The position numbers were made by a program, and so were the translations under genes. The notes below the pieces were generated by a model. The model saw nothing but the letters and a program-made list of their open reading frames with translations. It was not told where the DNA came from and searched no databases. A stretch of DNA of 55,322 nucleotides from a virus (lineage: Duplodnaviria; Caudoviricetes): positions 1-55,322 of the IMG/VR virus record IMGVR_UViG_3300037584_004943. One strand, 5' to 3'. Below are positions 1 through 55,322 of this stretch, piece by piece. Positions within the stretch are counted from its first letter, which is position 1. Every line of letters starts with the position of its first letter.

Positions 1-175
1 TAGCAAAACGTAGTGGAAACTTGTTCTCTGGCCCATACATTAAATGTATTGGTAGCTCGTATACGTGTGTACCATTTTTACGTTGACGCTCTGTTGTTAT
101 CTCTTTGATACCTAGTATCTTGAAGATAGTCATTGCCTCGCGGGCAGATCTAATTTCTGTTGACATGTATTCCAT
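1..175 (-). CDS. hypothetical early protein, partial (runs off window)
   Basis: ATG at 175-173; hand-translated open frame MEYMSTEIRSAREAMTIFKILGIKEITTERQRKNG... continues to the window edge. Confidence 0.7.
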   Translation of the reverse strand, partial: MEYMSTEIRSAREAMTIFKILGIKEITTERQRKNGTHVYELPIHLMYGPENKFPLRFA

Positions 176-197
176 ATTATTTAATTTACTTTATAAA

Positions 198-286
198 ACG
201 AGGTGGCCAAGTGAGTAAGAACAGTCAGGCTGGGGCCTCACCTGTTAGTTCCATTTTACTGAACACGTCTCACGCGCCACACTCGT
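198..286 (-). ncRNA. unclassified structured RNA element (three-way junction) in intergenic region
   Basis: Nested complementary pairs: 198-202/282-286, 203-207/276-280, 211-215/269-273, 220-224/242-246, 227-230/235-238, 248-251/261-264. GC-rich relative to flanks; begins 4 nt after the stop of 290..505. Confidence 0.6.
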
Positions 287-289
287 ATA

Positions 290-505
290 TTATTTAAGGC
301 AAGTGCCGTAACCTTTACGACTACCTGCTTTTATTAGTGCTGCAGATTGTGCTTGCGACACTATTTGTATTGTATTACCTGTTTTGTGATTAGTGAGTGG
401 AGCACAAGCAACACGCTCGATACCACTACAACTTACACAAGTTTTGTACCCGTATTTAATTCTTATTGGGTGTACGGGCTCACCACATTTACAATAATTA
501 TTCAT
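290..505 (-). CDS. small C4 zinc-finger protein (DksA/TraR-like finger)
   Basis: CKCGEPV...R...TCVSC pattern; repeated promoter motif directly upstream. Confidence 0.6.
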   Translation of the reverse strand: MNNYCKCGEPVHPIRIKYGYKTCVSCSGIERVACAPLTNHKTGNTIQIVSQAQSAALIKAGSRKGYGTCLK

Positions 506-537
506 ATTTAATAAGCTTTTGTCATATTATATTCAAT

Positions 538-570
538 TATATTATCCAAAAGTAATCGTATTTAATTTGT
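538..570 (-). promoter_or_regulatory. putative early promoter, copy 1 (minus strand ACAnAnTnnnTACGA-N7-TGGATAATA)
   Basis: One of six 33-bp copies with invariant spacing, each upstream of a minus-strand start codon. Confidence 0.75.
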
Positions 571-572
571 AT

Positions 573-956
573 TTATTTTACGTTTGGTTTTGAAATCCAT
601 ACTTGAAATACTTTTTCTGTCGCTACAAGTTTATAAGTTGTTGCAAAAGAATCTACAGTTTTACATTGTGTTGGATTATCTCCTTGCTTAGTGCATAACT
701 CTCTAGTGTCACCTACTTCATCACTCATATTTACCGTAACGCTTTTAGCTCCAGTGTATTTCACATAGTGATAGTTTTTATTGTGTTTACCAATATAAAA
801 ATACTCTAAGTCTTCATAATTCATATCTTCACAGTATAACACCATCTCGCTTCTACCAAATATACCTTTAGTTGTTACGTCAATTATTTCTGGTATTTGT
901 GCTTTAACCACATGATTACCTAGTAGTAATGCAACTGATAATGTTAATTTTTTCAT
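573..956 (-). CDS. secreted hypothetical protein
   Basis: Sec-type signal peptide MKKLTLSVALLLGNHVVKA|Q. Confidence 0.75.
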   Translation of the reverse strand: MKKLTLSVALLLGNHVVKAQIPEIIDVTTKGIFGRSEMVLYCEDMNYEDLEYFYIGKHNKNYHYVKYTGAKSVTVNMSDEVGDTRELCTKQGDNPTQCKTVDSFATTYKLVATEKVFQVWISKPNVK

Positions 957-957
957 A

Positions 958-1440
958 TTAGTATACCTCTGTTAATTTAATTTCTCTTTTATTATTAGTA
1001 GTTTCAACATAGAATTTAGCATTATACATGTTTTCATGTAACAAGTATACTGCTAGTTCGTCGTGACCGCTTAGTTGAGCGTGTATGTTACCTTTGATAA
1101 AAGAGCTCGCTATACCACTAATTTGGTTTTTAAGACTACTAAAACCTACGATTTTCTCACCGTTTAGCTCTGCGTAGAACTCAAAACTGTCATAGCGAAC
1201 GTCGTTTATTTCAGGTAAGTTAGCGATATTTACTACATAGGCAACGCCAAAGTTAACAGTCCAGCTAGTGTCGAGACCACTACAACTTGATATTGCACGA
1301 GTAGTTACGCTGTTGTCACTCATAATTTTTACATTACAAGCATTAATTAAGTCTTGCTCATACTGCTCTTGTCTACTTTCACAAGAGGTTAATGCGAGAG
1401 TAGTTGCTACTGCCATCGCTATAAATTTGTTATTCTTCAT
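958..1440 (-). CDS. putative lipoprotein
   Basis: MKNNKFIAMAVATTLALTS|C lipobox. Confidence 0.75.
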   Translation of the reverse strand: MKNNKFIAMAVATTLALTSCESRQEQYEQDLINACNVKIMSDNSVTTRAISSCSGLDTSWTVNFGVAYVVNIANLPEINDVRYDSFEFYAELNGEKIVGFSSLKNQISGIASSFIKGNIHAQLSGHDELAVYLLHENMYNAKFYVETTNNKREIKLTEVY

Positions 1441-1510
1441 AAATATGTCTTTTTAGTGCTACTAAATAATAGTAGATTAGTAAATATACCGCTAAATCTA
1501 TTGGTGTCAT
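1430..1510 (-). CDS. 26-aa hydrophobic microprotein (not in ORF track)
   Basis: MTPIDLAVYLLIYYYLVALKRHIYEE*; start coupled to the upstream stop (TAATG) and fills the intergenic gap exactly. Confidence 0.5.
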   Translation of the reverse strand: MTPIDLAVYLLIYYYLVALKRHIYEE

Positions 1511-1770
1511 TAGTTTTCGTTTTCAATTAATATAGTTCTATTTCTTACTGTAAATAGTATTTCATCTAAGTTTTCTAAGTAACTAATTCCAGTTTCAGTA
1601 TCTACTTCACCTGATTTTATATCCTCAGTAATCCACTCTATCATATCTTCAACAGTATTTATCACTTCTAAATGGTCTTCTCTTTCGATAATCACTTTTT
1701 CATCTTGTGCTTGAGCGAAACATATTCCGCTTAGTAATACACTTGCTACAGTTAATTTAATTTTATTCAT
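1510..1770 (-). CDS. secreted acidic hypothetical protein
   Basis: Signal peptide MNKIKLTVASVLLSGICFA|Q. Confidence 0.75.
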   Translation of the reverse strand: MNKIKLTVASVLLSGICFAQAQDEKVIIEREDHLEVINTVEDMIEWITEDIKSGEVDTETGISYLENLDEILFTVRNRTILIENEN

Positions 1771-1771
1771 A

Positions 1772-1945
1772 TTAGTAGTATTTATTTGCTTGTTCTTCGT
1801 TATACTTCTCTTCTAGTTTAGCAAACCACTTATCAAACTCAGCAAACTTATCATGCTCGTGCTTTACTTTAATCTTTTCTCGTGTTACCTTATTGTCTTT
1901 GTCAATAGATAAACTTATTCCATATTGTTCCCAAGTAAATTTCAT
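1772..1945 (-). CDS. hypothetical early protein (start uncertain; MKFTWEQ start preferred over 1999)
   Basis: ORF track 1772..1999; the internal ATG avoids overlap with 1962..2198. Confidence 0.6.
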   Translation of the reverse strand: MKFTWEQYGISLSIDKDNKVTREKIKVKHEHDKFAEFDKWFAKLEEKYNEEQANKYY

Positions 1946-1961
1946 ATTATTATTCTTTATT

Positions 1962-2198
1962 TTATTCCCAAGAGCGACCATGTTTACGGTCGTCTTCAAT
2001 TAGTTTTTGTACACATTTTCCCCATGACTCACGACTCTTATATCTCTTGTCTGCACTTGACATATATTCTTCAATATACTTATCTACTTCTTCCATAGTT
2101 TCTGCACCGAGAGATGTCCACTCGCCATACTTATCTGTCATCTCTACTCTGTATATTCCAGAGTCATATTGAGTTATTTCCACTGATTCTTTATTCAT
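1962..2198 (-). CDS. hypothetical early protein
   Basis: 78-aa ORF with AT-rich leader, co-oriented with neighbours. Confidence 0.7.
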   Translation of the reverse strand: MNKESVEITQYDSGIYRVEMTDKYGEWTSLGAETMEEVDKYIEEYMSSADKRYKSRESWGKCVQKLIEDDRKHGRSWE

Positions 2199-2209
2199 AA
2201 TTGTAATTT

Positions 2210-2252
2210 TAGTAGTGTGGGTGGAATCGAACCACCATTAACCGTTCACACT
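2210..2252 (-). ncRNA. tRNA-like minihelix (acceptor-like stem + T arm; no D or anticodon arm)
   Basis: Minus strand AGTGTG-AACGGTTAAT-GGTGG-TTCGATT-CCACC-CACACT-ACTA: 6-bp stem stacked on a 5-bp stem with a canonical T loop. Confidence 0.7.
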
Positions 2253-2482
2253 TAGTCTACTTGGCACTCTCTCGCCCAAGTCGGAATATTATTTGAGTTG
2301 GTATAATTACCATACTTTTGGAAACATTCCATTTCTTCTAGTTTCTCTTGATTTAAAGAGTAAACACCGTCGTGGTCATATTTAATGACGTCACCTTTTT
2401 TGTTAGTAAACTGAATCACTAATTCTTTACCAACCATTCCTTTTGAGACTACAAATCTCTTTTTTTCTACTACATTTGACAT
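2252..2482 (-). CDS. hypothetical early protein, paralog A (of 3630..3845)
   Basis: Shares KKRFV.SK and the identical block MECFQKYGNYTNSNN with 3630..3845. Confidence 0.85.
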   Translation of the reverse strand: MSNVVEKKRFVVSKGMVGKELVIQFTNKKGDVIKYDHDGVYSLNQEKLEEMECFQKYGNYTNSNNIPTWARECQVD

Positions 2483-2489
2483 AATTCTT

Positions 2490-2684
2490 TTATTTTAGTA
2501 AGTTAATTGTTTTAGTTAATATTTCTTCTTTTTCTACCATACTACAAGTATCATAACCGAACTCTGAGTATATTTCTTGAGCCAACAAGTCTTGTATTTT
2601 ATTCCAGTATGTTACCATTATATCTGTATCACCATATTGTTTCGCGTAGTTGTAATGGTATTTTAAGGTATTTAATTTAGTCAT
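2490..2684 (-). CDS. hypothetical early protein
   Basis: 64-aa ORF directly downstream of promoter copy 2. Confidence 0.7.
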   Translation of the reverse strand: MTKLNTLKYHYNYAKQYGDTDIMVTYWNKIQDLLAQEIYSEFGYDTCSMVEKEEILTKTINLLK

Positions 2685-2705
2685 AATTTATATATTTTTA
2701 TCAGT

Positions 2706-2738
2706 TATATTATCCAATTAGTATCGTATTTAATTTGT
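2706..2738 (-). promoter_or_regulatory. putative early promoter, copy 2
   Basis: Plus strand TATATTATCCA-attagta-TCGTATTTAATTTGT. Confidence 0.75.
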
Positions 2739-2968
2739 TATTTTGATGGAGTATATTGTCCGTCAAGGTATTTATTAAACGTAGTAATATCTTTGTTGAA
2801 TGACTTTAATTCTTCTAAGTCAATATAAGTATAACCTTTTAATGAGAATTGTTTTGACAATGGTATTTCTTGATAATAAGAAGGTAATTGATGTAATTGA
2901 AAAGGTATATAAGTTTTATTGTTTAGAGTAATAATGTTAAGTTGATTTGATTTAATAGAATTTGACAT
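2738..2968 (-). CDS. hypothetical early protein
   Basis: 76-aa ORF downstream of promoter copy 3. Confidence 0.7.
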   Translation of the reverse strand: MSNSIKSNQLNIITLNNKTYIPFQLHQLPSYYQEIPLSKQFSLKGYTYIDLEELKSFNKDITTFNKYLDGQYTPSK

Positions 2969-3013
2969 TGTTAATTAATTTTTAAGTTTATTATTATTTA
3001 TTTTAAGTTCAAT

Positions 3014-3046
3014 TATATTATCCAGTTTAAGTCGTATTTAGTCTGT
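3014..3046 (-). promoter_or_regulatory. putative early promoter, copy 3
   Basis: Plus strand TATATTATCCA-gtttaag-TCGTATTTAGTCTGT. Confidence 0.75.
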
Positions 3047-3169
3047 TTTTTTATTCTCATTTATTAATACTTTGTAAGGAGTACCGTTGTAAAAACGAAG
3101 TAATTGTTTTGAATTTAGTTTGTTTAATTTCTTGTCGAAACAAACTCTGTAAGTTTTATTTTTTTTCAT
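3038..3169 (-). CDS. 43-aa basic microprotein (not in ORF track)
   Basis: Hand translation MKKNKTYRVCFDKKLNKLNSKQLLRFYNGTPYKVLINENKKTD*. Confidence 0.5.
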   Translation of the reverse strand: MKKNKTYRVCFDKKLNKLNSKQLLRFYNGTPYKVLINENKKTD

Positions 3170-3180
3170 AAGAATATTTT

Positions 3181-3306
3181 TTAATTGTTTAATAAATAGG
3201 TTATATCATCTAGAGTAGTTTCCATATATTTCTCTCGACATTCATTCTTATTATATTTGAATATATTTTTTAATAAGAATTGAAGAATTTTAATTTTTAA
3301 GGTCAT
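3181..3306 (-). CDS. 41-aa microprotein (not in ORF track)
   Basis: Hand translation MTLKIKILQFLLKNIFKYNKNECREKYMETTLDDITYLLNN*; ATG 25 nt downstream of promoter copy 4. Confidence 0.55.
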   Translation of the reverse strand: MTLKIKILQFLLKNIFKYNKNECREKYMETTLDDITYLLNN

Positions 3307-3330
3307 AATTTATTATTTATTAGATTCATA

Positions 3331-3363
3331 TATATTATCCAACGAGTATCGTATTTAGTTTGT
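3331..3363 (-). promoter_or_regulatory. putative early promoter, copy 4
   Basis: Plus strand TATATTATCCA-acgagta-TCGTATTTAGTTTGT. Confidence 0.75.
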
Positions 3364-3401
3364 ATGTAAAAGTAGGTAAATCGTTTAGTGAATAGAAATC
3401 G

Positions 3402-3512
3402 TTAGGAGTTACTACTCTCATTCTCTTGTTCTATAACGAATTTTTCCATAAAGTAACAAATTGTACCAGTAATTGTAAGAATAGTAATAATTTCTAAAAT
3501 GTATAATAACAT
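3402..3512 (-). CDS. 36-aa single-TM microprotein (not in ORF track)
   Basis: Hand translation MLLYILEIITILTITGTICYFMEKFVIEQENESSNS*; AT-rich leader like neighbours. Confidence 0.55.
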   Translation of the reverse strand: MLLYILEIITILTITGTICYFMEKFVIEQENESSNS

Positions 3513-3526
3513 ATAATTTAATTTAG

Positions 3527-3573
3527 TGTGACATTAGGTAGTTAAGTAAAGAATAGTAATACCCTTTTGTCAC
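3527..3573. repeat. 47-bp element bounded by inverted repeat GTGACA/TGTCAC, copy 1
   Basis: TGTGACATTAG....TTAAG...TAGTA..ACCCTT.TGTCAC; second copy at 4170-4215. Confidence 0.75.
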
Positions 3574-3579
3574 TGTTTT

Positions 3580-3629
3580 GTAATAGACTACCGAAGTAGT
3601 TTCGACTATTGAAGTCTCATCAGTATTAC
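3580..3629 (-). ncRNA. type I hammerhead ribozyme
   Basis: Minus strand GUAAUA-CUGAUGA-GACU(UCAAU)AGUC-GAAA-CUAC(UUCG)GUAG-UC-UAUUAC: complete conserved core, three perfect stems, GUC cleavage triplet. Confidence 0.92.
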
Positions 3630-3845
3630 TTATGAAAGTCGAGCCCACACAGGTAAGTTATTACTGTTAGTGTAGTTACCGTATTTCTGGAAACACTCCA
3701 TAGTTTCAAGTTTCTCTTGATTGATTGAGTATACATCGTCATGATTGTAAGTGAATGTACCTTTTTTAGTTGTGAATGTAATTTCTACATTTTGTCCGAT
3801 TAGAGATTTTGAGATAACGAATCTTTTCTTTGTCAATTTAGTCAT
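3630..3845 (-). CDS. hypothetical early protein, paralog B (of 2252..2482)
   Basis: See paralog A; downstream of promoter copy 5. Confidence 0.85.
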   Translation of the reverse strand: MTKLTKKRFVISKSLIGQNVEITFTTKKGTFTYNHDDVYSINQEKLETMECFQKYGNYTNSNNLPVWARLS

Positions 3846-3878
3846 AATAATTTAATTTAGTTTAATAGTTTATTTGTA

Positions 3879-3911
3879 TATATTATCCAATGTTAGTCGT
3901 ATTTATATTGT
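3879..3911 (-). promoter_or_regulatory. putative early promoter, copy 5
   Basis: Plus strand TATATTATCCA-atgttag-TCGTATTTATATTGT. Confidence 0.75.
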
Positions 3912-3998
3912 GAATAATATTGTTAGTTGTATTGTTATTGTAATAAGTTGTAGTATTATTGTATTTGTTTTATTGTATGTATTATTTGAATTTCTCAT
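3903..3998 (-). CDS. 31-aa hydrophobic microprotein (shortened from track ORF 3903..4154)
   Basis: MRNSNNTYNKTNTIILQLITITIQLTILFTI*; ATG just downstream of promoter copy 6. Confidence 0.45.
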   Translation of the reverse strand: MRNSNNTYNKTNTIILQLITITIQLTILFTI

Positions 3999-4004
3999 TA
4001 CATA

Positions 4005-4037
4005 GTTATTATCCAATACATATCGTACTAAGTTTGT
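4005..4037 (-). promoter_or_regulatory. putative early promoter, copy 6
   Basis: Plus strand GTTATTATCCA-atacata-TCGTACTAAGTTTGT. Confidence 0.7.
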
Positions 4038-4169
4038 AAAAACGTAGAAAAATACAGAAAATCGGTAAAATATGTGGCGGGCTGGTGAAATAATATTGAT
4101 TTTTGTATATGGCTGGGTATCAGGTAGGTAGGGGGCTACACAAAATATATACATTTATAACAATTTTTT

Positions 4170-4215
4170 TGTGACATTAGCCTATTAAGAAGTATTAGTA
4201 GCACCCTTGTGTCAC
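4170..4215. repeat. 46-bp element bounded by inverted repeat GTGACA/TGTCAC, copy 2
   Basis: TGTGACATTAGcctaTTAAGaagtatTAGTAgcACCCTTgTGTCAC. Confidence 0.75.
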
Positions 4216-4253
4216 GCTTTTAATATATTAACTATACGAGTAATAATATCTAT

Positions 4254-4499
4254 ATGGCACAGAAACTATCACCAGAAGCTGCTAAAGCTAAAGCCAAGAG
4301 AGATCTTGAGTATGCTAAGTCTCCTAAGCGTAAGCTAAGGAAGGCTCAGAATCAAGTAAAGCGTCGTGCTTTAAAAAAGAAAGGTTTTAGCTTATCTAAT
4401 AAAGACGTGCATCACTGTCCTGAGTCTGGTAAATTAACATTGGTGTCGGTAGCTAGTAATAGAGGTAATTTCGGTAACGGTACTAAAAACGAAGGATAA
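4254..4499 (+). CDS. small basic HNH-like protein
   Basis: KDVHH...SNRG motif typical of minimal phage HNH proteins. Confidence 0.55.
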   Translation: MAQKLSPEAAKAKAKRDLEYAKSPKRKLRKAQNQVKRRALKKKGFSLSNKDVHHCPESGKLTLVSVASNRGNFGNGTKNEG

Positions 4500-4867
4500 T
4501 GGCATACGTACAAAAAAATAATCCGTTTCCAGTTACTAGCTGTGGTAGACGTAGAGCTGGTGGTATAGGTAGTGGCTTTTTAAAAGCTGAACCACGTAGG
4601 ACTATTGGAAGAGGTAAAAACTTTAATCCAGTATCAAAAGATAAGAGTGCTACAGGTGGCGCAGCAGGTGGTGGTATGACTGAGAAAGGTGTTACAGAAT
4701 ACAAGCTTAAGAATCCTGGTAGTAAGTTACAAACCGCAGTGACAACACCTCCTTCTAAGCTTAAACCTGGTAGTAAAGCTGCTAAACGTAGAAAATCATT
4801 CTGCGCTAGATCTAAAAACTGGAAAAGTGAAAGAGGTTTAGCTGCTAGACGTAGATGGAATTGTTAA
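4499..4867 (+). CDS. small basic phage protein (RRKSFCAR...RRWNC, DUF6321-like)
   Basis: Motif recognised from phage small basic proteins; N-terminus MAYVQKNNPF. Confidence 0.7.
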   Translation: MAYVQKNNPFPVTSCGRRRAGGIGSGFLKAEPRRTIGRGKNFNPVSKDKSATGGAAGGGMTEKGVTEYKLKNPGSKLQTAVTTPPSKLKPGSKAAKRRKSFCARSKNWKSERGLAARRRWNC

Positions 4868-4884
4868 TACACATATATTAAGAC

Positions 4885-5139
4885 ATGGCGTTCAAAATGA
4901 AATATAAAAACCTTGAAGAGGTTGTAAAAGAATTAAAAGGTGCTGTTAAGGCTCATGCTAGACAAGCTAGTGTTGTAGAAGGCCATATTAAAGACATGCG
5001 TAAGTCTTCGCCTAAAAAAGGTAAGATTAGTGCTAGTTGTAAAGCTCAAGCTAAAAAGAAATTTAAAGTTTGGCCTAGCGCGTACGCTTCTGGTTGGGGT
5101 GTTAGATGTACTCGCGGTGATTTTAAGAAAAAAAAGTAA
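4885..5139 (+). CDS. small basic phage protein (MAFKMK N-terminus; WPSAYA motif)
   Basis: ORF track; Lys-rich. Confidence 0.75.
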   Translation: MAFKMKYKNLEEVVKELKGAVKAHARQASVVEGHIKDMRKSSPKKGKISASCKAQAKKKFKVWPSAYASGWGVRCTRGDFKKKK

Positions 5140-5414
5140 TGGCTTTTGAACAATTAAATAATCCGTTTAAGAAAGTAAAAGGTGGTGGTACTAGAAAAGT
5201 ATGCCTACCCGCAGCTAAAGTTCGTAGCATGTCAAAAGAAGAGCGTCAGAAAGTTGTCAACGCTAAAAAAGCTGCTGCTTCAAAAGGTAAATACAAGAGA
5301 TCAAGCAAAAGTAATGTAAAAGGTGCTCGTAAGAAAGGCGCTACGCTTAGAGATTGGTTCCAAAAAGAAAACTGGGTGCAAGTTGGTAATCCTAGTAAAA
5401 AGTGCGGCGAATAA
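5139..5414 (+). CDS. small basic phage protein (CLP..K and LRDWF.E.W motifs)
   Basis: ORF track; TAATG coupling; N-terminus MAFEQLNNPF. Confidence 0.75.
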   Translation: MAFEQLNNPFKKVKGGGTRKVCLPAAKVRSMSKEERQKVVNAKKAAASKGKYKRSSKSNVKGARKKGATLRDWFQKENWVQVGNPSKKCGE

Positions 5415-5448
5415 GTAATAGTATAAACATCGATAAATAAATAAAGAT

Positions 5449-5736
5449 ATGGCATTTAAAATGTATGGCAAATCGCCAATGATGAAAGCTTTAATTGGAA
5501 AGCAAAAAAATTTACCAGAAGAGTTAAAAGCTAAAATTCTAGCTGCTCCAGATGATTCACCTAAAAAAATGTATGGTAAGTCACCTAAGAAAAAATATAA
5601 GTCAGATGCTCAACGCAAAGCGGTGCACGCTAGTAAAGCTGAGTCTGGAATGAAAAATTATATGAACCCAGAAGAGTACAAGGTTTTCAACATGGGTAAT
5701 ACACCTAAGAAAATGTACGGTAAAAAGAAAAAATAA
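5449..5736 (+). CDS. basic protein with KMYGK and SPKK repeats (putative DNA-binding internal protein)
   Basis: KMYGK x3; SPKK x2 and TPKK. Confidence 0.75.
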   Translation: MAFKMYGKSPMMKALIGKQKNLPEELKAKILAAPDDSPKKMYGKSPKKKYKSDAQRKAVHASKAESGMKNYMNPEEYKVFNMGNTPKKMYGKKKK

Positions 5737-5739
5737 GAT

Positions 5740-6126
5740 ATGGCATTCAAGATGAAAGGTTTCTCTGGTTTTAAAAATAAAGACGGAGATAAAGTAAAAG
5801 TAACTGAGGCAGAATTAACAAAGCCTCGTGGATACGACCCTAGTAAAACAGGTGAGGAAAAGTATCCAGAAGTAAAAACTGTAACAGAAAAATCTCTTAA
5901 GCCTGGTTGGACACAAAAAGGCAATAACTACTTTTTTAAAGGCGATCTTGTTTCTAACCCTAACATGAGTGATGTTTTCTCAAGAAAACCAGTTAAAGCA
6001 TTACACAGAGGTGGTGAGGGTGTGTCAAGTAAAGACAGAGAGCGTTTAGGAGGAGCTGGCAGTCCAAAAGCAAACTACATGAAAGGCTATGCTAAGCCAG
6101 GAAGTAAGAAAAGAAAGAAAAAATAA
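5740..6126 (+). CDS. basic protein with MAFKMKGFSGFK N-terminus
   Basis: ORF track. Confidence 0.75.
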   Translation: MAFKMKGFSGFKNKDGDKVKVTEAELTKPRGYDPSKTGEEKYPEVKTVTEKSLKPGWTQKGNNYFFKGDLVSNPNMSDVFSRKPVKALHRGGEGVSSKDRERLGGAGSPKANYMKGYAKPGSKKRKKK

Positions 6127-6176
6127 ATATCGGAAACACCGATTTTAACCACGTTATTAACCTAAAACCAATTATT

Positions 6177-6473
6177 ATGACGTATTTGTATTACAAAACA
6201 AGTTCGTGGACCGGAAATCCACAAGTAAACGAAAAAACCAAAGAGCAGTGGGTGCATCTTGCAGACAAAAAGAACTGGAGGATCACTCAACTGCCAAATG
6301 GTTACTACCAAACAGAAGTCTCTAGACCTGATAACGAGGGTGAATGGGCGGATGTTACACGTAGAGAAACCTTAGAGGGTGCAGAACAGGCGATCGATGG
6401 ATCAATTGAGCACTTTACTAAGAAATTAGAGGCTACGAAGGGGCCTAAAGTTGTAAAAACCTTCAACAAATAA
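6177..6473 (+). CDS. hypothetical protein upstream of groEL
   Basis: 98-aa ORF with typical leader. Confidence 0.75.
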   Translation: MTYLYYKTSSWTGNPQVNEKTKEQWVHLADKKNWRITQLPNGYYQTEVSRPDNEGEWADVTRRETLEGAEQAIDGSIEHFTKKLEATKGPKVVKTFNK

Positions 6474-6499
6474 GCAATATTTTAATTTAATTTACTATA

Positions 6500-8071
6500 A
6501 TGGAATACAATCTCCCTAGCGAGATCGTCAAAGAGCTTAATTTTGGCGATGAAGCTAAAAATAGAATTATTGCTGGCGTAGACAAGTTAGCAAAAGCAGT
6601 AAAATCAACACTAGGAGCATCTGGAAAGTGCGTTATCTACGAAGACGCGCGAGGAAACCCTGTAATTACCAAAGATGGTGTTACAGTTGCTCAATCAGTA
6701 GTGTTGCTTGACCCAGTAGAAAACTTAGGAGCAACTCTTATTAAAGAAGCTGCGCAAAACACAGTGAAAGAAGCAGGTGATGGTACCACTACGGCTACCG
6801 TCCTTGCTGAAGCACTGTTGAAAGAAGTTAATAATGAAAACTGGAAAGATGCCTCTATAAGAGAAATTAAAGAAGGCATATACTCCGGCCTTAAAAAGAT
6901 TAACGAATATCTTGACGGCAAAGCTATTAAAGTTGAAGGAGACATGCTTAAAAGTGTATCTGCTATCTCATGCAATAATGATGAACTATTAGGATCGATT
7001 ATCGCTGAAGCTTACGATAAAGTAGGTAAAGACGGCGTGGTATTGATGGAAACATCTGAAACTGAAGAAACCTACGTTGAATTAGTAGATGGCGTTCAAA
7101 TAGATTGTGGATTAACTTCTCCACATTTCGTTACAAACACAGAGAAACATAAATGTGAACTAGAAAATCCTTTAGTTCTTATAGTATCCTCTGAAATCCC
7201 TAACATACGTAAAATCCAAACAATATTAGAACATGTTATCAAACAAGGTAGAGCCTTACTTATTGTAGCACCTGTTGCTCAGCAAGTAAAATCTGCGTTA
7301 CTTATGAATAAAGTAAAAGGTAACATTAAGGTTAACATTGTTGATCTACCAGGCTTTGGACCTACTAAGAAGGACTGTACTGAAGATTTAGCTATATTAA
7401 CCGGTGCTACTGTAATAAATGAAGAGCTAGGTGATGATTTAGATCTTATTAGCGTTGATCATTTAGGAGAAGCTGAGTTTGCTACTACAGATGATAAGAG
7501 CACTGTTATAACGCTAGAAGAGATGAACGAAGATATTGAAGAGCGTATTGATGAGGTAGTCAAGAAGATCGCTGATGAAAAGAACGGGTTTTTAAAGAAA
7601 AAGCTAGAGTCTAGATTAGCCATGCTATCTGGTAGCGTTGGCATCATTAGAGTTGGCGCTGATTCTAAAGTAGAGCTTAAAGAAAAGAAAGATCGCGTTG
7701 AAGACGCTATATATGCAACAAAAGCGGCACTGAAAGAAGGCATTGTTCCCGGCGGTGGTGTAGCGTTGTTAAACGCCTCTCAAAAAATTTCGACCGACAA
7801 CGTCGGCGAAGAGATTCTTCTAAAAGCTATTAGAACTCCTTTCGACACTATATTAGCAAATGCTGGTATAGAAGTTATGGATGGAACTGTAGATCATGAA
7901 GGTTATGGTAAAGATGCTATAACTGGAGAAAGAATTGATATGATCAAATCAGGCATCGTAGATCCCGTACTTGTTACCAAGTCGGCGCTGAAAAACGCGG
8001 TGAGCGTGGTATCAACCATCATCTCTGCAGATTGTGTAATTTCAAACATCCGAGTAAATGAAGGCAGTTAA
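6500..8071 (+). CDS. groEL: phage chaperonin GroEL
   Basis: ITKDGVTVA, AGDGTTTATVLA, KEKKDRVEDA, EGIVPGGG motifs; no C-terminal GGM tail. Confidence 0.97.
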   Translation: MEYNLPSEIVKELNFGDEAKNRIIAGVDKLAKAVKSTLGASGKCVIYEDARGNPVITKDGVTVAQSVVLLDPVENLGATLIKEAAQNTVKEAGDGTTTATVLAEALLKEVNNENWKDASIREIKEGIYSGLKKINEYLDGKAIKVEGDMLKSVSAISCNNDELLGSIIAEAYDKVGKDGVVLMETSETEETYVELVDGVQIDCGLTSPHFVTNTEKHKCELENPLVLIVSSEIPNIRKIQTILEHVIKQGRALLIVAPVAQQVKSALLMNKVKGNIKVNIVDLPGFGPTKKDCTEDLAILTGATVINEELGDDLDLISVDHLGEAEFATTDDKSTVITLEEMNEDIEERIDEVVKKIADEKNGFLKKKLESRLAMLSGSVGIIRVGADSKVELKEKKDRVEDAIYATKAALKEGIVPGGGVALLNASQKISTDNVGEEILLKAIRTPFDTILANAGIEVMDGTVDHEGYGKDAITGERIDMIKSGIVDPVLVTKSALKNAVSVVSTIISADCVISNIRVNEGS

Positions 8072-8315
8072 CGATTATATAGTTGTAAATAAAGAAAAGG
8101 TTGGGCCTAAGAAAATAGGTGGTTTAATATTAACAGAAGATCTAGACGAAGAAAACAGATATATTAAAGCTACCATAGTTTCAACTGGTAACTTAGTGCA
8201 AGGATTAAAGGATGGTGATATAGTCTATTACGATAAGCATGCTGGACATGGTATTACCTGGAAAGATACGATGTACCAAGTGATAAGAGGTCGCGATGTA
8301 GTTTTAGTAGAATAG
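8058..8315 (+). CDS. groES: co-chaperonin GroES
   Basis: 85 aa; GGLIL mobile loop, ATIVSTG, LKDGDIVYY.K; adjacent to groEL. Confidence 0.9.
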   Translation: MKAVNDYIVVNKEKVGPKKIGGLILTEDLDEENRYIKATIVSTGNLVQGLKDGDIVYYDKHAGHGITWKDTMYQVIRGRDVVLVE

Positions 8316-8424
8316 ATTTATTACGTGTAATTACTACTATGTAGATTAAACATAAACCATAATCCACAAACTTTAAACATAAAATCTAAAACAAATTATT
8401 TATTAATCATTAAAAATTACAATT

Positions 8425-8736
8425 ATGAGAATTTTACATTTCGTAGATACTGCAGGTACTGATGAAACTTTTGTTCCAGCAAGCGCTATCACAATGATTC
8501 AAGTTACTGATAACGCTAGTGTTATTGTTGGCTTTAAAAGTGCAGATCCTGCTGTTACAGCTAATGATCAAGTTGATTTAACTTGTACTGCTGGTAAGTC
8601 TGATGAAGTTGCTTTATTTTTAGCACAAACAATGGCTCCTGGCAATGTAGGTCATGGCAATGTAGTTACTGTTAAGGCTGGCGGAACAAACGCTTTTGCT
8701 GATGTTACTACTGTAGCTTACACCGCTGGTTCTTAA
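8425..8736 (+). CDS. hypothetical protein, possible small virion protein
   Basis: A/T/G/V-rich beta-type composition. Confidence 0.65.
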   Translation: MRILHFVDTAGTDETFVPASAITMIQVTDNASVIVGFKSADPAVTANDQVDLTCTAGKSDEVALFLAQTMAPGNVGHGNVVTVKAGGTNAFADVTTVAYTAGS

Positions 8737-8742
8737 TCTTGA

Positions 8743-9183
8743 ATGAGATTAACTAGTCACGATTTACGTGAATTACAAATCCTTAAGTATTACAGGCTCA
8801 CTAGAAAGTGGGCTTGTAAGACTTACGGGTTAAAAGACGCAGACTTAGAGTTACTAATCTATTTAGACTGTAAGAAGCGTTTTACAAGACAAGAATTTAT
8901 AGACGGAACTTACACATACTCTTGGGATAAAGAGAGATGGGAGCGTCTTAGAAAAGAAGGCTGGATAGAGGTTTGGAGACATAGAAATCGCACGACGATA
9001 AAATATAGCGTATATAAAACTTCATTTAAGTGCAGCCAATTAATAAGTAGAATATATAGAATACTACTAGGTGAGGAAGACTTACCTACTTCATCGAGAA
9101 GTAAATTCTATAATAACGAATCATATACTGACAAGGTTTACAACAAAGCTATTGATGATATGATTAAAGATCCAGATAGGTAA
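8743..9183 (+). CDS. putative winged-helix DNA-binding protein
   Basis: GLKDADLELLIYL...ERLRKEGWIEV...Y pattern resembles MarR-type wHTH. Confidence 0.55.
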   Translation: MRLTSHDLRELQILKYYRLTRKWACKTYGLKDADLELLIYLDCKKRFTRQEFIDGTYTYSWDKERWERLRKEGWIEVWRHRNRTTIKYSVYKTSFKCSQLISRIYRILLGEEDLPTSSRSKFYNNESYTDKVYNKAIDDMIKDPDR

Positions 9184-9578
9184 TGGCGTTTAAACTAGGT
9201 TCAAATAAAGGGTTGCAGGCTGAAGGTGGTAATATCAAAAGTAAGTTTAAATTTAAAACTGAACAAGAGGTTATACCTGGAACACCTGTATTTAGAAAGA
9301 AGCTAGGCGATGGTATTTTAGCTGAGGCTAATATGGATGGATCTATTTACGTAAGCAAAGACTTAAGCTTAGATGATCCAATGCTACATCAAACCATGAG
9401 GCATGAAATGCAACACATAACAGCTATGAAGCTTGGTACAGAAACTTATGATGATAATGCTGTTTATTACAAAGGCGAAACGTGGTTAAGAGAGGATGGG
9501 TTTATAATAAACCCTCACAATGGTGAAAAACTAATAGAAGGAGATAAACGACTTCCTTGGGAAGCAAACAAAATTTAG
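9183..9578 (+). CDS. putative zincin metallopeptidase with MAFKL N-terminus
   Basis: HEMQH (HExxH) preceded by a GSIYV strand; downstream PWE. Confidence 0.65.
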   Translation: MAFKLGSNKGLQAEGGNIKSKFKFKTEQEVIPGTPVFRKKLGDGILAEANMDGSIYVSKDLSLDDPMLHQTMRHEMQHITAMKLGTETYDDNAVYYKGETWLREDGFIINPHNGEKLIEGDKRLPWEANKI

Positions 9579-9581
9579 ATC

Positions 9582-9767
9582 ATGGCATTTAAGCAAAAAA
9601 AATTCTCAGGGTTTAAGCCACCTCAAGAGAAAAAACAAAACAAAATGATAGATAAAGGTGGTCCAGTATCCCCATCTCGCACAGGCATGACCTACGTTCA
9701 TAAGTACGATGATGATGGTAAATTACTACCTGGTTATCCTAAGTGGGTTAAAAAAACAAAAAAATAA
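9582..9767 (+). CDS. small basic protein (MAFKQKKFSGFK)
   Basis: N-terminus nearly identical to that of 5740..6126. Confidence 0.7.
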   Translation: MAFKQKKFSGFKPPQEKKQNKMIDKGGPVSPSRTGMTYVHKYDDDGKLLPGYPKWVKKTKK

Positions 9768-9988
9768 TGTGGAGTTTATTTAAAGATAAAAACGAGATTA
9801 ACGAAAAGAACGTGGTAGGCTTTTCTTCATTTGTAGTAATGTGTTTATTTGCTATTGCAGATTTAGTTACTAGTTTTATATTCGTTAATGGTACATTAGT
9901 AATAAACGAAGTTATATACAATTCATTCGTATGGGTAACGTTAGGATGTTTTGGAATTAGTTCGTTTGAAAAAGTAAAATCGAAATAA
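9767..9988 (+). CDS. two-TM membrane protein (holin-like)
   Basis: Two hydrophobic segments, charged termini. Confidence 0.65.
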   Translation: MWSLFKDKNEINEKNVVGFSSFVVMCLFAIADLVTSFIFVNGTLVINEVIYNSFVWVTLGCFGISSFEKVKSK

Positions 9989-9989
9989 T

Positions 9990-10118
9990 ATGCCTACTAA
10001 GAAATTCAAACCTCACATGATGTATAAAGGCAAAAGCGCTATTATGGCTAAAACTTACCAAAAACATCTAGAGCTTAAAAAGAAAGGTTATGGTCACACT
10101 AAACCTAAATCTAAATGA
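9990..10118 (+). CDS. 42-aa basic protein (not in ORF track)
   Basis: MPTKKFKPHMMYKGKSAIMAKTYQKHLELKKKGYGHTKPKSK*; ATGA overlap with next gene. Confidence 0.65.
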   Translation: MPTKKFKPHMMYKGKSAIMAKTYQKHLELKKKGYGHTKPKSK

Positions 10119-10507
10119 GTATATTAAATAAAATATTCTCTGCTGGAGCGGGTGATCTTGTAAAAAACGTAGGTGGAGTTTTAGATAACTTAACCACTAC
10201 TAAAGAAGAGAAGCTAGAAGCAGAGAGAAAAATAAAAGAATTAATCGCTAACTACGAAGTTGAGATGGAAAAGAACATCACATCTCGTTGGGAAGCAGAT
10301 TTAAAGTCAGATTCATGGCTTAGCAAGAATGTACGTCCAATGACGTTAATATTCTTAATAGTATGCACGATGCTATTAATATTTATTGATGCTGGTGCAA
10401 TTAACTTTAATGTGAAGGACTCGTACGTAGACCTTCTTCAACTAGTATTAATAACAGTGATCGGAGCTTATTTTGGCGGACGCTCACTAGAAAAAGTAAA
10501 AAAATAA
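10115..10507 (+). CDS. holin (3TM, GTA-holin-like)
   Basis: RW.AD..SDSWLSKNVRP, TM segments, AYFGGRS.EK. Confidence 0.8.
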   Translation: MSILNKIFSAGAGDLVKNVGGVLDNLTTTKEEKLEAERKIKELIANYEVEMEKNITSRWEADLKSDSWLSKNVRPMTLIFLIVCTMLLIFIDAGAINFNVKDSYVDLLQLVLITVIGAYFGGRSLEKVKK

Positions 10508-10511
10508 AATT

Positions 10512-10880
10512 ATGGCAATATCACAGGATACAGCTTATGGCTTTGGTCAATTAGGATCTGCATTTAATGACGGAACAGCAGCTATGACACCTCCAACTGG
10601 CAAGGTGTTTGTAGCTATAACTTTTTTAGCTGACACTACATTTGACGCTAGTGGAGGCTTGATAGCAGACACAGCTCATACAGCTACTGAAGGTTTAGAA
10701 TACGTAGGTACTGAGGCAGCTGCTCACAATCTAGCGGTAGCATCTGAAACAGCTATCAGTGGTGGTGGCGGTCTACAAATAGACGCTTCAAACACATTTC
10801 CACAAGGAGTTACCATTTACGGTAGATGGACAGAGATTGATCCAGCGTCTGGAATGTTAATAGCTTATATAGGAGAATAA
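10512..10880 (+). CDS. putative small virion protein
   Basis: G/A/T-rich; C-terminal P.G.TIYGRWT.I...SG..IAY. Confidence 0.6.
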   Translation: MAISQDTAYGFGQLGSAFNDGTAAMTPPTGKVFVAITFLADTTFDASGGLIADTAHTATEGLEYVGTEAAAHNLAVASETAISGGGGLQIDASNTFPQGVTIYGRWTEIDPASGMLIAYIGE

Positions 10881-10909
10881 AAATAAATCAAATTAAATTA
10901 AATTAAATT

Positions 10910-11203
10910 ATGGCAAAAAGAAAGACCCCGAAGACGGTGGACTTAAAACCCCGTGCGGAAAAAATTACAGATCAGCAATTAGAAAGACTTCAAAGAACCG
11001 TTAGCGGTATCAATAGAGTTAAGTCTGAACTAGGAACTATAGAGGTTCAAAAGCATAGTTTGTTACACACTGTTAACGATCTACAAGCTGTGCTACAGGA
11101 ACTTCAGCAAGAGTTTATGAACGATTACGAAACTACAGACATAAACATTCAAGATGGTTCTATAAAGTATAAAGAAGATGGCAAAGCTGATAAGAAAGAT
11201 TAG
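10910..11203 (+). CDS. coiled-coil hypothetical protein
   Basis: Heptad-rich helical sequence. Confidence 0.7.
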   Translation: MAKRKTPKTVDLKPRAEKITDQQLERLQRTVSGINRVKSELGTIEVQKHSLLHTVNDLQAVLQELQQEFMNDYETTDINIQDGSIKYKEDGKADKKD

Positions 11204-11399
11204 TGTAGGTAAAGATTATAAAAATGACGCCATGCACTACGCTGTTGGACAGGAAGTGTATGGTGGTCATACTATCTGCGATATAATAGAGGAAAAAGAT
11301 AAGTACTCTATATATATTAGAAAAAACAAAAATGTTATTCCTTGGAAGGACTTTAATAAAAACATGGCTGTATCTGTTGAATATAATCTAGAGTATTAA
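11178..11399 (+). CDS. hypothetical protein in packaging cluster
   Basis: 73-aa ORF coupled (TAATG) to the next gene. Confidence 0.75.
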   Translation: MAKLIRKISVGKDYKNDAMHYAVGQEVYGGHTICDIIEEKDKYSIYIRKNKNVIPWKDFNKNMAVSVEYNLEY

Positions 11400-11980
11400 T
11401 GAGAAGTATACATAATTTTGTAATTGAGCCTGATGGTGAAAGATACAATAACACTGTAGACGTCGATGGATCTAGCCTAATATTAAACACGGAGGTTTAC
11501 AATCACCAATATGTAAACAGAGAAGCCAAAGTTATAAGTACTCCAAGAGTTAACAAAACTAATATACAAGACTTAGACTCTGTGCTTGTGCATCACAACG
11601 TGTTTAGAAGATGGCATGATGTAAAAGGTAGAGAAAAAAATAGTAGAAGTTATCTAGGCGATAATAGATATATAGTATCAGAAGATCAAATATTTCTATA
11701 CAAAAGAAACAACGATTGGAGATGCTTACCAGGCTACTGTTTTGTTCAACCGTTAAAAGCGGTAGACAACTTCAACACAGAATCAGAAAGACCTTTGATA
11801 GGTATTGTTAAATACTCAGATGGACTAGTAGACGTGGGAGATTTAGTAGGATTTGATCCTGTCTCTACGTACGAGTTCGTTGTTGATGGGGTTAGACTTT
11901 ACCGAGCATTATCCAAATTTATTACAATTAAATATGAGTATCAAGGAAACGAAGAAGCGTATAATCCTAGCTGGGCGTAA
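11399..11980 (+). CDS. protein with two tandem GroES-like halves
   Basis: Half 1 FVIEP...SLIL...AKVISTP...DSVLVHH; half 2 LPGYCFVQP...GIVKY...VDVGDLVGF...VDG..LY. Confidence 0.5.
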   Translation: MRSIHNFVIEPDGERYNNTVDVDGSSLILNTEVYNHQYVNREAKVISTPRVNKTNIQDLDSVLVHHNVFRRWHDVKGREKNSRSYLGDNRYIVSEDQIFLYKRNNDWRCLPGYCFVQPLKAVDNFNTESERPLIGIVKYSDGLVDVGDLVGFDPVSTYEFVVDGVRLYRALSKFITIKYEYQGNEEAYNPSWA

Positions 11981-12212
11981 AGCAGTTGATGAGTTAATTA
12001 AAGTTGCTCAAGAGCAAATCATTACTAATACTGAAGATGATGTGTCTGCTGATAGACTGAAGAACGCTGCTGCTACTAAAAAACTAGCTATATTTGATGC
12101 ATTTGAAATCCTCAACCGTATACAAGAAGAAGAAAATATTTTGGAAGGAAAGACACAAGAAGAAAAAAAGGAACGAGTATTTAAGGGCTTCGCGGAAGGC
12201 AGATCAAAGTAA
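11934..12212 (+). CDS. putative terminase small subunit (start reassigned to MSIKETK)
   Basis: Small helical protein immediately upstream of the large terminase. Confidence 0.45.
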   Translation: MSIKETKKRIILAGRKAVDELIKVAQEQIITNTEDDVSADRLKNAAATKKLAIFDAFEILNRIQEEENILEGKTQEEKKERVFKGFAEGRSK

Positions 12213-12223
12213 TAGCGTTTTTG

Positions 12224-14440
12224 ATGTACGAACAAACATTATATAAAATAGTTGAACCAGTTAAGAAGACTACAATAAGTCGACTTAACAAAAAGCGTAA
12301 ATGGGAGTATGGATACAATAAAGAACATGATATTGTGGTTATCAGCAAAACTGGTAAAATTGGACAAATATATGAAATCCAAGGCTTGCAGATTGGCTTG
12401 CCGTTGGAACCACTGCGAGTGCGCTTGCCTGACGCAGAGAAATGGCAAAAGCTAGAATATCCAAAAGAGCTAAGTAAGCTTAAAAATATATTTGACTGGA
12501 GAAACTATCCTGAAGAGCAAAAGGATAATTGGTATGATTTTATTGATGAAGAGTTTAAATATAGAGATGAAGGCTATTGGTTTAATAATAACGGTGAACC
12601 TACATATATAACAGGTAGTCATTACATGTATTTACAATGGAGTAAGATTGATGTTGGAGCTCCAGACTTTCGTGAAGCAAATAGGTTGTTCTTTATATTT
12701 TGGGAGGCGTGTAAAGCGGATAAAAGATGCTACGGTATGTGCTATTTAAAAAACAGACGTTCTGGTTTTTCTTTTATGTCTAGCGCAGAAACAGTTAACT
12801 TAGCTACTATATCGAGTGACTCTAGATATGGAATACTATCAAAAAGTGGTGCAGATGCTAAGAAAATGTTTACCGACAAAGTTGTTCCAATATCTATCAA
12901 CTATCCGTTTTTCTTTAAACCGATACAAGATGGTATGGACAGACCTAAAAGTGAACTTGCTTATAGGGTTCCTGCAAGTAAGTTTACGCGTAGGAAAATT
13001 ACTGCAAACGAAAAGCAGGAAGAGCTGGTTGGACTTGACACTACTATTGATTGGAAAAACACAGGTGATAACAGTTATGACGGTGAAAAGCTTAACTTGT
13101 TAGTTCACGATGAAAGTGGTAAGTGGGAAAGACCTGATAATATTTTAAACAACTGGCGAGTTACTAAAACTTGTTTAAGGTTAGGTAGCAGGATTATAGG
13201 TAAGTGTATGATGGGATCAACGAGTAATGCTCTTGATAAAGGTGGAGATAATTTTAAGAAGTTGTATAACGACAGTGATGTCACGAAAAGAAATAGAAAT
13301 GGTCAAACACGCTCTGGTTTATATTCTTTGTTTATCCCAATGGAATGGAACTATGAGGGATTTATTGATGAGTTTGGACGACCAGTTTTCGATACCCCAA
13401 CACGAGAGTGTTATGGACCCGACGGTGAATTAATAGACGTTGGCGTAATAGAGAACTGGGATAATGAAGCTGATGGATTAAGAGATGACCAAGACGCACT
13501 AAACGAATTTTATCGACAGTTTCCAAGAACTGAAGAGCATGCGTTTAGAGATGAAACAAAGAACAGCTTGTTTAATCTTGTTAAGATATACGAGCAAATA
13601 GATTATAATGAAGGCAATAGAAACTCTTCAGTGTTAAACGTAGGAAACTTTCAATGGGCTAATGGAGTAAAAGACACGCAAGTTATATTTACACCAGATC
13701 CAAATGGAAGATTTAAAATAAGTTGGGCACCGCCTGCCAACCTACAAAATAGAGTTATATTAAAAAATGGAGTTAGATACCCAGGTAACGAGCACATGGG
13801 CGCTTTTGGTTGCGACAGTTATGATATTAGTGGTACCGTAGATGGTAAAGGATCTAAAGGATCATTACATGGATTAACTAAGTTTAGTATGGAAGATGCT
13901 CCTGCTAATACGTTCTTTTTAGAATATTTAGCTAGACCACAAACCGCAGAGATATTTTTTGAAGATGTATTAATGGCATTAGTATTTTACGGTATGCCAA
14001 TACTAGCAGAAAATAATAAACCAAGATTGCTTTACTATTTAAGACGTAGAGGTTACAGAGGTTTTAGCATGAATAGACCAGATAAAGTTTGGAATAAGTT
14101 ATCTACAGCTGAAAGAGAAGTTGGAGGTATACCAAACTCAAGCGAAGACATTAAGCAAGCTCACGCAGCTGCTATTGAAATGTATATTAATGACCATGTT
14201 GGTTTATTACAAGATGGTACTTATGGAACGCTATACTTCGATGATTTGTTAAATGATTGGAGTAAGTTTGACATAAACAAAAGAACTAAGTTTGATGCCT
14301 CGATAAGTTCTGGTTTAGCTATAATGGCTTGTAACAGACACTTGTATGCACCAAACCAAAAAGTACAAAAACCTAAATTAAATTTAAGTATTGCTAGATA
14401 TAAAAACACTGGTAGTACTTCACAGATAATTAAACATTAA
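12224..14440 (+). CDS. terL: terminase large subunit
   Basis: Walker A-like LKNRRSGFS, Walker B LLVHDE, GSTSN coupling motif, nuclease FGCD...ENN...FD; upstream of portal. Confidence 0.9.
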   Translation: MYEQTLYKIVEPVKKTTISRLNKKRKWEYGYNKEHDIVVISKTGKIGQIYEIQGLQIGLPLEPLRVRLPDAEKWQKLEYPKELSKLKNIFDWRNYPEEQKDNWYDFIDEEFKYRDEGYWFNNNGEPTYITGSHYMYLQWSKIDVGAPDFREANRLFFIFWEACKADKRCYGMCYLKNRRSGFSFMSSAETVNLATISSDSRYGILSKSGADAKKMFTDKVVPISINYPFFFKPIQDGMDRPKSELAYRVPASKFTRRKITANEKQEELVGLDTTIDWKNTGDNSYDGEKLNLLVHDESGKWERPDNILNNWRVTKTCLRLGSRIIGKCMMGSTSNALDKGGDNFKKLYNDSDVTKRNRNGQTRSGLYSLFIPMEWNYEGFIDEFGRPVFDTPTRECYGPDGELIDVGVIENWDNEADGLRDDQDALNEFYRQFPRTEEHAFRDETKNSLFNLVKIYEQIDYNEGNRNSSVLNVGNFQWANGVKDTQVIFTPDPNGRFKISWAPPANLQNRVILKNGVRYPGNEHMGAFGCDSYDISGTVDGKGSKGSLHGLTKFSMEDAPANTFFLEYLARPQTAEIFFEDVLMALVFYGMPILAENNKPRLLYYLRRRGYRGFSMNRPDKVWNKLSTAEREVGGIPNSSEDIKQAHAAAIEMYINDHVGLLQDGTYGTLYFDDLLNDWSKFDINKRTKFDASISSGLAIMACNRHLYAPNQKVQKPKLNLSIARYKNTGSTSQIIKH

Positions 14441-14442
14441 AT

Positions 14443-16866
14443 ATGGCTGAGTCAGTTGTAAGTAATTATTTTCCTAGTCAAGTTGTTAGCGACTTAGAGA
14501 AAATTAGCTATGAGTATGGTTTGAAAATAGCAAAAGGTATTGAACAAGAATGGTTCAAGAACGAAAGAAACTACGCTAACAGTAGGTTTAGAAATATAAA
14601 AAACGATTTTCATAGATTAAGGCTTTACGCTCGAGGTGAACAATCGATACAAAAATATAAAGATGAGTTATCTATCAATGGTGACTTAAGCTACTTAAAC
14701 TTAGACTGGACTCCAGTTCCGATTATTCCGAAGTTTGTTGATATTGTAGTAAACGGTATAGCTGAAAGAACTTATGATATTAAAGCATACTCTCAAGATC
14801 CTTATGGTGTAGAACAAAGAACTCAATATATGGAGTCTATACTAAAAGATATGAGAACTAGCAGTTTTAACGACACTGTTCAAGAAGCTTTTGGAATAAA
14901 CATCTACGAAAACGATCCAAATACTTTACCTAAAAGTGAAGAAGAGCTAGCGTTGCACATGCAGTTAACTTACAAACAAGCTGTTGAGTTAGCTGAAGAG
15001 CAAGCTTTGAAAGTTTTAATGGAGGGTAACAACTACGAGTTGATTAAAAAGAGATTTTTCTACGATTTAACAGTACTAGGTATTGGTGCTGTTAAAACTT
15101 CTTTTAATACTTCTGAGGGTGCTAAGGTAGAATACGTTGATCCTGCGGATATAGTTTATTCAAGAACAGACTCTCCATATTTTGATGATATATACTACGT
15201 TGGTGAAGTTAAAGAAATACCTGTAAACGAACTGGTAAAACAATTTCCACATTTAGATCAAGCGGAGATTGAAGATATAATGAAAAACAAAGGTGTTACT
15301 TACGCTAACAATTCAAACAAAAGGTATCACGAAGACGATGGAAATAAAGTAGAGGTTTTGTATTTTAATTACAAAACTTACATGAATGAAGTTTACAAAG
15401 TAAAAGAAACTGGTACTGGTGCTGACAAGGCTATAGAGAAAGATGATACGTTTAATCCTCCTGAAAACTTAGAAGGAAGTTTTATGAAACTTCAGAGACA
15501 AGTTGAAGTTTTATACGACGGCGCTTTAATATTAGGCACAGACAAACTTCTTAAGTGGGAAATGGCCAAGAATATGATTAGACCTAAAAGTGATTACACT
15601 AAGGTTAAAATGAATTATTCTATAGTAGCACCAAGAATGTATAATGGTAAAATTGAATCATTAGTTAGTAGAACAACTGGTTTTGCTGATATGATTCAGC
15701 TTACACATTTAAAGCTACAGCAGGTAATGTCACGTATGATACCAGATGGTATATACTTAGATGCTGATGGTTTAGCTGAAATAGATTTAGGTAACGGAAC
15801 AAACTATAATCCACAAGAAGCTTTAAACATGTTCTTTCAAACAGGTTCTGTTATTGGTAGATCAATGAATGAGCTTGGCGAAGGAAATCCTGGTAGAGTA
15901 CCTATACAAGAAATAGCTAGTGGAAGTGGTGGTCAGAAACTACAGGCGCTTATAGGTAATTACAACTACTATCTACAGATGATACGTGACGTCACCGGAC
16001 TTAACGAAGCTAGAGATGGTAGTATGCCAGATAAAAACGCTTTAGTAGGTGTGCAAAAGCTTGCTGCTGCAAACTCTAACACTGCTACTAGACATATATT
16101 ACAGTCTGGTCTATTTTTAACATCTCAAGTTGCAGAGTGTTTATCTCTTAGAATATCTGATATTATAGAGTACTCACCAACTAGAGACGCGTTCATACAA
16201 TCTATAGGCGCTCACAACGTTGCTACGCTAGAAGAAATGTCAAATCTACACTTATATGACTTTGGTATATTCTTAGAGTTGTCGCCAGACGAAGAAGAAA
16301 AAGCATTATTAGAGAATAATATCCAAATGGCTTTATCTGCTAATCTTATAGAGCTTTCAGATGCTATAGATCTTAGAGAGATTAGAAATATAAAGCTAGC
16401 TAATCAATTGTTAAAAATAAGAAGACAAGAGAAGTTAGAGCGTGATCAAATGATGCAACAGCAAAACATGCAAGCTCAAGCACAAGCTAACGCTCAGTCG
16501 CAACAAGTGGCGGCTCAAGCTGAAATGCAGAAGAATCAAGCAATGACTCAATCTCAAATACAATTAGAGCAAGCTAAGTCTGAACTTAAGATGCAGCAGA
16601 TGATGCAAGAAGTCGAGGTTAAAAAACAACTTATGGATCACGAGTTTTATATAAACTACACTTTAAAGCAGATGGAAGTTGATGCGTTAAAAGGTAGAGA
16701 AAAAGAAAAAGAAGATCGCAAAGATGAAAGAACTAGAATACAAGCCTCACAACAAAGTGAGCTTATAGATCAAAGAAAAGCAGGTAAGCCTCCTAAAAAG
16801 TTTGAATCTGCCGGTAATGATATACTCGGAGGTGGATTTAACTTAGGATCGTTTGAACCTAGTTAA
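14443..16866 (+). CDS. portal protein
   Basis: 807 aa after terL; IIPKFVDIVVNG, TGLNEAR.G motifs; Q-rich C-terminal helical barrel. Confidence 0.85.
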   Translation: MAESVVSNYFPSQVVSDLEKISYEYGLKIAKGIEQEWFKNERNYANSRFRNIKNDFHRLRLYARGEQSIQKYKDELSINGDLSYLNLDWTPVPIIPKFVDIVVNGIAERTYDIKAYSQDPYGVEQRTQYMESILKDMRTSSFNDTVQEAFGINIYENDPNTLPKSEEELALHMQLTYKQAVELAEEQALKVLMEGNNYELIKKRFFYDLTVLGIGAVKTSFNTSEGAKVEYVDPADIVYSRTDSPYFDDIYYVGEVKEIPVNELVKQFPHLDQAEIEDIMKNKGVTYANNSNKRYHEDDGNKVEVLYFNYKTYMNEVYKVKETGTGADKAIEKDDTFNPPENLEGSFMKLQRQVEVLYDGALILGTDKLLKWEMAKNMIRPKSDYTKVKMNYSIVAPRMYNGKIESLVSRTTGFADMIQLTHLKLQQVMSRMIPDGIYLDADGLAEIDLGNGTNYNPQEALNMFFQTGSVIGRSMNELGEGNPGRVPIQEIASGSGGQKLQALIGNYNYYLQMIRDVTGLNEARDGSMPDKNALVGVQKLAAANSNTATRHILQSGLFLTSQVAECLSLRISDIIEYSPTRDAFIQSIGAHNVATLEEMSNLHLYDFGIFLELSPDEEEKALLENNIQMALSANLIELSDAIDLREIRNIKLANQLLKIRRQEKLERDQMMQQQNMQAQAQANAQSQQVAAQAEMQKNQAMTQSQIQLEQAKSELKMQQMMQEVEVKKQLMDHEFYINYTLKQMEVDALKGREKEKEDRKDERTRIQASQQSELIDQRKAGKPPKKFESAGNDILGGGFNLGSFEPS

Positions 16867-16892
16867 ACACTTAATTTTTTATATTTTATATT

Positions 16893-18062
16893 ATGGAACA
16901 AGAATTAGAAAACGTTGAGGAAACTCAACAAACAGAAGAAACTAAATTTGAATCTGCTGGAGACGATAGCGTTTATAAAGTAGATTTAAGCAAACCACCA
17001 ACACAAGATGAAAAACCAGAAGAAACAGAGGAAGCTCCAACAAGTGAGGCTGACGACTCAGGAGTGGCTGGAGGGGATGAAAGTACCCCAACCGCAGAGG
17101 AACAAGAAGAAGTACAAACGGAAGGAGAAGTACAAGAAGAACTACCAGTACTAGAAGAAGTAGTAGAAGAGGAAGTTGAAGAGACGGTGGAGGCTGTAGA
17201 AGAAGCGATAGCTGAAGCAGAAGCTACTGGTGAGCCTTTACCTGAAAACATTCAAAAGTTAGTAGACTTTATGAATGAAACTGGCGGAGACATTAACGAC
17301 TACGTGAGATTAAATCAGGATTATTCAGATATGGATAATCTTACAGTTTTGCAAGAGTTTTACAAGCAAACAAAACCTCACTTAGATGCAGAAGAAAGAG
17401 CTTTCTTAATGGAAGAAAACTTTTCTTTTGATGAAGAAGTTGATGATGAAAAAGATATTAGAAAAAAGAAAATAGCCTTAAAAGAGCAAGTTGCCGAGGC
17501 TAAAGCCTACTTAGACGGGCAAAAGTCTAAATATTACGATGAGATTAAAGCTGGTTCAAAACTAACTGCTGAACAGCAGAAAGCAATGGATTTCTTTAAT
17601 CGATATAACAAAGAGTCAGAGGAGACTCAAGCTAAAGCTAAAAAGCTTAATGATGTATTTAATAATAAAACTGAAAATGTTTTCAACGACAAGTTCAAAG
17701 GTTTTGAATATAACGTCGGAGATAAAAAATACAGATTTAACGTTAAAAATGCTAATGAAGTAAAAGGTACTCAAAGCGACATTAATAACTTTGTCAAAAA
17801 GTTTTTGAACGAAGATGGAACAATGTCAGACGCTAAGGGTTACCACAAATCACTTTATACAGCAATGAATGCAGATGCTATAGCTCAGCATTTCTATGAA
17901 CAAGGTAAGGCCGATGCTTTAAAAGATAGTATAGCTAAATCTAAAAATATAGATATGGCACCACGTCAAAATCATAAAGAGTTTGAAGCTGGTGGAGTTA
18001 AAGTTAGGGTTTTAGGTGATGATTCTTCTGATTACAAGTTTAAAATTAGAAAAAGAAAATAA
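16893..18062 (+). CDS. acidic scaffolding-like protein
   Basis: Glu-rich disordered N-terminus, coiled coils; between portal and capsid. Confidence 0.7.
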   Translation: MEQELENVEETQQTEETKFESAGDDSVYKVDLSKPPTQDEKPEETEEAPTSEADDSGVAGGDESTPTAEEQEEVQTEGEVQEELPVLEEVVEEEVEETVEAVEEAIAEAEATGEPLPENIQKLVDFMNETGGDINDYVRLNQDYSDMDNLTVLQEFYKQTKPHLDAEERAFLMEENFSFDEEVDDEKDIRKKKIALKEQVAEAKAYLDGQKSKYYDEIKAGSKLTAEQQKAMDFFNRYNKESEETQAKAKKLNDVFNNKTENVFNDKFKGFEYNVGDKKYRFNVKNANEVKGTQSDINNFVKKFLNEDGTMSDAKGYHKSLYTAMNADAIAQHFYEQGKADALKDSIAKSKNIDMAPRQNHKEFEAGGVKVRVLGDDSSDYKFKIRKRK

Positions 18063-18090
18063 TTTATTTAACGCTTAAAATTTATTTAAA

Positions 18091-19524
18091 ATGGCAATTA
18101 CTAGAGGAGCTCAGACTCGTGGCGCTGCGGTACAAGCAGTTACATCTGAGAATTATTTAGACATCCAAAACAATGGATGGGCACAGCAATATTTGCCTGA
18201 TTTGATGGAAAAAGAAGCAGAAGTTTTCGGTAAGAGAACTATCTCTGGTTTCCTTTCTCAAGTTGGTGCAGAAGAAGCTATGTCTGCTGATCAAGTTATT
18301 TGGTCAGAACAAGGAAGATTACACTTGTCTTATATCTGTGACATGGTAGATGTTACAGCAAGTACTATCAACATCTTAACTGATATTGACGGTGTTGCTC
18401 AAACTACTACTCACGGTATTCGTGTAGGTGATATGGTATTGATCTCAGGTGGAGGTCAAACAGTTACAGCTCGCGTAAGCGTTGCTGCTGCTGCTAACCA
18501 AACTATTACAGTAGAACCTTATGGTTTTGCAGAAATGACAAACGCTGGTTTCGTTAACGGAGACAACGCTTGTACTATTTTAGTGTTTGGTTCTGAATAT
18601 GCAAAAGGAACAGCTTATTTAGGTGCTCGTTCTAACGAACCACAGTTCACTACTTTTACTAACAAGCCTATCATCATGAAAGACATGTATGAGGTTTCAG
18701 GATCTGATGTTGCTCAAATTGGTTGGGTAGAAGTTTCTGGTGAAGATGGACAAAACGGATACTACTGGTATTTGAAAGCTGAAGGTGATACTCGCGCTCG
18801 TTTTACTGATTACTGTGAAATGGCACTAGTTGAAGCTGAATTAGTTGATGCTGCTTCTACTATCGCTCTACCTACTGATGGTGGTGCTGGAACTGCAGGT
18901 ACTGAAGGTTTATTCGCTGCTATTACTGCTAGAGGTCACCAAACTTCTGGTGTTACTGGTGTTAATTCTGCTACTGACCTTGCTGAGTTTGACTTAATCT
19001 TAGCTGAATTCGATCGTAACGGTGCTATTGAAGAAAATATGTTATTTGTAAATAGAGCTACCGCTCTTGCGATTGATGACATGTTAGCTTCTATGAACTC
19101 TCACGGAGCTGGTGGTACTTCTTACGGAGTATTTGACAACTCTGAAGATATGGCATTAAACTTAGGATTCTCTGGATTCCGTAGAGGTTCTTATGACTTC
19201 TATAAGTCTGACTGGAAATACTTGAACGACTTATCTACTCGTGGTGGTGTTAACCTTACTGCTACAGGTGGAGAAGCTATTCGTGGTGTTATTATCCCAG
19301 CTGGTGTATCTTCGGTTTACGATCAAGCATTAGGAAAGAACCTTAAACGTCCTTTCTTACACGTTCGTTACCGTGCTTCACAAATGGAAAGTAGAAAGAT
19401 GAAAACATGGATCACTGGTTCTGTTGGAGCTGCTACTTCTGATTTAGATGCAATGACTGTGAACTTCTTAACTGAAAGATGTTTAGTTACTCAAGGTGCT
19501 AACAACTTTATGTTAATGAACTAA
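18091..19524 (+). CDS. major capsid protein
   Basis: 477 aa; position after scaffold; strong codon bias; followed by a terminator. Confidence 0.85.
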   Translation: MAITRGAQTRGAAVQAVTSENYLDIQNNGWAQQYLPDLMEKEAEVFGKRTISGFLSQVGAEEAMSADQVIWSEQGRLHLSYICDMVDVTASTINILTDIDGVAQTTTHGIRVGDMVLISGGGQTVTARVSVAAAANQTITVEPYGFAEMTNAGFVNGDNACTILVFGSEYAKGTAYLGARSNEPQFTTFTNKPIIMKDMYEVSGSDVAQIGWVEVSGEDGQNGYYWYLKAEGDTRARFTDYCEMALVEAELVDAASTIALPTDGGAGTAGTEGLFAAITARGHQTSGVTGVNSATDLAEFDLILAEFDRNGAIEENMLFVNRATALAIDDMLASMNSHGAGGTSYGVFDNSEDMALNLGFSGFRRGSYDFYKSDWKYLNDLSTRGGVNLTATGGEAIRGVIIPAGVSSVYDQALGKNLKRPFLHVRYRASQMESRKMKTWITGSVGAATSDLDAMTVNFLTERCLVTQGANNFMLMN

Positions 19525-19536
19525 CATATTATTTAA

Positions 19537-19570
19537 GGTCGAGGGCTTCGGTCCTCGATCTTTTATTTTT
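19537..19570 (+). terminator. intrinsic terminator after capsid gene
   Basis: GGTCGAGGGC-TTCG-GTCCTCGATC followed by TTTTATTTTT. Confidence 0.9.
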
Positions 19571-19593
19571 AATTTTTTATTATATTTTATATT

Positions 19594-20439
19594 ATGGCAA
19601 AGAAACAAAACAAAAAGGTAGAGGTGGAAGAGCCTCAAGTATCAGCGGCAAACGAAATGATTGAAGTTGCTGTTGAAACACCTAAGGTACAAGCTAAACC
19701 AAAAGCTAAAAAAGATACTTGGGAGATAAAGGATAGAACGTATCTTTTAACACGTGGTAAAAAACCATTAAGTAAGTCTATTAAAAGTTGTGACATACAT
19801 TGGTTTGACGAAGAGAAAGGCTACGAAAGAGAATTGAAATATTGTTCTAACCAAAGAACAATGTTTGTAGATGAAATGAAAGGTGATCAAAGGTTAGAGC
19901 ATATTGTTTTTAGAAACGGTGTTTTATATGTTCCTAGAGAAAAAACTATTCTACAAAAACTTTTATCTTTATATCACCCAATGAGAGATAAAATCTACGA
20001 AGAACTAAAACCACAAGTGCAAGCTGCTAATCAAGTTGAGGTTATCGAGATGGAATTAGAAGCTTTAAATGCAGCTGTAGGTTTAGATATTGATATGGCA
20101 GAAGCTGTAATGCGTGCAGAAATAGGTTCTAAAGTATCAGAGATGAGTTCTAAGGAACTTAAAAGAGATTTACTAGTGTTTGCAAAGAAAAACCCAGGTT
20201 TATTCTTAGAGCTAGTAAATGATGATAATGTTCAATTAAGAAACTTTGGTATCAAAGCAACTGAAATGAATATTATCAAGTTATCTCAAGATCAACGTAC
20301 ATTTACTTGGGGATCTAACGATAGAAAACTAATGACTGTACCGTTTGACGAGCATCCTTATTCAGCTTTAGCCTCTTGGTTTAAAACTGACGAAGGAATG
20401 GAGGTATACTCCAACATAGAAAAACGCCTAAACGCGTAA
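19594..20439 (+). CDS. morphogenesis protein downstream of MCP
   Basis: 281-aa ORF in structural operon. Confidence 0.7.
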   Translation: MAKKQNKKVEVEEPQVSAANEMIEVAVETPKVQAKPKAKKDTWEIKDRTYLLTRGKKPLSKSIKSCDIHWFDEEKGYERELKYCSNQRTMFVDEMKGDQRLEHIVFRNGVLYVPREKTILQKLLSLYHPMRDKIYEELKPQVQAANQVEVIEMELEALNAAVGLDIDMAEAVMRAEIGSKVSEMSSKELKRDLLVFAKKNPGLFLELVNDDNVQLRNFGIKATEMNIIKLSQDQRTFTWGSNDRKLMTVPFDEHPYSALASWFKTDEGMEVYSNIEKRLNA

Positions 20440-20450
20440 TCACTATATAG

Positions 20451-20485
20451 TAGAGCAGCCACTCTGTTATAGGGTGGTTGCTTTA
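20451..20485 (+). terminator. 15-bp hairpin (terminator or processing stem)
   Basis: TAGAGCAGCCACTCT-GTTAT-AGGGTGGTTGCTTTA; G.U pairs work only in plus sense; weak U tract. Confidence 0.55.
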
Positions 20486-20503
20486 ACTATAAAACAAAAC
20501 ATA

Positions 20504-21694
20504 ATGGCAGTTAATATAAATACAGTTTATCAAAGAGTTTTGGCAATTGCCAACAAAGAACAAAGAGGTTATATTACTCCTCAAGAATTTAATATACTTG
20601 CCAATCAAGCTCAGATGGATATATTTGAGCAATACTTTTACGACACAAATCAATTTAAAAGAGTTCCTGGTAACAATACAGTAGACTCTGATATGCTTAG
20701 GGTTTTAGATGAAAAACTTGCGCCGTTTAAGTCAACAACTATTTTAACAGATAACTCTGAAGAGATAACTCAGTCGACGTTTGAATCTGGATCTGTTGAT
20801 GCTTCTTGGAACGATTCTACAGGAAACAACTCTGTAGCTAGTGTAGTAGCTGACGCCAACAACAATTATACCCCTAGTCTAAAGCTTATAAACGATGGAT
20901 CTAATTCTGATCCTGATGTTTTTGCTTCTTTAACTTTAAGTACTTCTACAAGATATAGATTAACAGTAGATGTATCTTACGCTAACGATCCCGACGGCGT
21001 TGGTGACTGGGTGGGAATGAAATTAGCAGCTAGACCTGCTACTAGCAGTATTGATGGTGTTACTTTAAAAGATTTTCAAGTAGAAACTGGCGGTAGCTAC
21101 TCTATAGATTTTGATGTTTTAGATGATGAAGGACTTGGTGCTGCTACAGAACTTTATTATATTTTTGTAGGTTTAGATGAATCTACTCAAGATAATACTG
21201 AAATTCATTTTTCTAAAATATCAGTTAGCGCTATAGATAATAAAACTTTACCAACAGATCTCTATAGAATAAAAAACGTATATATAAACGAATTTACTAC
21301 TGGAAAAAACTATGAGTGCTCTTATTTAACAGAGTTTGAGGCTAAGATGAGAGACAACAGTCCTTTAACTACCCCAACAAAAACTAGACCTGTCTTTTAT
21401 AGAAGCTCTGCTACGGAAATAACAACGCTACCAGATGTTGCTACAGTTGGATCTGATAGAGTTTACGTAGTATATATTAAAAAACCAGTGGAAGTTAAAT
21501 GGGGTTATGCTGTTATTCAAAACGAAGCATTATATAATTCAGGCACATCAGTTGATTTTGAGTTGCACGCTTCTGAAGAGGTTAATCTAGTTCACAGAAT
21601 ACTTAAGCTTGCTAGCATTATGATGAAAGACGCTTCTCTATATCAAACGTCTTTACAAGAAGAAACAATAGATATTCAACAGGAAAAACAATAG
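20504..21694 (+). CDS. tail tubular/adaptor protein with inserted beta-sandwich (start reassigned to 20504)
   Basis: N-terminal NKEQRGYITPQEFN..ANQAQ and C-terminal YIKKP..VKW...DFELH; central acidic insert. Confidence 0.65.
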   Translation: MAVNINTVYQRVLAIANKEQRGYITPQEFNILANQAQMDIFEQYFYDTNQFKRVPGNNTVDSDMLRVLDEKLAPFKSTTILTDNSEEITQSTFESGSVDASWNDSTGNNSVASVVADANNNYTPSLKLINDGSNSDPDVFASLTLSTSTRYRLTVDVSYANDPDGVGDWVGMKLAARPATSSIDGVTLKDFQVETGGSYSIDFDVLDDEGLGAATELYYIFVGLDESTQDNTEIHFSKISVSAIDNKTLPTDLYRIKNVYINEFTTGKNYECSYLTEFEAKMRDNSPLTTPTKTRPVFYRSSATEITTLPDVATVGSDRVYVVYIKKPVEVKWGYAVIQNEALYNSGTSVDFELHASEEVNLVHRILKLASIMMKDASLYQTSLQEETIDIQQEKQ

Positions 21695-21697
21695 TAA

Positions 21698-22576
21698 ATG
21701 GGTTTATTAGACGGAACAACTGGATCAGCGTATTATAATGGTAGTGATTTTGGTAACTATCAATTTACTTCTTTAGACGATGTTATAACTCAATTTATGG
21801 TGGCTTACGTCGGAGAAGATAAGATAATACCTAAAATGAATAGAATTGACGTAGCGTTCTTTGCTCAAAGAGCTTTACAGGAATTAAGCTTTGACACTTT
21901 TAAATGTACTAAAGCTTACGAAGTAGAAGTTCCTGCTACGTTAAAAATGCCTTTACCTCAAGATTATGTTAACTATGTTAAGCTTTCTTGGAGTGACAAC
22001 TCTGGTATACAACACGTAATATATCCAGCTATAAATACTAGCAACCCTTCTAATCTAGCACAGACTACAGATGGTGCTTCTCCTTATTACACTTTTACTA
22101 ATAACGAGTTAGTATTAACTACAGAGTCTGATACGTCTACAAACTATGCCGCTAACACTCCTGTTGAAAATCAAGACGATTATGACGATGATGATTATGA
22201 TCACTTAATAGGTCAAAGATACGGATTAGATCCACAGTACTCTCAAAACAACGGATCTTTTTACATAGACGATATTAGAGGTTTTATACACTTCAGTTCT
22301 AATATTTCTGGTAAAACTGTAATATTAAAATACATAAGTGATAGCCTTGGAACTGATGCTGAAATGCAGGTTCACAAGCTTGCTGAAGAAGCTATGTATA
22401 AAAATATAGCTTACGCGATAGTTTCTACAAGAGCTAACATGCCTCAAAACATAGTAATGAGATTACGTAGAGAAGCTTTCGCTGCTAAACGCCAAGCAAA
22501 GCTTAGACTATCAAATATTAAATTAGAAGAGATTACTCAAGTACTAAGAGGTAAATCTAAACATATAAAACACTAG
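21698..22576 (+). CDS. tail tubular/ring protein
   Basis: LPQDYVNYVK, ILKYISD motifs; structural operon position. Confidence 0.65.
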   Translation: MGLLDGTTGSAYYNGSDFGNYQFTSLDDVITQFMVAYVGEDKIIPKMNRIDVAFFAQRALQELSFDTFKCTKAYEVEVPATLKMPLPQDYVNYVKLSWSDNSGIQHVIYPAINTSNPSNLAQTTDGASPYYTFTNNELVLTTESDTSTNYAANTPVENQDDYDDDDYDHLIGQRYGLDPQYSQNNGSFYIDDIRGFIHFSSNISGKTVILKYISDSLGTDAEMQVHKLAEEAMYKNIAYAIVSTRANMPQNIVMRLRREAFAAKRQAKLRLSNIKLEEITQVLRGKSKHIKH

Positions 22577-22579
22577 TCA

Positions 22580-25500
22580 ATGCCTGAGTTGAAAAGAAAT
22601 TTCCTTAAAGGTCGCATGAACAAAGACCTTGACGAGCGTCTTATATCCAATGGCGAATATAGAGATGCATTAAATATTCAAGTATCTACATCAGAAGGTT
22701 CCAACGTCGGAACTGCTCAAAACGTAAAAGGTAACCTAAAGGTAGGAGTTGATGCTGGATTTTCAGCTCAAGCAAATGTTGTTAGGCTAGGCGTTCCAGC
22801 AGCTCTTGGTTTAAGTGATTTTGAAGCTGTATCTTTATCTGGATTTGAAACACAACTTAGAAATATAGACAGCGCTAACACTGTTGGTTCTTTCAAACAT
22901 CAAACAACTGGTAAGGTTTACAACTTCGTAAACAACGCTGTTGACTTATATACTAGTAATAATATATCTCCTGGGGAAGCTGCTGCTTCGTTAACGCCTT
23001 ATGGATACGATAACGACATGAGTCCAGAATCAACATACTCAGGTACTGGAACTAGAAAAGAAGGTATACGATATGACGCTATATTTGAATATACTCCTTC
23101 TGTAAATGATGACGAAGGCACGTATAAAACAATATTTAGAGATGTTTATGAAGTTAGATTCGCTCCTCAAAATACAGCATATTTTACCTTAAACGCAGCT
23201 GGCGTAGCAACAGATGTTATTGTAAAAGCTCCAATGCACCTTGGTGCAACTGAAGAACTTGCCACTGACAACATTATAAGTGGTTTTCCAACAGAAACAT
23301 GTACAGATGAAAACGGCAATACTTATGTTAAGGCTCTTGGAGTAAAAAAAGGTATGAGGGCTAAGTGTATAGGTCCTAATGGAGATGATCTATGGGGCTT
23401 TTCTGAGGTTAGAGTAACAGACGTTCCTCTACTAAATTCTTTTTACTTTGAAGGTAGAGGCGCAGTTATTATAACTTCTTTATCTAACGAAGTTCACTAT
23501 AATACAGAAATTAGAAACGCTGGGTACGTCATTCAATTTACATCTGACAGGGTTTTAAATTTTGAATCTGGAAATAAAGAAGTAGAAACAAATACTACAG
23601 CTCAAAATTCTACGTTTACTCCTAAGAACAAGATAATAACAGGTATAAACATAATAGATGATTTATTATTTTTCACAGACGGTAGAACAGAGCCGAAAAA
23701 AATAAATATAAAAAGATCTTTAGAAGGAACTGACCAAAAAAAATATTCTCACACTAGATTAGAGAAAAGTATTTATTCAACACCAGTTTCAGAAGAGCAT
23801 GTTACCGTAATCAAAAAGAATCCCACAACACCACCCCTTGTAGAATTAAAAAATACAATTACAAGATCAGGGGATGTTTACATGGAAGCTAACAATGGTA
23901 TATACGACGGTGAAAGCGTTGGTACCAATGGTAACGTTAATGCTTTAGCTTATTACTCTGAAGCAACAACATCTATAGTAAGATCTTACACTGGAAATAA
24001 TTCAGATTCTTTAGACTTCGTGGGAGGCTTACTTGCTTTTGTAAAAGCTAACGGTGACCCAAACCAGCCTGGCGACCAAAAATATATATATTTAGACGAA
24101 GGTAATGTTCACTGGAGGCCTAATGATGAAATAAAGCTTACCGGGCTTACCACTGGATCTGTTGTTACTGTTAGAATTAGGTTAAACGCAAACGGTACCG
24201 CTAGAAGGTGGAGCGAAGGAGGGATTTTTCGTAGAATGAATGTAGAGGTTGTAGCAAACGATCCTAACACTGTTTTCAATCAACAAGGAGAAATATGGTT
24301 TGGAGAGTTAGCCGACAGTTCTAGTAAGAACTTTTACGATGAAAAGTTTGTCTCTTTTGCATATAGATATAAATATATAGATGGAGAAATTTCTTGTATA
24401 TCTCCATATTCTACGCCAGCTTTCTTACCAGGTAGATATTCGTACAATTCTCTTCAGGCTGCTAACGAGGGTATGGAGAATAATATAGACTCTATAGTTT
24501 TGAAAAACTTCGTACCTTCTAATATTTCTGAAAACGTACAAGAAATACAATTATTGTATAGAGATCACGAGTTTGATACTACACACATATTCAAAACCGT
24601 TGAAAAAGGAGAGTATGATTTTACATATAGTTCCTATGACTCAGAAGGAAATTATTCTCCTCAAGCAAAAGGTTGTATTACTATAAATACAGAACTATTT
24701 GGTCAGATGATACCGGTGTTGCAGTTAGACAGAATATTTGATGATGTTCCTATAAGCGCTAGAGCTCAAGAGTTTTCTGCTGGTAGGTTGATGTTTGGAA
24801 ACTATATTAAAGATTACAACATAACAAATCCTTTTGGAGAAAAAATACAACCTAGTTTAAATTATACTTTAGGCACTAATGAGTTTCAAACTTTAGATAT
24901 TAGTTACTCTAAAACAGGGTTTTTAAAATCTAACGCTACTGAACACCGAGGTAATGTGTTAAATGAGTTTGATGACAGTGGTGATCCTGTAATACGAAAT
25001 TATCAGTCTTTAGAGGGTAGCACTTTAAAAGGTCTTATTGACACAGATATGGGTGGCACAGCCGCAAACGGTGAAGGATTAATAAGCAATCATAAAATAG
25101 GTGGTGGTTTAGAAAGAATACCTAATATACTTGTAAATAGTATTCCTGAACTAAATGATGACAATAGCGATACTACTTCTAGTGATGGTAAACCAACAAA
25201 AGCTCATTGGCCAATAGGAACTTGGAGTGAAGCTCCTAATCAAGGTGATTTAGATTTTGGAAGTGGTCACTATCCTGAAATAAACGGTTTATTAAACAAC
25301 GAGGCTATTTTAATAGATAAAAATGATATAAGAGCTAACTACGATTTAAAAGACCAGCTTGATAATGGTAGTAGCTGGTATAACCAAGCCGTGAATATAA
25401 TTGAGGGTGTAAACGACTTTAACAACCCAAAGTGGTGGGGAAGATGGAAGTTTAAAATAAACTTTAGCGATGAGCTTATTGACGCTGGAAATATTTTTTC

Positions 25501-28500
25501 TACTAATGTTATAACGCCTGAGGGTGTTGAAGAAGTAGACTTTGATTCTACTTGTGACATATCAACTTCTATGGCTAAGCTAGATACTACTGGAACTTGG
25601 AAGATAAGAACACATTGTAGCTTTAAGTGTAGTAGAGCGTTAGCCGATTATTTCCCAGGCGATGGGACCAATCATTCCAGATGGGGAATTTTTAAAGAAC
25701 ATCCGGCTAGACTAGCTATTTACAGATGTGACGACAATGGAGTGCCATTTGGATTACCTTTAGCTTATTCTGCTTGGAACACGGCTGGAGGTAGAACCAA
25801 TCAAATGGGTGACATAAATGATCCTAAAGTAGAGTACAACATGCCTTTCAGCGGGCAAGGAGCCGCAGGTCAAGTTAATACACAGACAGACTTTGAAGGT
25901 AATGAAAGTAATATAACATATAGTGGAATTTTAAACAACGAAGGAACTTCATATTCAACTGCAAATAAAGCTTTTAGAGGTCTTTACTTAGAAGCAGATA
26001 TAATTTGCCAAGAGGCAGATGATATAACTCAACAAAATGTAATTGCTAAAAACACTAATATATGTGTTTGTATGGAAGTTGAGCCAATAGGTTATTCTTA
26101 TTTTGAAGGATCAGTTGGTGATTGGACAAATCCTTGGAATGGCGTTGATGATTTTTTATCTGGTCTTGATACAATTGTTTGCGGCGAGGGACTAGAAAAC
26201 CAACCTATAGTATTCTGTAGTATTAATGATACTTCTGAAGGAGAAGGATTCGGTGCTTATGTTAATAGTAATATTCCTAACGATTTTGAAATACCAGAAG
26301 GAACTTATAAATATATAAAAGGTAACGCTAGGTTTAGAATAATACAATCACCTTTATCCGATGTCGAAGTTTCAGCTACCCCAGCTAAACCTTCTGTAAA
26401 ATCTAATAGATCTTACCAAGTAGGATATGCTTACATAGACAAGTACGGTAGAGAGTCTTCTATATTAGTAGATGAAGACTCTTTCATAAGCATACCTAAT
26501 AGTAATTCTAAAAACTTCAACGCTATAGGCGTTAATATAACTTCTGAATTTCCTATTTGGGCTAAATACTACAAGTATTATATTAGAGAGATAACTGATA
26601 GATTTTATAACGTAGCTGTACATAAAATGTACGACAACAATGATGCTGGTGGTAGTGTATTTGCTTGGCTTAGTTTTAACAGCGCTGAGATAAACAAAAT
26701 ACAACTAAACGATAAACTTTTAGTAAAGAAAAAACACGGATCTAATGAGTTTTTAAATGAAAGAGTTGTTACTAGGGTTGTAGATATTTCTAACCAAGTT
26801 CCTGTGGGTAGTGATGGAACTGACATTTTTGACGCTGTAGATGGTGTAGCTGAATCTATAAATGAAGCTGATCAAGTTGGTAAGTTTTTTGTTAAGGTTA
26901 AACTTTCAACAGCGTTAAAAAACGCGTTAGTACCCGATAGCGTAGACTTAGATACTGATGAGGATGGCAGTATAAATGAAGAGTTTTTTGCATATATGCA
27001 AGATACCTTAAACACTATATCTGGTGCTGTTGTAGAAGTGTTACCAAAGTCTACAAAAATAGAAACTGAGCAAGATGAACTTTTTGGATTTTTCTACGAG
27101 GCATCTCAAGCATATCCAATTAGATTAAACGGTTCAGAAGCGGAAACTTATATACCTATAGGTAGCACAATATCTTTAAGTATCCCTGGACAATTGACAT
27201 ACGGAGCTAGTGTACACGCTACGGTACAAGCGTTTAACTCTGAAAAAAATATTGTTAAGAGAGTAGTAGGAGCTTTAACTAATGGAGTGATAGATGAGTT
27301 GCAAGGCAACGAAGATGCCTCTTGTAAAGTTTTACATGCGTCTAACACTTTAGATGGTTTACAAAGTTTAAGTGCAGTTCCTATAATAGCTATTTTCACA
27401 AGACCAGATGGCAGCTCTGTAAGAGCGCTTCTTTCTTCCGGTGTATCACAATCGAACGAATTAAAACTTCAAACCCTTACACATGGCCAAAAACACGTTT
27501 TGTCTTGGAACAACTGCTACGCTTTTGGAAATGGCGTTGAGTCAGATTCTATACTAGACGTTTTTAACGAAACAACTCTTTATAAATACACACCTATAGG
27601 CAAGCAAAGTGGATTTAAAACTGCATTAGTTGAAGATGAATATAAAAGAGAACATAAATCTAATGATATAATATTTTCGCAACTATATAACGAAAACAGA
27701 GGCGTTGATGGTACTAATCAGTTTATAGCAGCAGACAACCCTATTAAAAAATTAGCTCCAGCACATGGTAGTATTCAAAAGCTTTTTGCTAGAGACAATG
27801 ACTTGCTAGCTCTTTGTGAAAATAAAATATTAAGAATACTTAGCTCTGGTAAAGACGCTCTATTTAATGCTGATGGTAACATGCAGGTTTTAGCTACCGC
27901 TAATGTTCTTGGGCAAGCTATACCTTTTGTTGGGGACTATGGTATATCTAAAAACCCAGAATCATTCGCAGCTGATGAATATAGATGTTATTTTACAGAT
28001 AGAGATAGAGGCGCTGTGTTAAGATTATCAAGAGATGGTCTAACACCTATCAACTTAGCTGGTATGAAGGATTGGTTTGCTGATAATTTAAAGCATGCAG
28101 ACGTTGCCATTGGTAGCTTTGATGGTAAAAAAGATGAATACAATATTAGCATTCATTCTTCCTACGCTCCTAATAGTAAGAAAGATGTATACACATTAAG
28201 TTTTAACGAAGGTATTGATGGTTGGGTAAGCTTTAAGTCTTTTATACAAGAGTCTGGATGTAGCTTAAACAATAAATACTACACTTTTAAAAATGGTGGT
28301 ATTTATTTACATCATCCAGAAGATTTAGCAACCGATGTTAATAGAAATTTATTCTATAGCAGCGCTAGGGGTACAACAAGCGGAACGCACGCTATTCAAG
28401 GTAACTCTACAGTAACACCAATAATTAATGATTCTCCAGATACAGTAAAGTCTTTTAAAACGTTAAATTATGAAGGATCGCAAGCAAAGATAATATTAGC

Positions 28501-28894
28501 TAATGCTGATTTAGATGGGCTTGGTAACGACAATGTTAACTACTTTGATAATTATCAAGATGATGCAGTGTCTAACGGGTGGTACGTAGAAAGTATTACT
28601 ACAGATCTTCAAGATGGCCAAGTAACAGAGTTTATTAAAAAAGAAAACAAGTGGTTCAACTACATACAAGGTACGGAATCTACGTTTACCAACAACGCTG
28701 ATTCTTTAGGAGCCGGCGCTAGTGGAACTTTAGATTTTGCAGAGTTTTCTACCCAAGGTGTTGGTACAATATCATCTATAATGACTATTAGTGGAACAAT
28801 GGCTGAAGGTTTTGATTTAATAATAAACTCAGCAGAAGGAGATGGTTGGTCGACAGATGGTTTAGCAATATCAAACATTACTGAAATAACATAA
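22580..28894 (+). CDS. tail nozzle/stabilisation protein (large, with insertions)
   Basis: F..G.MNKDLDER...GEYRDALN N-terminus; LFFTD..TEP.KIN; FAYRYKY.DGE.S; YGIS.NPESF; GWVSF. Confidence 0.75.
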   Translation: MPELKRNFLKGRMNKDLDERLISNGEYRDALNIQVSTSEGSNVGTAQNVKGNLKVGVDAGFSAQANVVRLGVPAALGLSDFEAVSLSGFETQLRNIDSANTVGSFKHQTTGKVYNFVNNAVDLYTSNNISPGEAAASLTPYGYDNDMSPESTYSGTGTRKEGIRYDAIFEYTPSVNDDEGTYKTIFRDVYEVRFAPQNTAYFTLNAAGVATDVIVKAPMHLGATEELATDNIISGFPTETCTDENGNTYVKALGVKKGMRAKCIGPNGDDLWGFSEVRVTDVPLLNSFYFEGRGAVIITSLSNEVHYNTEIRNAGYVIQFTSDRVLNFESGNKEVETNTTAQNSTFTPKNKIITGINIIDDLLFFTDGRTEPKKINIKRSLEGTDQKKYSHTRLEKSIYSTPVSEEHVTVIKKNPTTPPLVELKNTITRSGDVYMEANNGIYDGESVGTNGNVNALAYYSEATTSIVRSYTGNNSDSLDFVGGLLAFVKANGDPNQPGDQKYIYLDEGNVHWRPNDEIKLTGLTTGSVVTVRIRLNANGTARRWSEGGIFRRMNVEVVANDPNTVFNQQGEIWFGELADSSSKNFYDEKFVSFAYRYKYIDGEISCISPYSTPAFLPGRYSYNSLQAANEGMENNIDSIVLKNFVPSNISENVQEIQLLYRDHEFDTTHIFKTVEKGEYDFTYSSYDSEGNYSPQAKGCITINTELFGQMIPVLQLDRIFDDVPISARAQEFSAGRLMFGNYIKDYNITNPFGEKIQPSLNYTLGTNEFQTLDISYSKTGFLKSNATEHRGNVLNEFDDSGDPVIRNYQSLEGSTLKGLIDTDMGGTAANGEGLISNHKIGGGLERIPNILVNSIPELNDDNSDTTSSDGKPTKAHWPIGTWSEAPNQGDLDFGSGHYPEINGLLNNEAILIDKNDIRANYDLKDQLDNGSSWYNQAVNIIEGVNDFNNPKWWGRWKFKINFSDELIDAGNIFSTNVITPEGVEEVDFDSTCDISTSMAKLDTTGTWKIRTHCSFKCSRALADYFPGDGTNHSRWGIFKEHPARLAIYRCDDNGVPFGLPLAYSAWNTAGGRTNQMGDINDPKVEYNMPFSGQGAAGQVNTQTDFEGNESNITYSGILNNEGTSYSTANKAFRGLYLEADIICQEADDITQQNVIAKNTNICVCMEVEPIGYSYFEGSVGDWTNPWNGVDDFLSGLDTIVCGEGLENQPIVFCSINDTSEGEGFGAYVNSNIPNDFEIPEGTYKYIKGNARFRIIQSPLSDVEVSATPAKPSVKSNRSYQVGYAYIDKYGRESSILVDEDSFISIPNSNSKNFNAIGVNITSEFPIWAKYYKYYIREITDRFYNVAVHKMYDNNDAGGSVFAWLSFNSAEINKIQLNDKLLVKKKHGSNEFLNERVVTRVVDISNQVPVGSDGTDIFDAVDGVAESINEADQVGKFFVKVKLSTALKNALVPDSVDLDTDEDGSINEEFFAYMQDTLNTISGAVVEVLPKSTKIETEQDELFGFFYEASQAYPIRLNGSEAETYIPIGSTISLSIPGQLTYGASVHATVQAFNSEKNIVKRVVGALTNGVIDELQGNEDASCKVLHASNTLDGLQSLSAVPIIAIFTRPDGSSVRALLSSGVSQSNELKLQTLTHGQKHVLSWNNCYAFGNGVESDSILDVFNETTLYKYTPIGKQSGFKTALVEDEYKREHKSNDIIFSQLYNENRGVDGTNQFIAADNPIKKLAPAHGSIQKLFARDNDLLALCENKILRILSSGKDALFNADGNMQVLATANVLGQAIPFVGDYGISKNPESFAADEYRCYFTDRDRGAVLRLSRDGLTPINLAGMKDWFADNLKHADVAIGSFDGKKDEYNISIHSSYAPNSKKDVYTLSFNEGIDGWVSFKSFIQESGCSLNNKYYTFKNGGIYLHHPEDLATDVNRNLFYSSARGTTSGTHAIQGNSTVTPIINDSPDTVKSFKTLNYEGSQAKIILANADLDGLGNDNVNYFDNYQDDAVSNGWYVESITTDLQDGQVTEFIKKENKWFNYIQGTESTFTNNADSLGAGASGTLDFAEFSTQGVGTISSIMTISGTMAEGFDLIINSAEGDGWSTDGLAISNITEIT

Positions 28895-28900
28895 TAAATT

Positions 28901-31900
28901 ATGCCTGCAACAACAAATACATTTATAATAAATCCAGAACCTGGACACCCAATAGCAGCGTCACAGTTTCCTCCGATAGTAGGAGACGGTGTTTTATATA
29001 GCGGTGTTACTTTTTCAGATACAGGCACGCCTTTTACAGATTCTAACACTGTTCAAGCTACTGTCGCATGGATACCAGATTCTAGCTATGATGGAACAGG
29101 ATCTCCAATAGATTTACCTTGGCCTAGTGTAGTGCTAGAAGAAGGTGCTCCATTTTTTGCTATATTAAAAGTGCACGCTGGTGTTTTAGACGGTGACGTT
29201 ATTGTAACACCTGAATTTACAATAACAAATTTAAGTGACAATCTTTTTGCTAATCCCATATCAGCTGATTCTAGTTCTATAACATCATATATAGTATCTG
29301 GAGTTGTTCCGCAAGACGAAGAAGTAAATATATGTAGCATTGTTTTTAATGAAAAACTAGACTCAACTGGCGGCTCGATGGAAACTATAGCGCCTAACAA
29401 CGTAGGGTATATGTTACAGAGCTCGTTGGGAGGATCTCCGGGTGATGCTGAAGGTACAGGTTTTTCTTTTAGTCAAAATCTTTCTGAGCAAAGCGAACAA
29501 CCGTTTTATCTTACTTTCGATGTAAAGTACAATACTAGTTCAGATCTTGATCTGCAAGAAGGTCATGTTTTAATGGTTCAACCAGAGTATCAAACCGTAG
29601 TGTATGGTTTTATAAACAACCAAGAAGAAGGTGATGGCACTTTTTTATATACAAACGTTTCTAATGACACGTTATTAGATGTGTCTTTTCCAGGAAATGA
29701 AAGAAGCGTAACATTACAAGCTAAAAACTTTAGCACCGTAGGTTCTTATATAAATAGCTTTTCCGATTTCAACATAAACGGTTGGGGATTTACTAATCCA
29801 GATCCTTTACCAACGGTGTCAATGACTGGTAGTGGCAACGTTAAAACGTTTACTTTTGATTTACCAGAAAATGAATATGAAACAGCTAGCGATAGAACTT
29901 TTAGAATATACGCTAAAAATCATTTGCAAAACGTTGCTAGTATTGATATTAAGCAAAGAACTGGAGCTTTCTTTGAAGTCACTAGCGCTTGGAGTGCTTC
30001 TAGCTACATGGCGCCACAAGGTTACGGTCAAGAGCACCCGAATACTGGTAGTGGTGCTGATTTAGAATCCTCAGCTTTACCACCTTGCCGTTATGCAGGC
30101 CACGATGAAATTGAGGTTGATGGTATTTCTATACCTGGGTTAAGAGTTAGAATATACCAGGGTGGCGATAGCGATATTAGTAGTATTATTACACCTAGCG
30201 CTGCTGATCAAGGTGTAGTGTTTAACAATTCAACTGGAAATTATGAAACTGGAGCATCAGCTACCACACCACAGATTGTAAAAATATTAATACAAGATAA
30301 TGATGGTAGTTATGTAAATTCTCTATTTTTACCACAAGAAGAGCAATGGCTTACTTTTGCAAAACCAGAAAATAATGTATCTTGGTATTACGGATTAGGA
30401 ACAATATTCACTGATAATCAATTTGAGTATTTTGTATATTTCAACGTAAAAGAAAGAACAGATACAAGTTCTGCGATAAGAACCGCTAAAATAATAATAA
30501 ATTCTACTTATGGATCTCTTGAAGAAACAGAAGAAATAATCGTAAAACAAACAAGTAGATTTAGTGGATCACTTTTTTTTAAAGAAGATCCTGATCAAGA
30601 AACCTTAGCAGATGGTACTCCCGTGTACGATAGCAATGGCGTTAGTTTAGGTAGTGAATTTAATTTACCTTCTCCAGGATCAAATACATTTCCAGGGCAT
30701 TATATTTTATTGAAAGCTACTCAAGCAAATACACCTGGAGCTTTTACTTGGGGCAGCTCTTTACCTTTCGCTGGTCACGATGGAGATGAAGGTGTTTATA
30801 ATGCTGAAACAGCTAGGCAAGTTAATATGCCATCAGGATCACAAGTTACACCAGTGGTAAAAGGTAGCGCGGCAAACAATGGCAGTATGGGCCCTGAGTT
30901 AATACAACCTCTATACAACGATTATGGTATTGATGGAGAACTTCCTTTATACCAACCGGCAACCTATCAAGACGATCCTTTTCTAGCTGGCTCTGCTTAT
31001 GATTACTATGTAAAAGTTCCTTACGTGCAAAACGATGCTGGTAGTTATGACTTGTATTTATATGGAGAAGAAGGATTTGTACAAGGTGAAAAAAAATATA
31101 CTATATCTGCCAGTCCTGGATATAATATTAATAGCTTGGGTGCAACCGACACTGTTACGCTAAAGCAAGCCTCGCCTCCACTAGCTTTCTTTTCTCACAA
31201 TAACTTAGATGGCGCTAATAGCGATGCTTTTTACGTTAACGCTACTGATGCTGAGGCTTATTTTGGTTATGACTCTTGGCCTGCTACTTCAGATTACGCG
31301 ACAGTTGTTTTTGAAAATCCTTTTTATTTAAACTACCTAGGAGCAATAAAAAATAATGACACTTCTGAAGCTACCTGTGAGTTGATAGGTAAGTGGAAAT
31401 TAGCTTTAGCGTCAAGTCCAGAGTTACCACCTAGTAGCGCTTATGCTGCAGATTTCACTTTAGGAGGAGATTTGAGTATGTACGTATTCCCAGATGGATA
31501 CCAAGAAGGTGGTTATCGAAAGGTAGGAGATTCTGGATTAACAATGGAAAAGACAACGAACTTTTCTACTTTAGTGCCCGATGGTCAAGGCTTTGTTACA
31601 GAGCTAACTAAAGCAGTTTTTAGTAGCTTAGGTTATAATAGTGATACATACCCTGTTTTCTATTTAATTGGAGTTAAGCCGCAAGGTTTTGAAGATTATA
31701 CAGATACAATGTGGGTTAGGCATGAGCCGTTTTTTACTCTTCAAGCAGATATTGGTGGCGTAGAAACTGGTTGGGGTTCTCCAGGTGGAATTTTAAAAGG
31801 TGTTTTGCAACTTAATAGAATAAACAATACTTTAGGAATTGGAAATATTCAATATGGCTACAAGTGGATAGAGTTTGATTTAGATGAAGCTAATTGGATA

Positions 31901-32578
31901 GAAAGCAACCAATATGGACTTGGTGGTGATACATATGACTTTATAATAGATAGAAACTACGCTTCCACAAGTGTTGGTTATGGAGGCTCTAAGAGTATAA
32001 CTGAATATAATTTCTTTCAGCACGAGGAGGAAGTTGATTTTGGGTTTACCACTCAGACCACCTACCATGTTTCTACTTTTAATGATTATCCTTCGGTTCC
32101 GCTTAACTGTATGATTATACCTATAGATTACTTTGGTCCTGATAAACCATTAGTTGAAAACGTTATACATTTACAAGCTACAGAAGATTTTTATGGAGAG
32201 ATTGCGGGTGGTGATGGATGGTCTACTCAAAGTAATTTTAACAGCATGGTTGCGGTTACAAGCGGGCTATCAACACCTGTTGTAGTTGATCCAGATGAAA
32301 CTGTTACATATACAGCAAACGGCTCAACAGATTTAACTTTTACAAATCCTTACGCAACACCTGTGGTTTTGATAACTAAAAAATCACCAGGTGAGTTTAC
32401 GAATACTAGAGCTGTTATGTTTCAGCTAACGCCAGTAGGATTAAGCAACTCTACAGGTCAAGTACCAACTGGTTTAAATGAAGCTATAACTAGCATAGGT
32501 GGTAATGCTATTAGTGGCCCAAGAACTAACGCTTTAAATGTAGTTTGTAGAGTTCAAATTCAAGACTTACCATTTTAG
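28901..32578 (+). CDS. putative tail fibre/appendage protein
   Basis: 1225 aa, acidic, S/T/G/Y-rich beta composition; follows nozzle gene. Confidence 0.55.
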   Translation: MPATTNTFIINPEPGHPIAASQFPPIVGDGVLYSGVTFSDTGTPFTDSNTVQATVAWIPDSSYDGTGSPIDLPWPSVVLEEGAPFFAILKVHAGVLDGDVIVTPEFTITNLSDNLFANPISADSSSITSYIVSGVVPQDEEVNICSIVFNEKLDSTGGSMETIAPNNVGYMLQSSLGGSPGDAEGTGFSFSQNLSEQSEQPFYLTFDVKYNTSSDLDLQEGHVLMVQPEYQTVVYGFINNQEEGDGTFLYTNVSNDTLLDVSFPGNERSVTLQAKNFSTVGSYINSFSDFNINGWGFTNPDPLPTVSMTGSGNVKTFTFDLPENEYETASDRTFRIYAKNHLQNVASIDIKQRTGAFFEVTSAWSASSYMAPQGYGQEHPNTGSGADLESSALPPCRYAGHDEIEVDGISIPGLRVRIYQGGDSDISSIITPSAADQGVVFNNSTGNYETGASATTPQIVKILIQDNDGSYVNSLFLPQEEQWLTFAKPENNVSWYYGLGTIFTDNQFEYFVYFNVKERTDTSSAIRTAKIIINSTYGSLEETEEIIVKQTSRFSGSLFFKEDPDQETLADGTPVYDSNGVSLGSEFNLPSPGSNTFPGHYILLKATQANTPGAFTWGSSLPFAGHDGDEGVYNAETARQVNMPSGSQVTPVVKGSAANNGSMGPELIQPLYNDYGIDGELPLYQPATYQDDPFLAGSAYDYYVKVPYVQNDAGSYDLYLYGEEGFVQGEKKYTISASPGYNINSLGATDTVTLKQASPPLAFFSHNNLDGANSDAFYVNATDAEAYFGYDSWPATSDYATVVFENPFYLNYLGAIKNNDTSEATCELIGKWKLALASSPELPPSSAYAADFTLGGDLSMYVFPDGYQEGGYRKVGDSGLTMEKTTNFSTLVPDGQGFVTELTKAVFSSLGYNSDTYPVFYLIGVKPQGFEDYTDTMWVRHEPFFTLQADIGGVETGWGSPGGILKGVLQLNRINNTLGIGNIQYGYKWIEFDLDEANWIESNQYGLGGDTYDFIIDRNYASTSVGYGGSKSITEYNFFQHEEEVDFGFTTQTTYHVSTFNDYPSVPLNCMIIPIDYFGPDKPLVENVIHLQATEDFYGEIAGGDGWSTQSNFNSMVAVTSGLSTPVVVDPDETVTYTANGSTDLTFTNPYATPVVLITKKSPGEFTNTRAVMFQLTPVGLSNSTGQVPTGLNEAITSIGGNAISGPRTNALNVVCRVQIQDLPF

Positions 32579-32619
32579 TATGAACGTCTGACTTATCTTA
32601 ATGTTAAAATAAAATAAAT

Positions 32620-33051
32620 ATGGCGGTATTAGCAATAAAAATAAATGGAGATGATATAAACGTGTCAGCACAGGTTGGTGATGTGGTTTATTACTCTGCA
32701 GTATCTGACTTTACTCAGACATCGATAAATACTCCTAACTTTTCTGGAGCTTGGACATCTGGCAACACTTCTACTAGCACACCTTATGTTACTAATAGTA
32801 ACTCGCTAAACACGGTAAAGCACTTAGGAACAATACTAGCTTTACCTGGAAATAACGTTATTGTTGTTGAAACTGCTAGTGTAAATGTAGCTGCGCCTAG
32901 TGCTAGTGATTTTATATTTATTGGAAAAGATAACAAAGTTAATATAGGAGATTTAAAAGGATATTACGCAGAAGTTAAATTTGTAAATGACTCTACTACT
33001 GAAGCTGAGTTGTTTACTATTAGTACAGAGGTAGCGCAAAGTAGTAAATAG
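32620..33051 (+). CDS. putative tail protein
   Basis: INVSAQVGD.VYY ... LKGYYAEV...ELF. Confidence 0.6.
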   Translation: MAVLAIKINGDDINVSAQVGDVVYYSAVSDFTQTSINTPNFSGAWTSGNTSTSTPYVTNSNSLNTVKHLGTILALPGNNVIVVETASVNVAAPSASDFIFIGKDNKVNIGDLKGYYAEVKFVNDSTTEAELFTISTEVAQSSK

Positions 33052-33091
33052 AGCGCATTAAATGTAATTATAACACAGTAAACATTACAAT

Positions 33092-33793
33092 ATGAAATAT
33101 AATAGACCGTTTAAACAAAAGCAAGGTTATGGAGGAGAGTGGAGTGAGATGAGCACTGGCGCTAAGGCAGCAACTATGTTAACGGGTGTTGTTGGTCTTT
33201 ATAGTAGAATCGGAGCTAAAGGAAGAGCTAAACGTAAAAAAGAACAAGCTGACGCGCAAGATGCTTTTAATCAACAGATGCAGGCTTATCAAGATTTTCA
33301 GTTTGAAAATCCTTACGCAAATATGGAAAACCAGTTCGCTGGCATGGAAAATCCTTACGAGGATTTACGTGTAGATACAACAGCTCAAGAATTAGCAGGG
33401 GCGCAATATGCTCAATCTCTAGCTAATATATCTGGAGCTATGGACCCTAGTAATGTTGGTCAATTTATTAGAGGAGCAGGCCAACAAGCCGCTCAAACGA
33501 GAGCCCAAACAGCACAACAAGAAATGGCAAACCAAAGATTGGCTGCGCAAGGTGCCGCTGACGTACAGTTAAGAGAGCGTATGGGTCAAGCTGATGTTGA
33601 CAGAATGCAAGCTGAGGGCGCTATGGCCGTACAAGGAATGGAATTTGGTAGACAAGAATCTATATTAGGCATGGCTTCTGGTAGAATGCAAGCTGCTAAT
33701 GAAGCTAGACAAAGAAATACAGAAATGTGGATGAATTTTGGTGGTCAAGCAATTGGCGCAGCTGGGCAGGTAGCGGGTGCTGTAGCTGGATAG
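33092..33793 (+). CDS. putative ejected internal virion protein
   Basis: Q/A/G/M-rich helical; ENPY repeats; Gly-rich hydrophobic ends. Confidence 0.6.
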   Translation: MKYNRPFKQKQGYGGEWSEMSTGAKAATMLTGVVGLYSRIGAKGRAKRKKEQADAQDAFNQQMQAYQDFQFENPYANMENQFAGMENPYEDLRVDTTAQELAGAQYAQSLANISGAMDPSNVGQFIRGAGQQAAQTRAQTAQQEMANQRLAAQGAADVQLRERMGQADVDRMQAEGAMAVQGMEFGRQESILGMASGRMQAANEARQRNTEMWMNFGGQAIGAAGQVAGAVAG

Positions 33794-33814
33794 TAGACTT
33801 TAAACAACTAAGTA

Positions 33815-35188
33815 ATGACTAAAAATAAAAAATCTCCAATGAAATATAATGCAGCTCTAGTGGATGCTGTAAGTAGAGCTTATGCTAGCGAAGGTAATAT
33901 GTTTACTGAAAAAGCTATGCAGAGCTTAACAAAACCTATGTTTGGCACCATCAGTAAAATGGCAGAGGCTACCGCTGAGGCTGCTAAAAAAGCTGGAGCT
34001 TTAAACGCTACCATGGGTAGTAAAATTAAAGGATTAGATGGTGTACACCCTAAAATAACAGACACTATATTAAAACTACAAGGCGAGGCTAATCAAGCAG
34101 AGATTAACGCTGGTAAGGTCATACAGTCTGGAGGAAATAGACAAAAATCTTTGCAAGATATGCAAATTGTTGGTAAAAAACTAGACACTTTAATAGAGGC
34201 TGATGAGCATATAAAATCATTGCAAGCTCACGCTTTAGAAAACAAGTTGAATAGATCTAAGTCGTTAAACAAAGAAAATGAGATATTGTGGAACCAAGTT
34301 GCCAGTGGTAATATATGGAACATGCTATCATATAATGAAGAGACTGGGTCTATGATGATACAAAACCCTATGGGTGGTCAAGGTGACTTAATGGACATTA
34401 GAGATTTACAGGTTATGCCTACTTTCGATATTAAGTACTTAGACAACGACTCTAAAACTAAAAAGCAAATGAAACAGTTTGCGAAAAACGAAGGATACAC
34501 TAGAGAAGAAGCTGAGCAAGAAGCTAGAGTAATGACTAAAAAGCTTTTCGCACTCCACGACGGAGATGATATGTATGATGATCCTGATTTTGACGAATTT
34601 GCTAAAACATTATATGGTAATCCAGATATAGAACCAACAGGAGAAAAGTGGATTGATAATGCTAACGATGCTTTAATGCAGGGGGCTGGCTCTGAATTTT
34701 TTGAAGCACACACTACGTTTGGTGATGATGACGATAGATCAGAAGATCTTAGAAGAAATACTTTAGTAAACGGTATGAAGTCTGTAGATTTGAGCGAGTC
34801 TTTTATGGAGTTTAAAACTAAAAAGCTCATGGAGGCTTATGATAACGTTATTATACAAAAAGAAACTAAAGAAAACAATAGCTTAATCACAGAAGAAAAC
34901 GATAAAACATATCCCGTATATACATACAACAAGCAAGGTACTTACATGGGCGCTGCTCAGAAAACAGCTGGTGAAGTAAGATCTATGTTTGATATAGATT
35001 CTGGTGATTTTTCTTTTGGTAAACGCCGCGTGAAAGTTAAAACTGGTAGCAAAGGAGATAGAATTTGGCAAATTTACGATATAAGCGGTACAGAACAATT
35101 GCCTGGTAAGGTATATCGTAAATTAGAAGATGTTTTAAATGACTTTGCGCCATACGCCGCTAAAACAACTACATCAAAACTTCCTTAA
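33815..35188 (+). CDS. putative internal virion protein
   Basis: 457-aa helical protein between two internal protein genes. Confidence 0.55.
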   Translation: MTKNKKSPMKYNAALVDAVSRAYASEGNMFTEKAMQSLTKPMFGTISKMAEATAEAAKKAGALNATMGSKIKGLDGVHPKITDTILKLQGEANQAEINAGKVIQSGGNRQKSLQDMQIVGKKLDTLIEADEHIKSLQAHALENKLNRSKSLNKENEILWNQVASGNIWNMLSYNEETGSMMIQNPMGGQGDLMDIRDLQVMPTFDIKYLDNDSKTKKQMKQFAKNEGYTREEAEQEARVMTKKLFALHDGDDMYDDPDFDEFAKTLYGNPDIEPTGEKWIDNANDALMQGAGSEFFEAHTTFGDDDDRSEDLRRNTLVNGMKSVDLSESFMEFKTKKLMEAYDNVIIQKETKENNSLITEENDKTYPVYTYNKQGTYMGAAQKTAGEVRSMFDIDSGDFSFGKRRVKVKTGSKGDRIWQIYDISGTEQLPGKVYRKLEDVLNDFAPYAAKTTTSKLP

Positions 35189-35199
35189 TAATATAAAAT

Positions 35200-38100
35200 A
35201 TGTTTGAATACGAATTAGACGGTGAAGTATTACAATTCACTCAAGAAGATGTTGATAACAGAGCTAAAGAAAAAGGCTTAACAACGGAAGATTATTTAAC
35301 TCAGCATCCAGAGGTAAAACCTGTAGAGGTGGAAAAGACAGAAGACGTTGCGGAGCCGGGTGTGGCTGTAGCGTCAGAGACTACAGCACCCGACGTTTCG
35401 GCATCCAGCTCGGAGGATACTTCTTCGGATTTACCAGCAGCGAGTGATCAAGAAGAAACAGCTATAAAAGCAAAATCATTAGGCTTTGATGTTGTACCTG
35501 GAGCTAGACAAGAAGGAGATACTATATATGGTGTAATGTTGCCAGAAGCTAAAGCTAGCCCACTGACAGCTGACGAACAATTTAAGTTAAAAGAAACTCA
35601 ACTAAATGTAGATATTGAAAACTTTACTGAGCAAGAATCTAAGGCTAGACAATCTTTAGATGAGTTTAAAGCTCAAAACTTTGATAACAATATAGAATTA
35701 AACGCATTATCTAATCAAGCAGAAGAAATAATAAGAACAGTAGGCTTAGATAGATTTAAAAAAGGTTTAGCTGCTAAGCCTGTTTATGATGAGTATAACA
35801 AAATAATAAGCAAACAAAAAGAACTGCTAGGGCCGCTGTCAAAAGAATACGGCGGTATGGTTGATGCTTATAACGAGATAGCTAAGCAAGGTCTTCCTTT
35901 AAATGATAGATTAGAAGAGTATAATGCTGAGGTAGCAGAGAAAAACAAAAACAAAAGTCCAGAAGATATAAAAGCCGAGCAAGCTCTTAGAGAAGGTAAA
36001 AAAGAGTTATACGCGTTAACTAGAGGTGTTCCAAGTTATTTAGCTCCATACTTCGCTGGTATAGACGCTTTTGCAGCTACTACTATAGGAGGTTTAATAG
36101 AATTAGTAGACAACTATGGCTACAAACCTGCCATAGCTGCTATAAAATCATTAGATCCAGAAAAATCGTTTGAAGAAAGTTTAAGAGAAACTATTAGCGA
36201 AGGTTATGATATAGATACAGACTTGTTCTATGAATTTGCTGAAGAAATGAATAGTCTTCAGTCTAAGTTTTATGACGACGAAGGAAAAGAGATAGGAGCT
36301 ACAGACTTGCTATTAGAAGGAAGGGTTTTAGATGCCGCTGCTGTAATATCTGAACAGGCGGTTGCTTCAGCACCTTCTTTTGCGCTTTCTGTAGGTATGC
36401 CTGTTGCTGGTTCTGCTATATTAGGATTATCTGTGGCTGGTACAGAAACTAAAGAAAACTTAGAGAAAAGAGCTAGCGAAGGCTTAGGTAAAGCTTATGC
36501 TAACGGTGCAACTAAAGGTGCTAATGAATACTTATGGGAGTTCGTAGGTGGTAAAACTTTTAGAGCTATTAAAAAAGCTAGAGGCGTAGATGTGTCTGAA
36601 GAGCTTGTTAGAGAGTTACCTAAAAATATTTATATTCAAACTTTAAAAAAAGCTGGTTTAGGATTTGGTGGTGAAGGTTTTACAGAAGCGTTGACAGAAG
36701 CTAGTAATTTAGGAGCTGACAAAATTATTTATGGAACTGAAGTAGAAATAACCCAAGCTCTAAAACAGACTTTTGATGCTTTTCTTATAGGTGGTTTTTT
36801 AGGTGGTCCTGTATCGGGGGTTACTGCAAATATTAATAGAGTTCAAAAAGAACAAGTGTTTGAAATGATGGCGCCTGTAGAGTGGCAGCTTGAAAACAAT
36901 AAATACGAGCTTCAAAAAGCTCAAATTAAAAACGACTTAGATAAAGCGCCTGACGCAGCCAAGCCTTATATGCAAGAAAAGCTAGATGAGGTTACTAAAA
37001 AGCAACAAGAAGCTAAAGATAAAATATTCAAGGCTTTTGATAGTATGAGTCAAGGGGAGCTTGAAGCCTACGCTAAAGAGTTTGATAGCATTAATAAAAA
37101 AGCCTCTGTAGTTAGTAGTAATAAAGTTTCAAAAGAAGCTAGAACTCAAGCTGAGCAAGACATTAATCAAGCTTACGCTAACATGGAAGGTCTTATAGGC
37201 GAGTCAATAAATACCGCTTTTGAAAAGCAAGTGGTAATGGCTAAAGAGTCTATAAAAAAAGGTAAAGACTTTAGAAAAGGTGTTAAAGGTTTATTAGGTG
37301 CATTAAAAAATAAAGGTGCTAAAATACAAATGAACTTTGGTAGCCAAGAAGAGTTTAAGGCACATCTAAGAGAACAGCAGTTAGATCAAGAGGCTGAGGT
37401 TATAGCTATAATTCAAGGCATGAACGAAATAATAGCTGATGAAACCGCAGATCAAGAGACTAGGCAAGAAGCTATAGATATAAAAGAGTTTTACACTCAA
37501 TATCAAAGAAACCAGTTAAACGCTATTGAAGGCGCTGCTTCAAGATATGGTAGTGCTACACCTAATGCCGACGGTTCGTTTAGTATATTTGTAAACGACG
37601 ATGCTGAAATACGCGACGGTGTTTTTACTACAGATGCTCACGAGTTAGGTCACGCTATAGTATATTTGGTATCAAAAGGTAATCCAGAACTAGCGGCTCA
37701 GCTTGGTAAAGAGCTTAAAACTGAAATAGATGCTAGAGCTGAAGATTTAGAAGGTACTGTTTTTCAAAGAAGATATGAAAGCTATACTAAAGAAGAAGGA
37801 CAAGAGTTTGAAATATTCTCGTTAGCTGTAGAGTCTATATCTGATGGTGATTTACAGTTTAACAAAGGTTTGCTTGAAGGAATAAACGACGGTTTTAGAA
37901 GATGGTTTAAATCTGTTACTGGTAAAGCATATAGCTTTGACTCAGGCAAAGACGTGTTTAACTTCTTAAAAGATTATCAAAAATCTATAGAAAAAGGCGT
38001 TGTTAACAAAGGTCTTGTTAATACTATAGTAGACGGAGCTTCTGGTAAATTAACAGAAGGTTATGCTAAGGCTATAGCTATTGATCCAGACGAAAGAGAG

Positions 38101-41100
38101 CAAGAAGAGCAAGGTCAAACTACGTTTTCAAAAGAAATTAGTCCTAAAGCTCAACAATATTTAGAACTTGAGATTGACAACGAGTCTTTAGTAGATATAA
38201 TTAACTCAAGATCGTCTTCTGCAGAAGAAGTTTTCGGAGGAATCGACGCTTTAATTGAGAAAAATTGGCCTATAATTAGCAACGCTATTAAGTTTAATCC
38301 TACTGGTGAAATATCAATGGACGCTGTTAAAGAAGCTGTAGCTGAGCAAATGCAGGGAGTATTTCCTGAGGTTGAGCTTGAAAATGGTAGAAAAATAAAC
38401 CGTAAAGGACGTTTACTAGATACTTATAACAAAACAAGAAAAGTAACAACATTTTTAACTGCTACTTTAGGACCTAGAACAGCTGAAATACTTTCTAGAG
38501 GTAAACAAATAGATGCAAATACTAGAGCTGCAAGCTTAGATAAAGCCGCAGGAATACAAGACGACTCAGCTCAACCGTTTGCTGAAGAAAGTAGCACGTA
38601 TCAAGAGGCTAAGCCTAAAATAAATATACTTAAAGACTTTGCTGGAGCACAAGAGGATAAAATAGTTTCTATATCAAAGCCAGTAGAAGGAGATACTTTT
38701 AAGCAAATTATAGAAAAATACGCTGGTAGATCTGGTCAAGAAGTATTTGGCATACCTGCTAAAAAAATAATGGAAGGCGGCGCTAACTTAATACCTACTA
38801 CAAAAATCAAAGAAGGTATGGCCGTTCCGTCTGAAGCCTTGCAAATACAAAGATTTTTTGGTGCTGCACAAAACTTAGAAAACTTTGTTAAAACTTTACC
38901 GCTGTACAATGTTACTGAAATGACAGCTGACATAAATAGACAGGGTGAAAATATAGAGGTTTCTAGAGACACGTATGGTGTTGCTATAGGGTTGAAAGGT
39001 TTACCATTAGATTATTTCTATGAAGGCTTTACAGATCCAACTGGTGTTATGACATCTCCTAAGGGTAGAAGCAAAGGATTAACGTCTCAAACTCCTGTAA
39101 AAAAATTAAAACAAAAGTTTAGAAAGCCAACAAAAGAAGTTTTAGATCAGCTTAGAAAAGACTTAGGTATAACTCCTGCTAAACAAAGAAACGAGTATAC
39201 TAGAGATATAGGGCAGTTACTAAAAGGTCTTGCTAAAGTATATTCTATCAACGCATCGTTATCTGGAGCGCAAAGAAACCAAGAAGCTAAGCTAGAAGAA
39301 GCTAAAAAGCGAGGAGCTAAGCCAGAAGAGATTAAAGCTATTAAACAGCAAACAGCTGATATTACAGCTGCGCAAAGTAAAACAGCGTTTAGTAAAAATT
39401 TTGGTATAGTAGACGGCATTATAGAATCTGAAGGTATGATTGAATCTACTTTTGAGATAGATCAAAATCATATTAACAAAGTACTTGACGTTCGTGGTGT
39501 TAAAAAAATACACGACTTTAAAACTAAAGAAAGTATTGATGAGTTCTTTGAAGATGTAGAAAATATAATATTACCAGAGTTACCTAAAGAAGTTGCTACT
39601 AGTGGATTCTTTTTCAAAAGCGATAGACATATACCCGCTAAGTTTAGGAAGAAAATTATTGAAGTTGATGGCAAAAAAATTCAAATTAGAGATTATTATA
39701 AGCAAAAAAGAGATGAACTTTTTGCTAATGAAAACTTAAAGTTTGGCCCTCCATTTAAAGGTCCTGGTTCAAAATATAAATATGGAGTTAAATATGCCAC
39801 GTTGTTTGGCGCTACCGAGGCTGAAATAAGAAAAACTTTCAAGAAAGGTAAAACTAGAGGGAGAGGTAAAGATGCTATAACTCAAACGGTAAAAGAAATA
39901 AATGCGATGAACATGAGCATGCATGAGCAGCTTTGGGATCGTGTTAATAAATCTATTAGAAAGAAAAAGAGCAACGCTAGAGTTTGGGGTAATTATTTTA
40001 GTTTTGTTGGAAATAATACTGAACATCCACATAGAATTGGCGCTGAGTTAGTTGGTTTTTCTAGAAAACCAAAAGGCGCTGATGGAAAACTTTACGAATG
40101 GGAGCACGCTATGCCTGCTACTAGAGCTTACTTGTATCTTTTAAATGCTAGCTTAGGAGGTTTTGATTTTAAGGCTTCTTATGGGTTAATACAAGAAAAC
40201 TATAAGTTGATAGCTTTAGATAATTTTTATGATAAAAAAAGATTAAAACCAGCTGGTAGGACTACTAGCATGGGCGAGGGATGGACTGTAGTAGATAGTT
40301 TTTTAAATAGATATTTCGATAAACCAGTTTTCGATATTGATGGTGGTATACCACCTAGTAGTATAGAAGGTTTTAACGGTGAAACTTTTGACAATATATA
40401 TAATATAAATGCTGAAGGAAATCCTAAAATTGTAAAACCTATTGGTAACAAACCGGTTATGAGCGAGGCTATATCTAACGCTAGGCCTGTTATGCAGTAT
40501 AGTAAAAAAGCTACAGGTATGTCTACGTTTGACTTTGATGAAACGTTGATTATAGATGGTGAAAACTTTATTGTAGCTACTAAAGGTGATGACGTTCAGA
40601 GAATATCATCTGGCAACTGGCCGCTACAAGGGCCTAAGTTTGCTGCTGATGGCTATGAGTTTGATTTTACAGATTTTGTAAACGTTAGAGGTGGTGTTGA
40701 TGGACCATTACTTCAGAAGATGAAAAATCAAATCAAGAAGTATGGTACTAAAAACGTATTTGTATTAACGGCTAGACCTCAAGAGTCTGCTACAGCAATA
40801 CACGAGTGGTTAAAAACTAAAGGTATTAATATACCGTTTGAAAATATTACCGGCCTAGGTAATAGCACTGGTGACGCTAAAGCTGCTTGGTTCTTAGATA
40901 AATACGCTGAAGGCTACAACGATATGTATTTTGTAGACGATGCTATGCCTAACGTAGACGCCGTTAAGCACGTGTTTGATCAACTAGATATTAAAGGTAA
41001 ATCAGTACAAGCTAAAATACAGTTTAGTAAAGGATTATCTACTGAGTTTAACAAAATGCTTCAACGTACTAAAGGTGTTGGTGCTGAAAAAATATTCTCA

Positions 41101-43140
41101 AGAATAGGTGCTCAAAAGCGTGGTAAAAACGTAGGTAAGTTTACGTTCTTTGTACCGCCGTCTGCTGATGATTTTGCTGGGCTACTAAGATACTTTGTAG
41201 GTAAAGGTGAGCAAGGTAATAAAGACTTAGACTTTTTTAATAGAGCTTTAATTAAGCCTTTTGCTAGAGCTGATAGAGATATGAAAGAAGCTCGTCAGTC
41301 TATACTTGACGATCACAAAGCTTTACGTAAAGAACTACCACAAGTAGTTAAAAAGCTTGGTAAGATGATAGATGATAGCGGCTTTACATTTGATAACGCT
41401 ATTAGAGTTTATCTTTGGGATAAAGCAGGTTTTGATATACCAGGTTTGTCTAAACGTGATATTGCTTTTTTAACTAATAAAATTAAAACAGATCAAGATC
41501 TTAAAACTTACGCAGACGTTGTAGGGCAAATATCTAAACAAAAAGAAGGTTACATAGAGCCTAGTGAGTATTGGAATACTGAAAGTATAGCTGCTGATCT
41601 TCAAAACGTAGTTAATAAACAAGGTCGTAAAAAGTTTTTAGAAGAGTGGAAAGAAAATGTAGATATTATATTTTCACCTGAAAACTTAAACAAAATAGAA
41701 GCTACATACGGATCAAACTTTAGAGAGGCGTTAGAGAATATTCTTTGGCGTATGGAAAACGGTACTAACCGAGCTAAAGGTATGGGTCGTATAGAAGGTG
41801 CTTGGAATAACTGGGTTAACAACTCTGTTGGTGCTATCATGTTCTTTAACGCTAGATCTGCTGTGTTACAGACATTATCTACGGTTAACTTTATTAACTT
41901 TGAAGAAAATAATATATTTGCTGCTGCTAAAGCTTTTGCTAATCAAAAGCAATATTGGAAAGATTTTAGCTTCCTGTTTAACTCGGACTTTTTAAAGCAA
42001 AGACGCGCTGGTCTTCAAACAAATATAAATGAAGCTGAAATAGCTAACGCTGTAGCTGGAGCTACTAACAAAGCAAAAGCTGCTTTACAATACTTACTTA
42101 AAAAAGGTTTCTTACCTACACAGATCGCAGATAGCTTTGCTATTGCATCAGGTGGTTCTACATACTATAGAAATAGAATTAAAAAGTATGTTAAACAAGG
42201 TATGAGTCAAACTGAAGCTGAAACTCAAGCTATGGAAGACTTTATGGAGATAGCTGAAGAAACTCAGCAATCTGCTAGACCTGATCGTATATCACAACAG
42301 CAAGCATCGTCACTTGGTCGTATAATACTAGCATTTGCTAATACGCCTATGCAGTATAATCGTTTGATTAAAAAAGCTGCTGGTGACTTAGTTAACAAGC
42401 GTGGTGATTGGAGAAGTAACGTTTCAAGAATAATATACTACGGAGCTGTACAAGGTATTATATTCTCTGCTTTACAAAATGCGATTTTTGCTTTAGCTTT
42501 TGATAATGAAGAGCCAGAAGAAGATGAAATAAAAACTAAAGTGAACCGTACTTTAAACGGTATGATTGACTCGTTATTGCGTGGATCTGGTTTAGCTGGA
42601 GCTGTAGTGTCTACTATTAAAAATTCTATAATGGAATTTATAGAACAAAAAGAAAAGAAAGGTAAAGCAGATTACGCTTACGTGTTAGTAGAAGCTCTTA
42701 ACGTTTCTCCACCTATTGGTTCTAAGGCTAGAAAGCTTTATACAGGAGGTTTAAAAACTTATGAATATAACGGAGATGTTATGGGTGAGTTTGATACATT
42801 TGATTTGGAAAATCCGCTATGGACTATTACAGGTAATGTTGTATCTGCCACCACCAACGTACCACTTGATAGAGGTTTTAGAAAAATAGATAATATCAAA
42901 GAAGCTTTAAATCAAGATAACCAAACGTGGCAAAGAATAGGTGTAGCACTTGGTTGGGATCAATGGAACTTAGGTATAGATCCTTACAAAGACATTAAAG
43001 AAGCTGAAAAAAAGCTAAAAGAAAAGAAAAAAGAAGAAAAAAAGAAAACTCAACAGCGTTGTACAAAGATTAAATCTGATGGGTTTAGATGTAAAGTAAT
43101 GGTTGACAAACCAAAGAAGAGATGTCACTACCACGACTAG
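35200..43140 (+). CDS. giant multidomain internal virion (polyvalent) protein with zincin, HAD and C-terminal CCCH finger
   Basis: Gly-rich hydrophobic segments; HELGH; DFDET...LTARP...K...FVDD; terminal RC..IKSDG.RC...RCHYH. Confidence 0.75.
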   Translation: MFEYELDGEVLQFTQEDVDNRAKEKGLTTEDYLTQHPEVKPVEVEKTEDVAEPGVAVASETTAPDVSASSSEDTSSDLPAASDQEETAIKAKSLGFDVVPGARQEGDTIYGVMLPEAKASPLTADEQFKLKETQLNVDIENFTEQESKARQSLDEFKAQNFDNNIELNALSNQAEEIIRTVGLDRFKKGLAAKPVYDEYNKIISKQKELLGPLSKEYGGMVDAYNEIAKQGLPLNDRLEEYNAEVAEKNKNKSPEDIKAEQALREGKKELYALTRGVPSYLAPYFAGIDAFAATTIGGLIELVDNYGYKPAIAAIKSLDPEKSFEESLRETISEGYDIDTDLFYEFAEEMNSLQSKFYDDEGKEIGATDLLLEGRVLDAAAVISEQAVASAPSFALSVGMPVAGSAILGLSVAGTETKENLEKRASEGLGKAYANGATKGANEYLWEFVGGKTFRAIKKARGVDVSEELVRELPKNIYIQTLKKAGLGFGGEGFTEALTEASNLGADKIIYGTEVEITQALKQTFDAFLIGGFLGGPVSGVTANINRVQKEQVFEMMAPVEWQLENNKYELQKAQIKNDLDKAPDAAKPYMQEKLDEVTKKQQEAKDKIFKAFDSMSQGELEAYAKEFDSINKKASVVSSNKVSKEARTQAEQDINQAYANMEGLIGESINTAFEKQVVMAKESIKKGKDFRKGVKGLLGALKNKGAKIQMNFGSQEEFKAHLREQQLDQEAEVIAIIQGMNEIIADETADQETRQEAIDIKEFYTQYQRNQLNAIEGAASRYGSATPNADGSFSIFVNDDAEIRDGVFTTDAHELGHAIVYLVSKGNPELAAQLGKELKTEIDARAEDLEGTVFQRRYESYTKEEGQEFEIFSLAVESISDGDLQFNKGLLEGINDGFRRWFKSVTGKAYSFDSGKDVFNFLKDYQKSIEKGVVNKGLVNTIVDGASGKLTEGYAKAIAIDPDEREQEEQGQTTFSKEISPKAQQYLELEIDNESLVDIINSRSSSAEEVFGGIDALIEKNWPIISNAIKFNPTGEISMDAVKEAVAEQMQGVFPEVELENGRKINRKGRLLDTYNKTRKVTTFLTATLGPRTAEILSRGKQIDANTRAASLDKAAGIQDDSAQPFAEESSTYQEAKPKINILKDFAGAQEDKIVSISKPVEGDTFKQIIEKYAGRSGQEVFGIPAKKIMEGGANLIPTTKIKEGMAVPSEALQIQRFFGAAQNLENFVKTLPLYNVTEMTADINRQGENIEVSRDTYGVAIGLKGLPLDYFYEGFTDPTGVMTSPKGRSKGLTSQTPVKKLKQKFRKPTKEVLDQLRKDLGITPAKQRNEYTRDIGQLLKGLAKVYSINASLSGAQRNQEAKLEEAKKRGAKPEEIKAIKQQTADITAAQSKTAFSKNFGIVDGIIESEGMIESTFEIDQNHINKVLDVRGVKKIHDFKTKESIDEFFEDVENIILPELPKEVATSGFFFKSDRHIPAKFRKKIIEVDGKKIQIRDYYKQKRDELFANENLKFGPPFKGPGSKYKYGVKYATLFGATEAEIRKTFKKGKTRGRGKDAITQTVKEINAMNMSMHEQLWDRVNKSIRKKKSNARVWGNYFSFVGNNTEHPHRIGAELVGFSRKPKGADGKLYEWEHAMPATRAYLYLLNASLGGFDFKASYGLIQENYKLIALDNFYDKKRLKPAGRTTSMGEGWTVVDSFLNRYFDKPVFDIDGGIPPSSIEGFNGETFDNIYNINAEGNPKIVKPIGNKPVMSEAISNARPVMQYSKKATGMSTFDFDETLIIDGENFIVATKGDDVQRISSGNWPLQGPKFAADGYEFDFTDFVNVRGGVDGPLLQKMKNQIKKYGTKNVFVLTARPQESATAIHEWLKTKGINIPFENITGLGNSTGDAKAAWFLDKYAEGYNDMYFVDDAMPNVDAVKHVFDQLDIKGKSVQAKIQFSKGLSTEFNKMLQRTKGVGAEKIFSRIGAQKRGKNVGKFTFFVPPSADDFAGLLRYFVGKGEQGNKDLDFFNRALIKPFARADRDMKEARQSILDDHKALRKELPQVVKKLGKMIDDSGFTFDNAIRVYLWDKAGFDIPGLSKRDIAFLTNKIKTDQDLKTYADVVGQISKQKEGYIEPSEYWNTESIAADLQNVVNKQGRKKFLEEWKENVDIIFSPENLNKIEATYGSNFREALENILWRMENGTNRAKGMGRIEGAWNNWVNNSVGAIMFFNARSAVLQTLSTVNFINFEENNIFAAAKAFANQKQYWKDFSFLFNSDFLKQRRAGLQTNINEAEIANAVAGATNKAKAALQYLLKKGFLPTQIADSFAIASGGSTYYRNRIKKYVKQGMSQTEAETQAMEDFMEIAEETQQSARPDRISQQQASSLGRIILAFANTPMQYNRLIKKAAGDLVNKRGDWRSNVSRIIYYGAVQGIIFSALQNAIFALAFDNEEPEEDEIKTKVNRTLNGMIDSLLRGSGLAGAVVSTIKNSIMEFIEQKEKKGKADYAYVLVEALNVSPPIGSKARKLYTGGLKTYEYNGDVMGEFDTFDLENPLWTITGNVVSATTNVPLDRGFRKIDNIKEALNQDNQTWQRIGVALGWDQWNLGIDPYKDIKEAEKKLKEKKKEEKKKTQQRCTKIKSDGFRCKVMVDKPKKRCHYHD

Positions 43141-43173
43141 TAAACACTCGCTTAAATATGTAATTTAATAATT

Positions 43174-44202
43174 ATGAAAAATTTATTACTAATAGTATTA
43201 ACTTTATGTTGCTTAAGCTCTAACGCTCAGTTTAAAAAAGCGTTTAAATTTTCAACGTTTTATATAGCAGCTAATGGTGGAACATCACTAGCAGATGACG
43301 ATGTTTACAGTGCTACTAGCGGTATATTAGATTATGATACCGTGTTTACGCCTTACGATTATTCGTTAACAATGGGGATTCGTAAGATCAAGCGTTTTCA
43401 GTATGAAGACATTAGCAAGTTTAAAGATGGTACTGAGTCTGCTTACGGTGATGCTGCCACTATTGGTTTATCGCCTTTTGAATATTTATTTGAAGTAGAT
43501 TATAAAAGACAAGAAGGCATTGAGTATCTTGATCAACAACACTTTATTAGATATGTAAGAGATAAATGGCTTACTAAAGTAGAGTATGTTAAAGATGGTT
43601 TTGCTGATATTGAATATTACGAAGCTACACAAAGATTTAGATTGAACGGTAAAAAGAAATTATCATTTAACTTTGGTGGAGTTACTAGATTAGCTGAACC
43701 ATACGGTTATGATCCACTAGAAGATTGGAAGCTAGAAAATGATTACTTACACTATACTTGTTTAGCTATTCAAGAGGGTTACAGCGTAGATGTTTTTGAA
43801 AGCGAATACAAAGATCCACAAGGAAATGTAATTGCGACTAGTGCTGATGTTTGGGAACAAGTTGTAATACCACAGGTATTAAAAGATTACGTAGAAAAGA
43901 AAAGAAATGAGCTGCCAAATCAATGGCAAAACTCAATAGTTTTAGGTTTTGATTTTTATCACTATAAGAAAAACTTTTGGTTACACAGCTGGGGTAATTT
44001 TATGCCATACCACTACGATGATGGAGGTGAATATTCTTACCACAACTTTATAGGTGGACAATGGTATGATTATTCTGGTGGTTTAATATTAGGATTAAAA
44101 ATAAATAAAAGCCTCGGCTTGTTTGCTGAAGGTAAATATAATAAATACTGGAACAGAGAGTGGTATGATTTCAAGCTTGGAATTAACTACGTAATATTTT
44201 AA
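43174..44202 (+). CDS. putative outer-membrane beta-barrel protein
   Basis: Signal peptide ...SSNA|Q; alternating aromatic strands; C-terminal FKLGINYVIF beta-signal. Confidence 0.7.
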   Translation: MKNLLLIVLTLCCLSSNAQFKKAFKFSTFYIAANGGTSLADDDVYSATSGILDYDTVFTPYDYSLTMGIRKIKRFQYEDISKFKDGTESAYGDAATIGLSPFEYLFEVDYKRQEGIEYLDQQHFIRYVRDKWLTKVEYVKDGFADIEYYEATQRFRLNGKKKLSFNFGGVTRLAEPYGYDPLEDWKLENDYLHYTCLAIQEGYSVDVFESEYKDPQGNVIATSADVWEQVVIPQVLKDYVEKKRNELPNQWQNSIVLGFDFYHYKKNFWLHSWGNFMPYHYDDGGEYSYHNFIGGQWYDYSGGLILGLKINKSLGLFAEGKYNKYWNREWYDFKLGINYVIF

Positions 44203-44205
44203 CAA

Positions 44206-44481
44206 ATGGCAAAAGAATTAAATGAAGATACTGGTTTTAATATAAGTGTTAAAACGTTAATAGGTATAGGTTTTGGTATGGCAACTCTTATTGGTATGTG
44301 GTTTACTCTGCAAGCAGACATATCAGAAGCTAAAGAGTTACCAGCTCCAGATATTACCCGCATGGAGTTTGACATGAAAGATCAAAACGTACGACAGACT
44401 ATTATGACTACACAAGAAGATGTTAAGGAAATAAAAGATGACATCAGACGTATAGAAGATAAAATTGATCAACTACGATAA
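44206..44481 (+). CDS. single-TM coiled-coil protein
   Basis: TM LIGIGFGMATLIGMWFTL then C-terminal heptads. Confidence 0.7.
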   Translation: MAKELNEDTGFNISVKTLIGIGFGMATLIGMWFTLQADISEAKELPAPDITRMEFDMKDQNVRQTIMTTQEDVKEIKDDIRRIEDKIDQLR

Positions 44482-44807
44482 TGAAAAAATACTATAATTT
44501 AATACTAATGTCGTTGTTATGTACATCGGCATTTGCTCAAGTTGAAGCGTATCATTTTAATGCTAGTTGGAACGAAGCTAATAGTGTTGAATGGTTTGGT
44601 AAAATATCTGACGCTGAAAAGAAGTCAATGAGTATTGACGATGCAGCTATACAAAAGAAATACGAAATATTAATTGTACCTACAATTGTTATATTTGATG
44701 ACGGCGAAGAAGTTGAACGTTTTCAAGCAGATCTTAGTTTTCAAATGCAAGCTACAAGAGAAGAGATACAAGATTATATTGACGAACTTATAATGAATAA
44801 ATTTTAA
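44481..44807 (+). CDS. exported thioredoxin-fold protein lacking CxxC
   Basis: Signal peptide ...SAFA|Q; FNASWN in place of the active-site motif; KYEI..VPTIVIF.DGEEVERF. Confidence 0.7.
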   Translation: MKKYYNLILMSLLCTSAFAQVEAYHFNASWNEANSVEWFGKISDAEKKSMSIDDAAIQKKYEILIVPTIVIFDDGEEVERFQADLSFQMQATREEIQDYIDELIMNKF

Positions 44808-44809
44808 TT

Positions 44810-45631
44810 ATGTTAGGATTAGGAAATAGTATGACTGGAGGAGCTGCTCTTAAAGCTGCTTTTGCTCCCGCAAGCCTTGGTAGTTTAGATATACATTACG
44901 ACTTTAGTACATTAACAGGAAGTGATGACGACGCTGTTGCCTCTTTTGCAAACGCTGGAGCAGGTGGAAGTGATTATAATCTTTCAAACGCGACTGGATC
45001 ACAACAACCACAGCTTAGCACCGACGAGATGAACCTAAACTCTCTTCATTTTGACGGTAATGATAGAATGCAAATGGCTAATGCGTACTTAACAACTGAT
45101 AAAACTTTTACTTTTTTCTGTGTTTTTACTTCTGATGATTTAGCTGCAGATACTTTTTTTGCTGGATCTGACGCTGGTAATGATCAAATAGGTACTTTTA
45201 ATACTATAAACGTCACGACAAGATTTAACGCTGACGCGGGCGCTAATCATAACTCCGCTTTGTATATTAAAACAAGCACTACAACTGGTGATGAGTATGA
45301 TCCAGATGGAGACGGAAGTTTTAACAACTCTGATATTACTACAACAGCTTTTACTTTTAGCGCGTCTACTACCCATGTGTTAGTTATAACGAGAGACGCT
45401 AGCAACACTGTTAAAATATTTAACGAAGACCAAAATTTAATAGGCGCAGGTACTTCCAAAACAAACGGTCAAGCTGATACTAATTTTGACGTACAATGGA
45501 TAGGGTCATTTAGCAGCGGTAGTAGTTCAGCTCAAGGAACAATTGGAGAAATAGGTTTGTATAATAAAACGCTATCAGACAGCGAAGCGCAAACGCTAGC
45601 AGGTTACTTAGCAACTAAATGGAATGCATAA
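44810..45631 (+). CDS. LamG/concanavalin-like beta-sandwich protein
   Basis: MLGLGNS start; LHFDGND; G.IGEIGLYN..LS..E...L..YL..KW. Confidence 0.75.
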   Translation: MLGLGNSMTGGAALKAAFAPASLGSLDIHYDFSTLTGSDDDAVASFANAGAGGSDYNLSNATGSQQPQLSTDEMNLNSLHFDGNDRMQMANAYLTTDKTFTFFCVFTSDDLAADTFFAGSDAGNDQIGTFNTINVTTRFNADAGANHNSALYIKTSTTTGDEYDPDGDGSFNNSDITTTAFTFSASTTHVLVITRDASNTVKIFNEDQNLIGAGTSKTNGQADTNFDVQWIGSFSSGSSSAQGTIGEIGLYNKTLSDSEAQTLAGYLATKWNA

Positions 45632-48600
45632 TGAAAAAGTTAATTACATTTTTATTTTTAATCAACATAGCTTTTGCACAAGACTCTTGGGTAAAAGTTG
45701 TTTTACTAACTGATGATTATCCAGTAGAAACATCTTGGTATATAATTGATGCTAATAACGATACTATAGCACAGAGTCAAGAAGGTATGCTTGAAAATAC
45801 TGTTTACGAGGATAGTGTTGATTTGCTTTCTGGCAACTATAAAGTACAATTAAAAGATTCTTATGGAGATGGTCTTGGAGCAAGTCAATGGGGAGGAGTT
45901 GATGGTTCTTTTGTAGTTGAAAACACTTGTCAAGGAACATTAATGGAAGCTTATGGTAATTTTGGTTCTGAACTTGTACAAGATTTATTTATAGCGCCTT
46001 GCGCTCCTCCTGTATTTGAACCGTGCTTAGGAGTTGATAGTACTAACGCTTATCAACTTTGTTGGGGTAGTCAGTCTGCTGTAGTTTTTGAATGGTGGAC
46101 ACCTGTAGAAAACACAGGCTGTGATGTTACAAAACTACATCTTAGTACAGAAAACGGATATAACTTTACTTGGCCAGGATTATGGGCAGCTTCTAATGGT
46201 TACAATAACTTTGCCGCTCCAGTAGGACCAGGTCAAATGCCTCCAAACTGGGAGGAAGAACACTATATGGTTTTAGAGTTTGCTGATAGCTCTTTTTCAG
46301 ACACTATATATTTTATGCCAGACCCTTGTATACCAGGTTGTACAGATCCAACACAACCTACTTATAATCCATGGGCAACTGTAGATAATGGTAGTTGCGC
46401 AGGTACAGTATGTGACACTGCTACTCAACATCAAATTACAATGCAAATTACATTTGATAATTGGCCTGGCGAAACTGGTTGGACAATGAATAGTGCTGGA
46501 GTAATTGGACAAGCTTTACCTGGTGAGTACAACTTTAATGATATAGGTAAAACATACACTTATGACTTCTGTGTTCAGCAATCTGGTTTTGAACTTATAT
46601 TAACTGACGCGTTTGGAGATGGATTAGCTGGTGCTACATCTGGTGGATCTTTAGATGGTTATGTTGTTATATTTGATTGCAATGGAGATACTATATGGGA
46701 GTTAACTAATCCAGATTTTGGCGATGTAACCTACTCAGGACTTCAACAGGGTGCTGATTGTTTTGTAGAACCTATAATCGCTGGTTGTACTGATGATGAT
46801 TATGTTGAGTACAATTACGAAGCCACAGAAGATGATAGTAGCTGTGTTACTCTACATGTTTACGGATGTACAGATTCTACTTTTTACAATTATAATCCTA
46901 ACGCTACTATTAATGATATAGTACCAGATTGTGATTATACTTTATACATAGGTGACGCTGCTGGAGATGGTTGGGGTAATTCGTACCTAGGTGTTTACCA
47001 AAGCGGTGTAGCACTTGGTACTTTTACAATGGGTCCTGGTAATTTGTTAAATGACTTTCCTTTAATACTAGACTCAGATAAACCTGTTGAAGTTTATTAC
47101 TTTGAAATCGGTGGACCACAAACACCACCTGAAGAAGTACAGTTTCAAACATGGCATAACTCATTTTATTTAGTAAATTCACTAGGAGATACTTTATTAG
47201 CAGAGGGAACTAATCCATTTGAGAACAATGGTCAAGGTGCTCTTCAGTCTTTTGATGCTCCGTTTTGGACTACGTATACAGCAGCTCCTTATTGTGGAGA
47301 TTACTGTGAACCATTTACCTACGGCTGTATGGATTCACTAGCTGTAAACTATGATAGCGCTGTTAATACAGAAGATGGCAGTTGTTATTATAATCCTGGT
47401 TGTACATCGTCTGCATATCTTGAATATTACGATCAAGGTTTTGTAGCAGACTACGACGACAACTCGTGTCAGACTTTAGCTATTTGGGGGTGTACTGACA
47501 GCACCATGTATAACTTTAGCCCGGTAGCAAATATTGACAATGGGGGCTGTATATCTTTCGTATACGGATGTATGGACCCCACCGCGTTTAACTACGATCC
47601 TTTAGCTACGGCGGAGGATGTGTGTATAGCATACTTGTACGGATGTACAGACCCAACAGCTTTTAACTATAACGAAGAAGCAAACGCTGACAATGGTGCT
47701 TGCGAGCCTGTTGTTTTTGGATGTACAGACTCTACAGCTTTCAATTATAGTCTAGTAGCAAATACAGATAACGGTAGCTGTTTAGATTTTGTTTACGGTT
47801 GTACAGATCCATCAGCTTTAAATTATAATGCCTTAGCGAATGTTGAAGACTTTAGTTGTATAGACTATATTTATGGGTGTACTGATCCTATGATGTTTAA
47901 CTATAACCCTAATGCTAACACAGAAAATGGATCTTGTATACCGTTCGTTTATGGATGTACAGATGAAGACGCTTTGAATTATGATGCTTTAGCTAACACA
48001 GATGATAACACTTGTATTGATTACATATATGGTTGTACTAATACTGAGGCGTTTAATTATCAAGCTACAGCAAATACTGATGATGGTAGCTGTATAGAGT
48101 ATGCCTATGGATGCATCGACCCTACTATGTTTAATTATAACGCTGAGGCTAACGCTGATGATGGAAGCTGTGTTCCTTATGTCTACGGTTGCTTAGACGC
48201 TACAATGTGGAATTACTGCGATACTTGTAATACTGATAATGAAAGTTGTATAGAATATGTTTATGGATGTACAGATAGTTTGGCGCTCAATTATAACGAT
48301 GATGCAAATACCGATAATGGTAGCTGTATTTATCCTTTGCCTGGCTGCACTGATCCGACCGCTCTTAATTACAATATCGATGCTAACGTGTCGGACAGTT
48401 CTTGCTATTATTCTGCTGGTTGCGCTGTTGGTGATATATACACTCTTCCTAATGAATGTTTTGCTTGGGTAATTGAAGTAGACGAATACTGTTGCAACAT
48501 ATCTTGGGATGGCGGTTGTGTTGATCTTTACCAATATTGCCAAGATGGATGGTCAGGACCTACAGATATAATTGAGATTAGATATGGTTTGTTTACATAT

Positions 48601-48798
48601 CCCAACCCTACAAGTGATTATATATACGTAAATAGTAGGCTGAAAGTCGACATTACAGTCATTAATATGCTTGGGGATATAGTAATATCTAAGAAAAAAG
48701 TAAACACATTAGATGTGTTTAAATTAGCTCCTGGAGTATACAACGTGTTGATAGAACACGAAAACATAAAGGTAAATAAAAAGATTATAAAACAATAA
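45631..48798 (+). CDS. T9SS type A CTD protein with GCTD repeats (start reassigned to MKKLIT)
   Basis: Signal peptide ...IAFA|Q; three D..GDG domains; 17 GC(T/M)D-type repeats; C-terminal YPNP...L.PGVY....KKIIK. Confidence 0.85.
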   Translation: MKKLITFLFLINIAFAQDSWVKVVLLTDDYPVETSWYIIDANNDTIAQSQEGMLENTVYEDSVDLLSGNYKVQLKDSYGDGLGASQWGGVDGSFVVENTCQGTLMEAYGNFGSELVQDLFIAPCAPPVFEPCLGVDSTNAYQLCWGSQSAVVFEWWTPVENTGCDVTKLHLSTENGYNFTWPGLWAASNGYNNFAAPVGPGQMPPNWEEEHYMVLEFADSSFSDTIYFMPDPCIPGCTDPTQPTYNPWATVDNGSCAGTVCDTATQHQITMQITFDNWPGETGWTMNSAGVIGQALPGEYNFNDIGKTYTYDFCVQQSGFELILTDAFGDGLAGATSGGSLDGYVVIFDCNGDTIWELTNPDFGDVTYSGLQQGADCFVEPIIAGCTDDDYVEYNYEATEDDSSCVTLHVYGCTDSTFYNYNPNATINDIVPDCDYTLYIGDAAGDGWGNSYLGVYQSGVALGTFTMGPGNLLNDFPLILDSDKPVEVYYFEIGGPQTPPEEVQFQTWHNSFYLVNSLGDTLLAEGTNPFENNGQGALQSFDAPFWTTYTAAPYCGDYCEPFTYGCMDSLAVNYDSAVNTEDGSCYYNPGCTSSAYLEYYDQGFVADYDDNSCQTLAIWGCTDSTMYNFSPVANIDNGGCISFVYGCMDPTAFNYDPLATAEDVCIAYLYGCTDPTAFNYNEEANADNGACEPVVFGCTDSTAFNYSLVANTDNGSCLDFVYGCTDPSALNYNALANVEDFSCIDYIYGCTDPMMFNYNPNANTENGSCIPFVYGCTDEDALNYDALANTDDNTCIDYIYGCTNTEAFNYQATANTDDGSCIEYAYGCIDPTMFNYNAEANADDGSCVPYVYGCLDATMWNYCDTCNTDNESCIEYVYGCTDSLALNYNDDANTDNGSCIYPLPGCTDPTALNYNIDANVSDSSCYYSAGCAVGDIYTLPNECFAWVIEVDEYCCNISWDGGCVDLYQYCQDGWSGPTDIIEIRYGLFTYPNPTSDYIYVNSRLKVDITVINMLGDIVISKKKVNTLDVFKLAPGVYNVLIEHENIKVNKKIIKQ
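47323..48405 (+). repeat. 14 tandem ~26-aa GCTD...NY...AN.D.GSC coding repeats
   Basis: Counted in translation; approx. 78-bp period, divergent at DNA level. Confidence 0.85.
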
Positions 48799-48802
48799 TA
48801 AA

Positions 48803-49168
48803 ATGGCAACAATAACACCAACATTAACGCTTACTAGTACAGATGCTACTTCTGATACTTTGAGTTTGACTTTAACAGATTCACTGACTTCAACTGGAGC
48901 TGTGCTAAGCACTACTGTTGAAACGTCAACTACTGCTGCTGTTTTTTTAGCTGCGGCTGATTATGGTAAATCGTATATACTGATTAAAAACTTAAGCTCT
49001 ACTGCATCTGAAAAAATTTACATTAGACTTGGAGCTACTGGTTCAGCTAATGTATTAGAATTAGGAGCTGGAGAATTTACGTTCTTCCCATGGGCTTCTG
49101 ATGAAGACTTAGTTTACGACGCTGATGCTGGTACGCCAGCAATGGAAGTATTATTATTTGAAGCTTAA
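48803..49168 (+). CDS. putative small virion protein, paralog 1
   Basis: MATITPTLTLTSTD..SDTLS...GEF.F.P shared with next gene. Confidence 0.7.
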   Translation: MATITPTLTLTSTDATSDTLSLTLTDSLTSTGAVLSTTVETSTTAAVFLAAADYGKSYILIKNLSSTASEKIYIRLGATGSANVLELGAGEFTFFPWASDEDLVYDADAGTPAMEVLLFEA

Positions 49169-49188
49169 AAATAAAAAAATAAAAAATC

Positions 49189-49554
49189 ATGGCAACTATA
49201 ACACCAACATTTTCTTTAACAAGTACTGACGTAGCTAGCGATACATTATCTATAACTACAACAGATTCGTTAAGCGTTACAGCTTCTACTAACTTATCAA
49301 GAAAATCTATAGCCACTGGATCTGCTCAAGCAGTTTTAGCGTCTAATAGTAGTTTTTCTTATGTATATATAAAAGTTATTTCTTCTAGCAATTCAGCTTC
49401 TTGGGTTCAAGTTCTTCTTGGAGGAGATGCTAAACTTAAAATAAGAGTAGGAGAGTTTGCTTTTATCCCTATGTATAGTTCTCAAGCTATTACAGCAGAA
49501 GCTCAAACGGCAGCTTGTGTAATTGAGTACGCACAATATGTAGCAAACGTATAG
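49189..49554 (+). CDS. putative small virion protein, paralog 2
   Basis: Same length (121 aa) and motifs as 48803..49168. Confidence 0.7.
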   Translation: MATITPTFSLTSTDVASDTLSITTTDSLSVTASTNLSRKSIATGSAQAVLASNSSFSYVYIKVISSSNSASWVQVLLGGDAKLKIRVGEFAFIPMYSSQAITAEAQTAACVIEYAQYVANV

Positions 49555-49555
49555 T

Positions 49556-50023
49556 ATGAAAATTAAAGTATTAAGATTTAGCTCAGAGTCAGACTCTACT
49601 CATGGCTTACTTTTTCAAGAAAATGACTTAGGCAATAAATTCCTGTGTTACACACTTGAAGACGAGCGTAGAGCTTTGAAAGTAAAAGGAGAAACAAGAG
49701 TACCTGCAGGTATATATAAAATAGAATTAAGAAAAGAAGGTGGATTTCATTCAAGATATACTAAAAAATATCCTGGTATACACCGTGGTATGCTTCATGT
49801 CACTGATGTTCCTAATTTTGAGTATATACTTATTCATACTGGAAACACTGACGAACACACTGCTGGGTGTCTTTTGGTTGGCGACTCACAAGAGAACAAC
49901 CAATTACTACCTGACGGATTTATCGGTAAAAGTGTTAATGCGTATAAAAGGATTTATCCTAGTATTGCAAAAGCAATAGAAGAAGGAGAAGAAGTTACAA
50001 TAGAATATATAGACTACGACTAA
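49556..50023 (+). CDS. DUF5675-like protein, candidate endolysin (L,D-transpeptidase-like)
   Basis: CYTLED, T.VPAG.Y, ILIH.GN....TAGCLLVG. Confidence 0.7.
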   Translation: MKIKVLRFSSESDSTHGLLFQENDLGNKFLCYTLEDERRALKVKGETRVPAGIYKIELRKEGGFHSRYTKKYPGIHRGMLHVTDVPNFEYILIHTGNTDEHTAGCLLVGDSQENNQLLPDGFIGKSVNAYKRIYPSIAKAIEEGEEVTIEYIDYD

Positions 50024-50024
50024 A

Positions 50025-50525
50025 ATGGGAACACTTACACTTAGCATAACAGAAAATATAAACGTAAGCTCTGGTGGTTACGAGTTTAACTACACTACAT
50101 CTGGAACTTCTGATGATTTAAACATAGCTAATGTAGATGCTTTTACTAACACTACGTTAAGTATACCTACATCTTTTGTTCAAGTAGCTAAATTTGCTAG
50201 TGGCGCAACTGTTGGTATGGGTTTGTACGACTCTGCTAAAATAAAATATATGCGATTTAGAAACGCTGATAGCAGTAATTTTGTAACACTACAGTTGAGT
50301 GATGCTACAGCTAATAAACAAGTTAATTACAAAATATTAGCTGGAGAAGCAATGTATTTTACTAGCCTAGTTTTTGATTGTAACTCGTCTACAACTACAG
50401 CTGCCGCTGATGTAGTGCAAGGTACTCAAAATGTAACTGGTTTAGCTGCTACTGCTGATGAAGTTCAACTAAAAGCAGATACAGCTGCTTGCAATGTAGA
50501 TATACTTGTAGCTTACGATTTATAA
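50025..50525 (+). CDS. putative virion protein, distant paralog of 48803/49189
   Basis: MGTLTLSITE; YMRFRN; LAGE; ADTAAC.V. Confidence 0.6.
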   Translation: MGTLTLSITENINVSSGGYEFNYTTSGTSDDLNIANVDAFTNTTLSIPTSFVQVAKFASGATVGMGLYDSAKIKYMRFRNADSSNFVTLQLSDATANKQVNYKILAGEAMYFTSLVFDCNSSTTTAAADVVQGTQNVTGLAATADEVQLKADTAACNVDILVAYDL

Positions 50526-50528
50526 TAA

Positions 50529-51035
50529 ATGGCTAGGCGTAAACGAAAAATTAAAGGCCTACAATATTTTGGTAGAAAGGCGGAGACTAGTAATATTTCT
50601 TTTGAAAAAGAATTATTTATTCCAAGAACTAAATCTTTATCTTTAAGTCATAGAAGTGCTGTGGTAGATGTTAGTGGAAAATTCTCCACAATACCCACAG
50701 CTGTTAGACCGCAAACCCTTGGAGATAATAATGATGCTCTGAATTCCTTTGAAGTTGCATCAGGTATTCTTTTAATAACTCCAACTAGCGATAGAACTAA
50801 AGCAACACCAACAGCTTCAGAGTTAATTAGCACTTCTTGTTTTACTTTTACTGAAAGATATCATTTTGCTGATATTGTTTTTATAAACTTAGCAGCAGCA
50901 ACACATAAATTAACCATATCAGCTGGAACAGATGTTACTTTAACTGGTAATCTTGATATAGAAGCAAATTCTTCTGCTACATTTAGATTTGTTACAGCTG
51001 ATTTATCTACAATAAAAGGTTTTAGAATAAGTTAA
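50529..51035 (+). CDS. hypothetical protein, possibly virion-associated
   Basis: ORF track. Confidence 0.65.
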   Translation: MARRKRKIKGLQYFGRKAETSNISFEKELFIPRTKSLSLSHRSAVVDVSGKFSTIPTAVRPQTLGDNNDALNSFEVASGILLITPTSDRTKATPTASELISTSCFTFTERYHFADIVFINLAAATHKLTISAGTDVTLTGNLDIEANSSATFRFVTADLSTIKGFRIS

Positions 51036-51036
51036 A

Positions 51037-51408
51037 ATGGCAAAAATAGATACAATATCATTAAGCGGAAATAATTTCAAAAATATAGGTACTGATAGTA
51101 TTGTCGGTATAGTCGCTTGTAATACAGATACTGAAGATATAACTTTTGATTTAATCATTGGTCCTAAAACACTGCACAACGGCACATCTACGACCGGAGC
51201 TGTTTTTATATTAAAAAGTATACCCATACCCACTGGATCTTCTTTGGTATGGGATGACGACAATATTCTAGGAGAAGCTTTTAAAACAGGGTCTAAACTT
51301 AGAAACTATCAAGACTCTAGAGGTGTGTTTACAGATATTGTAAACAATACGTTTCTTATTAGAGTGGGTAGTGGTCATACTGCTGATGTTTTGTTAAGAA
51401 GAAGATAA
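51037..51408 (+). CDS. hypothetical protein, possibly virion-associated
   Basis: ORF track; last plus-strand gene. Confidence 0.65.
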   Translation: MAKIDTISLSGNNFKNIGTDSIVGIVACNTDTEDITFDLIIGPKTLHNGTSTTGAVFILKSIPIPTGSSLVWDDDNILGEAFKTGSKLRNYQDSRGVFTDIVNNTFLIRVGSGHTADVLLRRR

Positions 51409-51422
51409 CAATTACTTAATAT

Positions 51423-51462
51423 AAAAAAACGGTCCACAAGTAACAATATACTCATGGACCGT
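51423..51462 (-). terminator. intrinsic terminator of the minus-strand operon at the convergence point
   Basis: Minus strand ACGGTCCATGAGTA-TATTGT-TACTTGTGGACCGT-TTTTTT (14 bp including G.U pairs). Confidence 0.8.
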
Positions 51463-51522
51463 AGAATTGACATCAGTAAAGCTTTATATGTAGCTATAAT
51501 GATTATCGTTTATTCGATAGCT

Positions 51523-51714
51523 TTATACTAAAGCTCCGTTTTTAATCTCTTGAACTTCAACACGAACTTCTTGTGCAATGTTTTTAATATCTTGCATAGC
51601 TTTTCTTATTCGTGTTCCTGCAGATTTATTTCCTTGTTCAAACTTTTCAACATCAACAGCGGTAGCAATTAATGTTTGCATCATGTCATTCATTTTAGAA
51701 TTTAACTCGTTCAT
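51523..51714 (-). CDS. histone H1-like (Hc1 family) nucleoid protein
   Basis: KFE.GNKSAGTRIRK motif, 63 aa. Confidence 0.8.
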   Translation of the reverse strand: MNELNSKMNDMMQTLIATAVDVEKFEQGNKSAGTRIRKAMQDIKNIAQEVRVEVQEIKNGALV

Positions 51715-51723
51715 AATATTAAA

Positions 51724-53583
51724 TTAAAGATTAGTTACTTCACATGAACCACCAGCACAAGCAAGCTCGCCTGATAGATCTGTATTATCGTTCATTTCTA
51801 CTACATTTTCAAGATTAACTATAGACAAATGTTTCATACGCTCATCATATTCCTTTTTAGATATGTCTTCAAAAGGCGCTTGAGTATATGTACCACCATC
51901 ATAAGGTAATACTGATAAACCGTTGTAGCAGTTACGGTTGTTCCACATCCACTCACCAGCTTTATCCCACTCATCTTCTTTCAAAGATATAGTAGCAGAA
52001 ACATTGTGAGTGTTGCTTCCTGTTCTGTGTCCTGGTGTAACCCATTCATCAGAAACTTGCTTAACTCTTTCGAGTAAATCAAACGCGGACTCAGTTCGGA
52101 CAATAGAACCTTTTGGCGCGTGTTGTGGTATTTCAATCACAGCGGTATCGTGTGGTCTGAAATATTCATCTTGGATTAGTTCAGGAAGATGAATTGATAG
52201 ATACGAATATATCGCTTCGTTTTTCCCTACACGTAATCTACGAACATAATAATCATTATGCCATGCATGAATACCGGATGAAGTTCCGAGTACCAGAGAT
52301 GTCGTCCCTGCAGGCTTCACGCAGGTTGTTCGTGCAGCTTTGTTAATATCAATTAACTTAGCTACTCTTGTATTCTCACGTTTTACCATCTCCGCGGCTT
52401 TCTTCATATCAAGTTCTAGCACCTTTTTAGAAGCTATCCCTGTCATTGATACACCAATAAGAGCATCTTTTTCAGTTGTCTCTCTCCAGACTTCACGTAA
52501 GTAATGGAAGTCTGTATAACCAGCTTGTAACGTACCTATAAACGCAGCGGCTTTGACTCTCGTGTTAAGATCGTCTTGATCAACTACATCTGATACATTA
52601 ACTTCACATAGGTTACAAAATTGATAAGGACGTAAGGCTATCTCACAACAAGGATTAGTTCCCCAGTCTTTATCATTATTAAGGTAGATACCAGGCTCAC
52701 CTGAACCAGACAGCTCAATACGTTTCCATAAGCCCATAAAGAACTCTTTTGTAATTTTATGTCTGATAAGTACAGCTGAGTTATTAGCTCTACCACGTTG
52801 TGGGTTTGTTTCCCACCAACTTCCTGCTTTGCAAGAAATCATTTCCTCATCATACGCTGAAAACAACGATATTAAAGCTGCCCGTCTAATGCCGCCTGCA
52901 AGTACAGCATCAGCAATATGGCAAACAATATCATGAGCTTCAAGAGTGGTGAGTTTTGTTCCGTCTTCTTTCGCATCTAATATACCTTGAATTTTTACTA
53001 AACATTCTTTTAATGGTTGAGGACCTGGAGCTTTACCGCCAGAGGTCACAAGCCTAGCTCCTTTTGGTCTAATATCAGAATAATCAAACTTGATCTTAGA
53101 TGATCTCTTAGAGCCTAAGTAAGACTTGATTAAGACCTTAACTGCATCAGACCAACCTTCAATACTATCGCCAATAACAAAGCGTCTTTCACGTTTGTCA
53201 AATGGTTTAATAATTGATGGTAGTTGCTTTACATGATGATGTTGTACTGAATAACCAACACCACAGCCAGACAATAATAAGAACATACACTCATTAAAAG
53301 AGTCTATAGAGTCTATAGGTAAGTACGAACAGTTATATAACCTGTTAGGTGATAACTCAATTGGCTTACCTGAGAACTGTAGGCTACGCATAGAAGGCAG
53401 AACCTTCTTAGCGTAAACCAACTTATATACGTTCTCAATATCGTCAGCTAACTTAGGGTATTTCTTTTGATGCATCTCTTTATTTCGAGTTACAAGCTCT
53501 TCCCAAGTCTCTCTCCTATTTAATTCAGGAATATATTTTGCGTACTTCATATGTACGGTAATATCCGACAATATATCTTTCAT
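51724..53583 (-). CDS. nrdJ: class II (adenosylcobalamin-dependent) ribonucleotide reductase
   Basis: LPSMRSL, GGIRRAA, TNPCCEI, CNL.E, VKPAGT.S, C-terminal ACAGGSCE; no small-subunit gene adjacent. Confidence 0.9.
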   Translation of the reverse strand: MKDILSDITVHMKYAKYIPELNRRETWEELVTRNKEMHQKKYPKLADDIENVYKLVYAKKVLPSMRSLQFSGKPIELSPNRLYNCSYLPIDSIDSFNECMFLLLSGCGVGYSVQHHHVKQLPSIIKPFDKRERRFVIGDSIEGWSDAVKVLIKSYLGSKRSSKIKFDYSDIRPKGARLVTSGGKAPGPQPLKECLVKIQGILDAKEDGTKLTTLEAHDIVCHIADAVLAGGIRRAALISLFSAYDEEMISCKAGSWWETNPQRGRANNSAVLIRHKITKEFFMGLWKRIELSGSGEPGIYLNNDKDWGTNPCCEIALRPYQFCNLCEVNVSDVVDQDDLNTRVKAAAFIGTLQAGYTDFHYLREVWRETTEKDALIGVSMTGIASKKVLELDMKKAAEMVKRENTRVAKLIDINKAARTTCVKPAGTTSLVLGTSSGIHAWHNDYYVRRLRVGKNEAIYSYLSIHLPELIQDEYFRPHDTAVIEIPQHAPKGSIVRTESAFDLLERVKQVSDEWVTPGHRTGSNTHNVSATISLKEDEWDKAGEWMWNNRNCYNGLSVLPYDGGTYTQAPFEDISKKEYDERMKHLSIVNLENVVEMNDNTDLSGELACAGGSCEVTNL

Positions 53584-53585
53584 TA

Positions 53586-53726
53586 TTAGTATTTATAAAT
53601 AGTTAAACAAATATCTAAGAAACCTAAATAGATTACATGATTGTCCTTAGATTCTTCTCTGTATGTTCTCATGCCGAACAATAACCCTGGAAATGTACCA
53701 AAGCTTAATTCCCAATTATCTCTCAT
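53586..53726 (-). CDS. 46-aa hypothetical protein (not in ORF track)
   Basis: MRDNWELSFGTFPGLLFGMRTYREESKDNHVIYLGFLDICLTIYKY* fills the gap between endonuclease and RNR. Confidence 0.6.
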   Translation of the reverse strand: MRDNWELSFGTFPGLLFGMRTYREESKDNHVIYLGFLDICLTIYKY

Positions 53727-54180
53727 TTCGTTTTTTTAAGATTAATTCTACTACTTTGTCACACTCCTTCTGATTCTGAGGTTTATATAAAGTTACATGA
53801 GGCAAGTTATCTTTTACGAATTTTTTAAACAATTTCCAACGCATCGGAAACGTATCATTCGCTCGCCCTTTACACTCAATAATAACTTCATCTGTAAGTC
53901 CAATAAAATCAGGAGTATACTTAATACCAAGGATTTTTTTACTTCCTCTATTAACGAGATCGCCTTTGCCGTTTGCTTGTCGCTCGTAACTTTCGTTATC
54001 AAACATGAACCCTGGAAATATCTCGTATGTCATACCTTCGTAAGCTGTTTTTATTTTAGCTTTACGTAAAGCCATATACATATATTTCTCAAGGCCAGAA
54101 GCAAAGGTTATGCCGTCATACATAACCTTTTTAGCTCTGACTGGACCTCGTTTACGTTTAAAACGCTTCTTCATCATCAT
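53716..54180 (-). CDS. T7 endonuclease I-like PD-(D/E)XK nuclease (resolvase)
   Basis: FASGLE, YTPDF, IIECKG motifs. Confidence 0.85.
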   Translation of the reverse strand: MMMKKRFKRKRGPVRAKKVMYDGITFASGLEKYMYMALRKAKIKTAYEGMTYEIFPGFMFDNESYERQANGKGDLVNRGSKKILGIKYTPDFIGLTDEVIIECKGRANDTFPMRWKLFKKFVKDNLPHVTLYKPQNQKECDKVVELILKKRNER

Positions 54181-54469
54181 TAAACTTTTGTATTAAAGCT
54201 TCTTCAGATAGATCACGAAGTTCTTCACGTGCAGTTTGTATGTACAATATTGCATCCATAAGCTCTTCTTGAATATCTTTTAAATATCCTTGTAAGTCTT
54301 TCATACCGGTTGTACGTTCGTTATGTAATGTTTGACCATACTTTTTAAAACCTACATTTGATCGTCTAACAAACTCTTCACAAACGTGATAAACTACAGG
54401 GTCGCGAAAGTCAAATCTTTTTGACACTGCAATCCCTGATTTTGCGTTGTTGATTTCTGTACTACTCAT
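54158..54469 (-). CDS. all-alpha NTP-pyrophosphatase-like protein
   Basis: RS..G..KYG.TL...QEELMDAILY. Confidence 0.55.
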   Translation of the reverse strand: MSSTEINNAKSGIAVSKRFDFRDPVVYHVCEEFVRRSNVGFKKYGQTLHNERTTGMKDLQGYLKDIQEELMDAILYIQTAREELRDLSEEALIQKFNDDEEAF

Positions 54470-55269
54470 TGGTTGTCTTTTACAAATGTTCCGTTAATCA
54501 TTTTACCTTTACGCTTACTAATTACGTTGTAAGCCTCTTGAATACACTCTTCGATAGGTACACCAACAAGCTCAGCTAAATTAGTTAATACAACTACAGC
54601 ATCACCAATACCATCAATGATTTGCTCTGTATCATTTTTAAGTATAGCTCTACCGATCTCACCAGTCTCCTCCATTAACTTAATGTATTGAGTTTTAGGA
54701 TCACCTTTCTCATACAAACCTCTTTCATTAGCCCATTCTCTAATACAGTTAAATATCTCATCACCACAATCATCACACTGCGTGTCGCAAGATGTATCAA
54801 CTTTGTTATTATCAAACCATCTAGCTAAAGCTTTGTTGTACACATAACACCTGTCTTGAGTATACTGTGATGGTTTAACATTGTTCATTATCCACTTAAC
54901 AGATTCTTTTGTGATCAATACACGACCAGCATCTGTTTCCCATGACATACCTATGTTATCCATAAGTCTGCCTTTTAGTTTATTGACTGGACATGGGAAT
55001 GTCGTAGTCATTTCTGTTATGTTTATATCCATATTTTTTAATTCTATAAAATTATTATTAAATAAATCCTTATACAGTTGCCTATCAACCCTATAGCCAT
55101 GACGCTCTTGTAAATACAGTTCACGCTTAGATATATAATCTATATCATCAGACATTTCTAGTATTTCATACTCGCCTTCGTTATAACCTTGTTGCTCTTC
55201 AACTCTATTTTTAACATTGTTCGTTACTCCGATTTTAACACCGGGTATGTGGTATATACAATACGTCAT
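54466..55269 (-). CDS. MazG-like NTP pyrophosphohydrolase with N-terminal GIY-YIG-like extension
   Basis: C-terminal WA.ERGL...Q..KL.EE.GE...D.IGD..V...AYN.I..RKG; N-terminal YCIYH...KIGVT...R...E..LQ. Confidence 0.8.
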   Translation of the reverse strand: MTYCIYHIPGVKIGVTNNVKNRVEEQQGYNEGEYEILEMSDDIDYISKRELYLQERHGYRVDRQLYKDLFNNNFIELKNMDINITEMTTTFPCPVNKLKGRLMDNIGMSWETDAGRVLITKESVKWIMNNVKPSQYTQDRCYVYNKALARWFDNNKVDTSCDTQCDDCGDEIFNCIREWANERGLYEKGDPKTQYIKLMEETGEIGRAILKNDTEQIIDGIGDAVVVLTNLAELVGVPIEECIQEAYNVISKRKGKMINGTFVKDNQ

Positions 55270-55322
55270 AAGTGATACATCATTTCTTTAGTAAATGGTA
55301 ACTTATCATTATATAAATGTAA
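55266..55322 (-). CDS. C-terminal fragment of upstream gene, possibly thymidylate synthase
   Basis: ...LHLYNDKLPFTKEMMYHL*; LHLY resembles the ThyA HxY motif; only 18 aa visible. Confidence 0.3.
   Translation of the reverse strand, partial: LHLYNDKLPFTKEMMYHL

Follow-up and report, generated by a model that had tools for sequence, protein, structure and literature searches.

Can one phage lineage mix several unrelated devices for cutting RNA or forming RNA ends at one kind of site? To our knowledge, this has not been asked before. The question is raised by a stretch of 55,322 nucleotides (the window; IMG/VR record IMGVR_UViG_3300037584_004943) from an uncultured marine phage with a terminase that distantly resembles those of Flavobacteriia podophages. 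A leftward block of small genes in this window carries three structured RNA elements directly behind three of the genes: a hammerhead motif, a mimic of the top half of a tRNA, and a structured RNA without an Rfam match, here called element 3 (E3). These positions and identities agree with a preliminary description made from the letters alone, and all cassettes lie on the same strand as the genes. Together with roughly 60 related metagenomic contigs, the window forms a compact natural set for the question; it contains a minimal hammerhead whose stem I may include the stop codon ahead of it, a well-defined 40-nt mimic family with optional displayed hairpins, and an apparently new RNA family built around 30 invariant core nucleotides. 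The features concerned are the following.

4171..4215, no strand assigned: the second palindrome of the GTGACA...TGTCAC type, heading the leftward block
3879..3904, minus strand: promoter-like repeat AAATACGAY-N6-TGGATAATATA, from a motif scan
3331-3356, 3014-3039, 2706-2731 and 538-563, minus strand: further copies of the promoter-like repeat, from the same kind of scan
3630..3845, minus strand: paralog A, a small protein of 71 aa with its stop codon at 3632-3630 (ORF list)
3580..3629, minus strand: type-I hammerhead motif, from sequence and covariation, with a candidate cleavage site between 3586 and 3585
3528..3573, no strand assigned: near-palindrome GTGACA-N34-TGTCAC, directly after the hammerhead (fold z = -2.2)
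2252..2482, minus strand: paralog B, 76 aa; its stop codon (2254-2252) runs into the tRNA mimic by one base, the first to be paired
2210..2252, minus strand: tRNA top-half mimic, with acceptor 2252-2247 paired to 2219-2214, linker 2246-2237, T-arm 2236-2220 and tail 2213-2210
290..505, minus strand: small Cys-rich protein (CxC...CxxC) of 71 aa with its stop codon at 292-290 (ORF list)
198..286, minus strand: E3, 89 nt, with closing stems ACGAG/CUCGU and GUGGC/GCCAC followed by UUUU

The genes at 2252..2482 and 3630..3845 had been proposed to be paralogs, and their products are indeed 65% identical. The promoter-like repeat has five matches, on the minus strand only, and none in each of 100 shuffles; together with the position of the genes, these repeats suggest that the block is expressed early. 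No terminator-like sites were called on the minus strand of positions 1-4400. With five promoter-like repeats in 3.4 kb, many of the genes may not need segmentation.

Under lenient criteria, a hammerhead-like motif arises by chance in 5/300 and a tRNA-like motif in 12/300 random windows of equal length (first-order Markov), so that the motifs alone are suggestive and not decisive. Single-sequence folding is also weak for these two small elements (hammerhead and tRNA mimic; z = -1.39 and -1.74). Comparison with related phage contigs decides the matter: conservation and compensatory changes there establish the three as genuine structured RNA cassettes, each unrelated to the others, on the sense strand of this gene block.

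The hammerhead (3629-3580, minus strand) starts 0 nt past the TAA stop codon of ORF 3630..3845 and reads GUAAUA-CUGAUGA-GACU/UCAAU/AGUC-GAAA-CUAC/UUCG/GUAG-UC-UAUUAC. In a scan of both strands it is the sole hammerhead motif in the window. The core pattern of CUGANGA, GAA, an A15.1-U16.1 pair and H at position 17 is present as CUGAUGA ... GAAA ... UC, and it is surrounded by three covarying helices, of which stem I is open. The catalytic core is intact in 8/8 distinct hammerheads. In an alignment of seven distinct relatives with 15 pairs, pairing is kept in 98.1% of 105 cells, and compensatory change is seen at 6/15 pairs, with a covariation score reached by 0/500 shuffles; the two unpaired cells are a U-U mismatch (L012_HHb) and a long, misaligned stem III insert (L007). 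Judged by its letters, the element is a complete type-I motif and is predicted to cleave itself. Rfam scores lie below threshold, with 23.2 bits for RF03152 (gathering 56.3) and, for a near-identical copy in L024, 25.9 bits for RF00163 (gathering 34). The minimum free energy structure of the stretch, from single-sequence folding, does not form stem I. This stem is an uninterrupted, plain 6-bp helix with flanks that are not conserved, and no partner in loop II, of the kind whose tertiary contact fast cleavage at low Mg2+ requires, is seen by eye, so cleavage at cellular Mg2+ could be slow.

Each of the eight distinct hammerheads adjoins either a stop codon or another element placed behind one, two of them behind genes of other families. 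In seven, stem I stands at 1 to -4 nt from the stop, and it may include the preceding ORF's stop codon; the eighth (L024) follows a composite element and is found 32 nt past the nearest stop detected.

The tRNA mimic (2252-2210, minus strand) is joined even more closely to its gene, with the last A of the stop codon of ORF 2252..2482 serving as its first paired base. It consists of a 6-bp acceptor (AGUGUG/CACACU), the linker AACGGUUAAU, the T-arm GGUGG-UUCGAUU-CCACC and the tail ACUA. A true tRNA gene is rejected at this place, as there is no D-stem or anticodon arm and 10 nt separate acceptor and T-arm; ARAGORN reports 0 genes here, and the Rfam tRNA model has no hit, whether at the gathering score or with E relaxed to 10. 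The mimic does have the acceptor-like helix and 5-bp T-stem with GGTTCRANYCC loop that define a t-element (6 + 5 bp, with GGUUCGAUUCC). Its family is marked by a D-loop remnant AAYGGUU, the T-arm GGUUCGAUUCC and an A-CUA tail. The GG of the AAYGGUU linker, predicted to make the elbow contact, is invariant in 13/13 minimal forms, as are the T-loop and tail. Among these 13 distinct forms, 137/137 cells are paired and 8/11 pairs are compensatory, and the covariance model R1, which scores the window's copy at 71 bits, gives 196/196 cells and 9/11 pairs over 19 distinct matches; these counts are biased upward because script and model both selected for pairing. RNAalifold, unaided, predicts the identical two helices. 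In types B and C of the mimic a hairpin is inserted at the place of the anticodon arm, and the window's minimal form is without any displayed hairpin. Relatives also hold a real tRNA-Arg in the same region; of six distinct tRNA-Arg(UCU) genes, two end in A-CUA like the mimic and four in A-CAA.

E3 begins 3 nt past the stop codon of ORF 290..505 and folds with a minimum free energy of -33.3 kcal/mol (z = -2.64; 4/200 shuffles fold as well). Two invariant core halves (277-263 and 220-206) enclose a variable two-hairpin domain (262-221). The E3 family comprises 29 distinct versions with three closing scaffolds and an identical split core, GCGCGUGAG-RY-GUGU ... UCUUACUCACUUGGC, around variable hairpins; in 21/29 the variable domain begins with a core-adjacent helix of at least 4 bp. 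The core is 100% identical across scaffolds, while flanking proteins fall to 75% identity. Rfam gives no match to E3 at gathering and nothing relevant at E up to 10 (positions 1-4300, and 180-300 alone); related forms from sets of 20 and 10 loci are unmatched as well. In S1 forms the closing stems are followed by at least four U in 20/20, and S3 forms are without a U-tract. The consensus terminator scan does not call E3, whose stem closes 69-132 nt instead of a short loop. In L049, L053, L057 and L058 a tRNA mimic follows E3 with no promoter motif between them. The suggestion that this third element might be a ribozyme finds no sign in its favor, given the lack of an Rfam match, the invariant helix, and the closing stem with U-tracts in most forms.

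How constant is the arrangement behind the paralogs? Across 61 distinct combinations of homolog and downstream sequence, the first element past the stop is the GTGACA palindrome in 22, a tRNA mimic in 15, a hammerhead in 8 and none of these in 16. A structured element is therefore found in 45/61, bearing out the expectation that homologs carry one, and its commonest form, the palindrome, was not listed in the preliminary description. At least 11 changes of element type on the protein tree of the homologs indicate that the slot behind the stop is variable. The idea of a swappable slot thus holds insofar as different elements are hosted, but not for a direct replacement of a hammerhead by a tRNA mimic at one orthologous slot, which is not seen; each paralog clade keeps its own element type. 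Nor are the elements tied to this gene family, as had been supposed, since cassettes (tRNA mimics and E3 forms included) also occur behind other genes and in tandem arrays, or are absent. The gene preceding E3 has 0 to 5 tandem modules behind it in 14 loci, and arrays reach four or five modules with no ORF between. In L044, L059 and L060, E3 is absent and the same two genes are adjacent, and in near relatives the 50-nt hammerhead is cleanly present or absent between stop codon and palindrome. In some relatives the cassettes lie just ahead of the next promoter-like motif, and in MW202828.1 before an apparent stem plus T-run (by eye), so they may be terminal rather than between cistrons. A composite element of L012/L024 is chimeric.

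The reading that we prefer, with a probability of about 0.45, is that these are optional cassettes which define RNA ends on a gene strand where no terminator-like sites are called. While sequences, structures, covariation and the presence or absence of elements between relatives are shown directly, what we infer here concerns transcription, every cleavage and any effect on expression. The phage clade sets cassettes flush against stop codons, and it gains, loses and recombines them between close relatives. The three come from a larger pool, which comprises hammerheads, tRNA top-half mimics of several types, E3 forms and other closed stem-loop modules. The hammerhead would cut itself after C3586 and stay on the upstream RNA, leaving the upstream mRNA with a folded 3' end and a 2',3'-cyclic phosphate and the downstream RNA with a 5'-OH. 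The tRNA mimic would present a stack of acceptor and T-arm, elbow bases and an A-CUA tail like that of the phages' own tRNA-Arg genes; given these features, host RNase P and RNase Z should cut both ends, and the cuts would free a small stable RNA. An RNase P cut would remove all or part of the paralog B stop codon, which is awkward for a stabilizing role. E3, with its G+C-rich stem and U-tract, would probably be a 3'-end structure or a recognition site for a protein or RNase, and not a ribozyme.

Alternatively, the cassettes may be mainly genes for small trans-acting RNAs, in which tRNA-like and E3 scaffolds stabilize variable hairpins and present them, one conceivable use being as decoys for RNA-binding or tRNA-directed factors of the host. 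With the mRNAs as mere carriers, any cutting would serve only to free the small RNAs. This is doubtful, but several observations suit it: the hairpins of mimic types B and C, the free exchange of hairpins around the invariant E3 core, the tandem arrays, two tRNA-like elements that end a gene block in MW202828.1, and a hairpin, CCYCGGCGUAAGCAAAGG, common to an E3 scaffold (L004) and tRNA-like scaffolds (L001, L002, L058). It is less easily reconciled with the window's bare minimal mimic or with the tight stop-codon overlap, which suggests a tie to the upstream mRNA. Hammerheads do not fit known trans-acting RNAs either, and we know of none that acts as one.

In T4-type phages, promoter and stem-loop elements mediate the shuffling of small gene cassettes. 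Selfish or linker sequences of this sort, serving recombination or their own spread with little role in RNA processing, would account for the clean gain or loss of hammerhead and E3, for an E3 core that is more constant than its flanking proteins, and for chimeric elements such as the L012/L024 composite. The strand indifference of folding energy in E3 S1 forms, where the sense strand folds better in 13/20 and no better in 7/20, would also be expected. We consider this explanation quite unlikely, as the covariation of the helices extends to G-U pairs, which can form only in the sense-strand RNA, and this points to selection on the RNA fold; moreover, unsystematic inspection turned up neither terminal repeats nor target duplications, and no nuclease or transposase associated with them. 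It would be a long shot for the split E3 core to form the catalytic site of a self-cleaving ribozyme not yet described, or to be recognized by a dedicated endoribonuclease of phage or host; the clade would then have at least three exchangeable RNA-end cassettes with different mechanisms, with tRNA-like and E3 scaffolds doubling as hairpin displays (decoy or regulatory RNAs released from early transcripts). Very improbable is that the elements are decayed, functionless remnants (a dead minimal hammerhead, a pseudo-tRNA that could derive from a tRNA-Arg such as relatives carry in this region, a terminator hairpin with junk inserts), for although Rfam scores are sub-threshold and 2-4% of random windows satisfy the lenient motifs, decay would not preserve an invariant D-loop GG, T-loop and tail, and the hammerhead cores stay intact, as do the mimic pairings across divergent phages.

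Optional cassettes that define RNA ends would have partial counterparts elsewhere. In the early transcript of T7, RNase III makes the segments at irregular intergenic hairpins, and each upstream mRNA retains a 3' hairpin that protects it. The irregular hairpins of E3 and the GTGACA palindrome likewise lie at gene ends, with RNase III cutting hypothetical here; their sequences are unrelated to the T7 sites, which also lack the invariant core and the exchangeable apical domains of E3. Published work already describes hammerheads beside phage genes: for those of prophages, Perreault et al. (2011; PMC3088659) propose that they divide long phage transcripts into mRNAs of gene length. The window's motif shares their catalytic core, three-stem layout and intergenic place in phage DNA. 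It differs from those described there in being minimal: its open stem I is a plain helix of 6 bp, a contact of this stem with loop II is not visible, and its Rfam score falls below threshold. It is also single rather than paired around a gene, and its stem I can hold the preceding stop codon.

Plant mitochondrial t-elements, found through GGTTCRANYCC, direct RNase P and RNase Z cuts that make mRNA 5' and 3' ends, some inside a reading frame, and release a stable small RNA, as stated by Forner et al. (2007; PMC1920247). The mimic is similarly tRNA-like, has this T-loop motif and adjoins an mRNA. Compared with these elements, it belongs to a phage and not an organelle, its cleavage is only predicted, and it has a defined and far more compact layout, consisting of a 6-bp acceptor, the remnant of a D-loop and a T-arm and lacking D-stem and anticodon arm, within a family that has optional inserted hairpins. 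Theta (HDV-like) ribozymes are reported (PMC10879173) to adjoin phage tRNAs, and they also combine small self-cleaving ribozymes with tRNA-type elements for RNA end formation in phage genomes. They are of another class and follow real tRNAs in gut phages, whereas the hammerhead and mimic are separate cassettes behind protein genes. Set beside these systems, the tRNA mimic and the E3 family look new. If the cuts are real, the cassettes would be a bacterial-virus counterpart of the transcript punctuation by tRNAs and t-elements in mitochondria, and would supply compact, portable parts for RNA processing. Should the hairpins displayed by the scaffolds prove functional, this would point to small RNAs so far unrecognised in the conflict between marine phages and their hosts.

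Among the proteins encoded ahead of the cassettes, paralog A has 43 related loci in IMG/VR, and an AlphaFold model of the paralog family, built on paralog B, reaches a pLDDT of 93.7; a search with this model found no fold match. For the Cys-rich protein at 290..505, which has 17 related loci, no Pfam family was found, and the nearest named Atlas cluster, zf-dskA_traR (0.87), serves as a lead only.

Three minus-strand genes near the left end of the window are each followed by a structured RNA cassette: a hammerhead behind paralog A (ORF 3630..3845), a tRNA mimic behind paralog B (ORF 2252..2482) and a third element, E3, behind a Cys-rich gene (ORF 290..505). These cassettes most likely act in cis on the transcript. 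They lie among about 20 small minus-strand ORFs spread across positions 4250 to 1. The window, 55 kb of phage DNA with a G+C content of 35%, also encodes a large terminase, portal, structural protein, GroEL, ribonucleotide reductase and MazG. Its terminase is 63.5% identical to that of an uncultured freshwater podovirus record and 31-45% identical to those of phages of Flavobacterium, Cellulophaga and Tenacibaculum. The 150-3900 stretch is contained in 20 sequencing runs from 10 studies, all of DNA (marine, seawater and estuary metagenomes).

Features of the leftward gene block
3629-3580, minus strand: hammerhead, GUAAUA CUGAUGA GACU-UCAAU-AGUC GAAA CUAC-UUCG-GUAG UC UAUUAC
2252-2210, minus strand: tRNA mimic, AGUGUG, AACGGUUAAU, GGUGG-UUCGAUU-CCACC, CACACU, ACUA
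286-198, minus strand: E3, 89 nt, MFE -33.3 kcal/mol, z = -2.64
3528-3573 and 4171-4215: near-palindrome of ~46 bp, (T)GTGACA-NN-AGSCY...-TGTCAC(A), two copies
538-563, 2706-2731, 3014-3039, 3331-3356 and 3879-3904, minus strand: promoter-like repeat AAATACGAY-N6-TGGATAATATA, five copies ahead of small ORFs

The preliminary description placed a hammerhead directly behind paralog A, and relatives bear this out. The element begins right behind the stop codon of its gene, contains a complete core with stem I open (type I) and has a predicted cleavage site after C3586; a motif scan found no second hammerhead in the window. Rfam scores are low: 23.2 bits to the RAGATH-1 hammerhead model (gathering score 56.3) on positions 1-4300 with E up to 10, and 25.9 bits, versus 34 for type I, for a near-identical copy in a relative. 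Across 10 relative loci (E up to 5), Rfam gave weak hammerhead matches and chance hits. Under lenient criteria such a motif also occurs in 5 of 300 random windows. The element is nevertheless genuine, because the relatives decide. All eight distinct versions in the fetched loci have an intact core, and an alignment of seven of them is paired in 98.1% of 105 cells, with compensatory changes in 6 of 15 pairs, spread over all three stems. The covariation score was reached by none of 500 shuffles, and pairing dropped to 14-47% once partners were slid. Stem I abuts or includes the preceding stop codon in seven of the eight versions (distance 1 to -4 nt). It is a plain 6-bp helix without a visible loop II partner, and the single-sequence MFE structure of the stretch lacks it, features that count against fast catalysis. 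The kind of hammerhead is already known, and this copy adds one member.

A tRNA-like element had also been proposed at paralog B, correctly so. It joins an acceptor/T-arm stack and a T-loop to a linker resembling a stemless D-loop (AAYGGUU), whose GG is invariant. A tRNA gene at this position was ruled out by tRNA-gene and Rfam searches, and the window holds none. Thirteen distinct minimal forms occur in relatives, together with mimics carrying an inserted hairpin at the anticodon-arm place (type B) and a type-C form with two inserted hairpins. The minimal forms are paired in 137/137 cells with compensatory changes in 8/11 pairs, and the set from a covariance-model search of 62 sources (399,839 bases; 22 hits, 19 distinct) in 196/196 cells with 9/11 pairs compensatory, percentages that are inflated because script and model both select for pairing. 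The search criteria also pick out 12 of 300 random windows. Support independent of this selection comes from the slot behind the paralog B clade, reached via the protein, which shows GUGUG/CACAC, GUGUA/UACAC and AUGUA/UACAU, and from RNAalifold, which predicts the same helices.

Real tRNA-Arg(UCU) genes were found by ARAGORN in the same region of 6 of 31 loci scanned (L027, L032, L033, L034, L041 and L043). Six distinct tRNA-Arg(UCU) sequences from relatives have the tail A-CUA in two cases and A-CAA in four. Rfam at gathering on 20 loci returned four real tRNAs and nothing else. The sequence CUGACGAG in type-C mimics was considered as a hammerhead core and rejected, as no GAAA follows it; its own fold is a small hairpin, UACU-GACG-AGUA, with AACU/AGUU as the covarying form. 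Neither one Elemovirus record nor Cellulophaga phages phi18:3 and phi40:1 yielded a convincing mimic with R1, the covariance model of the element. The top match there (23 bits, phi40:1) comprises, by eye, a T-arm and 3′ acceptor strand alone. This minus-strand stretch at 26802-26836 ends in ...CUCCA-CUAA, has no visible matching 5′ strand and looks similar to a tmRNA 3′ end. MW202828.1, a deposited relative, has two tRNA-like elements behind a small zinc-ribbon gene, in an unannotated stretch; they precede what appears by eye to be a stem plus T-run. Immediately upstream of a tRNA mimic in L011 (about 3235-3285), and also in L012, L016 and L041, lies a conserved hairpin CCAGUUAGUU...CUGGUAAAUCAAAUAUGAAC without an Rfam match. 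Pairing between its loop and the 3′ tail is possible and covaries (GUGUU/AACAC versus ACUUGUU/AACAAGU), making the hairpin a candidate pseudoknotted motif.

E3 had been read as an unknown structured RNA, and it has no Rfam counterpart. Rfam gave no match on the whole window at gathering, one chance snoRNA match besides the hammerhead on 1-4300 (E up to 10), and two chance matches on the wrong strand on 180-300 alone. Related contigs contain 29 distinct versions, all with an identical split core, GCGCGUGAG-RY-GUGU ... UCUUACUCACUUGGC, enclosing a variable domain of 23-86 nt that opens with a helix of at least 4 bp adjoining the core in 21 of 29. Three scaffolds close the element. The window's form, S1, uses ACGAG-Y-GUGGC / GCCAC-CUCGU followed by at least four U in 20/20; S2 contains a second domain; and S3 closes with CCACGAA/UUCGUGG and a long hairpin, without the U-tract. 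The core helix GUGAG/CUCAC shows no variation, which argues for sequence recognition rather than a ribozyme helix. Folding energy favors the sense strand in 13 of 20 forms, no clear strand preference. E3 is absent from deposited phage genomes (blastn, 50,697 records). Mimicry of a host RNA was rejected: a scan of 185,579 prokaryote genomes for the E3 core pattern gave a single instance, in a metagenome bin (63-kb contig).

The two paralogs, described as such beforehand, share 65% identity and belong to a family with members in 43 IMG/VR loci, mostly two per locus. Downstream sequence was long enough for 70 of the 73 copies, which yield 61 distinct protein/downstream combinations. Within 150 nt past the stop codon, the element met first is the palindrome GTGACA-N28-42-TGTCAC in 22, a tRNA mimic in 15 and a hammerhead in 8. 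The expectation that homologs carry such elements thus held for 45 of 61; the other 16 have none of the three (a promoter-like motif alone in 6, other in 10). On a maximum-likelihood protein tree (76 columns, many open forks), element labels track clades yet require at least 11 changes (hammerhead 2, tRNA mimic 4, palindrome 8; shuffled mean 32), so the slot has been refilled repeatedly. No exchange of hammerhead for tRNA mimic was seen at an orthologous slot among the 61 combinations, however, and each window paralog falls in a clade keeping its own element. The cassettes are not specific to this gene family, and other genes carry them too: hammerheads follow the paralog family in 5/8 versions, a composite element behind that family in 1/8 and other genes in 2/8. 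The palindrome, with 120 distinct versions in fetched loci (both orientations counted), often lies 1-5 nt past a stop codon; it may act as an inverted repeat that binds protein, as an RNase III-type hairpin or as a phage-specific terminator. Downstream of the paralog in L014, L029, L030 and L035, at least two direct repeats of GTGTATAGCA lie right upstream of a promoter-like motif and may form an operator.

Tandem arrays occur behind the Cys-rich gene, where 14 loci carry from zero (L044, L059, L060) to five (L058) closed stem-loop modules. In L049, L053, L057 and L058, E3 is followed by a type-C tRNA mimic. Further modules lie between the Cys-rich gene and E3, namely M1 AAAGUAGG...CCUACUUU, M2 GUCAGG...CCUGAC and M3 AAAGAGAG...CUCUCUUU; they occur in L046, L049, L050, L052, L053, L056, L057 and L058, downstream of 1713 (1340 in L050; 1707 in L056 and L058), and have sub-hairpins in common, such as CCGCAACCCGG-N-CACCGGAAAUCGG.

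Protein clues are sparse. No Pfam family is credible for the paralog protein (four weak matches below threshold, E 0.027-0.089), and Atlas gave no usable match; a neighboring ORF has one Pfam match (E 0.00096). The family's fold model (pLDDT 93.7) has no PDB match at E ≤ 0.001 and no known fold relative; a likeness to archaeal tRNA-splicing endonuclease was rejected, the several PDB matches being insignificant (E 1.5-7). As a weak lead, the Cys-rich protein may be related to DksA/TraR-type zinc fingers.

Action in cis fits several features: all copies are oriented on the sense strand, helices covary, catalytic and recognition bases are intact, the cassettes sit at stop codons, and no terminator-like site was called on the gene strand (a consensus scan of 1-4400 called three, all on the plus strand). 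After hammerhead cleavage the upstream mRNA would carry a folded 3′ end, and E3 may provide a stable 3′ structure or recognition site. RNase P and RNase Z would cleave at both borders of the tRNA mimic, by analogy with plant mitochondrial t-elements, where such cuts were shown (PMC1920247), and cutting of long phage RNAs was proposed earlier for hammerheads flanking prophage genes (PMC3088659). Simple segmentation of the transcript is weakened as a model, since an RNase P cut would cost paralog B its stop codon and since cassettes in some relatives are terminal or stand shortly ahead of the following promoter-like motif. As the main rival reading, small trans-acting RNAs that display variable hairpins would be released from the scaffolds; a hairpin of one E3 (L004) is found again inside type-C tRNA mimics. 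Less favored, the conserved cassettes would be recombination linkers or selfish inserts.

Overall, the cassettes extend a known theme, in which phage and organelle transcripts are processed or punctuated, and add one RNA family of unknown function. Neither E3 nor a phage family of acceptor/D-loop/T-arm mimics located behind protein genes was found described in the open-access literature. An IMG/VR catalogue of structured RNA candidates mentions only generic tRNA-like ones in its text, and its supplements may already list the motifs described here (PMC10690425).

All five copies of the promoter-like repeat are on the minus strand, and the motif appeared in none of 100 shuffles; from position, we infer that they are phage promoters and that the leftward block is early. 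The repeat, which we take to be unlike the usual Bacteroidota -33/-7 promoter, may be read by a phage-specific polymerase or factor. Related motifs are also present in relatives. An 83-aa ORF at 3903-4154(-) lies in an A+T-rich, repetitive stretch that separates the upper palindrome from the first promoter-like motif; it may be non-coding. On the plus strand, 4254-6126 carries consecutive small ORFs very rich in lysine, of which several begin MAFKM or MAF and look, from their translations, like a tandem paralog family. The structural block contains two giant plus-strand ORFs, 22580-28894 (2104 aa) and 35200-43140 (2646 aa), without a Pfam family at E up to 0.001; by analogy with N4-like or crAss-like phages, one of them could be a virion RNA polymerase.

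What the first reader, a model, noticed from the sequence alone, without database searches (positions are those of the whole stretch)
2210..2252. tRNA-like minihelix abutting the stop codon of paralog A
Seen: a 5-bp T stem GGTGG/CCACC with canonical TTCGATT loop, continuous with a 6-bp acceptor-like stem AGTGTG/CACACT and followed by ACTA. D and anticodon arms are replaced by a 10-nt linker. Both stems are perfect, which argues against random decay of a tRNA gene. Possible roles (inference): RNase P/Z cut site, decoy for tRNA-targeting host defences, or an attP-like tRNA 3' remnant.
Basis: partly seen in the sequence, partly recalled or inferred. Interest (0 to 1): 0.75.

Follow-up and report, generated by a model that had tools for sequence, protein, structure and literature searches.

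The report
tRNA top-half mimic ending a phage gene
A 43-base RNA element shaped like the upper half of a tRNA starts inside the stop codon of a small phage gene; its stems are kept by matching mutations in related phages, and it most likely tells the host's tRNA-trimming enzymes where to cut the phage message, doing what a self-cutting hammerhead RNA does behind the sister gene.

Summary
On the minus strand at 2252-2210 lie a 6-bp acceptor-like stem, the 10-nt linker AACGGUUAAU, a 5-bp T stem with loop UUCGAUU, and the tail ACUA. The first stem base is the last A of gene A's UAA.

It is not a tRNA gene, and I found no support for attP: no integrase, and no bacterial or archaeal genome holds its T arm plus 3' strand.

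It is conserved behind all 14 readable A orthologues. Stem changes are compensatory, and identity exceeds that of the gene's third codon positions.

The same architecture recurs in many unrelated viral contigs and in Bacteroidota prophages. There it points the same way as the genes and usually sits 0-17 nt after a stop codon.

Within this one small-protein family, the post-stop slot holds either this minihelix or a hammerhead ribozyme whose helix I uses the stop codon. The window's paralog B has the hammerhead.

Best reading (about 0.55): a host RNase P/RNase Z processing and 3'-end signal, a phage counterpart of plant mitochondrial t-elements. No RNA data support this yet.

This scan has noted similar elements on other phage DNA. 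I found no paper describing the phage class.

The parts
2252..2482 (-). Gene A, 76 aa, no known family; its stop codon UAA is 2254-2252
   Evidence: ORF list, translation. No Pfam or PHROG match. 18 related viral loci.
2247..2252 (-). Acceptor-like stem, 5' strand AGUGUG; base 2252 is also the last base of the stop codon
   Evidence: Covaries with 2214-2219 (AGUGUG/CACACU, AGUGUA/UACACU, AAUGUA/UACAUU, AGUAUA/UAUACU).
2237..2246 (-). Linker AACGGUUAAU in place of the D and anticodon arms. AA..GGUU is conserved; inferred to supply a G18/G19-like contact to the T loop (a tRNA elbow)
   Evidence: A, A, G, G, U, U, A are invariant in alignment A1. 30 of 37 independent class members have AA before UGGUU although the search pattern did not ask for it. 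The elbow role is inference.
2220..2236 (-). T arm: GGUGG / UUCGAUU / CCACC
   Evidence: Only match to GGTTCRANYCC in the window. Weak Rfam hit to a tmRNA T arm, 12.7 bits. Stem variants AGUGG/CCACU and GGUGG/CCGCC in relatives.
2214..2219 (-). Acceptor-like stem, 3' strand CACACU
2210..2213 (-). Unpaired tail ACUA (discriminator-like A, then CUA where a tRNA has CCA); the real tRNA-Arg of relative L011 is followed by the same ACUA
   Evidence: C is invariant and U, A at least 90% conserved in A1. Class tails after the first unpaired base: CUA 12, CAA 8, CCA 0 of 39. L011 tRNA.
1962..2198 (-). Downstream gene, 78 aa, no known family; its start lies 11 nt after the tail
   Evidence: The gene or promoter-like motif downstream of the element differs among relatives while the element stays with gene A.
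2706..2717 (-). Repeated promoter-like motif UUGGAUAAUAUA that heads the unit holding gene A; the next exact copy downstream is at 538-549, so the minihelix lies inside a multi-gene unit
   Evidence: Exact minus-strand copies at 538, 2706, 3331 and 3879, and one-mismatch copy at 3014. Promoter function is inferred only from position before start codons.
3630..3845 (-). Gene B, 71 aa, paralog of A
   Evidence: 70 related loci.
3580..3629 (-). Hammerhead ribozyme directly after the stop codon of B. Helix I GUAAUA/UAUUAC, core CUGAUGA..GAAA, helix III closed by UUCG; predicted cut after C3586
   Evidence: Read. Rfam RAGATH-1-hammerhead 23.2 bits, E 0.67, below the 56.3 threshold. 10 distinct versions in relatives with all three helices covarying.

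Best explanation
The element is a cis-acting 'tRNA top half' on the early polycistronic phage mRNA. It presents an acceptor-stem/T-arm stack and a D-loop-like GG linker, the features that host tRNA-maturation enzymes read (RNase P, RNase Z, CCA-adding enzyme).

Inferred course:
- RNase Z-type cleavage after the discriminator-like A2213 separates the gene A message from the downstream genes. Gene A's mRNA is left with a compact tRNA-like 3' end.
- RNase P may also cut at the 5' edge, at or inside the stop codon, which would release a ~40-nt minihelix.

It therefore does with host enzymes what the self-cleaving hammerhead does behind paralog B.

Shown: the structure, its conservation and covariation, its orientation and position, and its alternation with hammerheads. 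Inferred: which enzymes act, where they cut, and what that does to expression. It probably derives from a tRNA gene.
For: (1) Structure under selection.
- 139 of 139 cells pair and 6 of 11 pairs have double changes; 0 of 500 shuffles reach the covariation score.
- Identity to the window's element is 0.84-1.00, against 0.71-0.82 at third codon positions of the adjacent gene.
- 14 of 14 readable A orthologues carry it.

(2) The conserved parts are those tRNA enzymes read: the T loop, the AA-GGUU linker and the C-U-A tail.

(3) A class, not a one-off.
- A scan that did not specify the acceptor strands gave 37 distinct short-gap matches.
- 32 of these have at least 5 bp of acceptor pairing; 0 of 37 do so with the 5' strand reversed.

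(4) Cis position.
- 22 of 39 distinct elements start within 17 nt of the stop codon of a same-strand ORF of at least 40 aa. Random positions give 142 of 1950, and the opposite orientation gives 1 of 39.
- 8 of 39 overlap or abut the stop codon, against 35 of 1950 at random.

(5) Same slot as a ribozyme. The 72 distinct 3' flanks of the A/B protein family divide as follows:
- 11 hold the T-loop minihelix.
- 16 hold a hammerhead whose helix I overlaps or abuts the stop codon.
- 10 distinct hammerheads covary in helices I-III.

(6) The element stays with gene A while what lies downstream changes, being different genes or a promoter-like motif.

(7) A real tRNA-Arg in relative L011 is followed by the same ACUA. 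No class member encodes CCA, 0 of 39. Recalled enzymology: encoded CCA blocks RNase Z.

(8) Precedent. Plant mitochondrial t-elements are cut by RNase P and Z at mRNA ends (PMC1920247, abstract and section 35). They are CCA-tailed but not aminoacylated (PMC11658184, passages).
Against: - No RNA evidence of any kind; no RNA run was listed for this DNA.
- The fold alone is not significant (z -1.01).
- The stack is 11 bp, not the 12 bp of a tRNA. A 12th layer would be an A.A mismatch.
- RNase P cleavage at the stem's 5' edge would remove part of the stop codon and leave a non-stop message, which looks costly.
- The hammerhead cuts 3' of itself, so the parallel holds for an RNase Z-type cut, not an RNase P cut.
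- 17 of 39 class members lie more than 17 nt from a stop codon.
- Four of the eight stop-overlapping cases come from the one gene A family, so they are not independent.
- The five deposited relatives searched show no convincing copy.
- 7 of the 13 rows were chosen by a filter that required pairing.
Confidence: 0.55

Rival explanations
1. It is made to be released as a stable ~40-nt tRNA-like small RNA that acts in trans. For example it could act as a sponge or decoy for a host factor that binds the acceptor/T-arm half of tRNAs, such as an acceptor-end-modifying toxin or a tRNA-modifying or CCA-adding enzyme.
For: The sequence-conserved parts (T loop, GG linker) are protein and RNA recognition surfaces. 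Acceptor sequences vary freely, so shape matters rather than sequence. Several contigs carry two copies with different stems. t-elements are CCA-tailed and base-modified after release (PMC11658184, passages).
Against: A trans-acting RNA has no need to start at a stop codon on the gene strand (22 of 39 against 7.3% at random), nor to be interchangeable with a hammerhead. With no anticodon arm it cannot mimic the target of anticodon nucleases. There is one copy per genome in this phage group, which is a weak dose for a sponge.
Confidence: 0.15
2. It acts on translation in cis. A tRNA-shaped structure that begins in the stop codon could modulate termination, ribosome recycling or re-initiation on the next gene 53 nt downstream, or could make its own folding (and any cleavage) depend on ribosome traffic.
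For: The stem overlaps or abuts the stop codon in 8 of 39 distinct elements against 1.8% at random. Four of those eight are from the one gene A family. Hammerhead helix I overlaps or abuts the stop codon in the same way. The next start codon is close, 11 nt after the tail.
Against: Many members lie 4-17 nt or further from the stop codon. In L002, L006 and L007 the element is followed by a promoter-like motif rather than a coupled gene. A plain hairpin would do for coupling, so the conserved T loop and GG linker remain unexplained.
Confidence: 0.12
3. It is a decaying relic of a phage tRNA gene with no present function.
For: Relative L008 carries a 73-nt version in the same slot. It aligns end to end with the Rfam tRNA model at 23.0 bits, below the 29-bit threshold. 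L003/L004 and L009/L010 have intermediate lengths. A real tRNA-Arg lies about 2 kb away in L011.
Against: Compensatory changes keep both stems. The element is better conserved than third codon positions. The same minimal architecture, with the same AAUGGUU linker, recurs in unrelated contigs. None of this is expected of neutral decay.
Confidence: 0.05
4. It is an attP core: the 3' end of a host tRNA gene used for site-specific integration.
For: Phage attP sites often copy a tRNA T arm and 3' acceptor strand (recalled general knowledge).
Against: GGTGGTTCGAYTCCACCYACAYT gave 0 matches in one genome each of 185,579 species. The 89%-complete record has no Phage_integrase and no Resolvase match. 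The 5' strand covaries with the 3' strand. The nearest cultured relatives by portal protein are phages of Flavobacteriia, and the best hit is annotated as a P22-like portal.
Confidence: 0.02

Closest known systems
t-elements of plant mitochondria (Forner et al. 2007, PMC1920247: abstract and section 35 read; PMC11658184: passages read)
   Same: tRNA-like structures that carry the GGTTCRANYCC T-loop motif and sit at the ends of protein-coding messages. They are cut by RNase P and RNase Z, CCA-tailed and not aminoacylated. Some RNase P cuts fall inside reading frames and leave messages without a stop codon.
   Different: t-elements are roughly full-size tRNA homologues in an organelle, and their cleavage was mapped experimentally. 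This element is a 39-43-nt top half with a fixed AAYGGUU linker in a phage, and its cleavage is only inferred.
tRNA punctuation of animal mitochondrial transcripts (recalled; the papers in the listing were not opened)
   Same: tRNA-shaped units between genes define mRNA ends. Cuts can leave incomplete stop codons.
   Different: There the punctuating units are functional tRNAs. Here the unit cannot decode.
Non-tRNA substrates of bacterial RNase P: phage P1/P7 C4 RNA precursor, phage M3 RNA, operon mRNAs, tmRNA precursor (listed in review PMC11143913, passages read)
   Same: RNase P acts on phage and operon RNAs that offer an acceptor/T-like stack.
   Different: Those are individual cases with unrelated sequences. 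None is described there as a recurrent minimal module at stop codons.
Phage and bacterial hammerhead ribozymes in intergenic positions (review PMC6765202, passages read; Rfam RF03152)
   Same: Same slot directly after the stop codon of members of the same protein family. Processing of polycistronic transcripts is the suggested, still unproven, role.
   Different: The hammerhead is self-cleaving and leaves 2',3'-cyclic phosphate and 5'-OH ends. The minihelix would need host enzymes.
mascRNA/MALAT1 tRNA-like 3'-end module (PMC8457004, search listing and abstract start only)
   Same: A tRNA-like fold in a long transcript recruits RNase P and RNase Z to make the mature 3' end.
   Different: It is eukaryotic and nuclear, has a full cloverleaf-like fold, and shows no relation to stop codons.
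Theta (HDV-like) ribozymes next to phage tRNAs (PMC10879173, search listing and abstract start only)
   Same: Links small self-cleaving ribozymes with tRNA-type processing in phage transcripts.
   Different: There the ribozyme helps mature real suppressor tRNAs. Here a ribozyme and a tRNA mimic are alternatives to each other.

Membership tests
Canonical tRNA gene | Cloverleaf with D arm and anticodon arm, detectable by tRNA finders | tested here: not met
   ARAGORN found 0 genes in the window. Rfam had no tRNA match at the gathering threshold or at E<=10 in 1900-4200. Only 10 nt lie between the acceptor 5' strand and the T stem.
t-element-like tRNA mimic (processing signal) | Acceptor-like stem stacked on a T arm with the GGTTCRANYCC loop motif | tested here: met
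   covariation.
t-element-like tRNA mimic (processing signal) | Sits at the end of a protein-coding message, on the coding strand | tested here: met
   The first stem base is the last base of the stop codon. Across the class, 22 of 39 lie within 17 nt of a same-strand stop codon, against 7.3% at random and 1 of 39 in the opposite orientation.
t-element-like tRNA mimic (processing signal) | RNA ends at its borders made by RNase P and RNase Z, with CCA-type tailing | not testable with these tools
   No RNA run was listed. Needs end mapping or enzyme assays.
t-element-like tRNA mimic (processing signal) | Homology to a tRNA gene | tested here: inconclusive
   The 73-nt variant in L008 scores 23.0 bits on the Rfam tRNA model, below the 29-bit cut-off. 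The gene A tree does not settle whether the long or the short form came first.
attP tRNA-3' remnant | Identity to the 3' end of a host tRNA gene | tested here: not met
   0 matches in genome contigs.
attP tRNA-3' remnant | Integrase in the same genome | tested here: not met
   PF00589 and PF00239 gave 0 matches in the 89%-complete record, with positive controls. The missing ~11% cannot be excluded.
tmRNA tRNA-like domain | Acceptor and T arm enclosing a tag reading frame and pseudoknots | tested here: not met
   ARAGORN found no tmRNA. The Rfam tmRNA hit covers only the 17-nt T arm at 12.7 bits.
Intrinsic terminator | GC-rich hairpin followed by a U run | tested here: not met
   No terminator-like site at 2210-2252. 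The tail is ACUAAAAUUAC.
Hammerhead ribozyme (the neighbour at 3580-3629) | Core CUGANGA..GAAA..UH flanked by three helices | tested here: met
   Core and helices read. 10 distinct versions have covarying helices. The Rfam score of 23.2 bits is below the family cut-off of 56.3, so it is not a member by Rfam's own threshold. Self-cleavage was not tested.

The most novel reading that the evidence does not exclude
Phages of Bacteroidota use a general transcript-punctuation system built from interchangeable cassettes placed on the stop codon: either a self-cleaving hammerhead or a minimal tRNA top half read by host RNase P/Z. When RNase P cuts the minihelix at its 5' edge it removes part of the stop codon. 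The early message becomes a non-stop mRNA, giving a built-in switch that shuts the upstream gene off after processing, as at the frame-internal t-element cuts of plant mitochondrial ccmC and nad6.
Probability: 0.15. Interest if true: 0.8.

Novelty: new variant of a known kind. Interest (0 to 1): 0.62.

Why it matters
It would give phages a counterpart of organellar tRNA punctuation and t-elements: a 40-nt module that borrows the host's tRNA-maturation enzymes to cut and finish viral messages.

Within one protein family the same slot holds either this module or a hammerhead. That offers a direct handle on an open question, namely what the many hammerheads in phage and bacterial genomes are for (review PMC6765202 calls their function largely unknown). 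Swapping the two cassettes and their dead mutants is a simple experiment.

The element is also a compact, well-covarying RNA class absent from Rfam 15, and tRNA finders either miss it or miscall it (ARAGORN's false tRNA-Phe in L055). A small host-processed cleavage cassette could serve as a tool in Bacteroidota.

Tried and rejected
- Real tRNA or tmRNA: rejected.
- attP: rejected.
- Intrinsic terminator: no U run and no hit.
- Known Rfam family: none at the gathering threshold in the window. Only a T-arm fragment hit at E<=10.
- Close phage records by DNA: none for 1500-4500. A 52-nt query found only T-arm matches to tRNA-Met genes, plus an unannotated T-loop region in E. coli phage St11Ph5.
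- RNA evidence: no RNA holder was listed for window 1500-4500.
- Cultured relatives: model R1 found no convincing copy in MW202828.1, Maribacter phage Panino, Flavobacterium phage elemoD, or Cellulophaga phages phi40:1 and phi18:3. The best hit was 20.3 bits, and by eye none has the architecture.
- Phage-encoded helpers: no PolyA_pol/CCA-enzyme or RtcB match in the record. Genes A, B and their neighbours have no Pfam or PHROG family above threshold.
- Direction of evolution (deletion from a tRNA, or insertion into a minihelix): the gene A tree left it open.
- Comparing 3' trailers with real phage tRNAs: ARAGORN's end coordinates made this unreliable. I use only the count that no minihelix encodes CCA.
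- Literature: nine full-text searches found no description of such a phage class.
- One search failed on a mistyped reference and was repeated correctly.

Full report
**What is there**

The window is a whole IMG/VR virus record of 55,322 bp, linear and estimated 89% complete. It encodes:
- a Cpn60 chaperonin;
- a protein with a T9SS sorting tail, a Bacteroidota mark;
- a class II ribonucleotide reductase;
- a MazG protein.

Its portal protein is 41-52% identical to those of phages of Flavobacterium and Maribacter and of an uncultured Caudoviricetes record. It is 29-38% identical to those of Cellulophaga phages.

Bases 1-4150 are a block of small minus-strand genes. A repeated motif UUGGAUAAUAUA punctuates this block, with exact minus-strand copies at 538, 2706, 3331 and 3879. 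Each copy lies shortly before a start codon, so I take them to be early promoters; this is inference.

On the minus strand the sequence reads: UAA (2254-2252, stop of gene A) / AGUGUG (2252-2247) / AACGGUUAAU / GGUGG-UUCGAUU-CCACC / CACACU / ACUA (to 2210). Eleven bases later comes the AUG of the next gene at 2198.

**Is it beyond chance?**

Alone, it is not clearly so.
- RNAfold gives the proposed fold as MFE and centroid, but z is only -1.01.
- One T-loop motif per window is expected about 0.1 times.
- ARAGORN finds no tRNA or tmRNA.
- Rfam finds nothing at its gathering thresholds.
- At E<=10 Rfam reports only the T arm, as a 12.7-bit tmRNA fragment.

**Comparative evidence, close family**

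Eighteen viral contigs encode relatives of gene A. All 13 A-type loci with readable flanks (L002-L014), plus the window, carry the element. L015 runs off its contig end.

The acceptor-like stem changes by paired substitutions:
- AGUGUG/CACACU
- AGUGUA/UACACU
- AAUGUA/UACAUU
- AGUAUA/UAUACU

The T stem shows GGUGG/CCACC, AGUGG/CCACU and a G.U variant.

Covariation was counted on 13 distinct rows (alignment A1).
- Six rows were found through protein homology: the window, L002, L005, L012, L013 and L014.
- Seven rows were found by a pattern plus a pairing filter.
- Left out were rows identical to ones kept, the long-linker forms L003/4, L008 and L009/10, and 27 further class members with other linker lengths.
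- 139 of 139 cells pair, and 6 of 11 pairs have changes on both sides.
- The covariation score is 0.541 against 0.152 in shuffles, and 0 of 500 shuffles reach it.
- Sliding the partners gives 30-54% pairing.

Against the window's copy, element identity is 0.84-1.00. Third codon positions of gene A are 0.71-0.82 identical, and positions 1+2 are 0.92-0.96. The element is therefore under purifying selection.

A covariance model built from A1 finds one copy in the window (68.9 bits). It finds one strong copy in each of five relatives; four of these records are 98-100% complete and one is 70% complete.

**A wider class**

A scan of viral contigs used TGGTT, a 4-34-nt gap, and a GTGG T arm. Long-gap matches are ordinary tRNAs.

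Short-gap matches were tested without any filter on the flanks.
- There are 37 distinct short-gap matches.
- 32 of 37 have at least 5 consecutive pairs between the bases upstream of the linker and those after the T stem.
- With the 5' strand reversed, 0 of 37 do.
- 30 of 37 have AA before UGGUU, although the pattern did not ask for it.

Relaxing the T stem gave 39 distinct elements with many different acceptor and T stems. That filter required pairing. Several contigs hold two copies.

A second scan used the class signature on one genome from each of 185,579 species and gave 10 hits.
- Nine are in Bacteroidota: Chryseobacterium twice, Flavipsychrobacter, Carboxylicivirga, Dysgonomonas, and others.
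- The Chloroflexota hit does not look like a minihelix by eye.
- The one context I examined, L225, is a Mu-like prophage with AAA_22 and DUF3164 genes.

The class is thus phage-borne and concentrated in phages of Bacteroidota.

**Position**

The elements point the same way as the genes and sit just after stop codons.

| Measure | Elements | Random positions | Opposite orientation |
|---|---|---|---|
| Start within 17 nt of the stop of a same-strand ORF of at least 40 aa | 22 of 39 | 142 of 1950 | 1 of 39 |
| Overlap or abut the stop codon | 8 of 39 | 35 of 1950 | 0 of 39 |

Four of the eight overlapping cases belong to the gene A family, so they are not independent. The others, L042, L055 (two copies) and L068, are unrelated phages.

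ARAGORN miscalled one such element as a tRNA-Phe with poor stems.

**The hammerhead parallel**

Directly after the stop codon of paralog B lies a hammerhead at 3629-3580.
- It has helix I GUAAUA/UAUUAC and core CUGAUGA...GAAA.
- Helix III is closed by UUCG, and the predicted cut is after C3586.
- Rfam gives RAGATH-1-hammerhead at 23.2 bits, E 0.67, below its cut-off.
- Relatives hold 10 distinct versions in which helices I, II and III all covary.

I collected 88 loci of the A/B protein family and read the 3' flank of each gene. Two ran off their contigs, leaving 72 distinct flanks.

| What follows the stop codon | Distinct flanks |
|---|---|
| T-loop minihelix | 11 |
| Hammerhead alone | 10 |
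| Hammerhead plus the GUGACA...UGUCAC element | 6 |
| GUGACA...UGUCAC element alone | 25 |
| Something else (four of these flanks are under 50 nt) | 20 |

In the hammerhead cases the stop codon overlaps or abuts helix I, for example UAAUA-CUGAUGA...GUC-UAUUA. This matches the way the stop codon overlaps the minihelix stem.

A ribozyme's only known activity is site-specific cleavage. That it alternates with the minihelix in one slot is my main argument that the minihelix also marks a cut. It is an argument by analogy.

**Mechanism**

The conserved, unpaired parts are the surfaces that tRNA-maturation enzymes read (established knowledge, recalled):
- the T loop;
- a linker with GG, placed where a D loop would contact the T loop;
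- a C-U-A tail.

No class member encodes CCA, 0 of 39; CUA occurs 12 times and CAA 8 times. This fits an RNase Z route, since encoded CCA blocks RNase Z (recalled). The real tRNA-Arg(UCU) of relative L011 is followed by the same ACUA.

I therefore propose an RNase Z-type cut after A2213. It would leave gene A's mRNA with a tRNA-like 3' end and free the downstream message with a 14-nt leader. An RNase P cut at the 5' edge is possible as well.

The element travels with gene A while the downstream neighbour varies. This fits a 3'-end module of the upstream message.

In the window the element lies inside a multi-gene unit, between the promoter-like motifs at 2717 and 549. In L002, L006 and L007 it is followed at once by the next promoter-like motif.

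The phage encodes no CCA-adding enzyme or RtcB, so host enzymes would do the work.

**Against this reading**
- No RNA data exist.
- The stack is 11 bp, not 12.
- An RNase P cut would destroy the stop codon. Plant ccmC and nad6 messages are made that way (PMC1920247).

**Origin**

L008 has a 73-nt version in the same slot that aligns end to end with Rfam's tRNA model at 23.0 bits (E 0.0058 in a 141-nt search; cut-off 29). L003/4 and L009/10 have a 17-nt extra hairpin. This suggests descent from a tRNA gene by internal deletion.

The gene A tree, however, nests the long form among short ones and puts the middle forms in two places. The direction therefore stays open, and module exchange is likely.

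**Known relatives and novelty**

The closest known systems are plant mitochondrial t-elements.
- They carry the same T-loop motif and RNase P/Z make mRNA ends at them (PMC1920247, abstract and section 35).
- They are CCA-tailed and base-modified but not aminoacylated (PMC11658184, passages).

RNase P is also known to cut phage C4 and M3 RNAs and operon mRNAs (PMC11143913, passages).

The function of phage and bacterial hammerheads is still called unknown, with polycistronic processing suggested (PMC6765202, passages).

Nine full-text searches found no description of a phage minihelix class. Supplements could not be read.

Earlier notes of this scan describe similar elements in other phages and pointed me to the t-element paper. 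I checked that paper myself.

I rate the finding a new variant of a known kind.

Noticed in passing
window 3580-3629 (-): Complete minimal hammerhead ribozyme directly after the stop codon of paralog B. It scores below Rfam's threshold (RAGATH-1-hammerhead 23.2 bits), but 10 distinct versions in relatives have covarying helices. More copies lie in L014 (1754-1805, 2046-2101), and L008 has a hammerhead-core match near 2891-2931 (Rfam type III, 28.3 bits, below the 48.5 cut-off).
   Followed up: partly
window 3528-3573 (-): Conserved element GUGACA...(about 34 nt, pyrimidine-rich)...UGUCAC between the hammerhead and a 36-aa membrane-peptide ORF (about 3402-3512, minus). The same element follows the stop codon in 31 of 72 distinct flanks of the A/B protein family. 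Function unknown.
   Followed up: no
window 538-549, 2706-2717, 3014-3025, 3331-3342, 3879-3890 (-): Repeated motif UUGGAUAAUAUA within a longer conserved block (ACAAAUUAAAUACGAU...), always shortly upstream of a minus-strand start codon. Probably the phage's early promoter. It does not fit the sigma-70 scan.
   Followed up: partly
window about 185-290 (-); L002 5100-5190, L005, L009, L011, L013: Conserved structured stretch ending ...UCUUACUCACUUGGCCACCUCGUUUU, a hairpin plus U run that looks like a terminator. In relatives it is followed at once by a second, longer tRNA-like element (AGCUAG ... UGAGG-UUCGAUU-CCUCA-CUAGCU-ACUAA). In L011 a real tRNA-Arg(UCU) follows instead. The window has nothing in that slot.
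   Followed up: partly
L014 3229-3290; L145 1714-1800: A shared ~45-nt sequence (..AAGUCGAAAGAUCGCUCCACGUGGUGAACAACGUAAAUCGUGG..) sits inside a broken minihelix frame in L014 and inside a hammerhead-like frame in L145. It may be a chimeric or different RNA module.
   Followed up: no
L147, L157, L167, L180, L195, L197, L204 (first 100 nt after the paralog's stop codon): A third paralog subgroup (...PTWAREHQV...) is followed by a GC-rich hairpin (GCCGCC-GCAA-GGCGG) and two or three copies of UGUAUAGCA. This looks like a protein-binding repeat or another RNA module.
   Followed up: no
L208 (MG208881.1, Escherichia phage St11Ph5, about 35150-35270): An unannotated intergenic stretch in a cultured N4-like coliphage holds two T-loop hairpins (GGG-UUCGAUU-CCC and GGUGG-UUCGAUU-CCAUC). 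ARAGORN calls no tRNA there. It may be a tRNA-like element in a tractable phage.
   Followed up: partly
L216/L217 (MW202828.1, 592-700): The closest deposited relative by portal protein has two adjacent tRNA-like elements of a different build. One has a 10-bp outer stem, a D-arm-like hairpin whose loop reads AAAUGGUA, and a T arm, but no anticodon arm.
   Followed up: no
window 6500-8071 (+) and 45619-48798 (+): The phage encodes a GroEL-type chaperonin (Cpn60_TCP1, E 3e-55) and a 1059-aa protein ending in a T9SS C-terminal sorting domain.
   Followed up: no

Follow-up and report, generated by a model that had tools for sequence, protein, structure and literature searches.

A type I hammerhead ribozyme, probably self-cleaving, directly behind the stop codon of a small phage gene

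A phage genome from the IMG/VR collection carries on its minus strand, between the small genes ORF71 and ORF36, a type I hammerhead ribozyme, which is probably genuine and constitutively self-cleaving and would thus separate the ORF71 and ORF36 cistrons in the leftward transcript. Its anatomy, its conservation with compensatory changes and its membership in a subclass of hammerheads with the same gene-boundary placement are seen directly in the sequences compared; the chemistry of cleavage, the fates of both products and the benefit to the phage are what we infer. The stretch of DNA analyzed, in the following called the window, is a whole IMG/VR virus record of 55,322 bp with a completeness estimate of 89%.

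The window encodes a large terminase, a portal protein, structural proteins, a GroEL-like chaperonin, a ribonucleotide reductase and MazG. Since the terminase is 45% identical to the terminases of cultured Flavobacterium phages (Elemovirus) and also matches those of Cellulophaga, Tenacibaculum and Maribacter phages, the host is probably a marine member of the Flavobacteriia. Positions 1-4154 are occupied by small ORFs on the minus strand. The ribozyme is located between two of these, with all three elements on the same strand, as is characteristic of gene-flanking phage hammerheads. Searches of Pfam and PHROGs revealed no family for ORF71, its paralog or the small neighboring ORFs, and in the cultured-phage collection there were zero matches both to window 3000-4200 (blastn) and to ORF71 (tblastn). 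The paralog is a 76-aa ORF (2482..2252, minus strand; repeat D5) that has in common with ORF71 the sequence ...MECFQKYGNYTNSNN.P.WAR; the C-termini have diverged, and a ribozyme follows ORF71 only. No tRNAs were found in the window and there is, therefore, no link to tRNA processing.

Read from 3629 to 3580 on the minus strand, the ribozyme is composed of GUAAUA, CUGAUGA, GACU-UCAAU-AGUC, GAA, ACUAC-UUCG-GUAGU, C and UAUUAC (Table 1). It has all the bases of the hammerhead core (C3 U4 G5 A6 N7 G8 A9, G12 A13 A14, A15.1-U16.1, and at position 17 an H, which is not G), the consensus being that given in PMC3088659. The three helices of 6, 4 and 5 bp show covariation at orthologous sites, and the topology is that of type I: the strands of stem I are at both ends, leaving this stem open, and the loops UCAAU and UUCG close stems II and III. 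Every element of the core and the stems had been described correctly in the initial annotation, which also had stem I begin immediately behind a stop codon; this is the TAA at 3632-3630 that ends ORF71 (3845..3630). The assignment to type I with predicted cleavage after C3586, made at the same time, is supported by the anatomy, by compensatory changes that accompany the conservation at the gene end, by a covariance model built independently (R2) and by one RNA contig ending at 3585 (see below). Because flanking A residues are conserved class-wide, the comparison shows a functional unit that is longer than 3629..3580; judged from the sequence, it extends by A3630 on the 5′ side and by AA 3579-3578 on the 3′ side.

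Table 1. Positions of the ribozyme, its parts and the neighboring elements in the window.
Feature	Position	Strand	Remarks
Whole ribozyme unit	3577..3632	minus	Stop codon/5′ flank, type I hammerhead and AAA 3′ flank; covariance-model match
TAA stop of ORF71	3630..3632	minus	Last A (3630) is the class-conserved A just 5′ of stem I
Stem I, 5′ strand GUAAUA	3624..3629	minus	6 bp; 3629-3624 pairs with 3585-3580
Catalytic core CUGAUGA (C3-A9)	3617..3623	minus	Invariant in alignment A1 except position 7
Stem-loop II GACU/AGUC	3604..3616	minus	4 bp, 5-nt loop UCAAU; loop U3612 and U3608 class-conserved
Core G12 A13 A14 (GAA)	3601..3603	minus	Consensus match
Stem III (A15.1-U16.1 plus CUAC/GUAG)	3587..3600	minus	5 bp, UUCG cap; A3600-U3587 pair
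Predicted cleavage site C17 (3586)/U1.1 (3585)	3585..3586	minus	From hammerhead consensus; 5′-OH of the 3′ product predicted at 3585
Stem I, 3′ strand UAUUAC, and conserved AA flank	3578..3585	minus	Strand 3585-3580, flank 3579-3578; from sequence
ORF71	3845..3630	minus	71 aa; ribozyme at its 3′ end; from ORF list
ORF36, downstream cistron	3402..3512	minus	36 aa, hydrophobic; ATG 73 nt past the cleavage site
Promoter-like repeat, one of six	3875..3912	minus	Ends ~30 nt upstream of the ORF71 start; families D2/D3
Optional conserved module	3528..3573	minus	~46 nt between ribozyme and next ORF; inverted arms GUGACA...UGUCAC, 6-7 bp

The minimum-free-energy fold of the 56-nt RNA 3632..3577 is the hammerhead (−9.5 kcal/mol), with pair probabilities of 0.64-0.87 in stem I. 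Product release should be easy, since the stem I duplex amounts to only −2.2 kcal/mol. In contexts of 71 and 161 nt, competing pairings arise and the predicted minimum-free-energy fold is without stem I; shuffled sequences fold as favorably as the 71-nt region (z = −0.03). An alternative hairpin predicted in the 71-nt context (UCAU.AGU...ACU.AUGA) was set aside as incidental; by eye, it is not conserved in relatives.

A regex scan requiring at least 4, 3 and 3 bp in stems I, II and III matched the window only at 3629..3580, and the same loose rules found one or more matches in 2 of 300 random windows generated with a first-order Markov model. Covariance model R1 gave 72.9 bits for 3632..3577. 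Model R2, built from 59 hammerheads of other contigs with the window and every ORF71-linked copy left out, gave 69.7 bits for the same positions (E = 4.6e-15), the sole match with E < 0.7 in 55,322 bp, the next best being 13.8 bits. Further hammerheads were searched for in the window with filters off, and R1 and R2 returned noise only (at most 13.3 and 13.8 bits, respectively). Processing to unit-length or circular RNA by paired ribozymes is unsupported in this phage, of which the window has one hammerhead.

When the whole window was searched with Rfam 15 at the gathering score, nothing was reported. In E-value mode the region 3300-3900 matched only RF03152 (RAGATH-1-hammerhead), with 23.2 bits versus a cut-off of 56.3 (E = 0.18); RF00163 (Hammerhead_1, gathering score 34 bits) was unlisted there at E ≤ 10. 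These are the only two Rfam families with sub-threshold matches, and they have the catalytic core and the open-stem-I topology in common with the ribozyme and its subclass (see below). The 56.3 bits of RF03152 include an upstream hairpin; the window ribozyme stays below this score and the hairpin has no convincing counterpart in the window. Filing under RAGATH-1-hammerhead was rejected, the match being weak and sub-threshold. The initial annotation had proposed a check with hammerhead models: R2 found the site as its sole significant match in the window, and the Rfam families all remained below the gathering score.

A search of IMG/VR with the ORF71 protein yielded 70 related loci. By regex scan and R1, hammerheads are present in 18 of these loci, and in 17 of the 70 at the 3′ end of the ORF71 relative. 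All three stems differ among the orthologous sites and pairing is kept: stem I is GUAAUA/UAUUAC or GUUACA/UGUAAC, stem II is GACU/AGUC or GAUC/GAUC, and stem III is ACUAC/GUAGU, ACGCAU/AUGCGU, ACGCC/GGCGU or ACAC../..GUGU. These are, at the level of sequence, compensatory changes. The TAA is inside stem I (G-UAA-UA) in 12 of the 17 ORF71-linked copies and abuts it in 3 (gap 0/−1); in the remaining two the gap is 2 nt and 90 nt. In locus L009, ~90 nt (3217-3306, starting GUAAUACUGAUGAGAUC...) lie between the stop of the ORF71 relative and an intact hammerhead; this stretch looks like a degenerate or disrupted second hammerhead, for which R1 gives no score at E ≤ 0.01.

The 53-nt ribozyme unit is 100% identical to that of the window in 8 loci, in which the adjoining ORF DNA is just 72-87% identical and the downstream DNA is unrelated (41-58% identity). 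A contig from the public RNA run X2 is likewise identical at 3577-3632, joined to a strongly diverged ORF. An identical unit amid diverged flanks indicates strong selection, transfer of the module from phage to phage, or a combination of the two. In 48 related loci with at least 80 nt downstream, the ribozyme is absent from the end of the ORF71 relative and other elements are found in the same slot. Because of these 48 assessable loci the ribozyme is considered dispensable, or optional, at the ORF71 gene end.

The ribozyme-less loci were also inspected by eye. Among L010-L066, the last codons and the stop are part of a small hairpin, the stem of which varies in sequence yet pairs (CACAG/CUGUG, CUGC/GCAG, GAGAC/GUCUC, UGAGG/CCUCA). 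In another group of these loci, two TGTATAGCA repeats come after a hairpin rich in GC.

The ribozyme is one member of a larger subclass. When IMG/VR was scanned with a pattern of core and stem II, at least 119 stretches matched, and 91 of the 119 listed contain one or more type I hammerheads built in the same way; several are frequently present in one contig, the maximum being 11. Pooled, these loci and the window hold at least 185 hammerhead matches in 107 sources, at least 155 of them unique in context. Examples with many copies are L180 (up to 11 regex matches in 13.6 kb), L097, L171 and L084; copies in one contig often have the same stem I sequence, as though punctuating a run of small genes. 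Rfam at the gathering score gave no hammerhead match in nine loci holding ~38 copies found by regex; below threshold, members of the subclass reach 19.9-27.4 bits with RF00163 (cut-off 34) and 25.9-29.5 bits with RF03152 (cut-off 56.3).

Among the matches listed, 101 combine a stem-loop II of 13 nt with 6 bp or more in stem I. In this consensus subset the base preceding stem I (−1) is A in 100 of 101 members, the two bases following it are A in 92 (+1) and 74 (+2), G-C is the outermost pair of stem I in 90, and the consensus of loop II is U (100), N, A (93), A (72), U (86). Position 9 of loop II co-varies with base +1 (U/A 86, A/U 6, G/U 2, again among the matches listed; Fisher p = 2e-9, ignoring relatedness). 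For fast cleavage at physiological Mg2+, hammerheads need a tertiary contact between stems I and II, and the covariation suggests that loop II contacts the ends of stem I; the A/U combination may, however, simply reflect a seventh pair in this stem. Alignment of 69 members gave 99.8% pairing, and 13 of the 15 pairs, including all 6 of stem I, have changed on both sides, counts that are partly circular since the members were pre-selected by a scan requiring pairing.

The placement is regular, too. Among the matches listed, 142 copies are preceded by an open frame of 50 codons or more, and in 104 of these 142 the stop begins within −8 to +8 of the first nucleotide of stem I. In the same set the offsets peak at −3 (UAA-G, as in the window; 20), −2 (UA-G; 19), +2 (G-UAA; 13), +4 (8) and +8 (the UGA of CUGAUGA; 17). 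The initial annotation had pointed out that a terminating ribosome would overlap the ribozyme; this geometry is correct and, as shown by these offsets and by the TAA inside stem I in 12 of the 17 orthologous copies, applies to the subclass as a whole. The next ATG (of an ORF of at least 30 codons) follows 20-39 nt past the cut in 99 of 155 of the matches listed, so that the intergenic region is essentially the ribozyme plus a short A-rich leader. In the window this distance is 73 nt because the optional 46-nt module at 3573-3528 intervenes.

The cultured Flavobacterium phage vB_FspP_elemoA_7-9A (host Flavobacterium sp. BAL314) has one copy of the subclass at NC_055852.1 17287-17350, minus strand (56 bits with R1). 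The first nucleotide of its stem I is the G of a TAG stop, and the ATG of gp69 is 28 nt past the predicted cut. The hammerhead is unannotated in this genome (L191 2961-3068, corresponding to NC_055852.1 17275-17382). Annotated over it on the opposite strand is gp68, a 35-aa hypothetical CDS that is probably spurious. The TAG that overlaps stem I terminates a 21-codon ORF of the ribozyme strand that is missing from the annotation.

Two public RNA runs, X1 and X2, cover small shares of the window, both as assembled contigs, for which depth, strand and absence of cover are unusable. One contig of the marine metatranscriptome X1 (record 2), 163 nt in length, aligns with 3427..3585 (2 mismatches, 1 gap) and thus ends where the 3′ product is predicted to start; at one or the other end of the contig, three letters are unaligned. 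X1 has no cover from 3586 to ~3697, which with assembled contigs is not evidence of absence. The contig end at 3585 is a weak hint at cleavage in vivo: it is one contig with a depth of ~3 from one study, assembled contigs cannot show true RNA ends, and carry-over of DNA into the X1 library is possible. An assembly artefact, in the form of a de Bruijn branch at the edge of the shared ribozyme sequence, would be expected near 3606 and not at 3585, and an X2 contig does end near 3606.

The region around the ribozyme contains six copies of a direct repeat of ~38 nt (534-571, 2702-2739, 3010-3047, 3327-3364, 3875-3912 and 4001-4038), the approximate sequence of which, on the minus strand as the coding one, is AAATACGA...TTGGATAATATA. 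Five copies are followed, 18-42 nt past their end, by the start of a minus-strand ORF, and the sixth, 4001-4038, lies inside a doubtful ORF (4154..3903). The repeat looks like a phage promoter. The motif also occurs directly after the ribozyme in loci L002 and L030 and after the stop of the ORF71 relative in L018, L038 and L046. A sigma-70 promoter scan of 2200-4400 was uninformative (14 sites versus 14.3 expected), and a scan for terminator-like sites found none on the coding strand of this region. Since there is a single hammerhead and other gene boundaries in the region carry promoter-like repeats, the phage does not generally use ribozymes to punctuate its operon.

The module between ribozyme and ORF36 has a second copy in the window at 4215-4171 (minus strand) in a divergent intergenic region. 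It is present in many of the loci L010-L067, and in most ribozyme-less relatives it directly follows the stop of the ORF71 relative. The exact pattern TGTGACA-N30-45-TGTCACA has no match in the window because there the arms of the module are one base shorter. Within the module, at 3561-3556, is a second UAUUAC, the same as the 3′ strand of stem I; it may be coincidental, or the 5′ strand of stem I could pair with it as an alternative. Modules linked to hammerheads read (A/G)UUAC and most modules of ribozyme-less loci CUAC, L067 being an exception.

In line with the proposal made in 2011 for prophage hammerheads, the role of the ribozyme is most likely the processing of the transcript between ORF71 and ORF36. 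The leftward transcript would probably start from the promoter-like repeat ~30 nt upstream of ORF71. Once ~56 nt beyond the ORF71 stop have emerged, the three-way junction would fold, probably assisted by contacts of loop II (U3612, U3608) with A3630 and A3579, which flank the 6-bp stem I, and self-cleavage would take place between C3586 and U3585. With stem I as the open one, the body of the ribozyme would stay on the ORF71 message, which would thus keep nearly the whole ribozyme as a structured 3′ end with two hairpins and a 2′,3′-cyclic phosphate. The AU-rich stem I of 6 bp should be weak enough to release the downstream part, and the ORF36 message would be freed with a 5′-OH and only six ribozyme nucleotides. 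The effect would be that the cistrons are physically parted and their stability and translation uncoupled. As there is no promoter-like repeat between the ribozyme and the ATG of ORF36, expression of ORF36 in the window phage would depend on the cleaved transcript.

Other explanations have to be weighed against constitutive processing. A chance match to the hammerhead consensus without activity might be suspected from the AT-rich sequence with its short stems, from the lack of an Rfam match at the gathering score and from a folding z-score near 0; it is so improbable as to be negligible, since random windows contained any match in just 2 of 300 cases, even with the looser rules, the independent model R2 gave 69.7 bits, and the orthologous sites are conserved with compensatory changes. 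The comparative sequence data, as we read them, exclude a chance origin. More has to be said about a coupling of cleavage to translation, the idea put forward in the initial annotation. When terminating on ORF71, a ribosome would melt stem I, the core and the contact of A(−1), cleavage would be confined to ribosome-free intervals, and the ratio of processed to polycistronic RNA would report the translation load of ORF71. The TAA at 3632-3630, which abuts stem I and contributes the class-conserved A(−1), fits such gating, as do the TAA inside stem I (G-UAA-UA) at 12 of 17 orthologous loci, the stops that include or pass position −1 in 79 of 142 upstream ORFs among the matches listed (17 of these being the UGA of the core) and the like arrangement in the cultured Flavobacterium phage, where the G of TAG is the first nucleotide of stem I. 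Against this, the position of the stop varies widely (−8 to +8 and beyond) and each of the three frames occurs, as compaction or insertion at gene ends would lead one to expect, and from the sequence two of the three frames hit a stop within the ribozyme regardless. Moreover, termination is brief and cleavage irreversible, from which weak gating at best would result. Coupling to translation is thus geometrically plausible, compaction or gene-end insertion fits the scatter of the stops at least as well, and we regard translation-gated cleavage as rather unlikely. Also unlikely, and quite clearly so, is the more general idea of a large phage type I hammerhead family built with the upstream stop as one of its parts, be it as A(−1), in stem I or as the UGA of the core, in which folding and termination would be mutually exclusive and together form a translation-sensing switch for cistron linkage.

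The ribozyme could, alternatively, be an active cassette that is essentially selfish or neutral: recombination would have carried it between related phages, gene ends would tolerate it, and expression would gain nothing adaptive from it. The same gene end is found with the ribozyme (17 loci) and without it (48 assessable loci), several alternative elements fill the same intergenic slot, and the identical 53-nt unit next to ORF DNA of 72-87% and unrelated downstream DNA of 41-58% identity, or in the X2 contig (identical at 3577-3632) next to a strongly diverged ORF, is what such spreading would leave behind. The tight and regular placement relative to the stop and to the next start codon speaks against a mere passenger, which we consider a fairly unlikely explanation. 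Finally, the ribozyme might insulate against, or down-regulate, transcriptional read-through: exposure of a 5′-OH would lead to degradation or standardization of the read-through RNA, and the downstream genes would be expressed from their own promoter-like elements. Engineered hammerhead insulators between promoter and coding sequence resemble the window ribozyme in that self-cleavage yields a defined short 5′ leader for the downstream cistron, independent of what is upstream; these are synthetic, whereas the element in the window is natural and would also leave a structured 3′ end on the upstream mRNA. A promoter-like repeat directly after the ribozyme in L002 and L030, such repeats before most of the small ORFs and no terminator-like site on the minus strand of 2200-4400 are in favor of insulation. 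But in the window and in 8 relatives there is no promoter-like repeat between the ribozyme and the next ATG, and we regard the insulator as unlikely. Constitutive processing between the two cistrons is the reading that we prefer.

Hammerheads flanking genes in DNA of phage origin were first described in 2011; the window ribozyme is a further example. As described in the main text of PMC3088659, Perreault et al. found clustered hammerheads flanking prophage genes, some of which cleave in vitro and in E. coli, and proposed that they cut long phage transcripts into gene-length mRNAs; all three topologies, including type I, occur in bacteria. The window ribozyme resembles these prophage hammerheads in being a consensus hammerhead between phage genes. 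It differs in that it is a single copy in the contig of a lytic-type marine phage, whereas those are clustered, and it belongs to a sharply delimited subclass with a 6-bp stem I flanked by A, a 4-bp stem II and a U-N-A-A-U loop. The upstream stop overlaps its 5′ edge, and the main text of PMC3088659 never uses the term "stop codon". The same text describes HHphage in the early region of haloviruses HF1/HF2, 13 nt upstream of a start codon, with a mapped transcript 5′ end at most 3 nt from the cleavage site. HHphage is from an archaeal virus and has a variant core with insertions, for which salt-dependent activity was proposed (PMC3088659); the window ribozyme, in contrast, has a canonical core, and the distance to the next ATG is 73 nt, compared with 20-39 nt in most class members among the matches listed. 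In RNA mycoviruses, according to passages of PMC13725137, a type I hammerhead with a long helix III fills the short intergenic region and cuts a few nucleotides before the start of the next ORF; it is said there to resemble the type I hammerheads of some bacteria and phages. Those mycovirus elements are part of the RNA genomes of fungal viruses and are proposed to promote eukaryotic translation initiation (PMC13725137), whereas the window element is from a DNA phage.

The roles of self-cleaving ribozymes in bacteria and phages are still called unknown in passages of PMC6765202 and PMC10085705, and the remark in the initial annotation that the roles of phage hammerheads are mostly unresolved agrees with these and with the main text of PMC3088659. 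Our literature search, which covered main texts, found no paper on stop codons embedded in phage hammerheads and none on hammerheads in Flavobacterium phages; the subclass may already be contained in supplements such as Dataset S1 of PMC3088659. The general picture of hammerheads is unchanged by the window ribozyme. What it adds is a well-defined and abundant subclass, uncalled by standard Rfam annotation at curated cut-offs, with a regular architecture in which the stop is embedded in the 5′ edge of the ribozyme and the next start follows 20-39 nt past the cut, and with a candidate tertiary contact between loop II and the ends of stem I. With vB_FspP_elemoA_7-9A on Flavobacterium sp. BAL314, a cultured phage-host pair harboring the same subclass is at hand for direct functional study.

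Two observations concern the neighborhood of the small-gene region. The GroEL-like chaperonin is encoded at 6500-8071 (PHROG 5725, E = 4.5e-132) and adjoins very large ORFs of 2104, 1225, 2646 and 1059 aa. Three plus-strand ORFs open with the motif ATGGC.TT.AA.ATG (repeat D8; 4875-4904, 5439-5468 and 5730-5759), suggesting that a small family of lysine-rich paralogs is encoded immediately to the right of the divergent region.
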